From positions 22,444,001 to 22,508,000 of the forward strand of contig OX638166.1 of NCBI GenBank assembly GCA_951804945.1: DNA of 64,000 nt, in the 5' to 3' direction. This stretch comes from Podarcis cretensis. Its lineage: Eukaryota. The notes beneath the pieces are model-generated. The model made no database searches. It saw nothing but the letters and a program-made list of their open reading frames with translations, and was not told where the DNA came from. This document shows, piece by piece, positions 1 to 64,000 of this stretch. Each line of letters starts with the position of its first letter. Within the stretch, counting starts at the first letter, position 1. A program made the translations under genes and the position numbers.

Positions 1-107
1 GATCTGAATGATTATTTTATTGTTTTAAAATGTCAGGAATGTAATTGTAACTTTTCATTGTGTGGGTTGATTTGAACTCAATTACAAATAGAATGTTTTA
101 AATATTA

Positions 108-457
108 AAAGTAAAGGGACCCCTGACCATTAGGTCCAGTCGTGATTGACTCTGGGGTTGCAGCGCTCATTTTGCTTTATTGGCCAAGGGAGCTGGCGTA
201 CAGCTTCTGGGTCATGTGGCTAGCATGACTAAGCCGTTTCTGGCAAACCAGAGCAGCGCACGGAAACACCGTTTACCCTTCCGCCGGAGCGGTACCTATT
301 TATGTACTTGCACTTTGACGTGCTTTCAAACTGCTAGGTTGGCAGGAGCAGGGACCAAGCAATGGGAGCTCACCCCATCACGGGGATTCGACCCACCAAC
401 CTTCTGATCAGCAAGTCCTAGGCTCTGTGGTTTAACCCACAGCGCCACCCGCGTCCC
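108..457 (-). mobile_element. Sauria SINE, full length
   Basis: Minus strand begins GGGACGCGGGTGGCGCTGTGGGTTAAACC (tRNA-like head) and ends in an ACCTTT-type tail; flanked by direct repeat gttttaaatatta (95-107, 461-473). Confidence 0.9.
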
Positions 458-589
458 TACGTTTTAAATATTAGTGGGTTCTTTTTTCCTAAATATACTC
501 CAAGACACCCCCCCCCCAAAAAAAAAAAACCACCTTACACTAACCTGCTAGTGAATTGACTTATTCCCCCCCAATTTTGTGCCTTTTAG

Positions 590-695
590 GCACTTCTGGC
601 TAATATGGCTGCTATGTTCGGAGTCTACCATGGCGCTAACGGACTAAAGCACATTGCTAGGAGGGTGCATAATGCCACACTCATCTTAGCTGAAG
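590..695 (+). CDS. GLDC: Glycine decarboxylase, exon 9 equivalent (first exon in window; gene starts upstream)
   Basis: tttag|GCA...GAAG|gtgag; [35 protein letters not shown]; 106 bp. Confidence 0.96.
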
Positions 696-1284
696 GTGAG
701 TTAAAATTAATCTAATGGCTGCATGATGGAGACTCTTCAGAGATTTCAATATTCTGTGCAACAACTGAAATCTGTTTTATGTACTTATTTGTATACTGGT
801 CTTCATTCCAGGGTAGTAAACAACAAGTGCAAATAAAATATTTTATGTAATAAAACTTGTATAATAAAACTTTATTATTAACCAGATAAAATGTAGACAT
901 CATAAGGGAGACCATTTCACTTTGAAACAGCTCTGTGGTAAATATCTGATAAGATAGGCACTCGAGGAAGAGCTTTAGCAGAAGAAATTGAAACTCTGAA
1001 CTAGGATTAAGATAAATTGGAAGACTGCATATCTGAGGAACCAGACGAGGTGGGGAAATAGGCAACAGTGCAGTTTATAGTGATTCATAAGACAGATTTG
1101 GCTACCCCTACCTGCCAACTCTGAACAAATTTAGGCAAGTCTGTTATAACACCAGTAGAAATCCATAATCCCAGCATATTGTTGTTGAAAACCGTATCAA
1201 CCAAAATACTGCAAATTATATGCAGAACATTATAGAAATGTGAGCAGCCAGTGGAGCGAAGAGTTCACATGTTATTTCTGCTAG

Positions 1285-1424
1285 GTCTGAAGAGAGCTGG
1301 TCATAAACTGCAACATGACCTATTTTTTGATACCTTGAAAATCCAGTGTGGATGTGGCGTCCAAGAAGTCTTGCTCCGAGCAGCCCAGAGGCAGATAAAC
1401 CTCCGGATTTACAATGATGGTACA
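1285..1424 (+). CDS. GLDC: GLDC exon 10
   Basis: ctag|GT...ACA|gtaagt; [47 protein letters not shown]; 140 bp. Confidence 0.96.
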
Positions 1425-1901
1425 GTAAGTGATGGCTAAATTTATTCTTGGATGTGTTCCATTCAATGTCACATTGGGGCTGGTTGTCAAAAAACTTTCT
1501 TATGATATCATTAAGCACTAGTGTGATGGAGAAAAATCGAGGCTGCACTTTGGTGGTATCTAACTTCACATAGACTGAGTAAAACATACAGTCAGATATG
1601 CATTATTGGAGATGTAAAAGATCAAAGGCAGATTTGATGCAAATCTTCTGGGATTTGCGTAGAAATTAAAACAAATTTGAGCATGATACATGAAAGGACT
1701 GGCTGTGCTTTAGCCAGGAAGCCCCAAACAATCCTGTCTATGTTGTGTGTCACTCTGAAGTTGGTCTTGATCTCACTGCCAAAGTGAAACTTTGCATAGC
1801 TCATCTCTGGAAAACAAGAACCCTCTGATAGTCACAGAAGAACTGGGGAAAATTGGGAGCCTGCCTAGGTTAGAAAGTCAACATACGATAGTAACACTAT
1901 A

Positions 1902-2120
1902 CAGTGGAAACTTGGGTTGCAGACATAATCCGTGACGGAGGCACGTCTGCAACCCGCAGCGTTTGCATCCTGAAGCACCGCGTCTGTGCAGGCGCCAGCA
2001 CAATTTGGCGCTTCTGTGCACGCGTGAGTGGCAAAACCCGGAAGTAACCCATTCCGGTACTCCGGGTTTCCCACGATCCGCAACCCGAAAATACGTAACC
2101 TGAAGCTTCCGTAACATGAT
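1902..2120. mobile_element. Degenerate Tc1/mariner-type MITE
   Basis: TA-cagtgg left end, CpG-rich body with repeated gcaacccg/cgtaacc motifs; right TIR decayed. Confidence 0.5.
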
Positions 2121-2537
2121 GTATTAGAATTATCCAGACAGCTTTATTGAGAGAGAAATCAATAGTAGAGAGAGGGAGTGTTGCACACCCTTTTCTTTTG
2201 GGGTCTGAATTTTTAAATTCTGCTTCACATTTTCTGAGTTCACTTTCATTAGAGGGGAAAAATGTAAGGGGCAGATTCCATTTACTGGTCCCACTAGCAG
2301 AAGCCTATGCAAGGACTTCCACTCACACAGGGGGATTTTCTTCCTTCCCTTCCCCATCCTCCAGATTGGCTTGGAGAGGTCAAGGTAACCCCATAGTACA
2401 TGGGTTGAGGAGAAGGTCAGTCATTCCATTAGGCAATCAGAAATGCTAATACTGATAACACCTTCTCCTTAGCACTACACTGCATTCCTTCCCTAAATTT
2501 TAAATAGCTGATACATAGTGGAAGTTTGCTGAAATTA

Positions 2538-2796
2538 CCATATTTTTTGCTCTATAAGTCTCACTTTTTCCCTCCTAAAAAGTAAGGGGAAATGTGTGTG
2601 CGTCTTATGGAGCGAATGCAGGCTGCGCAGCTATCCCAGAAGCCAGAACAGCAAGAGGGATCACTTCTTTCGCTGCGCAGCGATCCCTCTTGTTGTTCTG
2701 GCTTCTGAGATTCAAAGTATTTTTTTCCTTGTTTTCCTCCTCCAAAAACTAGGTGTGTCTTATGGTCTGGTGCGTCTTATCGAGCGAAAAATACGG
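2538..2796. mobile_element. Tc1/mariner (pogo/Tigger-like) MITE with internal hairpin
   Basis: TA flanks; TIRs ccatattttttgctctataag / cttatcgagcgaaaaatacgg; internal ~26-bp inverted arms at ~2637-2662 and ~2683-2707. Confidence 0.8.
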
Positions 2797-3099
2797 TAGT
2801 AAGCACAGTTTTGTAAAACATGATGCTCTTCTATAGTTAGAAGAATTGCAGTATACAGTATTAAACCTATGGAGCTACTGAAAATGCAAAAAGATTATTG
2901 TAAGCTTCGACTGGTATCATTTGAACCTGATGAGAAAAATGGTTACTTTCCCCTTCTGTTGTAGTAATAGGGACCTTCACATCACGTTGGTGAAATGTCA
3001 ACAGTTGTTACACTACTTTAATGTTTTGTTTTGTGCTCTTTGAAAGTACACTGTTTTTTCAGTACTAAACTTTGCTTCCTCCCTTCCAACTGTCAATAG

Positions 3100-3213
<114 letters not shown>

Positions 3214-4411
3214 TAATTGGTAGACTCTGTCATGTATTCTACTCAATGTTGATCCAGAGCAGAACTCCAGCGTATAGTTAGCAGAGTAAAAACTTAAGCA
3301 TCTTGCAGGATTCCTAATAATAGACCAGAGGCAACTGTATTTCATCCAACAGAGCTTTACTGCTACTGAAGGCAAATGAGCATAATGGTCACAAATCCAA
3401 TACATTCTGGATTGGCACTGTCCATAAAAAAATCCAATTGCAGCAGACTTAACTTAAACTTACAATAATTTATGATAAGATTGAACCTTAACACTAAGCA
3501 TACTATGTACAGAGCACCACACCAGAGGGAAGAGAAAGTGAAACTCAGGCTCCTCTTGGCCTTACTATTATAGTCAGCATGACCTTGACAGAAAGAGATC
3601 ACAGAACCAGCTTAAGCCAGCTGTACTCAGCTTCTCTGAAGGAATAACCCAAACATCGTGAACCTTCTGCTTATTTCTTTCACACAGAGAAGCTTCCAGA
3701 ACCCTCTTGAATCAATGAGAATAGGAAAGATCTCTTCACATCAGATCAATACTTTCTGTACTAAGAAATGCAAAAGGCCAATATTAAATTTTGAGTCCTT
3801 AAATGGACAGCTGCCTTGGTGATTTAATTCTCCACTTCCACCTCTTGCTAATGTGGTTTGAGTATTGTTTTGTGAGATAATGAGGGATCTGAGTTCAATT
3901 TAATCAACTTGCACTGCACCAAAATTCTGCATTACACAAGATATGGTAGGAAATATTAGCTTTCAGCAATGAGAAGAGTGGGCCAGTAAAGAAAATTATT
4001 CTACCTCCCCCAATTATTATTTAAAAAAAAACTCCTCTAGTGACTTTGATTTATGGGAACTAAATGTTATTTCCACCTTCTGAAAGACTAGAAGTGTATA
4101 CCCAGATATTTCTAATTCTTATGTTCTGTACATACTTCAGATTAAGAGAAAACTTTTAAAGAAAATATCCTTGCAGACAAAATGCTCATGGCAGTCTTCT
4201 TTTAAGAGCAATTTGCCTTGCTTTTGAATTAGGCATAACAGGGTTTCCCTGTATCCAGGGAGCTGGAGAAAGATTTGCCTTTACATAAATACCATGAAAG
4301 CAGAAGTGCTGAAACAAGGACAGTTTTTTCCCTACTGCCTGACAGAATAAATTCTTTTTGAGGGATAATGAGTAACGTCTTAAGAGCCCCCCGTCTGTCT
4401 TGTTTTGAAAG

Positions 4412-4509
4412 GAACTGGTTGCTGAGAGCATGGACGGAGAAACGAGAGGTATTTTTGGCACTGCGTTTAAGAGAACATCGAAATTCCTAACACATCAGGT
4501 ATTCAACAG
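4412..4509 (+). CDS. GLDC: GLDC exon 12
   Basis: aaag|GAA...AG|gtttgt; [32 protein letters not shown]; 98 bp. Confidence 0.95.
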
Positions 4510-4832
4510 GTTTGTGAAATTAATTAATTTCCCCTTGATATCATCTGAGAAAAGAAGTTTATGGGATTATAATTGTGAGAGAGAAATTTGGTTTAGTATT
4601 TCAAAACATTGCTGTGATGTAAGCCATGGGGCAGTGGCGGCAGCTTGTTCCCGCAACTGTGGATGCCTAGGACTGCCACCGTCACCAGGGGGTGCTGTAC
4701 GTCATCATGCCCCCCCCCCCAGCATTCTGTGATCTCTGGCACACATAGTGGGGTTTGGTGACTTAGCGTGTTCACGCTGGGAGGGGGGGCGTGTTGACGT
4801 AGAGACTTGTGGGATCCAGGACCCTGAGGATT

Positions 4833-4833
<1 letters not shown>

Positions 4834-4884
<51 letters not shown>

Positions 4885-5214
4885 TTATTATTTATACCCC
4901 GCCCATCTGGCTGAGTTTCCCCAGCCACTCTGGGCGGCTCCCAATCAAGTATTAAAAACAGTACAGCGTTACATATTAAAAACTTCCCTGAACAGGGCTG
5001 CCTTAAGATGTCTTCTGAATGTCAGGTAGTTGTTTATCTCTTTGACATCTGATGGGAGGGCGTTCCACAGGGCGGGCGCCACTACCGAGAAGGCCCTCTG
5101 CCTGGTTCCCTGTAGCCTCACTTCTCGCAATGAGGGAACCTCCAGAAGGCCCTCTGCGCTGGATCTCAGTGTCTGGGCTGAATGATGAGGGTGGAGACGC
5201 TCCTTCAGGTATAC
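4834..5214 (-). mobile_element. L2-clade LINE 3' fragment with (ATT)n tail
   Basis: ORF2 C-terminus ...QRAFSVVAPALWNALPSDVKEINNYLTFRRHLKAALF, 3' stem-loop, (TAA)n at 4834-4880; near-identical to copies at 16508 and 45346. Confidence 0.8.
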
Positions 5215-5346
5215 AGATTTGACGCTTATGACACGGGGCAAGTTAAGGATTGAGTTACCTAGCTTACGTTTTTATCATTCATATTTACAATGCAGCCTAA
5301 ATAACTGTGGGCAGAAATGCCTCAATCTAGCAATCCTATATCTATC

Positions 5347-5800
5347 TGTTATGGCTATCGGGTGGCTACTCAAGAGCAATCAGGCAAGGTGCCTCACTGA
5401 TCTGTTCTAAAGCTTTATTGATGCTAAAAACCTTTACAATGCAGAGCGCCTCTATTCCACATCTTGCTCATTCACTAGCAGAATCTGAGAGTGGGCGGTC
5501 CTTAAATCTTCCCCAGCAGAGTAGTCTCTTGACCCCCAGCCTACGCCTCCCCTCTCTGCGTGAAAGCCTTCTGCACAAGGAAAGCGTGGGTAAAGGGGGA
5601 CCTCCCTCCTCCCCACTTTGCTCAGGCAAGGTGTCCTGGCACCGCCTTGCATCCTCCGAGCCCTGCAGCTCCTCCCCACTAGAGGCATGGCTTCCTTCAT
5701 CCGCTGAGGAGGTGCTGCTTCCCACGATCTTTGGGGGCTCTCTGTAATCCATCCGCCTTCCCCCCCCCCTCGCCCCTGAGCCGATGGCAGTTCCCTGACA
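5347..5800 (-). mobile_element. Solo LTR (454 bp), probably Gypsy-type
   Basis: Minus strand TGTCAGGGAACTGCC...CCATAACA; perfect 5-bp TSD ctatc (5342-5346, 5801-5805); AATAAA inside the 3' part. Confidence 0.88.
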
Positions 5801-6306
5801 CTATCACTTGATAGCATGGGCATACTGTTCATGGGACGGTCATGGTTCTACTAAGTAGCACACTATGACCTGATCCAAGTCCAAGTTTGGTTTACTGTTA
5901 CCGTGTGAACAGGCTGGCTCCCATTTTGCACCCACTTGGGTTTCTCCAGGCTAAACCAAGGTTTGGTTTAATATATCCAAATCCAGGATCAATGTGGAAG
6001 TCTCTCCTGCTTAACCAAAATATACAGCCATAGGGCAAACCTTACAATAGACCATGATTATGGAGGAGAGACCTTAACCACAATTCTGGGTTTGGACAAC
6101 ACACTAAACCAAACTTTTTAACCAATTAGTGCTTATTATATTTGTACTGTTTGCATTATGTAGAGAAAGTAAATTTAACTTCAGTTTTCAAGATAAATAG
6201 GAAAGTTGAAGACGGGCTGGGAAAGGTCCAGTGGTTTTCATTGTTTTATGTATTTCATGGCTTGTGTGGTTAACTGGTTTGCTAACGTAGGTTTTTGTGT
6301 CTCCAG

Positions 6307-6391
6307 CTATCACTCTGAAACAAATATTGTCCGGTATATGAAGAGATTAGAAAACAAAGATATTTCCCTAGTTCACAGCATGATTCCTTTG
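6307..6391 (+). CDS. GLDC: GLDC exon 13
   Basis: ccag|C TAT...TTG|gtaggt; [28 protein letters not shown]; 85 bp. Confidence 0.97.
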
Positions 6392-6535
6392 GTAGGTATT
6401 AATTTAAAAAGAAAAAAAAAAGGCAGTTGCTGGTGTCCTTGGTTGAAATATACTGACTACGTTTTCTTTTCTTCTGCATGATTCTTGTTTTCATTTTTAT
6501 GTTTTTACTTACTGAATACATTTTCTGCTCCTCAG

Positions 6536-6577
6536 GGATCTTGTACAATGAAGTTGAATAGTTCATCAGAACTTACA
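6536..6577 (+). CDS. GLDC: GLDC exon 14
   Basis: ctcag|GGA...ACA|gtaagc; GSCTMKLNSSSELT; 42 bp. Confidence 0.96.
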
Positions 6578-6982
6578 GTAAGCTTTTTCATTTTTATTTT
6601 CTGAGAGATGTGTAGCTAATCAAGCAATAATAGCCCTTACCCCAGAATTCCATGTGAACATTAAGTAAAATTAAAGATTGGGGGGTAGATTTAAATAAGC
6701 TTTCTTCTCCTAAGAGTATTTTGTGTCTTTGGTGAAATCCTTGTGGAAGTGCTCTTGTGAATGGTCCCAGCAACCTTGGGTATATGGTAGTTTTTGAAAT
6801 AAAAATTGAAATCACAGGACCCACTTGCTATGATGCGCCCACTATGCATCATTGTAGATAAACAAGAAAGTTGTGGAATCCACTTTAAGATAACTTGGAC
6901 ACAGAATCCTATTTAAATTCAAAAGGGTGGAGACGTATTTGATAATATTTGCCTTAAGTATTTGCTCTATTGGTGCATGACA

Positions 6983-7120
6983 CAAGTTTCCTCTACCTCG
7001 GCCCTCCAGAAGTTTTTTTGGCCTACAACTCCCATGATCCCTAGCTAGCAGGACCAGTGGTCAGGGATGATGGGAATTGTAGTCTCAAAACATCTGGAGG
7101 GTCAAGGTTGAGGAAGCCTG
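6983..7120. mobile_element. Palindromic hAT-type MITE
   Basis: ccctccaga...acaactcccat / atgggaattgtagt...tctggaggg inverted arms; same family at 21415, 48489, 60738. Confidence 0.75.
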
Positions 7121-7447
7121 CTCTATTTCATAAAGCTTTCTAGATTATTTATATTCAAAACTGTTCAGCAAAATGAATCAGTTCTGTAATGCAGAGAAGA
7201 AATAGTATACTGATGACTTTTAATAATGACTTTTTTAATGCCATTTGATTTGTATTTTTTAAAAATGTGGCTTTTTTCAAGTTTATAATCATGTTTTCTA
7301 GCTGGTAATAATGAGCAACCTATTTTTACGGTGTGGAAACCTAAAAGTCATATATATCATAAGTATCCTATATAATTGGTGTTCAAAAATTCTTCAACCC
7401 AAAAGTATTCACTTTCCCTTCCGTGTTTGTGTTTTTCTTTTCTGCAG

Positions 7448-7590
7448 CCGATTACATGGAAAGAATTTGCCAATATCCACCCCTTTGTACCTCTAGATCA
7501 GGCTCAAGGATACCAGCAGCTTTTCAGGGAGCTTGAGAAGGATCTGTGTGAGATAACAGGCTATGACAGAATTTCTTTTCAACCGAACAG
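7448..7590 (+). CDS. GLDC: GLDC exon 15
   Basis: tgcag|CCG...AG|gtagga; [47 protein letters not shown]; 143 bp. Confidence 0.97.
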
Positions 7591-8086
7591 GTAGGAACAA
7601 TCTTGCTTGAACCAGTGTTTTACAGGCACACTTGCCGTACTTCCTGCTTTTCCTAAGGGCTGTTTCACACATCCATTTCCCTACCCAGATATTCCTCCTA
7701 GCACATCTACTGCATGTTGCTCCATCACATGTGACAAATGGCATGTGTGCATGTGGTACAATAGACAGCTCAGGAATGAAAGGTTTGAGCTGATGTAGTG
7801 AAAATGATTATATTTTGGGTGTCTACATGGATAGGCAGAGCTTTTGGTTCCAGTAGCAACTATCTGATTTCTGAAGGTGCATGTGATTTGGAGAACTTCT
7901 GTAAAATGACAGCAGTTTGGTCACTTGCCCTCAATGACAGAGTTTTCCCCACTGCAGAAGCCCTGTGACAGAAGAAGCACTACTAGCAAATTTGCTCACT
8001 GTTGTTAAATATGTTAAAGGCCAGGTCAGGAATGGCTAACTGTAATAAACAGCATTGCTACAATATGCTGGTTAACTGAATATCCT

Positions 8087-8679
8087 TTCTTTTCTTTTTC
8101 TTTTTTGCATCTGTGTTTGTTGTTTTTTTAAAAACTTTTTAAATTCAAAGTTAAAACAAAACATATTATCCAGAAACATATCATCCTTATTTTTCCCCCC
8201 ATTTTTCCTCCCTCCCCCCACCCTCCCACACAAAACCCACCCACCCCCACCCCCAGGCTTCCCTCAGTTCCAGTCTTTGATTTCTCTAAGAATGCTGTTT
8301 TCTGCATGTTACACAGTTGTATAGATCCTCAAACTATTTAGCTGATTATTATCAATTAAAAGTTTGTGAATGTTTATTCAAAACCAGCCAAGGAATCCAG
8401 TTCGCTTTGTTGCGTCTTCAAATACTTTGTAAAGGGTTCCCATTCATCTTTAAAGTCACAGTTATCCTTGTCCCATGGCTTATATGTCAGTTTTGCCAGT
8501 TCTGCATAGTCCATCAATTTTTCTTGCCATGATTCTTTAGTTGAGGCTTCTTCAGTCTTCCATCCTTATGCTATTAGAACTCTTGCAGCCGTTGTCACAT
8601 ACATGAAGATGTTTTCCAGCTTTTTTGGCAGATCTTTCCCTACAATCCCTAACAAAAATGCTTCAGGTTTTTTAACAAA
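8087..8679 (-). mobile_element. 5'-truncated L1-clade LINE flanked by 84-bp direct repeats
   Basis: Minus strand reads FVKKPEAFLLGIVGKDLPKKLENIFMYVTTAARVLIA*GWK...LMDYAELAKLT (L1 ORF2 C-terminus), G-rich 3'UTR and A-rich tail; duplication at 8003-8086 / 8680-8763. Confidence 0.85.
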
Positions 8680-9083
8680 TGTTAAATATGTTAAAGGCCA
8701 GGTCAGGAATGGCCAACTGTAATGAACAGCATTGCTACAATATGCTGGTTAACTGAATATCCTGACGTCTTTCCCTTTCCTTGACTTCTTCAGGGAAGCA
8801 AAAAGGCTATACTGTAGCATGAACCGCTTAGAGATGAGAATCTGTTCATCTCGAATGATTTAACTTGTGTCATGCACCAATAAGAGATTATATTTCACAT
8901 CTTTTTTCTGTGTGTATATATTTCAGCTAGACAGGATATGTGTGCGCAGCCCAAATTGTAGACATGAACAATACTTGTTCCTGGTGAATGATTAAACTGA
9001 CTTGATTAACTAAATTTTCAAAAACTGGGTGCTGAGCCAAGCTGCTCAGACGCGTTATTATAATAAGCTTTGTGGTCTTGCAG

Positions 9084-9159
9084 TGGAGCTCAAGGCGAAT
9101 ATGCTGGACTTGCTGCAATCAAGTCTTATTTAAATTCAAAAGGAGAATGGCACAGAAGT
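9084..9159 (+). CDS. GLDC: GLDC exon 16
   Basis: tgcag|T GGA...AGT|gtaagt; [25 protein letters not shown]; 76 bp. Confidence 0.96.
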
Positions 9160-10669
9160 GTAAGTGAAAAAGATGAACTTTGTTTAACTCCTGAACTGAC
9201 AATCCTGCATGCTACTACTCATGCTTAGGGGGTGGCACTTGTTTATCAATGAATGGCTGTACTGAATGTATGATTTGGGGCCTGTTTGCATGGGCAAGAC
9301 CTCCTCTGTTTACCTTTGCATCCACTCTCCTTTTTATTGAGAGACTAACAACATTGCAAACGTCTTTCCCTTTCGTGCACAAGTAGCCATTCTGTCAAGA
9401 TTCCATAAATACCACCGGTAAGTGCCACAGATCACTGTTGAACCAGATGACTTTGAATCAGTAGTTGTATTATGCAGAACTGCATAATAATCGGTAAACT
9501 TACCGTTTTCACTTTACAAGGGAACAGATAGAGGGAAGGGACCGGAATAAACCATATTTTGTGTTCAACGTTGAAGCAGTTCCGTAAACCCGTGGGATAC
9601 CTAAATCCCTTATTGTTAGAGTAGAGACATTACTTACCAGGCGTCCATAAATATTCTGGTCAGTTGTGAGTGGGTATCTTTTATTTTAGGAAGAACGTTT
9701 GTGGTGCCTGCCTCTGCTGAGCTCATTTTGGTTTTTGCAGTTTATTTATTATTTATTTAATAAAATTAATTCACTGCTTGATTGTAAAAAAAGCAAAACC
9801 CTCAAAGCAGCTTATAAAAAGGTAAAACAAGAAAAAACACAACCCTACTTTAAAGCCTACAAATGTTAAAATACTAAAACAGAATAAAATTACATCGACT
9901 TCCTAAGCATCTGGGTTTAGGGACCTCTCTGCATTTGATTTCTCTCCCCCAGCTCACTATGACTATGGGAACTATTTTCTCCTCGCTGGGACAGGAACAG
10001 GGGTTCAGTACAGCAATACTTCTGGGCTTCAGAATCCTCTCTGTTTCTGAAGTTCGGCCCTGCGCCAAAGTCAGCCAAAATTCATGTACCCCAACCAACA
10101 ACTCGCAGTATAGCAGCAAAGAGTGAAACATAATCCATACCAAAGCATTTCACAGGTTTATTGAAAGTGGTTGTTGGTCTGTTTTTGTTCCTCAGTTATC
10201 TGTCCATCAATGAAAGTTGTTGCTGAAGTATAGTATATTCTGTTGTACTGGAGTGCAGCTAGGCACACATTTTGCAGTTTTGCTGCAGAAATCCAGGAGC
10301 TAGCTCATTAGTGGCATGAAAGCAGAGTTGAGATTAGAAGAAAGGGCATGCCAGGGGCTGGCTCTGGGTACTGAGATTTTTCAAAACCTCACTGGGGCAG
10401 CCAGAAGGCTTTTGTGCTGGGATTAGAGCAGTGTTGTTAATTGAAATTCATAGCTAGGATACTTTGAACATGCAGAGGTATTAGCATCAATATCCTTGCT
10501 TTTCAACAAACAATCTATTATTAGGGCTTCATTTAAAAATTCCACCTCTTGCTTCCCCACCCAGCCCAATGCACCCAATATAAAAAACTAAATAGCAGAT
10601 AAACATTTGCTGTTTACTCTGTATAGTTGACTCAGAACCATGAAGCAAGGAATAAGTTTTAAAATTAAA

Positions 10670-10865
10670 TAATTGTCCAGTAGCACCTTAGAGTCCAACT
10701 TAGTTCTGCGTATAAGCTTTCGTGTTCATGCACACCTCTTCAGCATGCACAAGAAAGCTTATACCCAGAACTAACTTAGTTGGTCTCTTAGGTGCTCCTG
10801 GTCAATTTTTTAATTATTATTTTTTTGTCTGCATCAGACCAACACGGCTACCTACCTGAATCTAT
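10670..10865. mobile_element. Penelope-like element terminal relic in inverted (fold-back) arrangement
   Basis: Inverted arms gtccagtagcaccttagag...aagctttc / gaaagctt...ctcttaggtgctcctggtc; hammerhead-like core CTGAAGA...GAAAGCTTATA on - at 10711-10743. Confidence 0.7.
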
Positions 10866-11327
10866 GAAGGAAGGAGATGTCTGTTTTCTTCTTCCCACAG
10901 TCAATGAATTAGCGACATACTATTTGATTCAGCTTTTGCTGCAGAATAGGCATCTTTTTAGATCTGATGACTCCCCCATTCAGAAATATTTATCATCCAT
11001 AATTTATTGCAGTTTCTTTTCCTCTCACTTTCTGTGGGGTTGCGAAGCACCGCTGTCTAAAGTGCCACCATTTTTCATTTACTAACTTGCACGTAGTAAT
11101 AAAGCAGCGCCTGCCAGACTAACTCAGATGGCATTTCCTGGGGGGGGGGGGTGCCCCTGGCATGCACAGCTTCCTGGAGGGGCAGAATTCTCCCACATTC
11201 AGAATTCTCCCTCTTTTCCCTTCATGTGATCAAACTGAACACCTGAAGAGAGTTCAGAGGGCTGCAAAATGTACCTTTAGTTGGCTTTTGCAAGGTTGAC
11301 ACTCTCTTAACTTTTCCCCCTGTTAAG

Positions 11328-11453
11328 GTTTGTCTCATTCCTAAATCTGCCCATGGCACTAACCCAGCCAGTGCTCAGATGGCAGGAATGAAGATTCAGC
11401 CAGTAGAAGTGGATAAAAACGGAAGCATCGATATCATTCATCTTAAGGCTATG
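11328..11453 (+). CDS. GLDC: GLDC exon 17
   Basis: ttaag|GTT...ATG|gtgagt; [42 protein letters not shown]; 126 bp. Confidence 0.97.
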
Positions 11454-11963
11454 GTGAGTTGCTCACCCTTCTTTTGAATGCATTATGGTATTATAAGCTT
11501 CGGCTAAAAACTCTTTAATTTTCAATGGGCATATAAAATTGCATAGAAAAGGAAGCTGTGCCTATCTTCTTCTTCTTTTGGCAAAATATTATGCAAATCT
11601 TAAATGTGTAGCTTCAGTTGTTAACATGTGCGATAGCCTATCTTATTTTGAGAGTCAGGTTATTTTCCCTCTTATTTGCTACAATTTGAGTGGAAACCAG
11701 ATAACATGAAAGAGCAGATGATAAGCAACTGCAGCAATGAAGTGTTTGCTGCAATAGAGCATTGTCTGAAGGGAAGACTGTAAATCGAGGTCACCAACCT
11801 GTTGCTTCTGGAGGTAGCCCAGGTTCTGAGTTTTCATTTTTCAATGAAAGTGAGTCTCTAGCCTGCTTGCCTGCATAGAAATAAAGTTATGGAACAAAAT
11901 GTCCAAGTACCTTCTAAGCAATTTCTGTGGCTACCCCTGCTATAAATGCTCTGATTTCCTTGA

Positions 11964-12206
<243 letters not shown>

Positions 12207-12621
12207 TGAATTTGTGAATTGTGCTTAAAAATAAATTTTAAAAGTGATATTTTGTACCACTTTAATAATGAATAATAATTGACTGGACATAATTAACCAC
12301 ACTATGAATCTTGTTATTTAAAAAAGTCAAGAATCTTGTCTCTAACCTTTCCATAAAATCTAAAACTACATTTTACAAGTTTTGTTTTAGGTAAAATAAA
12401 TACTGAAATTTAGTTACAGCTTCACATATATAAGGTAGAGCTATATGCTAATCTTTGTTTTGTTGATTTTTTTTTAGCAACAGCAAACTTCTGTTTTTAA
12501 AAGAATCTTAATTCTTTTCATCAGCAGACTTGATTCTGAAAAACTAAATAATCTCATTTGTTTAGCCCTCTAATCCCTTCTCTTTGGTTTTTGAAACTTT
12601 GTGTTCTCCTTCCTTTGATAG

Positions 12622-12777
<156 letters not shown>

Positions 12778-13097
12778 TGATATTTTAAGTAGTCCAGTGC
12801 TATAGATATGGAATATGGCAGTACATAGCCTCACTAATGATGACTGTCTATGGATAGAAAGATGGAAAGCTTGATTCCTTATGAGCCTTTGATGTTTTAT
12901 TTAAGGATTATTTTGTTGATTTAAAGAACCTTTATTTTATGGAGGGATTACATTAAGTGGAACATTGCCACTGTATATAGGACTAACGTTAAGATGACTT
13001 CATAAAAGTCGTAAGCTAGTTTTAACACGATGGCAATGGTGCAGTGGGAGAGAGTTTTATTTCTAAATCCTTTTCTCTTTTTTTGGTTCCATTTTAG

Positions 13098-13239
13098 GAA
13101 GAAGCATTTGGCTCCTTTCCTGCCTAGCCACCCTGTCATTGCATTGCAGCATGATAAGGATTCCAGCCCACTGGGAACCATCAGTGCTGCTCCTTGGGGG
13201 TCCAGTGCTATATTGCCTATTTCCTGGGCTTATATCAAG
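13098..13239 (+). CDS. GLDC: GLDC exon 20
   Basis: tttag|G AAG...AAG|gtataa; [47 protein letters not shown]; 142 bp. Confidence 0.96.
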
Positions 13240-13247
13240 GTATAACT

Positions 13248-13417
13248 GGGACGCAGGTGGCACTGTGGTCTAAACCACTGAGCCTCTCGGGTTTGCCGAT
13301 CAGAAGGTCAGCAGTTTGAATCCCCATGACGGGGTGAGCTCCTGTTGCTCTGCCCCAGTTCCTGCCAACCTAGCAGTTTGAAAGCACATCAGTGCAAGTA
13401 GATAAATAGGTACCGCT
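13248..13417 (+). mobile_element. Sauria SINE 5' half
   Basis: GGGACGCAGGTGGCACTGTGGTCTAAACC...GCAAGTAGATAAATAGGTACCGCT; 3' half missing. Confidence 0.85.
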
Positions 13418-13561
13418 GCTTTGAATGGCATTTCCATGCACTCTGGCAGAGGTTCCCTTTATTTTTCTAGAATCCGATACATCTGAAGAAGTGTGCATAG
13501 CAGGCTCTGTGAATAATTGCTTAACCTACATGTTCTTATTGTTGGCTCTTTGTCCCTTCAG

Positions 13562-13673
13562 ATGATGGGAGGAAAAGGTCTCAAGCATGCATCAGAGATT
13601 GCAATATTAAATGCTAACTACATGGCAAAGAGACTAGAGAAGCACTACAAAGTCCTTTTTAAAGGAGCCAGAG
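13562..13673 (+). CDS. GLDC: GLDC exon 21 (followed by GC donor)
   Basis: ttcag|ATG...AGA G|gcaagt; [37 protein letters not shown]; 112 bp; phase matches the next exon. Confidence 0.94.
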
Positions 13674-15584
13674 GCAAGTATTTCAGCCTAACATGAAGTT
13701 GTCCATAGTCCCAGGAGACAGTGGTACACACCAAAAATGAGGAGTGGAGGGTTATTGGTTTGCTTTGTTTTTGTTTTCATTATGTAATTTGTGTTTTTAT
13801 TTGTATTTTTATGCCCTGAGATCTTTGGATGAAGGGCAGCATACAAAATAAATAAATTTAAATCGCAGTTCGACCAGGAGGCAAAATAAATAGTGTTGCA
13901 GAAGTAACTTTTCTCTTTTGGAAAATCCATCCAAGCAAATAAGGTGAATAATTCCAGTATGCAGACTAATTAATCCATAACACAGAAAGTGCAATAAAAA
14001 TAGGAAACCCCGAAAATATGGAATGGTCTATCAAATATAAATCTCAAAATAAACAAGGCGTACAAAGCTATTAGACTTAAAAAAGAGAGTTGATAATTGA
14101 TTGTATTTCTCTGAAGAAGGATCAGTTGGGTCCAAAATGTGTTGGAATAGCAAGCATCCTTTTTAATCCTACCCTGATGGGTCTTTGCTCCTGCTTTCTG
14201 ACTGATCCATGGCAACAGTGGAGACCATCCCCTCCCTCCAGTTGAAAGAATTGCATAATTCTGTCCCTTCATTTCAGGAAAGATCTGTCCAGCAGGGTAG
14301 CTGATCATACTGGCGCTTACACAACCTTGTGCTGTACTAAGCTTTTGTGTTACTGCCTCTCCGTCCTTTCCTTTGTCACTAGCCTTGTTTGAAGGTCACG
14401 ATAAACTGTTTTATAATTATGAAGAGAGCCTGGACAAGTCTCAGGCTCATGTAATCCTTCCCTACTCCCTTCCTGCAGAGTGACCGCAAGGAATTTGGAA
14501 GTAAAATCATCTGATCTCCTTCAGCACACATGGGGGCGGGGGCGGGCAGGAAGCTCAATACGCTAAAAGCTTGTGAATATAACTACAAACAAATGTTTAT
14601 TTGCAGAGAGGTTGCTGGATTAGTCTGTTGCCAAGTCTTATGGTACCTTAAAGGCTGACAATTCTGGGACAGTCTTTTGTGAATGAGAGTCCGCTACATC
14701 AAATGTGTGGAGCATGAACCTTGGTTGTTAGGTGTAATAAAGCCTGGAGTTCAGCAGCAGTGAAATGCAAAACTATTGTTTTGAGTTGTTGCAACTAATC
14801 TTATGCAAAATAGCCATCATTGCATCTAAACCAGGCTGGGGAGTCATCCTGTTGCACCCACTATCCCAGCCTCCTGACAAAGAGTATTGGCCCACTAGCA
14901 ATCTAAATAATATGGGCTAAAAGGCGTTTGTGGATGAATTCATCCTCCTAAGAGGATATTCTCCAAAGCTGTAGGAGCAGCTGTGGACTTGTCTGCTTCT
15001 CCTCAATAATATATGTGCGTGCCCCCTCCCTACAAATTGTTAGAGCTGTGTCGTGTACTCTCTCACTGCACTGTGCTTTAATCAGGGGTGCTTTTTCCCT
15101 GTCAAGGATCAAATTCAGTCATGGTAATCTGTTGGAGAGGGCACAATCCAGCAGTGGGTGTAGCTAAAAATGAAGTGTTCTGGATTAACTAATTCAGAAT
15201 TTTTAAAACCCCCATTCTGCTTCAGTTTTCAGTTCAGAATTCCCAGTCCTATGCTCAAAGGTAACCCCCACTGGGTACTCTCAATCAGACGGCATTTATT
15301 TTCTGGGGTGTCAGAGAGCACTATTTGGTACCCAGCACTCCTAAGCGTCCGTAGGAAGCTGTTGGGGGTGGTCATTATGGGATATGGAGCAAACTGTCAT
15401 CAGTATGCTGGTGACACACAGCGGTTCCTGCAAACTATACTTATTTTAAACCCTGGCAAGACAAAGAGCTTGGAAGTTGATGTACAGGAATAACGCACCT
15501 GAGTTATGGATACTGAAAGCTACTTTGTGGTCACATTTTATTTTTCTACAAATATAAATTTTAGAATAAAATTTTCATACGCAG

Positions 15585-15680
15585 GTTATGTAGCTCATGA
15601 ATTTATTTTGGACACCCGACCTTTCAAGAAGACAGCAAATATTGACGCTGTGGATGTCGCTAAACGGCTTCAGGATTATG
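15585..15680 (+). CDS. GLDC: GLDC exon 22
   Basis: cgcag|GT TAT...G|gtgagt; [32 protein letters not shown]; 96 bp. Confidence 0.97.
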
Positions 15681-16159
15681 GTGAGTTGTCAAATGGGCAA
15701 CGTTCCCTCCTGTCTTTTATCACAATTAAAATGTAGGATTGAATCCTGTGGTGGTAAGAATTATGAAAGCTGTTTAACCAGCTCATCCAGCACCATGTGG
15801 GCTCCTGCCATCAGGCAAAATTGAGAGCCACTTGTTTTTTACCATTTACCCTCCCACTGGACATGTCTGAATTCTCTCCTGGTTTGGTGGGGAGTCAGGC
15901 GATCGGGAGAACATGATTATGGATGTCCACAAATTTGACATTTGGGTTTATGCAACTGCTGCAAGCTGAGAATACATAAGGAGAGAGACGACTGTGCTTA
16001 AAATAACTGCCCCCCCCCCCAGTTGGTCAGTAACTGGGCATTGTAAATGGCCTTGCTGTATGTAGCGAGGAAGAATATGTAATACCGAAGAGTGTTCCTT
16101 GAACTCTGAAAACATGTTGTTTAGACTTTGCTTAGGGTCCTGGTCTGTTGGAAAGGTAG

Positions 16160-16378
<219 letters not shown>

Positions 16379-16507
16379 TAATTATTTGTAGCAGTTGCTC
16401 TTCATCAAGATTGTTTTGAAGTAAATTGCCTACGATTGATGCTGAAGTCCCCAGGACTCTGCAGTTTAGCGCAGAAAAAGGCAAAAGCCAGCATTTATTC
16501 TATTTCT

Positions 16508-16890
16508 AGCCTCAGTCCAGTATATCTGAAGGAGTGTCTCCACCCCCATCGTTCTACCCGGACACTGAGGTCCAGCACCGAGGGCCTTCTGGCAGTTCCC
16601 TCACTGCAAGAACCCAAGTTACAGGGAACCAGGCAGAGGGCCTTCTCGGTAGTGGCACCCACCCTGTGGAACGCCCTCCCACCAGATGTCAAAGAGAACA
16701 ACTACCAGACTTCTAAAAGACATCTGAAGGCAGCCCTGTTTAGGGAAGCTTTTAATGTTTGATGTATCACAGTATTTTAATATTCTTTTGAAAGCCGCCC
16801 AGAGTGGCTGGGGAAGCCCAGCCAGATGGGCGGGGTATAAATAATAAGTTATTATATTATTATTATTATTATTATATTATTATTATTATT
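16508..16890 (+). mobile_element. L2-clade LINE 3' fragment with (ATT)n tail
   Basis: PVYLKECLHPHRSTRTLRSS...RAFSVVAPTLWNALP; 3' stem-loop ccgccc-tggctggggaagcccagcca-gggcgg; ATT tail. Confidence 0.8.
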
Positions 16891-17193
16891 CTAGCTGTTG
16901 TGTCTCATGGTATAGGCCCTGTACTCCTCCTACTGCAATATATTATAGGCATGTGGCTCCACTTGATTTTTAACAGCATCTGCTAGAAAACCTGATTCAC
17001 TGTTCCCCATTCAGAGAGCTAGTCTTAGTCACATCTTACTGAAACCAATAGGACTCATTTGTTGGTTTTTGTTGGTTATTGATTTCAGTGGAACTTAGCA
17101 GATCTTTCTCTTAGCTGAGTCTATTACTACTGTTTGAGTATTTATATTATTACTGAATTGAATTATATTATTATTTTGTATACTTTAACTTAG

Positions 17194-17274
17194 ATGTCAC
17201 CACATACCTTGACCTGCATTGCTGCTCCTAACTGGGACCGTCCTTACTCCAGAGAAGTAGCTGTTTTTCCATTG
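17194..17274 (+). CDS. GLDC: GLDC exon 24
   Basis: ttag|ATG...TTG|gtaagt; [27 protein letters not shown]; 81 bp. Confidence 0.96.
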
Positions 17275-18134
17275 GTAAGTAATGAGTTAACATGGGAAGC
17301 TTTCCTCATTTTCATTTGAGCAGCCAGTTTTATTAGACAGCATTACTACTGGAAAACATTAGGAACCTTGTCAGCCAACCTTAAAAAGAAAGGTACATCA
17401 GATTTGCCAAAAAGAGATGGCATAAAGGCTAGGATTAAGCTGCCTCTTCCTTCCTGCTATAGCCTTTGTAATTATCTGCCTTCTCAGCTGATGCTGATTT
17501 GAAAGAGGTCCTGTAAGTTAAATACAAAGGTAGCTTGGAGCCAGAAAACGTTATCCTCTAACTGGAATTTGGTGAGGATAACATAAGTAGGTTAAAACAG
17601 AAATGTAAAGACCTTGAACTATTGGTTATTTATGGCTAATGTTATGATGGAACCCTGAACTTATGTGGCAGTTAGTGGATAACTACCTCACATTTTATAA
17701 TGCTTAAATTATTCTGAGGGATCTTTCCATTGGTCTCAGAAAGAAATCATTCCTTACAGCAGGCAGCAGAACCCTGATACCAAACACATTAGTTATGTTG
17801 AATTCACAAAGTGTATCCTTTGTCACTTCTGTCATTTTGAAACTTGGGGGCATCAAAGCAGTTTGAGATACTCCATGGGGCTAAAATTAGCAACTGGCTC
17901 AAACTCCTTTCATGAGTTGAAACATGGAACTAATTTCACCCAACTTCTAAAACTTCAGGCTTTGAAGGATAAACCAGCCAGTGCACAACAGCTCTTATAG
18001 TACCTAATGAAGCTGGCTATTGCCTCTTGTACATGCTGCAGTATGCCCATTACTCTTTAATGTACCATAGAATATTGTCTGCTAATTGTCGGCAATTTAA
18101 AAATTACCTACTGGATATTTTTCTCCCACTTTAG

Positions 18135-18278
<144 letters not shown>

Positions 18279-18936
18279 GGTCAGTCTCCCCATGCCTTAC
18301 CCTGTTCCTTTTGAGGTGACCAGGCTCGACCTCCCTTGCTATGCTTCAGGAAGGATGGGCTCTTCTGCCCAGTGAACCATTTTTTTTATACGGTGTATAT
18401 TTTTGTAATCTCCATACTGTTGATTAAATTTCTGTGCAGCTATGTAAATATACTTTAGGTGGAAACAAACTGACTTGATGCAGTGCCTCAGTTTCCACAG
18501 CAGTTCATGCTGAAGTGGCCTTGATTTAACACTCTTTGATCAATTCAGGACCAAGGCTGCTTTCCTGTGTTGAGGAGCGCTAAACATAGAACAGTATGTG
18601 TAAAAATAGAACCCTTTTTGTTATTGTTAAACTGGGCCCTGATAATACTTCTGTGATAGAGAGCAATCCCAGTTTATTTTGAATAACGCCTATACTGTGG
18701 GATTCTTTTTTGGGCTCAGGCTGTTTGGTGGCTAAAATTATAGTCATTCACTTTGTATGAACTGAAAGACAGAGCCCACAATATGCTGAAACAAAGGAAA
18801 GTAAGCTCCTCTGTACCTCACTTTGTATTAGATTGTGGCTATATACTTTTGTAGTTTGTATTAATTAAATTTATATATTGCTTCTACTGTTGATAATGTC
18901 GTTTTTTCTTTTTTAAACTCCCTGTGGTAGCATTCC

Positions 18937-18942
18937 AATAAA
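18937..18942 (+). terminator. Probable GLDC polyadenylation signal
   Basis: First AATAAA seen downstream of the GLDC stop, ~660 nt into the 3'UTR, in a U-rich context. Confidence 0.6.
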
Positions 18943-19426
18943 ATCTAGAGGTTGTAATAGCTTTTGAAACCTGATTTCAAAGTCTCATTTAAAACAAGAT
19001 TTTCTGAAAGTGTGTGGTATTTTGTTATGTGCTTTTGTGAACTATTTATAGTGTATTCTATGCTTGCATTAACGGGAAGGGGTGCTTCTACAATGCATTG
19101 TGTTCTACCCAAGATACCAGGTGAGGCTTGGGGTAGTATATTTGTGAATCCCCCCCCCCCTTTGAGATAGCATTCTGCAAAAACCCAGTGAGTTTGGCTT
19201 TCTGCCAACAAACAAAAAAAATGCAGAAGGCCAATTTCTCCACAACTAAGGTCTTTAAAAAATGTTTTGTATAATATAGCTTTCTAATGCAAATTGCCCA
19301 AAGATATTAAACCCGAGACCAAACACCTTGTTATCAAAAGTTTTCAAATATACATTCAGCCATCTTCCAGGAAACACTGTCTTATGGCTGCAAAATACAA
19401 ACTAACACTTTATGAATCATAAAATA

Positions 19427-19432
19427 TTTAAT
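19427..19432 (-). terminator. Candidate UHRF2 polyadenylation signal (ATTAAA)
   Basis: tttaat on + = ATTAAA on -, ~890 nt past the UHRF2 stop, followed by GU/U-rich sequence on -. Confidence 0.45.
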
Positions 19433-20318
19433 AAGGTATATTGGGGAAGAGGAATATACTGTATATAAAATTTCAGATCACAATATGAAGCGATTTGAGC
19501 CCTCTCCAAGCTAGCACTGCTCTCAATGCTGTGTAAGATGTATTGCCACTGATACAAGACCTACTAAAAGCATACAGTTTTACCTAATACAAAAGTGGCT
19601 TGTTTCATATGAAATAGTTTTTACACAACTAGAGTGTTTTGAATACCCTCTTTAAGTGCAAAAAACACAAATCACTTTACATTAACAGCAACAATGCATT
19701 CATATTGTTCTCAGTCATTAGTAGTCAACTTGCATAAGATACAAGAGCACAATGACGCTCACAAAAATAGACTAAAAGCCTGTTCTTGCAAAAGAAAAAC
19801 AGCATAATGGCAGGAAATGCACACGCACAAAAAGATTATGCACACCACGGAATTTGATGTTCTGTAATTAAAAACTGGCTTAAGTGCTGTTTTCTTGTTT
19901 TAAAATCAAACTGCATGGACCAGGCAAACTAATATTCAGGAGGCAGTGTGTAGCTGAACTTCATCTGACGCGCTCTTAAAATTCCCCACAATTTGTTTTC
20001 CTCCATCTGAGGTAGTTACAAAAAACAATCTGAAGCATCCACTGTTGTGGCCAGTCAGAGCCAAGGCTTGTATTCCCCCTCCCTTGTTGTCATCTGTCCA
20101 AAACTACCTTCAGTGTTGAAAGTCAGCTGAGAATGTGAAGTTCTCACTACACAAAAAAGATTGCAAAATGGGAAAGAAGGTTGAGTTAGCCGCTCCACAA
20201 TGTGACAGTCATATGAACTGCGCTCAAGCCAGCTGGTCCACTTTTGAATTTTCCTGGTTTCTTCTCTTTGTACAGTCTGTAAGTCATTAAGAGAAGTATA
20301 CTGAGAACTGAACTCGTA

Positions 20319-20465
20319 TCATCGTCCTTTGCTGTAACCAGGGAAGAACTGGTCAAGTAGTGTCTGCAGTATTTTGTTGGGAACCATGGTGTAGCCCTTT
20401 CCAAGGTCGTGTCGGCAAGCAGGGCAGGTGAAGACTTCAGCTCTAAAGGAGCGCTGTAAACAGCT
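20319..20465 (-). CDS. UHRF2: UHRF2 exon 16, terminal (RING C-terminal half)
   Basis: catag|AGC...TGA; [48 protein letters not shown]. Confidence 0.96.
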
Positions 20466-21414
20466 CTATGTTACAGAATGATAAGGAATATGTTTAGGAC
20501 GCAACTTAAAATATGGTTCACAAAAAAATGAAATATCAGCTAAGTGCCAAAAATAGACTTTTGGGCTTTCTGTGTTTACAGAAAGCCTTTTCCTGAGATC
20601 ACATCAACTGACAAAAACATAACAGGGCTACCGGAATATGCTAAATAAATATACCAGTTATGTTATGAGGGATTGGTACTGTGCTATTTTTCTGCATAAA
20701 GGTAGTCCATTATTTTTCTAGCAGTAGTCTGTCATATGTTATAAATGAATTCTGTTTAAACATTTGCAAAATCAGTAGCACTAATGTATGTTGAGCCCTA
20801 ATTTGTTGTGCAGCCTGCTTCAGACAGAATAGTCGATCACAGTTTTATACAACCAAGGAGAGTATCGGAAGTATTCACCTGGAAGTTTTTAAACTAACCA
20901 CAGTTCCCTGTGCCATCATACACAAAAGTGTCTTGTGCAAAGAACGATCTAGATCACAACTTTCAGTAAAACTAAACTAACTTGTACACAAATGCTGGTG
21001 AATGGCTCTACATTTGTTACAGGCAAAGCTATGTTCTCTCATGATTTTTTAAAAAGCTTACAAGTACTTTCTAAACAGCCAGGAGCTATGGCACATGGAA
21101 TAACATTCCCAGGTGCCCTATCCTTGGCAGACAAAAATCTTGGCTACTACAAGCACTCAAATACCAGGTGCTCAGTAGTGGTCTTTTTGCAAATGTTTAA
21201 CAATGAAATCTAGGTTAGTGAGTGGGGTCAGGATGTGGAATTGTGTGGTTTCCCCGCCTTCCCATAATGTGTGAAAATTCTCTTTTACCTGCTTTGGGGC
21301 TTAGTGTTTGCTGCATTCATCCTTTACCAGCCCTGCTTAAAATGAATCCCGGTACTCTCCTAAACTCACTTTGGCAGCCCTAATTAACAATGGAGTTTTA
21401 ACATTAGTTTAGGC

Positions 21415-21497
21415 CAGGCATAGGCAAACTCAGCCCTCCAGATGTTTTGGGACTACAACTCCTATCATCCCTGACCACTGGTCCTATTAGCTAGGGT
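21415..21497. mobile_element. Partial palindromic hAT-type MITE
   Basis: caggcataggcaaactcagccctccagatgttttgggactacaactcc... one arm only. Confidence 0.65.
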
Positions 21498-22402
21498 TCA
21501 TTTACATATACAATTGTTTTATATTTGTTTTGTGAAATCACTTTGAGAAGCGAAATTGGAAGCAATTCATAAATGATGTTGGTGGTTTTGTCATTTTCCC
21601 ATAGAGCTCAAAGATGAGAGAAATGTACCCTCTGTTGGATCAAAAAGGCATTTCTCTTTGTTCCTTCTAGCATTCTATAGTTTAAATGGATTTTGTGAAT
21701 GTGACCCCTACCAACATTTAAAGAGTTGTTTATACGCTCTCCAAAAAACCAAGTCAAAATTATGAACATTAGGACAAATAATTTTTACAAGGCACAATTC
21801 TGCCAAAGTTATCTTGATTTCAATGGAAGAGATAAGAATGTGCTTAAATCTCTGCCCATGGGGACTCTGAAATAGATCCAGCCTATGTACGGGAAAAGTA
21901 ACTGATATCCTTTACCTACTTCGTTCAGTCAAAATGAAAAATAACTCATCTCGTTTTTAGTTGCAATGTAAAACTGTGCCAGTTCAGGGGTGAGCAGACC
22001 TACTTTGTCCTACTTTCTCTAAGCTACCACTTTTCAGGGCTGCAGCTGGTGAACTTGGAAATTCCAGGTGGACATACACTGAAAAGTGTCTCGTTCTTTA
22101 ATTATAAGTATCTTAGTCCAGGAATTTGTTTTCTGTATCCCAACCCCCAACATTACTTCAGTAGCCAATATGCAGAAAAAAGTTGCTGCTACTGTTAAAC
22201 AGCCGGGAGTCAGAAGTCATTGATGATCTAATGCTAATTACTCAAGGATCTACCAGTATACCCCGATCTACTTTCTGCCAACCCCTGGTCTTGTACCTCT
22301 TTCAAGGAAGGAACAGAGTGAGTTTAAAATGCTGGTGACTTGCTTTCCAATAGAACCAATGGTTCCAAGATCAAGAGGAAACATCACTACGGTGCTACTT
22401 AC

Positions 22403-22501
22403 TTTACAGACATTGTGGAGGCACTCTGTGGTCACTGGTTGGTATACCAGCTCCTGGCAGCAGACACACATAAAAGATTGTTCCAGTTTCTTCAAAAAGT
22501 T
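22403..22501 (-). CDS. UHRF2: UHRF2 exon 15 (RING N-terminal half)
   Basis: catag|AAC...AAA|gtaagt; [33 protein letters not shown]; 99 bp. Confidence 0.97.
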
Positions 22502-22782
22502 CTATGGCAAGATAAGAGAAAAATAAGTTACACAATGAAATTCTAGGCTGCATGCATCAAGCAAATCCTTCATCTTGGTTGTTTAAAATAAATCACCTCT
22601 TCATAAAAAGGTCTTATTCCTGTAAAGTAACTCCTACATTCTACAAAGAGCAGAATGTTATGTGGTTAAACTAAGCACAAACATACCTTCTACTTCAATA
22701 AATGTGCTATACATATTGATCCCTTCTTGTCACTGCAAGAAAGGTTAAAATGCAGAATGTGAGTTACTCTAAGAAAACATAC

Positions 22783-22961
22783 TGGTCCTTCCTTAAGAGA
22801 AGCGAGAACTTCATCCCACAGCTTCTGGTTCGGTGAATCTTCCTGAATCAACCACTGCTGTTGCTGAGTGAGCTGGAAAGCTTCTCCTTTGCCGCCGTCT
22901 CCTTTCCCTCCATCTTCCATCTTCATGACTTTGGCCACGTTTGTAGGTTCCTCAATTCCTT
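22783..22961 (-). CDS. UHRF2: UHRF2 exon 14
   Basis: ttcag|AA GGA...CCA|gtatgt; EGIEEPTNVAKVMKMEDGG...QKLWDEVLASLKEGP; 179 bp (or 176 bp via tandem acceptor). Confidence 0.92.
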
Positions 22962-23059
22962 CTGAAAAATAATGAAAAAGCATTATAATCCTGGGGTGAC
23001 TTAGTGAGGAAATGATAAAAATTCTTCCCATTCAGCTGTATTCTGGAAAATGCAATGAT

Positions 23060-23132
<73 letters not shown>
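23060..23132. repeat. Compound (TA)n(CA)n microsatellite
   Basis: Direct reading. Confidence 0.95.
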
Positions 23133-23138
<6 letters not shown>

Positions 23139-23860
23139 TAAAAACATTGTAGACTGTACAATGTTCACTTTATTTTTTTCTTCAGCTTCATATTTGGCAC
23201 CTACATTCTGGCAAAATATCTACCCTATTTCCCCCCCTACAATGTACTTTTTCTGGGGCCAAACTCAAGCAGGTCCCATTAAGACAAAATTTGGCTGCCA
23301 TGAACCATTGTGTTAGGCAGTGAACACCAGCTGTCCCAATTTGAAGTCAATGTGTCTGAAAGACGGGGCTGCAGCAAGCAGCTTTTCTTTCAGAGGCTGC
23401 GTGGTTTCATGTGGGACTGCTTTCAGGTGCACCACATAAAAACCAAAGCGAGACTACAGCACTCCCTGTCACACAAACATAGATCATAGACCCATAGGAA
23501 CCCAGGTGTGCATCCTTATGATGCCAAAATGGTACCATCCACACAAAATACGGAGGCATCTGCAGGTTTGGGTGAGCCCCAGGTTCTATAGGGGGGAAAT
23601 CTTCAGAAAAAACTCTGAACTCCTACATAGTCCAACAAGGAATGGGCATTCTCAGAGGGAACAGAATGCTGACTGATTCTTTGAAGGCGGTGGCGAGAGA
23701 GACACAGAAAACCAGCTGGAGTATTATGGAGAGGGAGTGGCTGTCTGGGAAACTAACAGTAGAACACTACAACATTTTTTTCCAGCTTCTAGCTTTTATT
23801 ATTATTAGTTAGATTTATACACCACCCTTCATATCTCAGGGTGGTTCATAGACTAAAATA

Positions 23861-23953
23861 CAGTGGTGCCCCGCAAGACGAATGCCTCGCAAGACGAAAG
23901 AGTTTTCCGTTTTGGAGGTGCTTCGCAAAACGAATTTCCTATGGGCTTGCTTC
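23861..23953. mobile_element. Truncated Tc1/mariner MITE (family of 26916/28200/33928, opposite orientation) nested in an L2-like remnant
   Basis: TA-cagtggtgccccgcaagacgaatgcctcgcaagacg; followed by L2-like gagcattccacaaatggggagccaccacagagaaggccc. Confidence 0.75.
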
Positions 23954-24290
23954 TCTGGGGAGAGCATTCCACAAATGGGGAGCCACCACAGAGAAGGCCC
24001 GTTCTCATGTTATAACTCTCTGGATCCTTTTCTGGCAAATTTATATTTCGAAAGTTGACCTGGTGTTCCATCTAGTGTTAACTTGCAGTGTGAGATGTTC
24101 AGACTGCTGACATGACCACTCCTAAATGCCTTCTTTCTCTGAACAGAGCTCAACCACCACCTTGGCTCACCAATAAACTGATGCCAATGAAGTAGATGGG
24201 GGAACAAGCAATGATGCTTGGCCACTAGCCCTTACTTCTTTGAAAACAGAGAGCCTAGTAAGTTAATTCCCCTTCCTCCTGCTACCATAC

Positions 24291-24414
24291 CATCATCAAT
24301 CAGTCTTTTCTGATTTCCGTTGCTCTGTTCTGTTGGCTCCTGTTTCGTAGGTTGCTTTTTTACTTTATCCTTCTTTTCTTTACTCGCCATAGCTTCCAAA
24401 TAGCCTTCCGGGTA
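24291..24414 (-). CDS. UHRF2: UHRF2 exon 13 (basic linker)
   Basis: tgcag|TAC...G|gtatgg; YPEGYLEAMASKEKKDKVKKQPTKQEPTEQSNGNQKRLIDD; 124 bp. Confidence 0.94.
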
Positions 24415-25001
24415 CTGCAAAAGAAGAACATCAGGTCTGAAAAGTATCTTAACAATGTCCAGAATGACATCATTTTTAAAACCAAACTAACTTAAAATTA
24501 GGGCACAGAATGTAAGGAGCAGGCACCTGCGCAACTGACTCACAAAAAAGATCTGTCACAAGGGCATAAGCTGGACCTTGCTTTAAGATTCCTACCCTGG
24601 GACAAAAAACAGACAGACAGACCTCTGGGCTGTAGCTAACTCTTTTGCTTTTGACTTTCATTAGGGGAATGGCAGCTGTTTACCATTTCTTAAATTTTAT
24701 CAACCTGTCTAGGAATCCAAATGTGACCAAATGATATGAACATGACTACACACTTGATCACATGCAATATGAAATAAGGTATGGGCCTATTTCAGGCTTC
24801 TAAAACCTGTTCAATAAAGATTAGAGAGGAAAGAATAAATCATCTTGTTTTAACTAGCTGCCTTAACATCTTCAAAGTTGATCTTAATGAAGCTGGCTAC
24901 CAGAGATTTTCAAGAGAGTGCAGAGTTTCTCTAACATAGATGTTGTAACAGTTATGTTTCAAAAAAAACTTTTTAGAACTACAGTAACTTGACGTTCTAA
25001 C

Positions 25002-25139
25002 CTGTACACTCAAGCCCAATTTCTTTGACCTTTCCATTCCTTCTGAGGTCCATGGGGCAGGTTCAGCATCATCTCTTCTCAGAAGATAGCGCCAAACTAA
25101 GAATCCACATTTTCCAATTTCAGGCCAGTATTTCACCAC
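25002..25139 (-). CDS. UHRF2: UHRF2 exon 12 (SRA C-terminal)
   Basis: tttag|GTG...CAG|gttaga; [46 protein letters not shown]; 138 bp. Confidence 0.96.
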
Positions 25140-25558
25140 CTAAATGATAAAAGTTCCTATCACTGTTATGTTTTATCTTCCACAGTCTGAAGGCCTGTCC
25201 AATTAAATCCCTCCACTCCCCCCATTTATTATAATAAGTTTAATAAATGTCACCTCTATGTATTCATCAGTTTTAAGATAAAATGGTGCTTTCTGAAAAT
25301 GCAAGTTGATGCCTAGATCTGACTCTATTTCTATCATTTCTCATAATCTGCACTATCCTGTATGAGACTTCCTGAGACAGCAATGCACACCTAATGTGCA
25401 TAAACAGCTTAACTGCTGTATGTGCCCTGTGGGCCAATAAGAGGACAAATTTTTCAGGAAGATTCCCTGACTCTCTGGAGAGGCTTTCCAGGGAATACAA
25501 GGAAGTGCAGAAGTTGAGGCAGGGGGACAGGAAAGCCAGTTGTGCAACCCAAGATAAT

Positions 25559-25992
25559 TGTCAGGGAACTGCCATTGGAGCCAGAGGGAGAGGGAGGGCT
25601 CCAGAGGGATTCCGGAGAGCGTCCCGGGAGGGAGAGAAGCAGCCCATCTGCTGGGGAAGGAAATCAGCGTAGCACCAGTGGAGAAGGGGGGCAGATGGGG
25701 GAATCGGCGAGGGGGCTCCATGACTCCTCGCCAGAGACCAGCGGGGAGAGCACGGGTCCTCCGCTGCCCACACCCTCCCTGCGCAGAAGGCTTCCACGCA
25801 GGGAGAGTAGGCGGAGACTAGGCATCAAAGAGCTTCTTTGCTGGAAGAAGTTCAAGAAACGCCCACTGACGGATTCTGCCAGCGATTGAGACAGCCACGG
25901 ATGGGTGGCTGTCCGGACAGAAAGGGTTTACCCAGGTACCCCAGCCAAGCGTGGCGCTGACTTACGCACGAGCAACCCCTAGAACCATTACA
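25559..25992 (+). mobile_element. Solo LTR (434 bp), same family as 5347-5800
   Basis: TGTCAGGGAACTGCC...CCATTACA; perfect 5-bp TSD ataat (25554-25558, 25993-25997). Confidence 0.88.
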
Positions 25993-26065
25993 ATAATTTT
26001 CCCTAAAACTCAAAATGCTTTGCTCTTTTTTAAGGCAAGAAACGTTAAAGTAGGAAAATACGCAC

Positions 26066-26228
26066 TTTATAAATGCCATCGTATCTGTTGCCTTCTTCAG
26101 GGGCATATTTGCTGATCCTTCGGCCCTTTGAGCTGCGAACCACTCGGACTGGCTTACCAGCTCTCCACTTTTTAGACTCGGCTCCATTTTTGTCATCCAG
26201 GGGGGCATCACAATTTAGCGCCAGTGCC
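26066..26228 (-). CDS. UHRF2: UHRF2 exon 11 (SRA)
   Basis: ttcag|G GCA...AAA|gtgcgt; [54 protein letters not shown]; 163 bp. Confidence 0.97.
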
Positions 26229-26602
26229 CTGAAAATGAAAACAACAAAAAACATAAGACATAATGCTTCCTCAAGTATTAAGAGAACAAGCAAATATCTT
26301 ACTCAGCTATTTCAAGTTAATTTTCCATGGGATGCAGAAGATAAAGCATTTTATTCAAGCTGAAGTTAAGAATTATTGACATAATGCCGGCACAACAGGA
26401 TTTCCCCCTGCATGCACCTGGAGGGTTTGGGGTGTTTGCAAAACAGATATAAGGGACACCCCAGGGCGAGGAGAACATTCCATTGCACAAGAAAAAAATT
26501 ATTGTGCTGATGGAACTGCTTAATGCTACACTGAATATAATCCAAAAGCAGATACAAGTAACATATAAAAACTAAGTTAAATTACCAGGCCACCATCTAA
26601 GG

Positions 26603-26787
26603 CAGGGGTTGTCAATCTGGTCCCTACCGCCCACTAGTGGGTGTTTCAGGATTCTAGGTGGGCGGTAGGGGGTTCTACAGCACAAGCTGAATCCTCCTTC
26701 CATCGAGCACTGGTGGGTGGTAAGGAAATTTTACCATCAAGAAAGATGCATTAGTGGCGGTAGGTATAAAAAGGTTGACTACCCCTG
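26603..26787. mobile_element. hAT-type MITE
   Basis: TIRs caggggttgtcaatct / aggttgactacccctg; 8-bp TSD atctaagg / ctctaagg. Confidence 0.85.
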
Positions 26788-26915
26788 CTCTAAGGCGTAA
26801 GAAAACATTCCCATGCAAACCAAATACTTTCCCATGTAAATTTCATTATTATTAGTCAATGAAAATTAATTCTAGAATCTGCCTGCTCCCATCACTGCTT
26901 GCTCCCAAGTAAATA

Positions 26916-27294
26916 CAGTGGTGCCTCGCAAGACGAAAAGAATCCATTCCGCGAGTCTCTACATCTTGTGGTTTTTTCGTCTTGCAAAGCAAGCCCATTA
27001 GCGGCTTAGCGGATAAGCGCTATTAGCGGCTTAGCGGATCAGCTGATAAGCGGTTTAGCGGATAAGCGGCTTAGCGGATCAGCTGATAAGTGGCTTAGCG
27101 GATCAGCTGATAAGCGGCTTAGCGGCTTAGAAAAAGGGGGGGGGAACCCGCAGGAACTCGCAAGACATTTTCGTCTTGTGAAGCAAGCCCATAGGAAATT
27201 CGTTTTGTGAAGCACCTCCAAAACGGAAAACCCTTTCGTCTAGCGGGTTTTCCGTCTTGCGAGGCATTCGTCTTGCAGGGCACGTCTTGCAGGG
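26916..27294. mobile_element. Tc1/mariner MITE with internal 24-bp minisatellite; right end rearranged
   Basis: TA-cagtggtgcctcgcaagacg; internal gcggcttagcggatcagctgataa repeats; right end ...gtcttgcagggcacgtcttgcaggg-TA. Confidence 0.85.
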
Positions 27295-27924
27295 TATGCT
27301 TAGGATTTGATTCTGATTTGTTTTAGTATTTATATGCCACTTTGTCAACAATAAAGCTGAGCTCATAGTGGCTCACAAATGTAACTAAGAAGTAAAAAGT
27401 AACATTTAAACCAACAAAACCATATTAATATAGCATACAGGCGGTGAGCATTTTGTGCATGCTCAATTGACGCATGACCATCGACGCATGGGTCCTTTTT
27501 GGACCCAGAGGAGGGCAAAATGGGGGCGGAACAGAATGGGGCATAACAGGGTGGCCTTATGAGTGCTCCATCGATGCACACGAGGGCCAGAAACGCAACC
27601 CCTGCACCAAATTGGGGGTTGCCTGTATTAGTAAAGAAAAATAAAGACGCAATTAATGCAATCCAATTTTAAAAAGATGGAGGCATCTGTCTGTCTCAAA
27701 AAACAATGGAGTGCATTTCTGGGGGTGGAGTCAAACCACTGGAAAATCACAGAGTATCTAGATTAATAATAATCAAATTTCAGCAAATAAACAGGTTCAC
27801 TGGAGTGTTTTCTCTATTCTAGAGGAAAAAAATTGTATGAATAGTTCATGATAACATTCAGCGCATAGTTGCGGGAGAGTCAACTTATTTTCTCCTTTTA
27901 ATGTAAGAATGTGGCACAGCTTAC

Positions 27925-28031
27925 CTGTTCATGTGTGTCAAAGTTTGATCAAATGAATGTTCTCCAATCCTTTTATTGCCGGACAGATCTCTTCCACCGC
28001 TCCCAGTGTAAGTAAATTCATCACCTCGATC
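27925..28031 (-). CDS. UHRF2: UHRF2 exon 10 (SRA)
   Basis: atag|GAT...AG|gtaagc; [35 protein letters not shown]; 107 bp. Confidence 0.97.
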
Positions 28032-28199
28032 CTATATGAGGAGATTAATTATTCTTTAAAATGCCAGGACTGCAAAAACTCAAATATACTAGTAAAAAAT
28101 TAATTGTTTTAACAAAGTTAACAATTGCCTCATATATAAAAACAGGTCAGTGCTTGATTTGCTGATGCCACAGATTTTTAGGTCATATCTTTATCAGTA

Positions 28200-28555
28200 C
28201 AGTGGTGCCTCGCAAGACGAAATTAATCCGTTCCGTGAGGCTCTTTGTATAGCGGTTTCTTCGTCTTGCGAAGCAAGCCCATTGACAGCTTAGCGGATTA
28301 GCGCTATTAGCAGTTTAGTGGCTTTTAGCGGATCCGCTGATAAGCGGCTTATCAGTGGATCAGCTGATAAGCGGCTTAGCGGCTTAGGAAAAGGGGGGGG
28401 GAAGGGGGTAAAACCCGCAGGAACTCGCAAGACATTTCGTCTTGCAAAGCAAGCCCATAGGGAAATTCGTTTTGCGAAGCGCCTCCAAAACGGAAAACCC
28501 TTTTGTCTAGCGGGTTTTCCGTCTTGCGAGGCGTTCGTCTTGCGGGGCACCACTG
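28200..28555. mobile_element. Tc1/mariner MITE, complete
   Basis: TA-cagtggtgcctcgcaagacg ... cgtcttgcggggcaccactg-TA. Confidence 0.9.
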
Positions 28556-31500
28556 TATATGAGTATGGGAAGTATACATATATATTACACATAAGAATAT
28601 TGGCTGCTATAAACAACTTTTTAGTAGCATAGATTTGAGTTTGTTTGTCTGGAAAAGAGGTTGATGAGGTACACAGATGAGGAGATTGTTCTCCATAGTG
28701 TTTTCCCCAACCCAAAGTTAAGAGTCTGTCAATGATTTTATTGTTCTAAAATGGATTCTTCAATTACGATACATTGTAAGCCAGTTTAGCACATTCATCT
28801 GTCTTTGCCAACCTGGCTCTTGCTGGGCTCGATGGGAATTATAGTGCAATAAATCTGGAGGGCACTAAGTTGGCAAATGCTGCCTTCTATCATCTCCTCT
28901 CCAAAACACAAATCAACAGATCACAAGGGTCTGTTGGACTCACCCAGAATGATGTTTGGCAAGTTATTCTGACATACCCTGTTCAACTACAGTCATACCT
29001 ACAGTCATACCTTGGCACTCATACATTTTGGCTCCCGAATGCCGCAAACCCGGAAGCGAGTATTCTGGTTTACGAAAGTTCTTTGGAACCCAATTGTCTG
29101 GTGCAGCTTCCACAGCTCCTGATTGTCCGCAGGAGCTTCCTGCAGCCAATCGGAAGCTGCGTCATTGTTTCCAAACATTTAGGAAGTGGAACAGACTCGT
29201 ACTCACTTAATGGTTTGCTACCGTTCCTCAGACATTTTAAGGAATCTGTAACCACATAAGGTAATAATATCCCATTGGTGTTTCTCCACTGGGGAGGAAG
29301 ACAATTTTCAGACATTCTTCCCCTGCCCCCATAGCTCTCCAATCTGCTCTCAAGGGTCCCTCAACCTTCCAGATCAGATTTTGGAGAAGAGGAAATTACT
29401 GAAAATAGTCTCCTTCCCCATTCCACTGAAGGATGCCTCCTATCAGTGGAAGACCCCCTAATGGATACCACACATAAACTTGGAGGGAGGGAATCTAAGC
29501 ACAAGACAAATTCATTCAGCAACTGGGATGAATACAGCAGTTTGCTAAGTATTAATGGGCTAAACAAAGTTGCTATCAATTGTTCAGGGGAAAAAATGTA
29601 ATTTTTCATTTATAAAGAACATTCCCACATTCTCCTGGTAAAAGCATACACTAACAAAATACTAAGGTTTTCTCTCACCACAATACAATAACTGCAAATG
29701 AACTGGAACAAACCTACTGCAACAGAATTTCAAGTATACTCTATTAACATCACAAAAATTTTGGGAACTGAAAAGCAAAGCAAGGGAGGAAGATCTATCT
29801 TTTCCTTTCCTCTTGAGTTGTCAAGAATGTGAGCATGCAAAACAGACTATAAAAATTATTAAAGAAAGGTTGAAATGTGTCGGATAATCCAATTTTAAAA
29901 CGCAGTCAGCAGCAAGAAAATAAGTCAGGCTGTGAGTGGACCTCCTGATACTTTTGTGGCCCCCAAATTGGGCTGATTTGCCCTGTGCCACCCTGGAAGC
30001 AACACATCCACCCCAAAGCAATTCCTATGTCAATATAAAGTTAGAACAGGGTTTTTAAAAGGTCAGGGGATGAGTGCACCAGCACTGTACAGGATCGCAT
30101 CTTTAAGGGGACAGAACTGGAAGGAGAGGCCTGCCGGTGACAGGAAAAGTGAAACCTGGCAAGGGCACCCCTGCCATAGACCTTCTCTAGCAAAGATGCA
30201 GCCACCTGGCAGTTCTCTCATTTTCACAGTGCTGTGGCCTCCTTCTTGCTGATGCCTGTCTCTCCTTCCTTCCTGCCTGACCCTTTACCCCTCAACCTGA
30301 CCTATAGAGATCAGGAGCTGATCCATTGCAGCAACCTACATTTTTAGTTCACATCTTATGAACTAAAAAACGATTAATGAATTATGAAGCATACATGAAT
30401 AATTTATAATGTTTTATAAGCAATCGATAACAGCATTAAGGGCTATTAATTATTATTATGCTACTAGATACATCAATTTAATCCACCTCATAATGAAGAT
30501 GAAGTGGAACGATAACAGATCACTAGACAAAGGTGAGAAACTTAGCTGAGGAAGGGATTTTTCAAGTGCAATCTTAGGCTTGTCTACTCAGAAGAAAGTC
30601 ATCTTGAGTTCAAGGGGACTCAGTTTCATCTTTAATATTTGTTGCATATTCATTTGTCTGTGCCACATTCATTCATTCATTCACATATGGTGTGTGTTTG
30701 TGGGTGTGTTACAGTATTCACAGGAGACCCAGCAAATTCAAGGTACTTAAGTTACCCCAACTGACATCATAATTTTTAACAGACCTATTCTAAGTATGAC
30801 ATAGCTGATCATCATCCATATAGATTTGGTCTTCTAAGGCGGCTTTACTTATCTAAGAGTAAGTCCTACTGAACTCAACAGGACGTTTTCTGAGTAGAAA
30901 CACGAAGAACACTACAAAACCCATTTATCATATTATCATAAGATAACAAAGTCTGTAACTTTAACAGATTTCCAAGTACTTACAAATTCCTATAATAGGC
31001 CATAGTAAAGTAAGGGGCAAAGAGAGAGGATGGAAATAATATTTAAGACCAATATAGATGCAATGCTAGCATGGCCATGTACTTGTGCTTAAGGGTGGAG
31101 ATGAAACCACAGAATTGACCAAGCAGCCCCTTCTCTCACATGCAAATTCCCTTTGATCTCTCTTTCCTTGGTTTAGGATTATGGGTGTTGCCTGGCTAAT
31201 GTTAAGCTATCTGTGCTTGGAATCTAACTTCAGAACCTACTGCAGGTAAGAAGAACTTGTGAAGTAGGAGAAGAGGATTCCGAGAAAGGGGATTTCAACC
31301 CCTTAAACTTAGTTAATAGTGCTGGTTCTACTATAAGTCCAAGTGAAGAAGATTATTCCACAATTATTCATCTTTAGGTTTCTATCATCTTTTCCTGAGG
31401 CACTGCCAAGATCTACTGTTCACTCAACCAAATCAGGTCACTTGTCAGATACAGAAACGATACAGGACTGCAATTCTGGCACAGAGGTTTCTGGATCACA

Positions 31501-32002
31501 AATATGTATTTGGCAAACCTGACCTATAGGCAGTATAGTGAAAAGGGAGGCTTAAACACTTCTATAATAAAATCTAACTGTAAGATAAATATATCAGTGC
31601 ACAAAAGTGTACATAATTTGAGTGGTACTTTAGCCCATTGAGCTTCTGAAACACACCACTTGCTAACCCATCATCATCATCACCAAGAAAAAAGAAAAGA
31701 AAAGTCAACAGACTCAGAAGTCATGGTATGCTACCAAGTTATGCTTATGCATCTAGCGTTGATAGGATATTAGGACCACATGCCTTGACCTTCGCAGTTC
31801 TTTCCAGTGATGATAATTTATCAGCACCAAGTATGTTCTCATGGGATTTCTTCAACCAAACACCCTTGATATCTTATATATCGCAGCAGTAAAAAGAACT
31901 GAATAAGTGTTTCACAAAGAATACATAATGATGCTACTGAGAAGGTTCATTTCATTTTCTTTACTAATGGCTCTTAAAAACAACTCTTAACACATTGCTT
32001 AC

Positions 32003-32055
32003 TGCTTTATCGTTCACCTGAAGCATGCTTCAGAATTCCTCCTGATGATACAGAG
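32003..32055 (-). other. Candidate alternative premature-stop (poison) exon of UHRF2
   Basis: cctcttcttcag|CTCTGT...AAAGCA|gtaagc; 53 nt; in frame with exon 9 gives LCIIRRNSEACFR*. Confidence 0.55.
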
Positions 32056-33927
32056 CTGAAGAAGAGGTGTAAACATTACTCTGATTGTAGAAAACAGCTT
32101 ATGCCTAAACAAACCATAGCTAGATTCATGAAATCAAAAAGAGACAAATATTGTTTCATCACACAGAACAGCTTGTAGCTTAATTTGTTAATATCTGCTT
32201 CCATTGGCTAGGCACTGGCCTGGTTGCAGGGAACAGTAAACCATAGTTAAAAACAAACTATGTTTAATGTGAATGGGTCCCCATGGTGTTCCACCCCTTT
32301 GCTATGGTGTGGCAGACAGAATAAGCCGGTCTGGCTTGTTGTGTCGTCTGAAGGCAGGCTTGTGATTTGTCGGTGGCAGAAGTGGAGGAACACTGCTAAT
32401 TCACATAAAATAGTTTGTTTTAAGAGATACTATGCCACAAATATCTTACTATTTACAGGTAAATATTGCTATTTATGCTTTTTAATCTGCAGCCTCCTAA
32501 ACCTAATTCTCACTGAGGCGTCAATCTGTCTTGTCTGAAACATTGTATGTTTCTCTGTACAAAAAACTATCCACATGTAGATGGGTACCATATCAGGTAA
32601 AAGTGATTTCTCAGATGTGCTAGTTTTCTACATGTTTTCTACAGGTTTTTGTTTTTGTACAGAGCAACTTTAAATCATGTGAAACCCATCTTGGAGTGTG
32701 AAGTGGTATGAACCAGGCATAGGTTATCATCTCTGTCAGATTAGGCCTAAAAGGAATACTCTTCTGGGTCCCAGAATATGGGCAGCATGCAGTCAGCTTG
32801 CTGAAGCCAAGCAAGTTTGGTTCTGGACAATACCTGAATGGCAGACTGCCTCAGAACCCCATGTACAAGCACCACCTTGATTTCCATCTTGGAAGTAAGG
32901 CACAATATAGATGTAATAAATAAAACAATGCTGGGAAAAACCAAGACTGCCACCAAAGGAAAAATGTAATATAATAAAAACATGATATAAATGTCAGTAA
33001 GCTTCATCTGAAACAGAATACACTCCACATGCAACCTTTTCCCAAAGTGCATGTGTCATTGTGTTACCAGATGCAACTGAGGCAAAATCACAATTTTCTC
33101 TGACTGAATTTTTGTAAAAAATAAATCCCAACATTATGAATAGCTAAACACTATATAGTAGCAAACATTAAATCAAAGTGTATGTTGTTGTGGGAGAGGA
33201 GGGTCAACAATTAAATTTCAATGGAGTTTGAGTCTAACTATCTGTGCTTGGAATCTGCTAGTGAAATACTAAAATAATTCTAAAGTCAAAGAGACCCTCA
33301 TTCTGAAGATTCTAAACAACAGCATCTGTATTTTTGGCCTGAGCATTATGGAAAGAAAGCTGAGCTGAGCTAGTATTTGCAGCTTTGATCTTCAAATGTG
33401 TAGGCTCAGGAAGACATCAATGGACATTGCTTCCTAGTAGATTCTGAAGTTTTACTATTAGGAGGAGACCCTCTGGGAAACTAAATAAACCTGCTGGACC
33501 TCGACCTGAGTGTGGATAGTACAGTTGAAATGGGACCTAGCTGTGGGCAGCCTAAGGAAGGTACCATTCACCTTTGGTTGGTCGGCCCATAAAAAGCAAA
33601 CCTAGAGTGAGAGAATAGGATCCACTGTTTCCAGGATCTTTTCTCATTGTTAGAAGTTTGTGAGTGAGCTGTGTTTCTTTGCACCCTGGGTGAGAACCCA
33701 GAGGCTGGGAGGGAAACTGTATCCAAAGGAAAATAAACTGATATTGAGATAAATTAGTAACTATGCATTAATATAATAAATTGTATATGTATGTAACTGT
33801 ATATTTTGGTAATATTTTGTTTTAAGTTGTCTGTTGTTGCTTCAGGTTTTTTTGTACTCTGCTTAGAGAATTTTTTAAATAGATTAAGCAATATAGTAAT
33901 TAAAAAATCAGATCAAAACAAAAAATA

Positions 33928-34259
33928 CAGTGGTGCCTCGCAAGACAAAAAGAATCCGTTCCGCGAGTCTCTTCGTCTTGCGGTTTTTTCGTCTTGCGAA
34001 GCAAGCCCATTAGCGGATTAGCGCTATTAGCGGGTTAGCGGATCAGCTGATAAGCGGCTTAGCGGATCAGCTGATAAGCGGCTTAGCGGCTTAGAAAAAG
34101 GGGGGGAGGGGAAAAAATCCGCAGGAACTCGCAAGACATTTTCATCTTGCGAAGCAAGCCCATAGGAAATTCGTTTTGCGAAGCACCTCCAAAACGGAAA
34201 ACCCTTTCGTCTAGCGGGTTTTCCGTCTTGCGAGGCATTCGTCTTGCAGGGCACCACTG
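33928..34259. mobile_element. Tc1/mariner MITE, complete
   Basis: TA-cagtggtgcctcgcaagac ... gtcttgcagggcaccactg-TA; close copy of 26916 and 28200. Confidence 0.9.
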
Positions 34260-35625
34260 TACACAAATAATTAAAACACACAATTAATGGCAGAGTTTGG
34301 ATATGAATTCTGTGAGTTGTTTATGGCTGCAGCTCATATGCTAGTTGGTAAACTGTGGAAGAAATAGAATGTGAGCTTGTACCATCCAGATAAACACTGC
34401 AAAGAACTGAATAATGGAAGATAGTAATGAACTCTCCCAGCACACCAGGTCTGGAACAACAATGTACATGAAGGACTACACCAGTGAAATGGATTACCTA
34501 ATGAAGGTGCTGTTTGTATGGTGGAAAAATGGCCAGCTGGAAGAATGGTTTAACGGCAAGTGAAGGACGTCGACTGGGCTTTAAAAAAGAAATGATGTGC
34601 CTATGTGAGGATGATGATCTTATGTTCAGAACCGGAGTGGGAAACTTTATTTTAAGAAACTGTATTAAATTAATTTGGTTTGATTTGTAATAATTTGGAA
34701 AATTAATAAAAAAATAATTGGGGGGGATTTTCATTTTTGATGAGGCCCCTAAAATAGGTAGCTATTAGAGGTAAAACCCTATATTTTGAAAACATGTTTA
34801 TTTATTTTTTTTCAATTTACATCCCACTCCTTGTTGCAAGACGCAATGGAAGAGTATCAAACATATGGTGTTCAACTATCAGTGAATTTACACTATACAG
34901 ATCATTATGACTACTTTACTGAAGAAAACTGAACAAAAAGGCTGTTTTTCAGCTGCTACAAGAAGCTATACACTGTTGGCATCAGTCTAAGTAACCCATG
35001 TATTTATTTTCCATTTGGAACCACCAGCATGGCCTCTCCAGCAGATCATCTTAGGCAGTGGCATTTCCGTACATAAACAAGTCCCAAACTGTTAAGGGCT
35101 TTTATAGGTAAAAAATGATACACTTAATCTGACTTGCTGGCAAATAGCCTTGAAATCAAGGCTGCCTATTTGATGCAAGTATAGACCTGCTCCTGCACAG
35201 AATCCTGTAGGGGAGAAGGTGGGGTGAATTTTAGATGGAGAGAAAAGGAAACAAAGGAATGAAGCAAGTCATTTGAGCACATAATTCCTAAATAACTGTT
35301 GCCAATGACTGCTTTGAGCCCTTCTTCTGTCCCCCAAGACTAGGTTAGGGGTGGGGGAGAGAGAAGGATTTGAGTGTTTCTCCTTTCATCCCCCCACCCA
35401 ACCAATTAGGCTTCCAGGATGCTCACAAACTGGGTCTCTACTAACACATATATAAATGATAGACGTGTCGGTTCATACACAACCAGAAATACACCTATTT
35501 TAAAATGTTTGTTGCAATATTACAAGTGCCGTTAAATATTGTCAAGTTTTCTCTAGATATGGTATTTAATAAAGAAATTAAATCAACTCTCAGTGCACAT
35601 AAGCAAATGTGGAAATAAAACTTAC

Positions 35626-35730
35626 TACTTCATCTTCAAATCCTCCAGCCAGCACAAGGGAATAAGCTCCATCATTACTCCGTCCATGAATTCCACCAAC
35701 ATGAGGTCTATGAACACCTGCTTCACTCAC
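35626..35730 (-). CDS. UHRF2: UHRF2 exon 9 (SRA)
   Basis: ccaag|GTG...GTA|gtaagt; [35 protein letters not shown]; 105 bp. Confidence 0.97.
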
Positions 35731-36312
35731 CTTGGTGATAAAACAAGTGAAAGTAGTTTGAAACAAGTTCTTACAGTGATGGAACAATGTAGTTTGCATT
35801 CACCTTTTTCTCTGAACTGCGGCTTTCCATAACAGATAAGCCACTTTTCTAAATAGTTTCAAAATTTGGAAACTGCCTCCAATACAGTGTGAACCACCAC
35901 TGGCTTATAGCAGACGCTTTAGATAATGGCTGATGGCATCACAAACAGTTTTAAGTATTGAAAATGCAATTGGGATGAGGTTGTATAATTTGTTTACTAG
36001 TGCAGATGACACAAGGAAAGAAGAAAGCTTAAGGTTACCAAAGTAAGAGCATGGAACCTACATCAGGAAAAGACAAAAGGTAGACTGAGACTTACTGGTA
36101 GGTTTTTGGATGCTTTCTAGAAAGAGTCTTGACTCCCAGTTATTTAACAATGGTAATGACAAGTCTTTTCCCACCTCTTACAGTGTTATTCTTAACATCT
36201 TTTTTCAGAAGTAGCCTGTTCCATGGCTCCAGTTGGCGGTCCTCAGGTATTTATAAAAAGAACAAAATAGACTGCACAAGCCTGATCTGCCCATCCCTGA
36301 TTTATTTAATAC

Positions 36313-36420
36313 CTGAACTCTGAACTTCCAGGTTGCTCCAACAGGAACTCCAGGTATGGGTCCATAGTGGTTAGAAGGAACAATAGTGCATTCCTTAGTA
36401 CGACCAACACAAGCCATACC
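36313..36420 (-). CDS. UHRF2: UHRF2 exon 8
   Basis: tgtag|GGT...CAG|gtatta; [36 protein letters not shown]; 108 bp. Confidence 0.97.
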
Positions 36421-37287
36421 CTACAAACACAAGAGACAAGAAGGTGATGTGTTCCAGTCTGTATATGTATTGCAGTTGAAATTGCTTTTACATACAGAAC
36501 GGTTTTTAAGTGTTTTTTATATTTTACAGGAAGCAATTTAAAAAATGCAACCAGCCAGCCAACCAACCACCCAAATAAATAAGTAAGTAAGTAAGTAAGT
36601 AAGTAAATAAGTAAATAAGTGATTTAGCAAAGTGATTGTGGAGCTTTCTGATGAGATGCCCATTTTAGCTGTGTTCAACCCTAGCCTATCACTTGAATCA
36701 AAAAGGACAATGGTGTGCATACATTATTCTGGTGTGAACAAAACCTACTTCAGTGCATTATCACTATGAAATGGGGGAAGGAGCATATTTGAAAGATCTC
36801 ATGGTTATGATCTTAAAGAATAGTCAGATTCACAAGGGAATAGACAATCCTTCAGGTATCACATTTCCAAGTCATATAGGGTGATTTACAGGTCAACTGA
36901 ATTATGTCCCAATACAGACTTAAAGAAAGAGGTGGCTTGAAAAACTGACATTTTCTGTTGTTTTCCCTGTCCCGTGGAATGCCTTACACTCTGCCATATG
37001 TGAAGCAGCATTCATTGGTTCCTTCAGATGTCTTTTGAAGACTTACATTTTCCCAGAACCATAAGACTGGATCCTGTTTTGCATGTTGAAGTTCTCTGAA
37101 TTTTTCTTTTATTGGCTTTTATGTGTTTTTCTACTACTGATCTCTTGGTTTTAGGTTCTATTATTGTTGTTTCTTAATGATATACTGCTTTTTAAACTGC
37201 ATACTGTTTTAGAGATTTCTGAAATATTACGTGATTTATAAATTATTTTAAATAAATAAATGCAACTTCTTTCTAAATACGCTTTAC

Positions 37288-37411
37288 CTTGCCCCAATCT
37301 CGCTGGCTGTCTGTGTAGGCAGATGGCATCTTTGCCTTCTTTTTACTCTGCTTGAGCTTTTCCCCAGCTTTTACAACTTCATTAGAATCAATTTTACAGG
37401 AAGGACAGTAC
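37288..37411 (-). CDS. UHRF2: UHRF2 exon 7
   Basis: tttag|G TAC...AAG|gtaaag; [41 protein letters not shown]; 124 bp. Confidence 0.96.
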
Positions 37412-37838
37412 CTAAAAACAATGGAATGGTTTAAAATTAACACCACTGCCTGAAAAATAAACCAAAGGTATTTGTTTTTTGTATTATAACCAGTATATTA
37501 AAATGATGAGTGGACTAAAAAAATCCCACATCTTCATCATTGCCCCTTGTTTCGTTGCTACTCCTTTGTTCTAAAGCTGCTGCCTTTTTGAGTATTTGAA
37601 GTATGGATATAGGCTGCAATTATTCAAAAATCAGTACAGAAATAACCACAATTGTATATTCCCCAACATTTTGTCATTCCAAGGCCAAGTCACTCTCACA
37701 AGAGGTTCCTGAGCTCACCGCTCTAAAGCACAGCACAAAGTTAGTGACAAACCTACACTCTTATAAAACTGAAATTCTATTCTTCATACAATCCCACATA
37801 CTGAACATTTTAAAATGAAATAGTGTTGCATTATTTAC

Positions 37839-38025
37839 CAGTCTTCATCTTCTGGTATCTTGCTTAAAGGTGGGTTCAGACAGTATATATGGTAGGCCAT
37901 ATTGCACTCATCACAAAGAAGTTGCATGTGGGCATCCTGTTTCCCTCCACACAAATAACAAGAGCAAAATCGGCATTCTTTATCAGGGTCCGCTCTGCAA
38001 TGCTTGCATTCTGGACCACTCTTTC
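37839..38025 (-). CDS. UHRF2: UHRF2 exon 6 (PHD finger)
   Basis: tgcag|GA AAG...TG|gtaaat; [61 protein letters not shown]; 187 bp. Confidence 0.97.
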
Positions 38026-38833
38026 CTGCAATGAAAAATGGCATAAAACGAGCTTTCCTTTCAGTGAGGGGCCTTAAAGTATATTCCACAGAAAACTGAT
38101 TAAAACAACAAGCTATACTTATGATCAAGTGAGTGGTGACTATAGATAGCAGTTGGGGACTGAGTTATGAACAAGTTAAACAAGAGCAACACTGCAGGAA
38201 GCGTTGAACTTCTTATGGTAGATGCACCCTCAGACAGGTAAAAGTGGGGAAGCCATTAGCCTAAGAAGCCACTAGGTCTGGACAGCTGGGTGGTCAGGTT
38301 TGATTGCCCTGCAGAAAACCAACCTGATAAGGGTTTAAGCTCTGCCACAAGACATATAAGCATGATTGTCTACAAAGTGGAGAGTACAGAGGAACTTGAG
38401 GCACCACATTAGTAAGAAGTAAGTTTTCACCACGGTAACAGTGTCCCAAAGTGTTGTGGAGGCAAAAAATAAATGCAACTTGGGTTGGCTAATTGTGATT
38501 GTCTACTCACCATATCCCCCGTATGACATCTATGTACGGGAAGACAGAAATCCTCCACTGACAAAACTGTGCAATAATGACAGCCTTGCATTCTATGAAT
38601 TCTCTGGAGACTGTGGCTAACTCAAATGGGGCAACTCTGAAGCAGAATAGGAAATAGTGATGCTTGGGCTTGGTAGTTAGGTGAAAGTAGTTACTCCTGT
38701 GCAATCATTTCAATGGCTCTGTTCCAAATAGAATGCAAGCCTTGGTCTTTAATTGTTTTAAGGGACTCTAGAATGAATATATATATATATATATATTATA
38801 TATAATATATATATACATATATAGAATATATAT

Positions 38834-38898
38834 GCCTGGCATGCTCTGGTCCATGGGGTCATGAAGAGTCGGACACGACTAAACGACTAAACGACAAC
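38834..38898 (+). mobile_element. BovB/RTE-type LINE extreme 3' fragment
   Basis: gcctggcatgctctggtccatggggtcatgaagagtcggacacgactaaacgactaaac matches the BovB 3' terminus as recalled; TSD agaatatatat (38823-38833, 38899-38909). Confidence 0.8.
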
Positions 38899-39438
38899 AG
38901 AATATATATTTGATTACTTTTGCTTTTACTGGGTCATACTATAAATAAAGAACCTTGTACTTAATCAGATGAATCAAAGTTTCAGCTCAAGAACTACTTG
39001 CAAAATGGCAATTTTTATTTGCTCCTTGTATCCCTTTTAACTATGGATGTAGATTCGGCAGAGAGAGGCTCCAGTAAAAGGGAATTGGCTAACAGTTGAG
39101 TTGTTAGTAAGGGAAGTTGGCTGATTAATCAGGGTTGAATTACACTCCTGAATTGAATAAAAGCTATTTCCTCTCAATTTGATTTCAAGGTTAGCTAGGT
39201 GTGGGCATTCATCCAATAACTGAGATAGGTGTTTCTGTCTACTAAACAACAACAACAACAACAACAATGTATTTCCATGAACTGACACAGTCTGCATATC
39301 TACCCACATAACAATTCTGGAAACCAAGTGTTATTACTTCCACAATTTGAAAAAGCTCTTTGACAACTTTTATAAGTGACAATTTTGAAAATACTGTATA
39401 AAGAACAGAAAACTGTATAACTAGTAGAATATGCCTAC

Positions 39439-39548
39439 TTTTGAACTCTCCATCTGCAAATGTCAGTGGATACGCTCCTGGTTTTTCAATCTTGTATATT
39501 TCCTCTATAAAAAGGAGTTTGCAATCATTTATGACATCTTCTGGACCG
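39439..39548 (-). CDS. UHRF2: UHRF2 exon 5
   Basis: ttcag|C GGT...A|gtaggc; GPEDVINDCKLLFIEEIYKIEKPGAYPLTFADGEFK; 110 bp. Confidence 0.95.
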
Positions 39549-42013
39549 CTGAAAATTAAAGCATAAAAGTTTTGAGCTCAGTTTCTCCAAATCCAATTAT
39601 AGCATTGGCCAATTGAAAACAGATAACTGCTACTTCAAACCACCCATGTCAGTTGAAATTTTATAAATACACTCTGAGTTTTACTATCATTTATCATGAT
39701 CTTTTATTTAGCACTATTTTCATTTGAATCACCATTTATTAAATGCTATTTATTAGAGCTTTGGCTTTATGGAGACAACAAACACCAGGGGGAAAAAAGA
39801 AAATCTCTCACTGAAGACTGTTGGAAGAACTTGAGAAGACTAAGCACTTCTTTATTATACTGAGGGTTATGTTCCAGGGATAGCGCCGAAAGCTGAAATT
39901 GCATGTAGTCAAAACACATTGGGTTCAATGGCAGGTGAAACTGCCAAAGTCTTTTCCCCTGGATGCCCACCCCCTTTTTTATTTTTAATTGCCAAGCTGA
40001 ACGCACACAAGTTAAATGTGCCTACGTTGTGGGCTTGTTATGTTCAAAAAGATGCTCAGCTTGTCTATTAATGCACAAATGGAAAGAGTGTGCTTAAAGA
40101 CTACTGCTTTTCAGTGTCGTCAGTTTTTGTGCTTGTTCTCACTCCTCCTTCTGGTAATAGGGCAGACTCCTTGATTTTCAGTTTACTGGCATTTGTTTAA
40201 GTTTCCCCTGCCACCATTGTGAGGATGGAAAATCTGCCAAAATGTTTCATACCACAGGCTTATTGAGCATTGCTGCAATAAGCAGAATGGGAGGGGAAGA
40301 AAAACCAAAGAAGCGATGATTTGCCTTGGCTCTGGAAACAGTCTTGTTACAGGGGAAAAGAACTGTTCAATCATCAAGGAGAAAAGGAGGGGCATCTACG
40401 CTGGCAGCCATCCACACTGAACAGAACACTGCCGTGTTTCAAAATCCAGCAAATTCTTGTGCGATGGGGCAGTTTCTCTTTCTTGGCTGTAATTTTGTCT
40501 TGCTCATTTCAGAAGCCAAGCCTGCTTTACGCTTCGAGAAGGCACACATACTAAACAAAAAGAAAATGGCTTACATTTGAGAGGGAAACGGACAAGAGTG
40601 AAAAAGTCCTTCTGCGCACCTTCTTTGTATCCTTGTAGAGCAAGGCTGGCAATTTGAAAGCACAACCCAGCAGACATTTTATTTGTGGTTAACTATGCTT
40701 GAAGCACAGAAAACAGACTTGAGACCATCTAATAAAACCACCCTTTATTTCTTACATCTTTGTATTTCCTCCTCATTTCATCATTTTTGAAAAAATAAAA
40801 ATCTGAAATAAACTTTATTCTACACACAGATGTGCTCAAAATTAAACTACCAAATCAAGGAACAGGTGGTAAGTACCATTAAACCTATCAAATAAAGATG
40901 ACAACAAGTATTCTAAACAGAAGTCAGAAATAATAAAAATACTGAATCTAAGACAGTCAAGAGAATTATGAGTTTTTAATCCTCTGGCAGGAGATCCATA
41001 TTTAGACCAATTCTCACTACAAGAAACTAATTAATTTGGCAGTTGCCATAGTTACTGTGAAAGAGCCTTCTCAAGGTCAGCAAGAAAACATCAGAGGCCA
41101 GAAGATTGAAGATTTAAGGGCAGAAAGTTGAAATACAGGGAATGTAAGATCAGTCCCTCTTGAAAGAATATTTCTGTCAGTATTATGACAGATATGAAAT
41201 TAATTTCAGTTATATTTGACTTTACAGTAAAAGGAAACACATTGTTAAGTAAAATAGACTATCTTCACACCAAAATTATGTAGGTGGGTGCTGGTATTTG
41301 GCAAAATATGATTGAATAATAGGAACAGTCTAACATTCTAGTTATTTTATCCCTATTGTTCCTGATTGTTTCCTTATTTACTAAATATTCATTATCACAG
41401 TTCTTTGATTTAACACAGAGTTAACTAGAAATGGACCAAAAGCACTTAAGTGCTAATTCTAACTTCTGGGGGTACTCAAGCGTACGCAGTACTGGCACCT
41501 TTTCTTTCTAGAAAAAAAAGCAGTGGTTAAAAGTGTGACACTTACTGCAACAACTTCATGGTCAGTACAACACCTTTTTTCTAGAAAAAAAAGCACTTTT
41601 CAGAACTAAAGTGTATTCTGTTGAGTTCTCTGAAATTATTTGTTCATTGAGAGGCAAGTTACACAAAGTCCCAACTAACCCATTTTTATACACAGGGTAG
41701 AAGATGCAAGCAAGAAGATATACACCAAGCAACATTATTAAGTAAATCTGAAAAAATAAAATGCTGGGACTGGAATGGCACCTTCCAGATCACTTTATTA
41801 GAAGTATGTTATTTTGAAATACAGTTATGCAAATATAACTGCAACCTGCAAATAAAATATTGTATTTAATCATAATAATTGCAAGTATGTGCAAATTTTA
41901 ATTTTCAAAAGATCACTGCTGAAATATGAGAAGCATACAAATTTGCAGTATGTCTAAGATGAATCTCCATTATAAAAGTTCCTCGAAGACAAAATTAACC
42001 AATAAAATCTTAC

Positions 42014-42232
42014 CCCAGCAAAATTTTGGCATAAACTTCTTTGTTAGTCCTTGAAATCTCTCTCAGAGAGGTTATTTCTGCATCAAACCAGAATCCCCTC
42101 TCTTCCGGACTCTCTACATTGTAGTTAACCATCACCAAATCACCCACACATAATTCATTCCACTTCAAAATAGTTCTTGCTCGTGGTCGTAGATTACGGA
42201 CGGACATTTCTACGATGCCACTCTCTGGATAC
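42014..42232 (-). CDS. UHRF2: UHRF2 exon 4 (tandem Tudor domain)
   Basis: ttaag|G TAT...GG|gtaaga; YPESGIVEMSVRNLRPRARTILKWNELCVGDLVMVNYNVESPEERGFWFDAEIT...; 219 bp. Confidence 0.96.
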
Positions 42233-43810
42233 CTTAAAGAAATAAACAAACCAAAAATTAGGAGAGAAGCAGCCACGTCACAGATTAAAGGAAATACACC
42301 AGCTACAGTTTAAGTTGGATCTAATTGTGCCATTTCATTTGCTGAAAGGTTTTGGACCCAGCCAATGGAAGAGGAGGAGATTCCCACTTCAAGCTTCTAT
42401 GTCATCTTCAGTACTGTTCTGGAGGTACCCCCAACCCACCAGAGGAAATGGAGGGGTGGGTGCAGGCCTGGAATGGGTCCCAATTTGGCCTACCAGGCAT
42501 TTACCCCAAACCATACCCATTCACCCCATACCTAACACCTCAGGAGAGGTGTGGATGAAGACATGGCTGCTAATACACAATCAGAAGCCTTCAAGTGCAT
42601 TCCCAGTTATGCACTGACAAGGCAAGAATGCTCTTGCCACCAGTCGGCTGGGACTGGCTGCACTACCAAGGGGACTCCCCTTGGGAAATGCCTCGAGTTG
42701 CCTTTGGGAAATCCATGGCCAGCCAACCAACGCAGAAAGCAGAGCTTGAAGTAAGTGTTTATCAGCTGATAGGAACTCACTTCAAGCGCCCTAGAATTGG
42801 CTGCACTACTGAATTCCCCATGGGGAACTCTGAAGCCAGTCAATCCTCGAAGGGACTTGCCAAGAGTCCTGCTTAGCGCTTTGAAGCACTAACAATCAAC
42901 TGATTGGTGGCACTTTGAAGCATTGTGCAGGGCTCTTTGGAAGCCCAGTACACCGACCATTTCAGGACTTCAAAGCACCCCATTATCTGATGCCATTGTG
43001 ATGCCCACTTGACAAATGTGGTGTGTGACAGTTATAGAAGGTAAAGATCTGGCCCACCAAGCAGACTCAGTTCCACACCCCTAGTATAAAAGATGTGTCT
43101 CCAAAAAAACTATGTATCTATCACATTTCAAGTGGTTAAAGTAGAAGCTGTTTAAAACATAAACTAGCCTCATTTCCTTAGACAGGAAGACAAGATCCAG
43201 CAATTGGAAGTGCAAAATTATATGGGGAGCACCAAGCTCTTATGACAATTTAAGAAACTGTAGCAGTAGTAATGTAAGACCAAAAGGTAGGATCAAACCC
43301 AAAAAATCACCTTCACCCACCAACCCAGCAGTGAGATTCAGCAAGGGCTTCTTGCAAAGCCTCAGTGCGGGGAGGGGAGACCTCACCCCTTACTCTCACT
43401 TGAGGGGAAGCCCTTGCAGAGCCTCACGACTCCTATCCTATTGCGGGGGTGGCAGTGCATTTTGCCTCAGGCGCCAAAACATCTAGGGCTGCCCTATGAC
43501 ACTGACAATGAAGTTCACCATAAAAATCACAAACGTAAAATAGAAAAAAGAGTTCATTAGTTCTGCAAAGAATAATTTCACTTTTTCCTGTTCTACTAGC
43601 ATGGTGAAAGGTATGCAACACATCATTTACACAGTCATATCTTAAAAGTACAGTAAGCCCACAACTTACGTGCATTCAACTTATGCACATGGCCAAAAAA
43701 TAATAAAATAATTAAAAGGGGGCATACATTTGGGGGGGGGTGAAGACATGCAGTCCCGATTGCCATTGAACACAATGCGTTTCAACATGATTTTGGCTTT
43801 AGGCATTTTA

Positions 43811-44174
43811 AAAGGTAAAGGTAAAGGTACCCCTGCCCGTACGGGCCAGTCTTGACAGACTCTGGGGTTGTGCGCCCATCTCACTTAAGAGGCCAGGGGC
43901 CAGCGCTGTCCGGAGACACTTCCGGGTCACGTGGCCAGCGTGACATCGCTGCACTGGCGAGCCAGAGCCGCACACGGAAACGCCGTTTACCTTCCCGCTG
44001 GTAAGCGGTCCCTATTTATCTACTTGCACCCGGAGGTGCTTTCGAACTGCTAGGTTGGCAGGCGCTGGGACCGAGCAGCGGGAGCGCACCCCGCCGCAGG
44101 GATTCGAACCGCCGACCTTTCGATCGGCAAGTCCTAGGCGCTGAGGCTTTAACCCACAGCGCCACCTGCGTCCC
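43811..44174 (-). mobile_element. Sauria SINE, young CpG-rich subfamily, full length
   Basis: GGGACGCAGGTGGCGCTGTGGGTTAAAGCC head, (ACCTTT)3 tail; TSD taggcatttta (43800-43810, 44177-44187). Confidence 0.92.
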
Positions 44175-44577
44175 TCTAGGCATTTTACCAAGTATGTAAC
44201 TCCTCATGTTGCAGGTTTACTATACAAATTATTATTTGTAAAGAATCCACAAAAATGCTTGTTTTAAAAACTCAAAGAAGTGCTGATCAGCATCTACAGC
44301 CACACAATAAATGAAACTAATTTACAAAGGGGGGAAATTGTGTAAACTTGGTTTGACATATACCGCAAATCTCAGGGTGGGGTAGTGGGAGGATAGTACA
44401 AATGTAAACATTTTCAATAGTCTGAAGCCTTATTTGAAGTTAAAGAACAAGCAATATGTTTGTGTGCACCTTCCTAACCACTCCACCTCCACACACTTAG
44501 GTTAATGAATAATAGCTTGGGTTTTGGTAAACCATTATTTTTGCCATTATAGTCAATTCCACAAACTATGTTTGAAC

Positions 44578-44650
44578 CATAGAATAATGGAATTGTAGAG
44601 TTGGAAGGAACCCTGAGGATCATCGAGTCTAAACACCTGCAGTACAGGAA
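44578..44650 (-). mobile_element. CR1-type LINE 3' end remnant
   Basis: Minus strand gatcctcagggttccttccaactctacaattccattattctatg resembles a CR1 terminus. Confidence 0.6.
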
Positions 44651-45345
44651 TCATTTCTCCCTCCAAACCAGGACTGGAAAACAAACATAAAAACACAAGT
44701 CTGCAATCTTGTCTTGTAGGGCACACACCATAGTTTTTGGTATGCCTGTAAGATACCCAAGCCAGGAATTTATTCATGAAGCCAAAAGTGCAAGGAAAAG
44801 GAGGTACACAAGCACAGGACTCATTTTCAATCCATGGTTTGAAGAATGAAAAATGGTACATTTTAACTAAGCCAGTAAGTTATGAAACTTCCAGGAATTG
44901 AGACTGCAGTAATTGGAGAGAATAGCATATTCATTGGAGTCTTCAGAATGAGAAATGAAGATTCAAAAATGGGAAAGCTGGAGTGATTGTACTAGAGAAG
45001 ACATGGCTGGTGTGAGAGCTAGGGATTCATGAGGGTGTGTACTAAGGCACAAGTAGCTAGGTTATGTTGGCACTAGAGTTGATGAGTGTGGTATGAAGTT
45101 GGAAGGTTAATGGAAGTTGGGTGAAAGATGTGATGGCTGGTAAATATGAGAACTGAAGTCATCTGAAGAGGAAAGGACCACCAGGGAGAGAGGCAAGAAT
45201 AGGAACCAGTTATCAGGTCTGTGAAGTGCCACCACTACTGTTTTATGCCTGTTTTGTAGACATGATCCTCTTGCTTTACATCTGACTATGGACATCTGAC
45301 TATGAGAGTGAATCTAAGCTTTCTCTGACCATCAGAAAAACGAGA

Positions 45346-45706
45346 AAACGGCCTCGGCCCAGTATACCTGAAGGAGCGTCTCCACCCCCATTGTTCTGCC
45401 CGAACGCTGAGGTCCAGCGCCGAGGGCCTTCTGGTGGTTCCTTCATTGCGAGAACCAAAGCTACAGGGAACCAGGCAGAGGGCCTTCTTGGTAGTGGCAC
45501 CCGCCCTGTGGAACGCCCTCCCATCAGATGTCAAAGCGATAAACAACTACCTGACATTCAGAAGACATCTTAAGGCAGCCCTGTTCAGGGAAGTTTTTAA
45601 TGTGTGACATTTTAGTGTATTTTTGTTCTCTGTGGAAGCCACCCAGAGTGGCTGGGGAAACCCAGCCAGATGGACGGGGTACAAATAATAAATTATTATT
45701 ATTATT
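45346..45706 (+). mobile_element. L2-clade LINE 3' fragment with (ATT)n tail
   Basis: Near-identical to the copies at 4834 and 16508, including the 3' stem-loop. Confidence 0.8.
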
Positions 45707-48050
45707 AAAATAAATTATGCAAAATTATGCATTTACCATTCAACTTAATTCAATAACAAATATGGGTTTTTGTACAATTTGAAAATTTTAGTAAGGGGAA
45801 AGAGATACACAGAGATTTGCACAGCAAAAGATATGAGATCTAAGGAAACAGCGACTGTGGCCAGGAGCAAAAAAAACATGGTACCCCCCCCCAGATGTTG
45901 TTGGACTCCCAGCCCCACTTAGCTGCAGTCAGAATGGCCAATGGTCAGGAACAACAGAAGCTGTGGTCCAGTAACATCTGGCAGGGGTCACATTTGTGAC
46001 CCCTCCTATAGCTATGGGGAAGGACACGGAGTTGTGCAGATTACAGACCTCTAGACACCCTAGCTTCAGTCCTATTATCTCTGGTTTCTAAGAGGAATAA
46101 TCTACTATATCACTCCTCTATTGTTCCAATTCTCTACAGCTCTGAAGATAGGAAATTCATTTCTTTGTCTGTTAGGAAGAGATTCAGAAAATAAAAAGCC
46201 ACCTGCACACCTTCAATGCAAACAGTATTACACATTCAGTTCCAAATATTTCCAGAACATCTGCCTATAAACAATGGGTGATATCCAACTAAGTCACCCT
46301 CACAGTGGACCCACTGAAGTCAAATCCCTTTATTTCAATAGGTTTACTAATCCACCACTAAATGGAGCATTTTAACTATAGCAGAGCAGTGCAGCATTCA
46401 CAGCTATATGATTTAAACTGTAGCAGTATAATACAGCATTGCAGTACATGAAATAGAGCAAAATCAGACAAAGAAACAAAAGGAGATTCTCATTTCATTT
46501 TCACCAAAGATGAAGCAATTTTGTTAAAAATAGAGTAAAAAATGAAGCAAGCTCATTATTTTCTAATCAGTATATTGCCCTTATATAGTTTAATCGTTAC
46601 AATCTTAGCATAATCTTAAACTAACAATGCGCTTTTCAGTTACATATATATTGTAGACCTATACATATACTAGCTTTGCAATGTTAACTTAAGTAATAGC
46701 TGCAATTCACATTCTCTTGAAAATAATAGGGTCTTTCTCATTTATTTTGATACAACTGTGAGTGCACCTGATGCATTTGAAATAATAACTCGTGTCTTTA
46801 ATAACTTTAGTTTCTACAAGAATCAAGATTTTACTATATAAGTATCTCTAATAAAATATTAATATGGGGGGGGGGATCCAACAAATGTAAGAGCAAGTCT
46901 TTAAAAAATAAAAAGCTCAATAGATGATTGACTCTGTGAAAGCTTAACCCTACCAAACCTGCTTCTAATTTTAAATATTAATGCTAGCATAGCAGAACTC
47001 TCACGTGATCTTCCATCTCTATGGAAACCTTTCTTAGCAATTGGTTGCCCATGAAGAAAGAATCCCAGTTTTCCTTGACCACAGGCTGTATTTATACATT
47101 ACTAGAATGTGGCTCAGATAAAAGTATTAACCCTATGTGAACATACAACAAATCTATCCTAAATTTAAGGTCTATTATAAAATCATTTCATCTTTTCCTG
47201 ACCCCCTTCTAATTTACACCTAAAACAAGTACATTTAATTGATTCATGGAATCCACAACTGACTCATATCTGTTCACAGTTCACTTTATTTCCCTTTCCT
47301 CAAGCCAGACTGATCATTTTGGACCAAAATATTAAACAAGGACAGTCTTATCAAGCAAGCACAATCTGACAAGAGAAGCTTGTGTTTTGAAACAGGCTTG
47401 CATGTTCAAGCTTCCCATCTGGAAGTGCTCATACATAGGCAATAGTGTTATTCAAAAGGGGAGGGGGGGAGAGAAATACCACCTCTAACACACAGGTTGT
47501 TGTAAGTCCCATTGAAAAGATGGTGGGTGTTGTCAGTTTTAACAATGAAGCTCATGTGTCAGAGAAGAGGAAGTCCTAATTCACAGCACACACAAATACG
47601 GTTGATTAGCAATGTCAAAGCTGAAAGTGCAAACCCTTTGCCTTGTGCACCATTTCATTCAGGAAGCCCACTGCTGTGCATGAGGATCTTTCCCCAGATG
47701 GCAATGCCTCCAAATGCAAACTCTTACCAAAACACAGCCATTTAAAGATGAATAATATTTCTGCATATCTTAAAATTTGAATAACATCTAACAGATAAAA
47801 CTTTATATCTATATTCACACACACACACACACACACAATATAGGTTACTATCACAACCACTGCTTATTAAAAGCAAATAACTAGAAAAAAACCATTCCAT
47901 GAAAGAAAATATGGCCTACCATATATATACTGCCTGAACCCACATTTACGCAAGATACCAGAAGAAGCTCCTTTGATTTCTCTTACCACCTGACCTTCTA
48001 GGGGTGAGAGCTATGTCTTTCAAGCAGGTATAGTGGCTGAAGGAGGTTTT

Positions 48051-48097
48051 TGTGTTGTGTTGTGTTGTGTTGTGTTGTGTTGTGTTGTGTTGTGTTG
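48051..48097. repeat. (TGTGT)n pentanucleotide microsatellite
   Basis: Direct reading. Confidence 0.9.
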
Positions 48098-48488
48098 TTC
48101 TGTATGCCATGAGCTATGTGCTATAAGAAAAGCAAAAGGACAGAGCTAGCAGAACATGACTGGCAGAGGAAGCCTTCCTTCCCCCCCCCCCCACAATGAC
48201 AGACTCATTTCTGAGGGTGAGGGGCTATATCTCCCTTTGGGATGACATTGCTTGCAGGAAGGCACAAGGGCACTTCCTTAACATCTGCTGAACAGGAGGC
48301 TGCTGGGTTTGCTTCATATGGGCTAGTGACTTAATGGGGATTGGCTGGGTTTCTGTTTTGTCTATGCCTATAAGAATGCTGTATCACATTCCTGGGAAGA
48401 AAAAGAGGTCGTTAGGGAGAGTAGGGAGGACTCCAAGAATGCAGAATGTGACAGCTAGACTACTTACTAAGGACTTAATGGCCTAAAT

Positions 48489-48624
48489 CAGGTACCCCCA
48501 ACCTGCGGCCCTCCAGATGTTTTGGCCTACAACTCCCATGATTACTACCTAACAGGACCAGTGGTCAGGGATGATGGGAATCGTAGTCCAAAACATCTGG
48601 AGGGCCAAAGGTTGGGGGTTCCTG
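48489..48624. mobile_element. Palindromic hAT-type MITE
   Basis: caggtacccccaacct / aggttgggggttcctg TIRs; imperfect 8-bp TSD gcctaaat / gtctaaac. Confidence 0.8.
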
Positions 48625-48895
48625 GTCTAAACAGCAAACTTCAGCTCCAGCCCACTTGCATAGACTGCCAGTCCCACCCCCCAGCAGAATTCTAAGTGCT
48701 GGTTTTGATCCATAAACCACTGCATGGTTTAGGATTCTGAAACCTTATGGACTACCTTCCTTCATGTGAACCTACCCAGATGTTGAACAACATACAAGGC
48801 CCTTCTCTGTGTCCCCTCCAGATGTTGAAAGGGGAGAACCTGCCTTTACGGTGGTAGTCCTGACTGTGAAAAGCCTCACTGATACTCATCTTTCT

Positions 48896-50857
48896 TTCTT
48901 TAAAAAATAATATTTATTAAAAATTTTAAGGGTTACAAAAAGCAAAAGTAAAAGTAATAACACCATATTAAACAAAGACAAAACACATCACAATAAGAAA
49001 AAAAAGAGAAAGAAAAAAAACACAAAAACAAAAACCACAACTAATCTTCCCAACTTATCTTTCATTTGCTTGTTTCCTTGACCTCCTCACACCTCCCTTT
49101 TTTGTATTCTAATTCGATTAACTATTTCAGCAAATCCTTTCCATCTTTTCCAATTTTTGTTCTGTATTTTATCTCAATATAATGTAACTTTACTTTCCCT
49201 CCTTTCACCAATTTTTTTAACCTTATTTTAGCATTAAAACTAAAATACTTATATATGCTTAACTCCTTATAACATTTCTGCTAAATCCATAAAATATCAA
49301 TCCACCATTTTTCTAGCACTCATTAATTTTGCGATATTTCTATATATAAACTTTAAATTTTCCAATCTTCTTCCATCGACTCCTCTCCCTGGTTTCGGAT
49401 TCTGCCAGTCCTTTCCGTCAATTCCATATAGTCCATCAACCTGGAGATCTTATGTCCGAGGCTCTTAACTCTTTTCCAGGTCCCTTCTGCAGATCTTCTT
49501 TATAGTCTTTAATGCTGAAGAGCAAATCTCGAGAGAACTCCATCCTAACATTACTTTTATTCCTTCTAGACAGTTCAGCCAAATTTCCATAGTTGAAGCT
49601 AGTCTATACAGTGTTTCAGGATGTATTTCAAGATTCCTCCAAATCCAAAGGCCCCCAAAACTTCAATCTCCTTCAAATCCAAGTCCATGTCCCAAAAGTC
49701 AATTAATCCCAGGATAGAGAGATCTTTCCAACTTTCCTTCTTCAGTCCAAGCCAGGATCCAATCCTCAAAATCTGGCTTTTTCTAGATTCAATCATAAAA
49801 GGCCTCAATTTATAGTCCTCAATTTGCTTCTGTAGAACTAAGGATCCCGCTTGTGTTATTTTAGGTTCAAAAACAACGGCTTTCTCCTTTTCCTCCACCA
49901 TTTGTTCTACCAAGGTAGATTCCTGTGCCAGGTCCTGAATTATTTCTGTGTTGGTGCTCGCTTTTTGTCTCATATTAGTCACTTTCTGTTCCAAATTATC
50001 AGTTTTAAAAGTCATGTCATCCATCTTTTTATGAATCTCATCCAGCAAATAGTTTGTCTTACATAATGCAGTCAAAATAACTTCTCCTATCAACATTTTG
50101 AATAGTCCAAGGTCAATCTCTGGTTCTCAGAATCCTTATCTTGCAGCTGGAGACCTCCCAGTTACACTCCTATAACAATTTCAAAGGCTCCCTCTAGAGG
50201 GAAACAGTCTCCACTTGTATCAGTTCTTTCAAGCACAACTCAGGTATTAAACATAGTTTTGATTTTCAGTTACTTTTTCCTCCATTTTAAATGCAGAAGA
50301 GGACAATGGAAACAGTATCTTGCTCTTATTTTAGCTAGCTGTCTAATCCGTTCTGTCAATAAACTTTCCCCAAGCGTCATCTGGCAGCCCTTGCCCAGGT
50401 TCAGAGCTGTGGTAATTTGATCTTTCCCTCACTCCTGCAGGCTTACTAAGTTCAAAATTTCCCCCCTCTTCACCTGCTTACAAGGGGGGTTTTGTATTTT
50501 TAACCGATGGAGATTTAATCCTTTATCAAAAGCTTTCAAAGACTTTAGCTTGTAACGTCTTTGCTTCAGTCTATTTACAAAAGTGGAAGGTGGACTTCCT
50601 GTTTATGACCTTCCCGCTTTCGGCGCCAAATTAAGGTACTTAAAGATCCAATTTTCCGTTCTACTCACGGGTAGTTGTTTAAAATCCAATTGTCCACAGG
50701 AAAAAAGTCAGCGTTCTCCAGCAACGGCAATGCGGCTTCACTCCGTGAAAGAAGCAGTCGATTCAAAGCACCGCGCCGCTCACCCCACGTCGCTCCGGAT
50801 CCCCCAAACAGGGTTTCCCCGCGAGTAGGGGAGGCGCAAAAGGTGCCAGCCGAATCC
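48896..50857 (-). mobile_element. ~2-kb internally deleted (non-autonomous) L1-derived element
   Basis: 15-bp TSD gatactcatctttct (48881-48895, 50858-50872); CpG-rich 5' end; ORF1-like coiled-coil ORF 49599-50096; short ORF2 C-terminal remnant (LMDYMELTERTGRIRNQGEESMEEDWK); AATAAA plus A-rich tail. Confidence 0.8.
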
Positions 50858-53800
50858 GATACTCATCTTTCTAACATCAGGAAAATACAGTTTTATTCTC
50901 TTGGGCACTGAATGATCGGGCCTTTGGTGGCTGTAATGTTCATCGTGTGTTCAGGGAGTGAGTGTTTTCTGTGGTTTCAGTGATTTTTTAATTTTTCTTT
51001 CAGATGAACACTTTTCACATTGTTTTATTGACTTTATTTTGTATATTATATTATCATTATTTAAAATTACATAAGTGATTTATTATATCTGCCTTAAACC
51101 ACTGAATCTGAAATTTCACTGTAGATTCTTTGAGTAATCACCACGTATATTTACACAAATGCCTCTAAATAAAACGGCAGCCTTCATGAATGTAAAAAAA
51201 GTGATTTGATATGAATGATACCTTTCTCCCTATGTTAACAAAGTGACTATGGAATGTAGTTCTTCATTGTTGCAGTTTCCTACTGGAAGCCAGTTGCTTG
51301 CAGAAATCAAGACCATAATCCATCTACAATCACAGTAAGCTACAATGAGGGTGATAAATTAGGATATACCCTTGATTTGGTGGGAAAGCTGAAAGCTAAA
51401 ACTCAGTATTGAAAAGGAACAGGTCGGTTTGCAAACTGGAGGTGTGTTGCTGTTCAACGGAAATACAGAAATTTAGATCTATACATGAAATCCAAACTAT
51501 CTGTGAGACAGGGAAGAATATATGCAAAGATGGATCATCTGGAATTTCTTGGAACTTTCTTATAAAGAAATTGACACCACAAAATTCAAGGTTCTGTCAG
51601 TCTTCTGTACTTCTCTGGCATGTTGAAGTATAGAAAAGTAGAGCTTAGATGACTCTGAGATACTTGAACCTTAATTGCTCCACTTTCCTCTGTATCAGCT
51701 TCTTCCTAAAGAGGGAGGATACAGGGAGAGTACAGACAATCTCTCTTGGGGGTTTACTGAAGGCTGAACAAGATGGTGAGGTGAAGAGAAACAGCAGCCA
51801 AATGGTTCGTTTATATAGTCATCCAATTGTCCTTGTACTAGCTGAAAACTCTGGTTGATGGCACCAATAATTCTGATGCAGTGCATCAGTGTAGAATTTC
51901 CTGGATGCATATTCTCCAGTAGAAGATATAGAAGACGATAGTTTCCAGAGAGCAATGCCATGAATGGTATTAGATGAATAGGTAGACTGGGGTGAGATTT
52001 CAAGAAACCAAGCTGTAATTTTGGCCCCCTTGAGTCCTTCTAAGCTACCATCCTTCTAGATACTAAAACAAACTTCACTAAGGGACAGGTGCTCTGTGCT
52101 GGCCATACTCTATGGAAGCAGTGAAGTAGAGTAAGACTTGGCTTATTGGCAAACAGCAATAGTACTCACCGCATCCTTTGAATCCCAATCATCATTGTAA
52201 CATGTAGTGTTTGTTCCTTAGTAAAGTGAAGTGCATCAGCCTGAAACACTTGAGCCAGATTTTTCTTGTCATCTGGAGTGTGATCAAGATAAAGTATGGG
52301 GTTGTCCCATTGAAAGCATTGGTACCTAGCCTTCACAAAGATAAGAAAATTGTAGACTATAATTTTTTATCCAGAAAACCTAGCTTCCCTCCATGTTGGT
52401 ATGCCTCAGCAAGTGAGTTGATAGCCAAGTGGTTAAAACAAAAGAAGCTGCCCCTTCACTAAAACTTCTTTCCAAGTACTATGAAATGAACAAGAGCTTG
52501 TTTCAAGAATTTTTAGCTATTAAAAGTATAGCTAGTAACATTCACCTGAGGAAGTGCGTATTTCATTCCCAGATATTGGGCCATTCCCTGCACTTATTTC
52601 ATATGAAAGTGATCTTCATACAAAGAGGTAGGATTGGGATCCCCTACAACATGCTCCACTGAAGGCTCCAAGGTTCAGTCTGATAATGTTGACTATGAGC
52701 TATCAAGATGCTAGTATGACCAAGAGTTGTGGCTCATGAAAGTGAGCATGTCTGTGCCCAGAAAGATCATGGAAATATGGCCAGAAAGAGATTGCCAAGG
52801 ATCCTTCAACAGAGATAAGGATAGCTGTAACTATCAGCATTGCATCACAGGAACCAAAACAGCTTCTTAGTCCAGTCTCTCTATCATTCTTATGAGAAAT
52901 ATGGCTCTGCTTAGCAATTACAGTCGCTGCTGAAGAAATACAACCTGTGCTGTTAATGATGATTGTGCAACCCGTACAGTACATAGGCGACAATTATTCA
53001 CACAATTAATATTCTTGTCCAAAAACAATTTTTCACCATTTATCGGATTTGTGAGAATAAGACAACTACTTACAAAGTGCCATGAAAACTTAGAAGCTAT
53101 CTAAAATAAAGTGAACTTGCAATGTCAGATTTTACTAAGTTCTTACAACTTCTTGAATCAATTTTTGTTTTTCCTTGTTTTTTAGGTAAGTTCAAGAAGA
53201 CGGTAGGTAAGCAATTACAGTTGAGCTGTGTTTATTCTGGCTTTTGACACCGCTAATGGAAAGCTGCATATTGTCCAACCCAATCCACCCTGTCTACTAG
53301 ATTCTGCTTGTAACAGCACACATGCAATCACATACAAAACTTAAACCAACACTGAAGCCAGTTAAGAAGCACTTAGCACAGGAATGCTAGAAACCAAGGC
53401 TCGATCCCTAATTGTTAGGTGAAGACAATGAATCAGCATGGCGCTACTTCTTTTTCTTGGAGGCACGGGGGATCAGAGGCTGGGAAACCTAAGAGTGTTT
53501 TCAGTACCTGTTTCCGAACAACTTGGAAGCCACTTATGAGGAACACTTCAAAACTGAACCCTTCAAAACAGTGCAAAACACAGTGCAATGGAGGAGTCTG
53601 ATCTGTGTCCACGGTTCCTAGCATGGAAATAGGGACCAATCTTGGTCCACAGATCCATAGGGTTATCAGCAAAAGTAGGTGCCAGCACTACCCCCCATAC
53701 CCAAAGCCCTAATGAAGTACAAGCAAGACAAGCATTCCCTCAGCGCTCCTCAAAGAGGCAAATCAAGCAATATGCCAAACCAGTACAAGGACTTTCACTC

Positions 53801-54627
53801 TACAAGTATGGCATTTTAAATAAGACTTATGTTATGTTATGTTGTGTTATGTTATGTTATGGGCTCAGTGAAAACTGAAGCAAAAGAGCCCCAAGCAACA
53901 AAAATAAGATACTTACCTACACTATGCTTGCATCTGCATATCAAGCCAAATCACAGTTTACAGCACTATACATGAGCAGGAATGAGCTGAAGTCTGAGAT
54001 TGATTAGCTCCCCTCTTTCCACACAGCCAAGATTTCACTTCCACTTTTGATTAGGAACAACTTACTACATCATCCAGATGCATAACCAAGATTAATCTTA
54101 ACAATGATGGGTTAAAACAAGCCATCAGGGAGACAGGAACTTGTTCCTGCATGAGCAGATCTTACTAAACTAAGGTTTGACATGATGTGCAAAAGCAGCC
54201 CATTCAGTCTATGCAAAATGTACCATCTGAAGATGAACTTCACGGGCAAGACCTGAAAAAATAGTTTCTTAACCAGCTTAAGTGGCACCTGAATAGACCC
54301 TTTGTCCACACAAAGGGTTTATTCCGATGCTACTTCCTTAATCGATTAAGAAATATGAATTAGACTCAAGTTACACACATGCATCTTGGCCTACTCCCTT
54401 ACAAAACTGAAAGTACTGTACTAAAGCCAATGTTCATTATCAAATGAAGAGCCCAGTATTTCATTTTCAATTATGAACGTACAAATAGCTGATATTGTTA
54501 GGTACCCTATAACATCTGTATTAGGTTAACTGCAGAAAGATAACACTGGCCATATAAGATTAAAAACAACAGAATTGAGATCTCAACACAGGCAGGAGGT
54601 CCCCTACCAACTGCTAATACTAGAATA

Positions 54628-54869
54628 CAGTGGTACCTCAGGTTAAGTACTTAATTCGTTCCGGAGGTCCGTACTTAACCTGAAACTGTTCTTAACCTGA
54701 AGCACCACTTTAGCTAATGGGGCCTCCTGCTGCCGCTGCGCCGCCGGAGCCCAATTTCTGTTCTTATCCTGAAGCAAAGTTCTTAACCTGAAGCACTATT
54801 TCTTGGTTAGCAGAGTGTGTAACCTGAAGCGTATGTAACCTGAAGCGTATGTAACCCGAGGTACCACTG
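54628..54869. mobile_element. Tc1/mariner MITE (family B)
   Basis: TA-cagtggtacctcaggtta ... taacccgaggtaccactg; repeated taacctgaag motifs. Confidence 0.88.
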
Positions 54870-55247
54870 TGTATGCTTGTATTTTTACAATATTAGCAAC
54901 CGTAACACATTGTAATTTTATGTTGTGAACCACCCTGAGATCTACGGATAAAGGGCAGTATACAAACTTTAATAATAACAACAACAATAATATATTAAAT
55001 ATTTCTTTCTCCCTCTTGACAACACAAAACATGCCCTTCATGCAAAATATGTAAAACAAACAAATTAATCATCTCACAACAATATCCTTTTATCTACAGG
55101 AGTCAGATCCTGCTCAGGCTGAAGATGTGCATTGGATTTTGACAGAAACATGACCAAGGCCGCACAGTTACTGACTCATTTTGAATCAGGACAACCAGGG
55201 ATCAAGGAGTGGAAGCAAAATATCCCCACCCCTCTCTCCCTGTCACT

Positions 55248-55248
55248 T

Positions 55249-55330
<82 letters not shown>
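55248..55330. repeat. (TC)n-(CA)n-(GA)n compound microsatellite
   Basis: Direct reading. Confidence 0.9.
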
Positions 55331-55333
<3 letters not shown>

Positions 55334-55958
55334 CCATTAAAACACATACTTCCAGTTGGCCAAAGGTTTCTGTGTGTATATTTAGTGACAGTTGTGGCTA
55401 AGGGATTTGGTGTTTGTCCTACTCTGGAAGATGGGTTGAGACCCCATTACTATGCTCTTCACATCAATAAGCAGTTAACAGTGAGCTCATCTGTCTCTCT
55501 AAAATACTTCCTACAGGAAAAGCTAACAGGGTTTAAGTAAATAATGTACTGACAAAACTGTATTCCTATATATTTCTTCACTTATTAATAGTAAACCCAT
55601 TCAGTTTTGTTTAGTAATTCCAGATAATTTTTTTAAGAGTTATGCTCTGATTGTATATACAAAGTACTATAAAACACTGTTGCAAGGCTAATTTATGGAT
55701 TCACATCCTGCGAAAGTCTGGGTTTCTCAAAGGAACTACAGCTAGTATTTCAGCCAAGCTCCCAAAATAAATCATGCTACTCCCAGGAAATGCATTATAT
55801 CAAACAGAAATGTTTTATGGTTTGTAAAATCCTGTTTCTTTTGAACTTGGAATGTGAACTTGCTTTCTTAAGTATTTCAATTTCTTGTGAAAATTCTTAG
55901 CTTATACAAACCATATAAACGCACATGGTGTCCTCATAATAATATCAGCAGCACTTAC

Positions 55959-56221
55959 TCATCATACTTGATATGATAAACAGTATCTTCATCAGTGTCC
56001 ATATAATCTGAGTAAGATGTAGAAGGTGCATTGTCCAAATTATTTGCATTTTCTCTAGAGTGATCTTGGTTTAAGTTTCCATTAGTCCTTTTGTAATTAC
56101 TGCCACTCTTTCCTTGTGCTTTTCCATTTTTATGTCCTTTTGTTGCTTGAGTTACGTTTTGTATATGAGCTTCAAACCAGGATCCAATAGTAACATCTCG
56201 GGCATCCACAAGTTCATTTAT
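55959..56221 (-). CDS. UHRF2: UHRF2 exon 3 (tandem Tudor N-terminal part with UHRF2-type insertion)
   Basis: tttag|ATA...GA|gtaagt; INELVDARDVTIGSWFEAHIQNVT...DTVYHIKYD; 263 bp. Confidence 0.95.
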
Positions 56222-59200
56222 CTAAAAATAAATTTGACATTTAGTGAATGTTATGCCGAAAAAGTACAGAATTAATAATGCTGTGGATCCCCAACTACAA
56301 TGCAACTGCATTAGTTAAATTCACTCTACCTTCACATTCTTAAAACTAAACAGAATATTCTACATTTTGTCAGAAAATCATTTCAACACAAATAAACTAC
56401 AGATGTGAACAGAGCAGCTCTTGTTTTAATTACTATTCTCTCCATCACATAACTATTCACAATCACTAAGGTTACGGAAGCTTTCTAACCTTTGGTTATT
56501 CCTGCTTTTGGCCTGATTTTCCTGTATTTTCCTGCTTTCTTCATTTTCTTTAGACATTTCCTTCTCCACAATAATAATGAAATCCTTTAACTCTGAGAAC
56601 TGTTCTGTGCTCATCCATTTACAAACCATCCTCCAATAAAATAATTCAGCTTTGCCAATGAAAAGGTGATTTTGTGCTTATTATTTTTGCATATACTCTC
56701 TCTAACAGTACACAACTTAACCTTTCCAAATTATCTCTTATGACACAACAAATGCAGTTACTCATTTGTTGTGCAGAATTCAAATGTATTGTTCCTAGGA
56801 AGCACTTCTGAGGAGGGAAAATCACATCACAGAACTCAATGTGTTGGCTCTTGGAAATGTGTTTTTTCTCCAAACCAGCAATTTTACTACAACACTTTGG
56901 GCATTGGGTTAGCAATGGTTGCAAGAAAAAGGCCACAGAAATTATCAACCAGTAACTCTGTGGTCACTGCTGATGCATAAAACAACTCCCTCCATGCCTA
57001 TGCTATTTTGTGATTTATTTGTTTTTTAAATGCTTAATGTAATGCACCTACAATTCTTTAAGGCTGCGTTTCCCACTAACATGCTTTTTAAAGCTACCAC
57101 CATCCCTCCTGCCCTTAACAACAAAACCCAGCACTTTATGGACTATTTCACTTATTCCTTTTTTCACTAAAAACAAAAGCCCGACATACTTTCCTTGCTG
57201 GCCAAGAACTTCTCCTCTCTCCAAGAAAAAGAACACGTCACCTACATTCTTTAAGATACATTTGATTTCATCTGCTAAAACACCTATACTTTTCCTAATG
57301 ATGTCAATGCTCACAACCCACTGCACATTTGCATGTATTTATATCCAACTGCTTATTTACATATTTATATCCAATTATATTTATATAAAATTCAGCAAAC
57401 AGAACTGAATATAGAATAGTGCCCAGCGTCACCTTAGTGCAACCAATAGGAAGTCAAAAAGCACTCTCCCAGTGCTACTCTCTGGACTTTGTCCCGTAGG
57501 TAGAGCTGTAACCGCTGTAGAACTGTAAGCACAGGAATACAGTGCCCCCAATTCCCAATTGGTTCAGGAGGACACCATGGAGGAGTGCAGATGGCAGCTT
57601 GCCTCTGCCTTGCATAAGGGAACCTGCCAAAATCAGGAGTAGCCAACACGGCTTCCTTTCAGATGTTTTGGAATACAACTACCTAGCCAGTATGCTCAAT
57701 GGTCAGGGATGATGGGAGCTCAAGCAGTGCTTACCCCTTGACTAAAGTATATTTAGCTTTGGCAAATAAAATCTGCTGCAACTACAGACTGGCCAATTAC
57801 AATACACCTAGTAGCACACAGTAGCATTATTTTTTTCATATTAACTGGAATGTTACATTTAGCTGTGCACATCAAACAGACTATAACTACAGTTTAAACG
57901 GCCAACCCATATCTATTTATATGATCCTTCACTACACTGAAAGCCACCAACTCTGATGACAGTTTTGCTTCACTATTCTAAAGAGGGAAATAGGAAACAG
58001 TCATTTTGAAAATTGAGTAGTCTAAACCTTGAGTTCCCATCTTGATGCTCACAGGTACCATGGCACCCTCAGACAACCATCTTGGTGCCCAGTAAAACTC
58101 CCTTCTTTTGGAAGCGAGGGACAACAGCAACACTTTTTATTGTTTGGTCGGGGCATACCTGCTTTTCCGGGGCAGAGGGTTGCTTGATTGCTTTTTTGTC
58201 TGATTTGTTTTGGGTGTCTGCACATCACTAGTTTTTCTTCTGTGAAATGGGTTCTTTTGGTGCCCACAAAGCTTTATTAGTTTTCCAAATGAGCCTATGG
58301 GCCCATAAAGTACCCATGATTTAAGCTTAGTCTCACTTCAACAAAAGCCCTACAGAAAAAACCAGTAAGGAACAAAGTTGATGAAAGGAGAGGATTGGAG
58401 GAAAACTTGAGGGAGGCAGTACTGATAGAAAGGAGGAAGCTGACAGACAGACTGAACTATTGATCCAAGAAGACAGAGAAGGCTTCAAGACCATGAAAGG
58501 TCTTAATGACTCAAACCCAGCAGAATAATACTTAACTACACATAGCTAAACTATGTTTTCATTAGCAGTCTTGTGGCTTCCTGTTAAAGCCACACTACCA
58601 CCAAGAACAGAATCTCCATGTCTGTATGCTCCTGTACCATGTTCCTTCTGAGTATGGTTACAGCTGTGCCAGTGTCCAGTTTCCTTAACCCCACTGTGGC
58701 AGGGACAGAAAAACAGGTAGGTGAGTGAGTTGGAATCTTAAGGGGTGGATCTAGCCCACAAGCCATAAACTAGATCACAGAACCTCAAATTAAAGGAGAA
58801 AACGGGGCAATTTTGGCATAGCTCTCGGTATATTTATGGCCTTAGGTGAGCCATTACGTTCAACGTGTGAGCCCTGGTAAGAGGCGCCCAGGATCTGAAC
58901 GATTAACAAAGCCTGAATTCCAGCTGCAGCAGTATGTAGTTCAGTATCAGCAAATTTCTATGGTAACTGAATATTAAATGAGGCATGTGACAAGGCTTGT
59001 ACATTTTCAGCCCAATCAAACCAGTACATAGACTCACTTGCAGTACAGTCTGTAAAATTGTGTAAGAAAACTCAATTTGCATGCTTCTGAAACAGAAGAG
59101 AAATGATATAACATTATCAAAAATAAGGTGCAGTCATAATATAAAAAGAATGTTACACTATAAAGCACCTTTGTTGTGTTCCACATTGCTTCCAGGAGAA

Positions 59201-59617
59201 ACAAGAAAACAAAATAAATGCTAAATATGCTAATCCCAGGTCTTTTGGACACTTAAAAACATGCAATGTATACAACTAATGCTGTTCAGCATTAAAAAAG
59301 AAAAAAGAAAAATATTTAAAATGGACAGAATCTGAACCCAGACCAGGAACATAGTCACAAATGACTGGCAAAGCTTTTCTCCCAAAAATATGACTCTATG
59401 ATTCTGTCAGTAAAGTTCACTAAATTATCACAAAAAAATCAATCAAAAATGTTAAAGAGGGGTATTAGCCTGTCAGAATAACACAGAAGTCCATGATATA
59501 TATGAAGAAACAGAAACTAATATTGGTAACTCAGAAAATAAGACTGATTAAATTTCATGCAGTGTTCATTGAGTCTTGGTTTACTCACCCCTTTTTCACA
59601 GCTTGCTTATGAAAATA

Positions 59618-59784
59618 CCATATTTTTTCCATCTATAATATGCCCCCATGTATAAGATGCCCCCTATTTTGGGGGACTCAGATTTAAGAAAATGAGGGAA
59701 GATGGCCCAGAGTATAAGACGCCCCCTAATTTTTGACATTATTTTTTAGGAAAAAACCCTAATCTTATATATGGAAAAATACAG
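59618..59784. mobile_element. Degenerate pogo/Tigger-like MITE
   Basis: TA-ccatattttttccatctataa ... ttatatatggaaaaatacag-TA; internal tataagacgcccc repeats. Confidence 0.7.
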
Positions 59785-60737
59785 TAAGTACTTTATATCT
59801 ACTTGACACTTTGGGAGCACTTAAGGAGGCATAGGGTACCATTCAAGAGTCATCCTGCACAGAGTAGCCCCACTGATATTAATACATATGAATAACTTAG
59901 ATTCATTAATGTCAATGAGTCTGCCCTGAGTGCTGAACACAACTCAGGATAATTTTCAGAATACACAGTAATTTTCTTACTATAATGTTGGTGGTTTCTC
60001 CTGTTTTTATTGCCTGCTCCTCATATACTGGAAAAATGAAAGAGATGCTAAATTCCTTACAGTTCAGTAGCTTACAGCTTCATTTGCAATAAAACATTTA
60101 AAAAGTAGATATTCAATTTGGAATTGACTGAATAAACACTATTTTAAGGTATCAAACATGATAATTTAACGACAAACCAAGATATACATAATACGTTTTA
60201 TGTTTCTAAAAATGAAAGGAGGACTAAAAAAGGTACTGCATGTTTTTCCGTTTTCCCAAAAATTCATTTTGGGTAAAAAAAACCCTAGAAAAACAAACAT
60301 TTTCCATGGCTTCAAAATTCCTAGATACCAGCTTTTTCATGACATTAACGGAAGAGGGCTCTTTCAAGTTTTATCCCATCAAATAACTTGAAAATACATT
60401 CTAGATTCAATGAATCCATTGAGTTTTAGGCTTTATTACACCTGAAATTTCGTAAAACCATTACAGTGCATTTGTGCCTACGGCAGAGGAGTTTCATGTA
60501 GACCAGTGGCAGGAAAGCTATGGAGCACATCAGGCTCATGAAGCCTTTTGAACTGTCAAACCAGCCTCTGGAAATTGGAGATAAAGGGTTCAACTCCAAA
60601 AGTGGGGAGGAAATCTTATTCCTCCAGCAAGGATACTGTTGCTCCTGGAGTCCCAGGGGCAGTGTTATCCCACCGCCAGCTATTTTCAGGGCTACAGTCT
60701 CTTTTTCACTCTCACCATTAACTTGTATGGAGTAGAG

Positions 60738-60873
60738 TAGTGATGGACAAACTTGGCCCTCCAGCTGTTCTGGGACTACAATCCCCATCATCCCTCACCA
60801 CTGGTCCTGTTAGCTGGGGATGATGGGAGTTGTAGTCCCAAAACAGCTGGAGGGCCAAGTTTGGCCATCACTC
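60738..60873. mobile_element. Palindromic hAT-type MITE
   Basis: agtgatggacaaacttggccctccagctgt...acagctggagggccaagtttggccatcact; long near-perfect inverted arms. Confidence 0.8.
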
Positions 60874-61064
60874 GAGGAGGATCCCTTCAAATGGCTTGGG
60901 GTGGGTGGGAATTTATCCCCCTGGAAAGAGGGGCAACTAAATTTAGAGAGAAATCCAATATACAAACCTCAAGCTTTACTTAACATTTTTTACTTCACAA
61001 TAGTCATGAGAGTAAAATTTATATGTAAAATTATACAGTCCAAAATTTACAAAAATACAAATAC

Positions 61065-61307
61065 CTTGTATCGTCCAATGCCAGGATCAATAAGAAACGA
61101 ACGTGCTGATGTAGATGGCTGATTAGATGATCCACTGTTTGCTCCTTGCTTGGCTTTGTTCTTACAGTTCACAACTCCACAGGAACTGGGATTTCCATCT
61201 TCATTCGTTGATGGAGAAGCAGGAGCATCAGATTCTGAGCGTATCAAAAGCTGAACTATATCATTCAGTCCAACATTATAATCAAATAAGGTGTGTCCAT
61301 CTTCAAG
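61065..61307 (-). CDS. UHRF2: UHRF2 exon 2 (UBL C-terminal half plus linker)
   Basis: gatag|CTT...AAG|gtattt; LEDGHTLFDYNVGLNDIVQLLIRSESD...PSTSARSFLIDPGIGRYK; 243 bp; exon 1 not in window. Confidence 0.96.
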
Positions 61308-62883
61308 CTATCCAAAACAAAATTCAGGGAGGAAAGCAATCAGCAGATGTTAGTTCAAAAGTTTGTATCTTAAAATATAAAGAATTACATCAATATATAA
61401 CCTGGAGATATAGATTGATATAATATAAATATAAATAAATAAATACTCCACACTAGCTAAATCAAACTATACTGATAATTGGATCAGGACCAGTTGATAC
61501 TGAGAAGTTACAGATTGAAACAATACTATTCATTTGGTCTTTAGAACAGTATTATTACTAACTTATGAAAAGCTTAACTACTTTGAACAAAAAGCTATAC
61601 ATATAAATATGTCAAGATCTGCTACCTTCAATATCTGTTTCATGACAAATGAATGTTGTGTAATAAAAAGGATACGTTAAGAACAGAAACTCATTATACA
61701 CCCCTACATCTATGACCAGAGGAATATATTAAAAGTGCTTTCATTGTTTAGTTTTATCATTCACATTTCCTAATATCATTGTAGTTTTTAAATCTAAAAA
61801 AGCAATGTTTTTCAAATTTAAACTTGATGGTTTGTATTCAACTCTATGTTTTCTTCCTACAGTCCTTCGCTTTAGAGTACAATCCTGCAGATATAGATAT
61901 ATTTAAGTGCAGTTAAGTCTTGTTCATGGTGTAAATACCAGGTCCACTAATTCTGGCCATCACAATTGTTGGTTTGGAGGAATACACAGATAATTCCTAG
62001 AGAACATGTAACAAATTTATATGAAAAATAAAACTAGAAGTGTGACAATGTATCACTACTAGAGGGTTTCCCTACACAAAGACATAGGCCAGGATTCAAA
62101 GCACTTTCTGTACAAGTATAGTTCCCTTTGCCCATCTTCTTTTGCTCACCCAAACTCAGTCTCAAGTTTTTCAACTCCTTTTACAACTGTATCTCAGAGT
62201 CTGTGGACCACCAACACATTTATTTATAAAGGTACGTATATACTGCTTTCTCAAAAAAATAACAGGGTGATTTACAGCAATATAAAAGCATTAGAAACAT
62301 TAAAAGTAGTACTAAACAATCATTAAAATAATGGGTTACTCAAGAAAATTGTAAACAATAGAATAGGTGTGTTGCCATAAAAAAGTATTCAAGAGATGCC
62401 TATTATATGCACTTCCTCTTCTCTACCAAAATACCAGTTGGACGAGACTCTTTTAAATGTAACAAGAAGTTTTGTTTTGTTTTTTATTTTACTGGAGGAA
62501 AGAAGTGACTAAACAAAGCAAAAATATTTTCCATAGGGATCAATTAACATTAAAACAAATCAGGTTAAGAGATCTCTGAAGTTTACGAATTTCTGCTAAT
62601 CTGGCTTTTCTAGAAATTTACTAAATTAGGACACTAAGAATAGAGGCTCTGCTACAATTAGGAATCATTTTATTTTAGTTTCTCTTTTAAAGTTCTTTAC
62701 TGCAATGGAGCACCATGACAGTAAAGAAACAACAATAATTCGCATCTCTCAAAAAATTATGAAGCAACTTGTTTCCTGGGCAATAAAAGAATGTTTTCAA
62801 TTAGAAAAACCGGGGGGGGGGGGGTGTTTAAAAATGAAGAGACAATCAGAGGATGAAATGTTACTGCAAAACATTCTAAAATA

Positions 62884-63109
62884 CAGTGGTACCTCGGGTT
62901 ACATACGCTTCAGGTTACAGACTCCGCTAACCCAGAAATAGTACCTTGGGTTAAGAACTTTGCTTCAGGATGAGAACAGAAATTGTGCTCTGGAGGCGCA
63001 GCAACAGCAGGAAGCCCCATTAGCTAAAATGGTGCTTCAGGTTAAGAACAGTTTCAGGTTAAGAACGGACCTCCGCAACGAATTAAGTACTTAACCTGAG
63101 GTATCACTG
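62884..63109. mobile_element. Tc1/mariner MITE (family B), inverted relative to the 54628 copy
   Basis: TA-cagtggtacctcgggtta ... taacctgaggtatcactg-TA; reverse complement aligns end to end with 54628-54869. Confidence 0.88.
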
Positions 63110-64000
63110 TAGTAAAAATCTAACTGACTATAAAAGTTAGTGATCTAAAATTCAGACCCATGAGCTTCTTTCAGGTGGTCAATTGTGAGGGGGGGGGAGA
63201 GAGGGAGAGGGAAGACGATAAGTGGTTTTCAATATGGTGATATATCACCAGCTAAGCATCACAATATATCACAGTATCTGCTTGCCTGCTGATGAGTGTG
63301 CGATGATTGCCAATATTGTCGTTTATCCATTTTAGACCCCCAAGTAGTAGCAGTTACCAGAACATTGTCCTGTTTGCCTCCGTATAGTTCCATCCTTATT
63401 TCCAACATTGTGGTATATTGCAATGTTTAGCTGGTAGTAACATTGTTTAGGTGGTGATATTGTGAGGTTTAGCTGCTGATAACACTGCAGTGTTTAGCTG
63501 GTGAACTGATGTTAAAAAAGCAGATATTGCCTAGCCCTTGCACACATTGTAATTTGTGATATATTGCTGTGTGTATGTGTGCGTGTGCGTGCGTGCATGA
63601 ATCTATCTCCTATGCATGTTCTGAATACTATGCATGGGAATCTGAATCCTGGGAATAAGAAACACTGAATACATTAGAACTTACTTCCAAGTAGACATAG
63701 GAATGTAATGAACAAATTACTAGCTTGCCCAAGACTACCCAGGTACCTGTGGGTTCTTAGTCTCTTGTACTACAAACTATCCAAAGTTTCATATTCACAA
63801 TGATGGGTGACACTGTACAAGAGACTAAGAACCCACAGGTACATGTGCAGAGGACTATGTTTTTTGAACATATAATATAATCTGGTATAATACAATATCT
63901 AGTAATATTGGTGAAACAAAATAAAAACTTATGATCAGTATTAATTATAGGCATTTGTTTCAGGAGTGAGGAGGCATAACATATGTGAAGTGGGGGCGGG

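What the first reader, a model, noticed from the sequence alone, without database searches (positions are those of the whole stretch)
25559..25992. Solo LTRs carry a conserved Arg-rich reading frame under apparent purifying selection
Seen: this solo LTR and its diverged relative at 5347-5800 (-) both start TGTCAGGGAACTGCC, end ..ACA and have perfect 5-bp TSDs. One frame is open from the first bases of the LTR (VRELP...) for ~110 codons to TGA at 25887-25889. The other copy has the same frame apart from a shift near its poly-G run (~5761-5770) and the same stop. I aligned the last 44 codons by hand (25755-25886 vs 5602-5471): 16 identical, 17 differ only synonymously, 11 differ in amino acid, several conservatively (GPPLPTPSLRRRLPRRESRRRLGIKELLCWKKFKKRPLTDSASD vs GPPLPTLSLCRRLSRREGRRRLGVKRLLCWGRFKDRPLSDSASE). 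Similarity collapses after the stop. Known: retroviral nef and sag occupy U3; Rev/Rex/Tat use Arg-rich RNA-binding/NLS motifs; some Gypsy pol frames read through the PPT. Inference: this lizard LTR family encodes a selected domain (acidic/Ser linker plus Arg-rich motif) inside U3, either an accessory protein or an integrase C-terminal extension. I do not recognise it as described.
Basis: partly seen in the sequence, partly recalled or inferred. Interest (0 to 1): 0.8.

Follow-up and report, generated by a model that had tools for sequence, protein, structure and literature searches.

The report
Lizard retrotransposon integrase tail inside LTR
The reading frame in these two leftover jumping-gene ends is the tail of the element's DNA-inserting enzyme, which in this lizard family runs on across the promoter part of the terminal repeat and is kept by selection; the tail likely steers the enzyme into the nucleus and onto chromatin, possibly by imitating motifs that would bind LEDGF, the host protein HIV uses for the same purpose.

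Summary
Observation confirmed exactly (16/17/11 codons). Both copies are solo LTRs of a Tf1/sushi-type, self-priming Ty3/Gypsy chromovirus family with thousands of copies in this genome. In full-length elements the frame is not a separate gene. It is the end of a 1334-1351-codon pol frame that runs from the chromodomain through an acidic tail and the polypurine tract, across all of U3, and stops seven codons past the self-primer site. The last 44 codons are under strong purifying selection between subfamilies (dN/dS 0.05-0.23); the first 65 are weakly constrained. Selection acted on the parent elements, not on the solo LTRs. Just upstream, the tail carries two conserved helix-acidic-FxGF motifs that fit the published definition of LEDGF/HRP2-binding TIMs, and the chromodomain lacks two of its three methyl-lysine cage residues. 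Binding is untested. At least two other chromovirus families in the genome also read pol into U3. The same layout is known in plant CRM elements; my searches did not find it described for vertebrates.

The parts
25559..25992 (+). Solo LTR, subfamily A of a Tf1/sushi-type Ty3/Gypsy chromovirus (TG...CA)
   Evidence: 95.6% identical to the 3' LTRs of two 5.6-kb gag-pol elements
25554..25558 (+). Left target-site duplication of copy A (ATAAT; right copy 25993-25997)
25560..25889 (+). LTR-encoded end of pol (109 codons + TGA); no upstream frame or start at the LTR edge in this solo copy
25560..25754 (+). Weakly constrained Ser/Glu/Gly linker (codons 1-65); length differs between subfamilies by whole codons
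25755..25886 (+). Selected C-terminal 44 codons: Pro/Thr-Pro, Arg-rich stretch, LLCW, basic cluster, acidic end
25782..25862 (+). Arg/Lys-rich segment with the spacing of a bipartite nuclear localisation signal (predicted)
   Evidence: pattern match on the homologous tails P0001 and P0005, (pattern recalled); short helices predicted
25865..25875 (+). Self-primer site (inferred RNA 5' end, U3/R border) inside the codons Pro-Leu-Thr-Asp-Ser; complementary to the PBS of full-length copies
5347..5800 (-). Solo LTR, older subfamily B; TSD GATAG at 5801-5805 and 5342-5346
5468..5799 (-). LTR-encoded end of pol in copy B, frameshifted near the G run at ~5761-5770; stop at 5470-5468
   Evidence: read-through from the chromodomain in a B copy with internal sequence
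5482..5492 (-). Self-primer site of subfamily B; the predicted complementary PBS was found after a B 5' LTR elsewhere in the genome
   Evidence: L069; L126

Best explanation
The frame is the C-terminal end of the Pol polyprotein (integrase-chromodomain tail) of a self-priming Ty3/Gypsy chromovirus; it is encoded across the polypurine tract and all of U3, is kept by protein-level selection, and likely serves to bring the integration complex into the nucleus and tether it to chromatin. Shown: continuity with pol, domain order, selection, whole-codon length changes, covarying self-primer. Inferred: (1) only the 3' LTR copy is translated, from full-length RNA whose R region still holds the stop; (2) the Arg/Lys-rich end works as a bipartite NLS and/or a basic chromatin or nucleic-acid anchor; (3) the two helix-acidic-FxGF motifs just upstream of the LTR would bind TND domains of LEDGF/HRP2 and so replace the methyl-lysine cage that the chromodomain has lost. 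Solo LTRs are passive relics of this frame. My odds: about 0.95 for the Pol-extension identity, about 0.6 for the import/tethering role, about 0.45 for TND binding specifically.
For: Of 21 stretches examined, four (L107, L108, L109, L118; LTR pairs 100% identical) have a 1334-codon frame ending in the 3' LTR; L200 and L201 have 1351 codons. Pfam order: protease, RT, RNase H, integrase, SH3, chromodomain at 1094-1141, then ~190 residues without a family. The PPT-LTR junction pattern has 699 matches, control 0; 16 of the first 30 are open over all 1.5 kb upstream and on to the shared stop. Last 42 codons, ungapped, between subfamily groups: pN/pS 0.05-0.42 in 28 of 28 pairs of groups, dN/dS 0.05-0.23 in the 21 where it could be computed. 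A vs B in four other frames: dN/dS 0.96-1.12. The fifth (antisense, sharing third positions) is low but holds stops in most groups. 75 of 87 LTRs with a located self-primer keep it in register; subfamily modes 307, 283, 280, 277 differ by whole codons. Three Podarcis muralis Pol models and one unnamed protein carry the same tail. Two F-x8/9-FxGF motifs are present in 46 of 60 loci, at least one in 58 of 60, with pN/pS 0.19 and 0.23 against 0.27 for the chromodomain; two such motifs arose in 0 of 20000 shuffles; helices are predicted to end on each first Phe. This fits the TIM definition in PMC9987994 (section 6 read). Cage residues 1 and 3 are replaced. Two related families also have one such motif and a degenerate cage; a family with an intact Y-W-Y cage shows none in its tail.
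Against: No protein, localisation or binding datum exists; every functional step is inferred from motifs. The first 65 LTR codons are only weakly constrained. Part of the conservation has a nucleic-acid cause: the LTR's first bases (integrase attachment site, recalled) and the self-primer overlap the codons. A profile of the FxGF motifs did not find the LEDGF-TIM fusion chains that are in the PDB; its only hit was a Numb peptide at E 0.56. Region-wise pN/pS rests on a protein-guided alignment, which favours low values. Cage loss and FxGF gain probably trace to one ancestral event, so the three families are not independent. The LTR-coded tails of this family and of the intact-cage family show no detectable homology (0.4%), and this family lacks the RRSARL motif. 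The transcription start was inferred from the self-primer, not mapped.
Confidence: 0.82

Rival explanations
1. The tail is translated with Pol but cut off by the element's protease (or made from a spliced RNA) and acts as a free accessory protein, an Arg-rich RNA-binding or anti-silencing factor.
For: The tail is long, disordered and charge-patterned, acidic then basic; a weakly constrained linker separates the chromodomain/FxGF part from the basic end.
Against: The frame is continuous with integrase in all six full-length-frame copies seen; no start codon at the LTR edge; the inferred RNA 5' end lies at the end of the frame, so an LTR cannot transcribe it by itself.
Confidence: 0.1
2. The frame is merely tolerated read-through; conservation reflects promoter, attachment-site and self-priming constraints on the DNA/RNA.
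For: The self-primer and LTR terminus overlap conserved codons; first 65 codons dN/dS 0.70, not significant by shuffle for one pair.
Against: Third-position excess of 23.3 vs 9.3 and 5.2 differences per pair in the last 44 codons; 0-1 of 1000-2000 shuffles as low in six pairs; self-primer variants change mostly synonymous or small-residue positions; subfamily lengths differ by whole codons.
Confidence: 0.04
3. The tail is a Pol extension, but the FxGF motifs bind something other than TND domains (or fold back on the chromodomain), and the basic end binds the element's own RNA/cDNA or the nucleosome acidic patch rather than importin.
For: No PDB TIM hit; the intact-cage family ends in RRSARL, the HMGN acidic-patch motif core (PMC12487698, passages); the first motif directly follows the chromodomain helix.
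Against: Helix + 8-9-residue Ser/Thr-acidic linker + FxGF, in tandem, matches all three parts of the TIM definition; bipartite NLS spacing is kept in both tails tested.
Confidence: 0.3

Closest known systems
Vertebrate Tf1/sushi chromoviruses (V-clade: Sushi-ichi, Amn-san)
   Same: gag(CCHC)-pol with protease-RT-RH-IN-SH3-chromodomain, TG..CA LTRs, 5-bp TSD, no tRNA PBS but a self-primer (group features from PMC6317226 and PMC4131045, passages).
   Different: Pol continues 225-238 residues past the chromodomain YLVxW motif, against 32-72 in the 17 other Pol hits where the motif was found (hosts mostly unnamed); the cage is degenerate; U3 is fully coding.
Plant CRM group A centromeric retrotransposons (CR motif) and beet Bingo elements
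   Same: The pol frame extends into the 3' LTR and a putative targeting domain is encoded there (PMC3059260, PMC3605345; passages).
   Different: CRM group A has the CR motif in place of a chromodomain and uses tRNA-Met priming; here the chromodomain fold stays, priming is by self-primer, and no sequence link to the CR motif was tested or seen.
TND-interacting motifs (TIM/IBM) of JPO2, IWS1, KMT2A, POGZ; lentiviral integrase-LEDGF tethering
   Same: Predicted helix ending in Phe, acidic Ser/Thr linker of 8-9 residues, FxGF, two in tandem. The outcome would parallel lentiviral use of LEDGF/HRP2 (PMC9987994 passage).
   Different: Binding not measured; lentiviral integrase uses a structured site, not a linear motif (PMC10854676 passage); these motifs lie just upstream of the LTR, not in it.
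Ty1 integrase C-terminal bipartite NLS with targeting domain
   Same: Disordered integrase tail that joins nuclear import and host-factor tethering (PMC7459421, abstract and outline).
   Different: Ty1/copia, AC40 partner, not encoded in the LTR (recalled).
Retroviral U3 genes nef and sag (recalled)
   Same: Protein coding inside U3.
   Different: Those are separate genes from spliced RNAs; this frame is fused to pol and the element has no env.

Membership tests
Ty3/Gypsy chromovirus | pol order protease-RT-RNase H-integrase | tested here: met
   Pfam on P0001 and L200
Ty3/Gypsy chromovirus | Chromodomain at the integrase C-terminus | tested here: met
   PF00385 E 2.7e-8; HP1/CBX hits in the PDB; fold predicted with block pLDDT 81-93
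Ty3/Gypsy chromovirus | TG..CA LTRs, PPT, 5-bp TSD, no env | tested here: met
   49 of 60 best LTR hits have a perfect 5-bp TSD; no room or ORF for env in 5.5-kb elements
Tf1/sushi group | Self-priming: PBS complementary to a site in the LTR | tested here: met
   11-nt complement in 8 elements and 2; five covarying variants; B variant predicted, then found in 1 of 11 pattern matches. Six older elements had mismatches
Tf1/sushi group | RT phylogeny with named Sushi/Amn references | tested here: inconclusive
   Quick tree groups this family with the second lizard family (SH-aLRT 93) but held no named reference
Type I chromodomain | Three aromatic cage residues | tested here: not met
   Only the Trp is kept in 15 of 15 aligned copies
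CRM group A (CR motif) | pol frame extends into the 3' LTR | tested here: met
CRM group A (CR motif) | CR motif replacing the chromodomain; tRNA-Met PBS | tested here: not met
   Chromodomain present, self-primer instead of tRNA PBS
TND-interacting motif (TIM/IBM) | Short helix with Phe/Val/Leu/Ile anchor | tested here: met
   Helices 63-71 and 108-112 predicted, each ending on an invariant Phe; the second at pLDDT under 50
TND-interacting motif (TIM/IBM) | Acidic Ser/Thr linker of 8-16 residues followed by FxGF | tested here: met
   Linkers of 8-9 residues in A7; both motifs in 46 of 60 loci
TND-interacting motif (TIM/IBM) | Binding to a TND, raised by CK2 phosphorylation | not testable with these tools
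   Needs a binding assay
Bipartite NLS | Two basic clusters 10-12 residues apart (recalled pattern) | tested here: met
   Pattern found in 2 of 2 tails tested
Bipartite NLS | Importin-dependent nuclear import | not testable with these tools
   Needs localisation assay
Retroviral U3 accessory gene (nef/sag type) | Separate ORF with own start or spliced RNA | tested here: not met
   Frame continuous with pol
HMGN-type nucleosome-binding motif | RRSARL core | tested here: not met
   Absent from this family; present in the second family

The most novel reading that the evidence does not exclude
A recently active lizard LTR retrotransposon has swapped its targeting module: it lost the methyl-lysine cage of its chromodomain and evolved tandem linear motifs that mimic host TIMs, docking its integrase on LEDGF/HRP2 as lentiviruses do by a different surface, while a selected basic import/chromatin signal is written across its whole U3 promoter. 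Pol read-through into U3 is a general design of squamate chromoviruses.
Probability: 0.42. Interest if true: 0.87.

Novelty: new variant of a known kind. Interest (0 to 1): 0.64.

Why it matters
It shows that thousands of lizard LTRs treated as non-coding are relics of a dual-use sequence: promoter, self-primer and the end of integrase in the same bases, with two clean readouts (codon selection and primer covariation). If the FxGF motifs bind LEDGF/HRP2, this would be a transposon that reached the lentiviral tethering factor independently by short-motif mimicry. The genome also holds sister families with and without the cage and the motifs, so how a chromovirus changes its integration targeting becomes directly testable from insertion maps and peptide binding.

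Tried and rejected
Complex prediction of the two-motif segment (72 aa) with the Podarcis LEDGF IBD: no verdict (ipSAE 0.11 and 0.12, mark 0.34; alignments were not used, controls not folded, tool untested on peptides). Run search for RNA holders: no RNA holder listed; contigs of three guessed-RNA runs from one study covered parts of an element and showed no GT..AG joint, which says nothing on expression or splicing. Pfam on the two window peptides: 0 families. PDB by sequence: two-motif segment 0 hits; LTR-coded profile 0 hits; motif profile one chance-level Numb hit. ESM Atlas gave no answer. Profile comparison of the LTR-coded tails of this family and the intact-cage family: 0.4%, so homology between them is not claimed. 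A generic PPT-LTR pattern was at chance (96 vs 115 control); 3 of its first 30 loci were chromoviruses. An antisense ORF as the selected frame was rejected because it holds stops. Integration-site bias towards genes could not be tested (no annotation). The careful RT tree did not finish; the quick tree is quoted. Two primary TIM papers were not held.

Full report
OBSERVATION. Copy A has a frame open from LTR base 2 for 109 codons to TGA 25887-25889; copy B has the same frame and stop, shifted near its G run. The last 44 codons give 16 identical, 17 synonymous and 11 changed codons, exactly as reported; none of 2000 column shuffles gave as low a pN/pS.

WHAT THE LTRS BELONG TO. The genome gives 2844 first-look candidates for A and 1070 for B (40 scored each). 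Of the 60 best hits, 49 have perfect TSDs. Two A hits are 3' LTRs of 5.6-kb elements with gag and pol. A pattern for the polypurine tract-LTR junction has 699 matches and 0 in the control. In 16 of the first 30, the LTR frame is open through all 1.5 kb upstream and on to the shared stop. Of 21 longer stretches, four have identical LTR pairs and a 1334-codon pol frame that ends inside the 3' LTR; two of another subfamily have 1351 codons. Pfam gives protease, RT, RNase H, integrase, Tf2-type SH3 and chromodomain, then ~190 residues with no family. A subfamily B copy with internal sequence reads from the chromodomain across the junction in the same frame. So the frame is the end of Pol. The only relatives of the tail in protein collections are three Podarcis muralis Pol models and one unnamed protein, which places the host among lacertid lizards. 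The 17 other Pol hits with a recognisable chromodomain motif end 32-72 residues after it, against 225-238 here; 11 hits lacked the motif match.

U3 IS FULLY CODING. There is no tRNA primer site. The 11 bases after the 5' LTR are complementary to a site in the last codons of the frame (window 25865-25875), as in self-priming Tf1/sushi elements (PMC6317226, passages). Five variants of the site covary with their PBS. The B variant was predicted from the window copy and then found behind a B LTR (1 of 11 matches; 2 were the LTR site itself, 8 unrelated). If this site is the RNA 5' end (inferred), the frame covers all of U3 and ends seven codons into R, and a solo LTR cannot transcribe it.

SELECTION. 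Only real copies were compared; copies with an open frame of the expected length were used (A 25 of 30, B 14 of 30 after dropping one with a damaged 5' end). Last 42 codons, ungapped: pN/pS 0.05-0.42 in all 28 pairs of groups; dN/dS 0.05-0.23 in the 21 that could be corrected. A vs B: last 44 codons dN/dS 0.13 (9.3/5.2/23.3 differences per pair by codon position), first 65 codons 0.70. Four other frames give 0.96-1.12; the antisense frame that shares third positions is low but carries stops. Within A the positions are flat (3.6/3.3/4.1; pN/pS 0.62), within B less so (8.7/8.8/12.5; 0.52). Subfamily U3 lengths differ by whole codons, and 75 of 87 located self-primers are in register. Selection therefore acted on replicating parents.

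ANATOMY OF THE TAIL. The model has a folded chromodomain, short helices at 63-71 and 108-112, and a disordered remainder with two short helices in the basic end (mean pLDDT 56). The chromodomain keeps only the Trp of the three cage residues. Between chromodomain and PPT lie two motifs of the form F-x8/9(Ser/Thr, acidic)-F-x-G-F. Both are present in 46 of 60 loci and at least one in 58; they are as constrained as the chromodomain (pN/pS 0.19, 0.23 vs 0.27; protein-guided alignment). Two arise in 0 of 20000 shuffles. None of the 28 Pol hits P0006-P0033 has such a motif in its tail. The TND review defines TIMs as helix + acidic linker of 8-16 residues + FxGF, notes tandem copies, and says FxGF is essential for LEDGF and HRP2 partners (PMC9987994; passages and section 6). 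The match was first noticed from memory; it is a pattern match, and the motif profile did not retrieve the TIM fusion chains in the PDB. The LTR-coded end has bipartite-NLS spacing in both tails tested.

OTHER FAMILIES IN THE GENOME. A second family (Pol 47% identical, intact Y-W-Y cage, single 1544-codon gag-pol) runs 352 bases into its 3' LTR and ends in an Arg-rich stretch with RRSARL, with no FxGF in the tail. 16 of 28 copies are in frame across the junction, 24 of 28 LTRs are open for 114 codons, and pN/pS between its two subgroups is 0.48. RRSARL is the core of the HMGN acidic-patch motif (PMC12487698, passages). Its LTR-coded tail shows no detectable homology to this family's. A third family (RT ~62% identical; 6 copies fetched) has a degenerate cage, one FxGF motif and read-through with the self-primer inside the frame. 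One old copy of a fourth has one motif and the same L-x-C-W basic end. Two further old families show acidic-then-basic LTR frames, with weaker evidence.

MECHANISM. Shown: Pol extension, selection, dual use of U3/R bases. Inferred: translation from the 3' LTR of full-length RNA; a basic end for nuclear import or chromatin contact, as in the Ty1 integrase tail (PMC7459421, abstract and outline); FxGF motifs that would tether the complex to H3K36me readers in place of the lost cage. Rivals are a released accessory protein, nucleic-acid constraint alone, and other partners for the motifs.

WHAT IS KNOWN. A pol frame running into the 3' LTR with a targeting domain there is described for plant CRM group A and some beet chromoviruses (PMC3059260, PMC3605345; passages). 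The paper on conserved LTR structure does not mention ORFs in Sushi LTRs (PMC3601003, passages); the frog survey notes only the chromodomain (PMC4131045, passages). Searches listed no paper on this layout in vertebrates; searches listed none on TIM-like motifs in a retrotransposon integrase (listings only, except the papers named). Subscription papers on chromoviruses, Repbase/Dfam and all supplements were not seen, so read-through itself may already be annotated there.

VERDICT. Real and explained: a new variant of a known arrangement, not a new accessory gene. Interest 0.64, carried by the fully coding U3 and the testable LEDGF-mimicry lead.

Noticed in passing
G000 loci L162-L189, L190-L197: Second chromovirus family with intact cage whose gag-pol runs 352 bases into the 3' LTR, stops just before a TATA-like site and ends in the HMGN-type RRSARL motif.
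   Followed up: partly
L272-L277 (e.g. G000:C11:1038700-1046200) and L234: Two related families with one helix-acidic-FxGF motif, degenerate cage and read-through into U3.
   Followed up: partly
L254-L268, L270: Two older families with acidic-then-basic LTR frames; 6 of 15 loci of one are open for 100 codons or more.
   Followed up: partly
L192 (G000:C12:50398200-50406200): An intact-cage element inserted into a ~185-bp tandem satellite array.
   Followed up: no
window 4839-5214, 16509-16890, 45351-45707; 26911-27283, 28198-28557, 33923-34261; 96-458, 43806-44175: Three families of ~350-bp dispersed repeats, 78-89% identical.
   Followed up: no
window 2633-2711, 6995-7125, 10663-10815, 48489-48629, 60739-60872: Short palindromic, MITE-like elements, some related to one another.
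   Followed up: no
L112, L114, L122 (gag-pol overlap): A GGGAAAC/T slippery heptamer sits at the gag/pol overlap in 3 of 9 copies examined; the other copies have no canonical heptamer at that place.
   Followed up: partly
LTRs of subfamilies A, C, D, E: No AATAAA after the stop in the copies printed; the window's B copy has one. A second U5-leader stem is seen beside the self-primer duplex.
   Followed up: partly
G000:C13:6290458-6390352: Six copies of the same PPT-like junction spaced 11-38 kb apart, possibly a tandem segmental array.
   Followed up: no
P0006: A Podarcis vomeronasal-receptor gene model that includes a piece of this element's pol, probably an annotation fusion.
   Followed up: no
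L069 / L126 (G000:C4:107687800-107695800): Subfamily B 5' LTR split by a ~360-bp insertion, in an internally deleted element.
   Followed up: no

Follow-up and report, generated by a model that had tools for sequence, protein, structure and literature searches.

Do two transposon copies lying in opposite orientation in the introns of a lacertid lizard's UHRF2 gene help to produce a circular RNA? The window, a 64-kb stretch of DNA (64,000 nucleotides), contains UHRF2 on its minus strand, adjoining GLDC. An earlier note on this DNA had proposed that an inverted pair of MITE copies (A and B) brackets exons 2 and 3 and promotes their back-splicing. It appears, with a probability of about 0.55, that the pair raises exon 2-3 back-splicing as a contributing by-product of insertion at TA sites and is not a selected device. 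In other words, the pair is plausibly a by-product scaffold of a known kind for a predicted circle.

The inverted MITE pair and the exons between its copies

The inverted MITE pair around UHRF2 exons 2-3 is real, and the coordinates and geometry given for it earlier were correct. Copy A lies 1089 bp beyond the exon 3 donor and copy B 1576 bp before the exon 2 acceptor, ~8 kb apart. The inverted arms (54626-54843 and 62894-63111) match at 91% over 218 nt. When the full-length copies are aligned, 208 of 226 aligned bases are identical and there is one 16-nt indel; an extra 16-nt subterminal repeat is present once in copy A. Both copies carry both of their own terminal repeats, and the similarity between them ends at the TA sites. 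When the flanks were compared, the observed scores were reached by 35 of 200 and 17 of 200 shuffles. The flanks are thus unrelated, which indicates that the copies are separate insertions; a segmental inverted duplication was rejected. These two are the only copies of their family within the window.

Exons 2 and 3 have AG/GT ends and a single reading frame runs across both. UHRF2 residues 1-51 fall outside the window and presumably form one exon, as judged from the human gene; the exon numbering rests on this assumption. Intron 3 is 13726 bp long and intron 1 at least 2.7 kb, of which 2.7 kb is inside the window. Exons 2 and 3 were said to be the only exons between the copies, but a 47-nt cassette exon (60027-59981) is also located there. 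Its site matches an 18-aa insert of the isoform X1 proteins of Podarcis muralis and P. raffonei. The exon is in frame in the Podarcis annotations, whereas here it lacks 7 of 54 nt and carries a stop at codon 7. Exons 2 and 3 together amount to 506 nt, which is no multiple of 3, and their removal therefore shifts the frame. The longest ATG frame in the predicted exon 2-3 circle is 31 aa, ruling out an endless ORF.

Table 1. Features of the UHRF2 region, in positions of the window
Feature	Position	Strand	Remarks
MITE copy A, Tigger-type, 242 bp	54628..54869	+	UHRF2 intron 3; left flank TA, right TG
MITE copy B, Tigger-type, 226 bp	62884..63109	-	intron before exon 2; TA on both sides; inverted relative to A
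UHRF2 exon 2	61065..61307	-	243 nt, residues 52-132; acceptor is the predicted back-splice acceptor
UHRF2 exon 3	55959..56221	-	263 nt; donor is the predicted back-splice donor
UHRF2 exon 4	42014..42232	-	forward acceptor competing with back-splicing; 13726 bp after exon 3 donor
Cassette exon, UHRF2 intron 2	59981..60027	-	47 nt, AG/GT; candidate poison exon
Palindromic repeat, UHRF2 intron 2	60739..60872		134 bp; folds on itself; copies near 6997, 21425 and 48496
CT/GA microsatellite hairpin	55232..55331		between copy A and exon 3 donor
Second MITE family, similar ends	23859..28557		23859-23953 inverted relative to 26911-27283 and 28198-28557

Predicted pairing and known circular RNAs

Can the two copies pair? 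A duplex between them is predicted at -394.7 kcal/mol, while the copies fold on themselves at -74.9 and -75.2, giving a net -244.7 kcal/mol; when one copy was flipped as a control, the net value was -0.7 kcal/mol. The proposed pairing is thus possible by prediction and depends on orientation. The predicted duplex contains 208 Watson-Crick and 7 G-U pairs (215 pairs), with a longest unbroken run of 69 and 5 A-C mismatches. Seven of the 18 substitutions between the copies retain a G-U pair and 11 break pairing, as well as the 16-nt indel. Copies A and B constitute the sole long reverse-complementary match between intron 3 and the 2.7 kb of intron 1 in the window. Pairing of the palindromic repeat in intron 2 with its intron-3 copy was rejected because it yields no net energy gain. 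The locus has sequence features of repeat-driven circRNA loci, namely reverse-complementary sequences in the flanking introns, a canonical donor and acceptor, and long flanking introns. By prediction it also offers the long near-perfect duplex within one transcript that makes an ADAR substrate.

How would the pair act? Two non-autonomous Tigger-type MITE copies would have arrived by independent insertions at TA sites of the long introns that flank exons 2-3, their opposite orientation being presumably a happenstance of landing. In nascent RNA that retains both introns, the copies may pair over ~225 nt and loop out ~8 kb. Such pairing would place the donor of exon 3 close to the acceptor of exon 2 and could increase back-splicing, giving a non-coding circle of 506 nt, or of 553 nt if the cassette exon is included. 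The human locus circularises as well. ADAR probably edits the duplex. The pair would then be a side effect of transposon insertion that is tolerated and that contributes to the circle.

A mammalian circRNA of UHRF2 exons 2-3, mentioned in the earlier note, does exist. Human circUHRF2 (hsa_circ_0002359) consists of the same exons, measures 491 nt compared with the 506 nt predicted in the lizard, and was confirmed in human cells with Sanger sequencing and RNase R (PMC10295973). That paper does not describe the flanking repeats of the human circle and contains 0 occurrences of 'Alu'. The strong predicted duplex, its standing as the sole long match between intron 3 and the part of intron 1 in the window, and the human circle from the same exons all argue for the preferred reading.

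DNAREP1_DM is a DNA-type (Helitron-derived) element. In Drosophila, inverted DNAREP1_DM transposons flank the laccase2 and PlexA circRNAs (Kramer et al. 2015, PMC4617980). The laccase2 circle was detected, and its pairing requirement was shown by deletion and compensatory mutation. The inverted pair that it needs is 75% alike over 106 nt, which is weaker than A/B, and in the minigenes tested there short or weaker repeats were enough. The lizard locus shares with laccase2 an inverted non-Alu transposon pair, long introns, an early exon, and putative lineage restriction. Pairing at laccase2 brings the back-splice sites together, as is predicted from sequence for the lizard locus. The lizard pair differs in being a Tigger-type MITE, 92% alike, located >1 kb from the exons, and enclosing two exons. 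The repeats at laccase2 are said to sit very near their exon, whereas in the lizard 1.1 kb (copy A) and 1.6 kb (copy B) separate the copies from the splice sites and 8 kb separate them from each other; this difference was counted against the preferred reading.

A second comparison comes from mammals. Gruhl et al. (2021, PMC8516420) describe convergent circRNA loci in opossum, mouse, rat, macaque, and human that are driven by dimers of young transposons specific to the species, and argue for a by-product model. The lizard locus has in common with that work an orthologous gene, the exons of a human circle, a reverse-complementary pair of putatively lineage-specific transposons, and the by-product model. 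It differs in that the element is a DNA-transposon MITE, the host is a squamate, and the circle is only predicted; the enriched elements in the mammalian study are SINEs, and 'DNA transposon' has 0 occurrences in the main text. UHRF2 was not found in the available supplementary text (26,479 characters). The idea that a DNA-transposon pair is recruited convergently in place of Alus is thus, as a concept, already published (PMC4617980, PMC8516420).

Literature searches for circRNAs with MITE or DNA-transposon pairs in flanking introns, and for MITE-driven lizard circRNA, returned no match. Lizard or reptile circRNA or back-splicing was absent from the titles and abstract starts of the matches listed, and a search on UHRF2 circRNA conservation in chicken and mouse returned unrelated reviews only. 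For DNA transposons in zebrafish circRNA biogenesis the match was a single review. Rfam at gathering thresholds gave 0 matches in 60000-64000 and 42000-59000. An exon-3 frame running on into exon 2, as in a back-spliced contig product, was seen in 0 of 132 proteins compared (120 of 221 matches, plus 3, plus 9 of 9); this test is insensitive and provides no evidence against a circle. A search of sequencing runs found at least half of the search words in 14 of 24 rows (7 organism labels, 5 studies); none of the runs listed is recorded as RNA, and the rows guessed as RNA had shares of at most 0.14, which is no evidence either way.

Chance, selection, and competing readings

How far does the layout exceed chance? 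When repeats were placed at random with the copy numbers of this 64-kb window only, as opposed to a genome-wide density, a pair as good arose around exons 2-3 in 306 of 40000 trials (0.8%) and around at least one UHRF2 exon block in 4662 of 40000 (12%). Under a within-2-kb null, exons 2-3 were bracketed in 352 of 20000 placements and some block of the two genes in 6362 of 20000. The layout is beyond chance modestly for exons 2-3 and much less so for the whole gene. Its rarity around exons 2-3 was counted against the preferred reading, as selection or a bias of insertion could have had some part in it. At window density, the A/B family alone would bracket ~119 per 100,000 exon blocks.

Several lines of evidence point to a by-product. 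A and B are 92% alike, as would be expected in a window whose other repeat pairs range from 89 to 96%, and inverted copies of the second MITE family lie within 2 kb on both sides of UHRF2 exons 11-13 and 10-13. Random placement brackets at least one UHRF2 block equally well in 12% of trials, and the circle's longest ATG frame is short. The mammalian study argues the same model (PMC8516420).

The pair could instead be inert. Intron 1 or 2 would then be spliced before copy A, 8 kb downstream, is transcribed, or helicases or editing would undo the duplex, and any exon 2-3 circle would stem from the long flanking introns, proteins, or repeats farther up intron 1. Back-splicing competes with co-transcriptional splicing, and this was counted in favor of inertness together with the distance of the arms from each other and from the splice sites, the 13.7-kb intron 3, and the frequency of such layouts around some block of the two genes. 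However, the predicted duplex is very stable and has no rival partner in the flanking introns within the window, and the minigene results show that lesser repeats can suffice (PMC4617980); inertness is rather unlikely. On the opposite view, an abundant circUHRF2 would be driven chiefly by the pair, which would have been retained, like the DNAREP1 pair at laccase2; the pair would divert pre-mRNA from the coding message and tune UHRF2 dose, perhaps with the stop-bearing cassette exon. This view draws on the identity of the exons with those of the validated human circle, the 0.8% chance for exon pair 2-3, a circle length that is no multiple of 3, and the stop-bearing exon inside the loop. Yet the pair-breaking substitutions, the indel, and a divergence like that of other window repeats give no sign of selection on pairing, and in mammals shared circRNA loci have dimers that decay no differently from others (PMC8516420), leaving such a role distinctly improbable.

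A broader version is very unlikely: that the circle of exons 2-3 is common to amniotes and persists because unrelated transposons have been recruited to it again and again, the Tigger-MITE duplex being its main driver in lacertids and setting UHRF2 dose with a lineage-specific cassette exon turned poison exon in this species. Least credible of all is a common origin of the copies in one local inverted duplication, or as ends of a larger composite element. The presence of only two family copies in 64 kb would fit it, but both copies have two terminal repeats of their own, they are alike only up to the TA sites, the flanks are unrelated, and conserved host exons lie between the copies. Should the circle prove real and dependent on the pair, the rule from mammals and flies that any abundant repeat supplies pairing would reach reptiles, with a cut-and-paste MITE. 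At present the locus is a single predicted case of an arrangement to be expected at many loci.

Transposon class of the two copies

The copies had been called mariner-type. Their terminal repeat matches Tigger/pogo elements instead, in a comparison that covered pogo/Tigger tables only. The repeat starts CAGTGGTACCTCG, as does that of a Mesobuthus Tigger (DD36D, CENP-B_N/HTH_Tnp_Tc5) and of invertebrate elements from Tachypleus and Euprymna; a fourth row, from Dufourea, has the same 13 terminal bases. These first 13 bases are thus common to 4 of 4 rows matched by a 12-base search in Table S1 of PMC9219625, and to one Tigger-sheet row of PMC7386202 (supplementary file 3). The same terminal repeat occurred in 0 of 5 squamate rows among the table rows listed, and a search of literature main texts for terminal-repeat sequence words gave no transposon paper by title among the matches listed. 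The earlier note had called the scaffold lizard-specific; related MITE ends are present in 12 metagenome contigs as well as in the invertebrate Tigger elements. By scope of inspection, no autonomous transposase was recognised near similar ends in the 12 metagenome loci (ORFs of at least 90 aa inspected by eye; 11 of 12 contigs shorter than 3 kb).

Tigger elements use a TA target site, as do copies A and B. Unlike full Tigger elements, the copies measure 226-242 bp and lack a transposase. They are short, non-coding, and bounded by terminal inverted repeats matching over ~20 bp, as in TA-targeting MITEs of the IS630-Tc1-mariner group, and a TA target-site duplication is seen as TA/TA around copy B and TA/TG around copy A.

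Inverted MITE copies around exons 2-3

The inverted MITE pair around exons 2-3 of UHRF2 is a real feature. The two copies lie where the earlier note had placed them, copy A in intron 3 and copy B in intron 1, and their arms (54626-54843 and 62894-63111) are 91% complementary over 218 nt in an inverted-repeat search (BLAST E 8.7e-84), where ~90% had been claimed. Aligned end to end, the copies are identical at 208 of 226 aligned bases and differ by one 16-nt indel, an additional subterminal repeat carried by copy A. Both have their own terminal inverted repeats, and they are the only members of the family within the 64-kb window.

The host gene, on the minus strand, is UHRF2: the bit score of exon 4 is 114.7 with human UHRF2, compared with 91.4 for the best UHRF1 chain. 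Exon 3 shares 98% identity with UHRF2 of Podarcis muralis and no more than 92% with any of the other 119 proteins among the matches listed, which makes the host a lacertid lizard. Fifteen exons were mapped from residue 52 to the protein end; residues 1-51, beyond the window, we take to be a single exon, after the human gene. Exons 2 (243 nt) and 3 (263 nt) both have AG/GT ends. Copy A lies 1089 bp beyond the exon 3 donor, inside a 13,726-bp intron, and copy B 1576 bp ahead of the exon 2 acceptor, in keeping with the ~1.1 and ~1.6 kb first proposed. GLDC (glycine decarboxylase) 3' exons stand tail to tail with UHRF2.

Coordinates of repeats and exons in the window
Feature	Position	Length	Flanks or remarks
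MITE copy A	54628-54869	242 bp	TA / TG
MITE copy B	62884-63109	226 bp	TA / TA
Cassette exon, UHRF2 intron 2	59981-60027 (-)	47 nt
Second MITE family	23859-23953 (inverted partial), 26911-27283, 28198-28557, 33926-34261		similar TA-flanked ends
Palindromic family	60739-60872, 48496-48629, 6997-7125, 21425-21501	~134 bp
Dispersed family	4868-5214, 16509-16862, 45351-45707	about 350-370 bp	three copies
Other dispersed family	96-458, 13248-13417, 43806-44175	about 350-370 bp	three copies
GLDC 3' exons	about 1200-18300 (+)
Inverted copy of exon 6 3' part	47908-47965 (+)	58 bp	matches 37848-37903

Predicted pairing and the likelihood of a circle

Can the two copies pair? On the transcribed strand, the predicted A:B duplex has an energy of -394.7 kcal/mol. 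The self-folds come to -74.9 and -75.2, which leaves a net gain of -244.7, computed for isolated strands and not for the 8-kb loop during transcription. With one copy flipped, the predicted net gain is only -0.7 kcal/mol. The A:B duplex contains 208 Watson-Crick and 7 G-U pairs; of its 11 mismatches, 5 are A-C, and the longest unbroken run is 69. It is also the sole long reverse-complementary match between intron 3 and the 2.7 kb of intron 1 that the window covers.

How unusual is this layout? A null model re-placed 12 oriented copies, belonging to four repeat families, randomly outside exons; two pairs that are older or shorter were omitted, as was the palindromic family, and the densities come from one window. 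With approximate exon limits and distances of up to 2 kb, 352 of 20000 trials put an inverted pair of one family around exons 2-3; 4580 did so around some UHRF2 block of up to four exons, and 6362 around a block of either gene. Pairs no worse than the real one (each copy within 1.6 kb and at least 200 nt long) enclosed exons 2-3 in 306 of 40000 placements and any UHRF2 block in 4662. The layout is thus uncommon for exons 2-3, which favours the earlier note, but nothing unusual in a lizard gene rich in repeats. At window density, about 119 exon blocks per 100,000 would be bracketed by the A/B family alone. Two more UHRF2 blocks, exons 11-13 and 10-13, are enclosed by the second MITE family; one arm there is a 95-nt partial copy, and the predicted net pairing is weaker (-94.7 and -74.7).

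The 300-bp flanks of copies A and B are unrelated, as their scores were equalled in 35 of 200 and 17 of 200 shuffles. They therefore indicate two insertions and make origin from a single duplication event very unlikely. We favour, at a probability of roughly 0.55, a chance product: two insertions that happened to be inverted would pair in some nascent transcripts and so add to a low-level, non-coding circle of exons 2-3. The pair would instead be inert if splicing outruns pairing, a reading that we consider appreciably less probable. That the pair has been kept as the principal driver of the circle and plays a part in UHRF2 dose appears improbable; the 92% identity of A and B falls inside the 89-96% span of the window's other repeat pairs, and shows no sign of selection for pairing.

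Precedents bear on the proposed convergent recruitment. Human circUHRF2 (hsa_circ_0002359; 491 nt, Sanger sequencing and RNase R) consists of exons 2-3, bearing out the mammalian circle cited in the earlier note, and the paper makes no mention of Alus (PMC10295973). The predicted lizard circle would involve identical exons. According to PMC4617980, Drosophila laccase2 is flanked by DNAREP1_DM transposons in inverted orientation, which match at 75% across 106 nt and are missing from most other species; deletion and compensatory mutation showed them to be necessary for the circle from plasmids, and PlexA shares this layout. Likewise, PMC8516420 links orthologous-locus circRNAs of five mammals to young species-specific transposons and interprets them as convergent by-products, whose transposon dimers decay like others. 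Convergent recruitment is therefore an established idea, and novelty, if the proposal is true, is limited to the taxon (lizard) and the element class (MITE). Among the papers listed by the literature searches, which cover subscription journals thinly, none reports a MITE-driven or lizard circRNA.

Exon content of the candidate circle

Exons 2 and 3 do lie between the copies, but not alone as had been supposed, because a 47-nt cassette exon is also there. In isoform X1 of P. muralis and P. raffonei, 18 in-frame residues are inserted where exons 2 and 3 join, and this insert maps to the cassette in two frames. The cassette's acceptor is AG with a pyrimidine-rich stretch, its donor GT. In this genome it is 7 nt below 54, with a stop at codon 7. 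Among the 120 homologue clusters listed (at least 120 exist), the insert occurs in the Podarcis cluster only; a 7-residue insert in one other cluster is unrelated to it. The cassette is possibly a lineage-specific poison exon. The predicted circle would be 506 nt, or 553 nt with the cassette; neither form is open all the way round, and ATG frames reach 31 aa at most. An exon-3 frame running into exon 2 occurred in 0 of 132 related proteins, a search too insensitive to bear on the circle. Five of the 132 join the exon-3 end directly to apparent exon-5 sequence, which suggests annotated in-frame exon 4 skipping in other sauropsids. The inverted 58-bp exon 6 copy lies within intron 3 at a distance of 10 kb from exon 6 (91%, E 1.6e-17), and is antisense to that exon just ahead of its donor in the pre-mRNA (predicted net -70.5 kcal/mol).

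Family assignment and other repeats

The terminal repeats point to Tigger and not to the mariner type first proposed. The first 13 terminal-repeat bases are those of four invertebrate Tigger elements (Table S1 of PMC9219625) and of a Mesobuthus Tigger whose transposase has CENP-B_N/HTH_Tnp_Tc5/DDE_1; the source of the latter ranks pogo as a superfamily apart from Tc1/mariner (PMC7386202). A metagenome pattern scan found 12 loci with similar ends, all preceded by TA. Six have ~76 terminal bases in common with copy A at 75-78%, and two contain complete MITEs (L008, 259 bp; L011, 252 bp). No transposase was recognised among the ORFs of the 12 loci. Their MITE-like ends adjoin eukaryote-like sequence in the metagenome contigs. 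By its ends the family is Tigger-like, a putative assignment drawn from pogo/Tigger tables.

The second MITE family has an internal 8-bp-unit repeat, with three near-full copies in 7 kb besides the inverted partial. The two dispersed families look similar to squamate SINE or LINE tails. Every full copy of the palindromic family is predicted to form its own hairpin.
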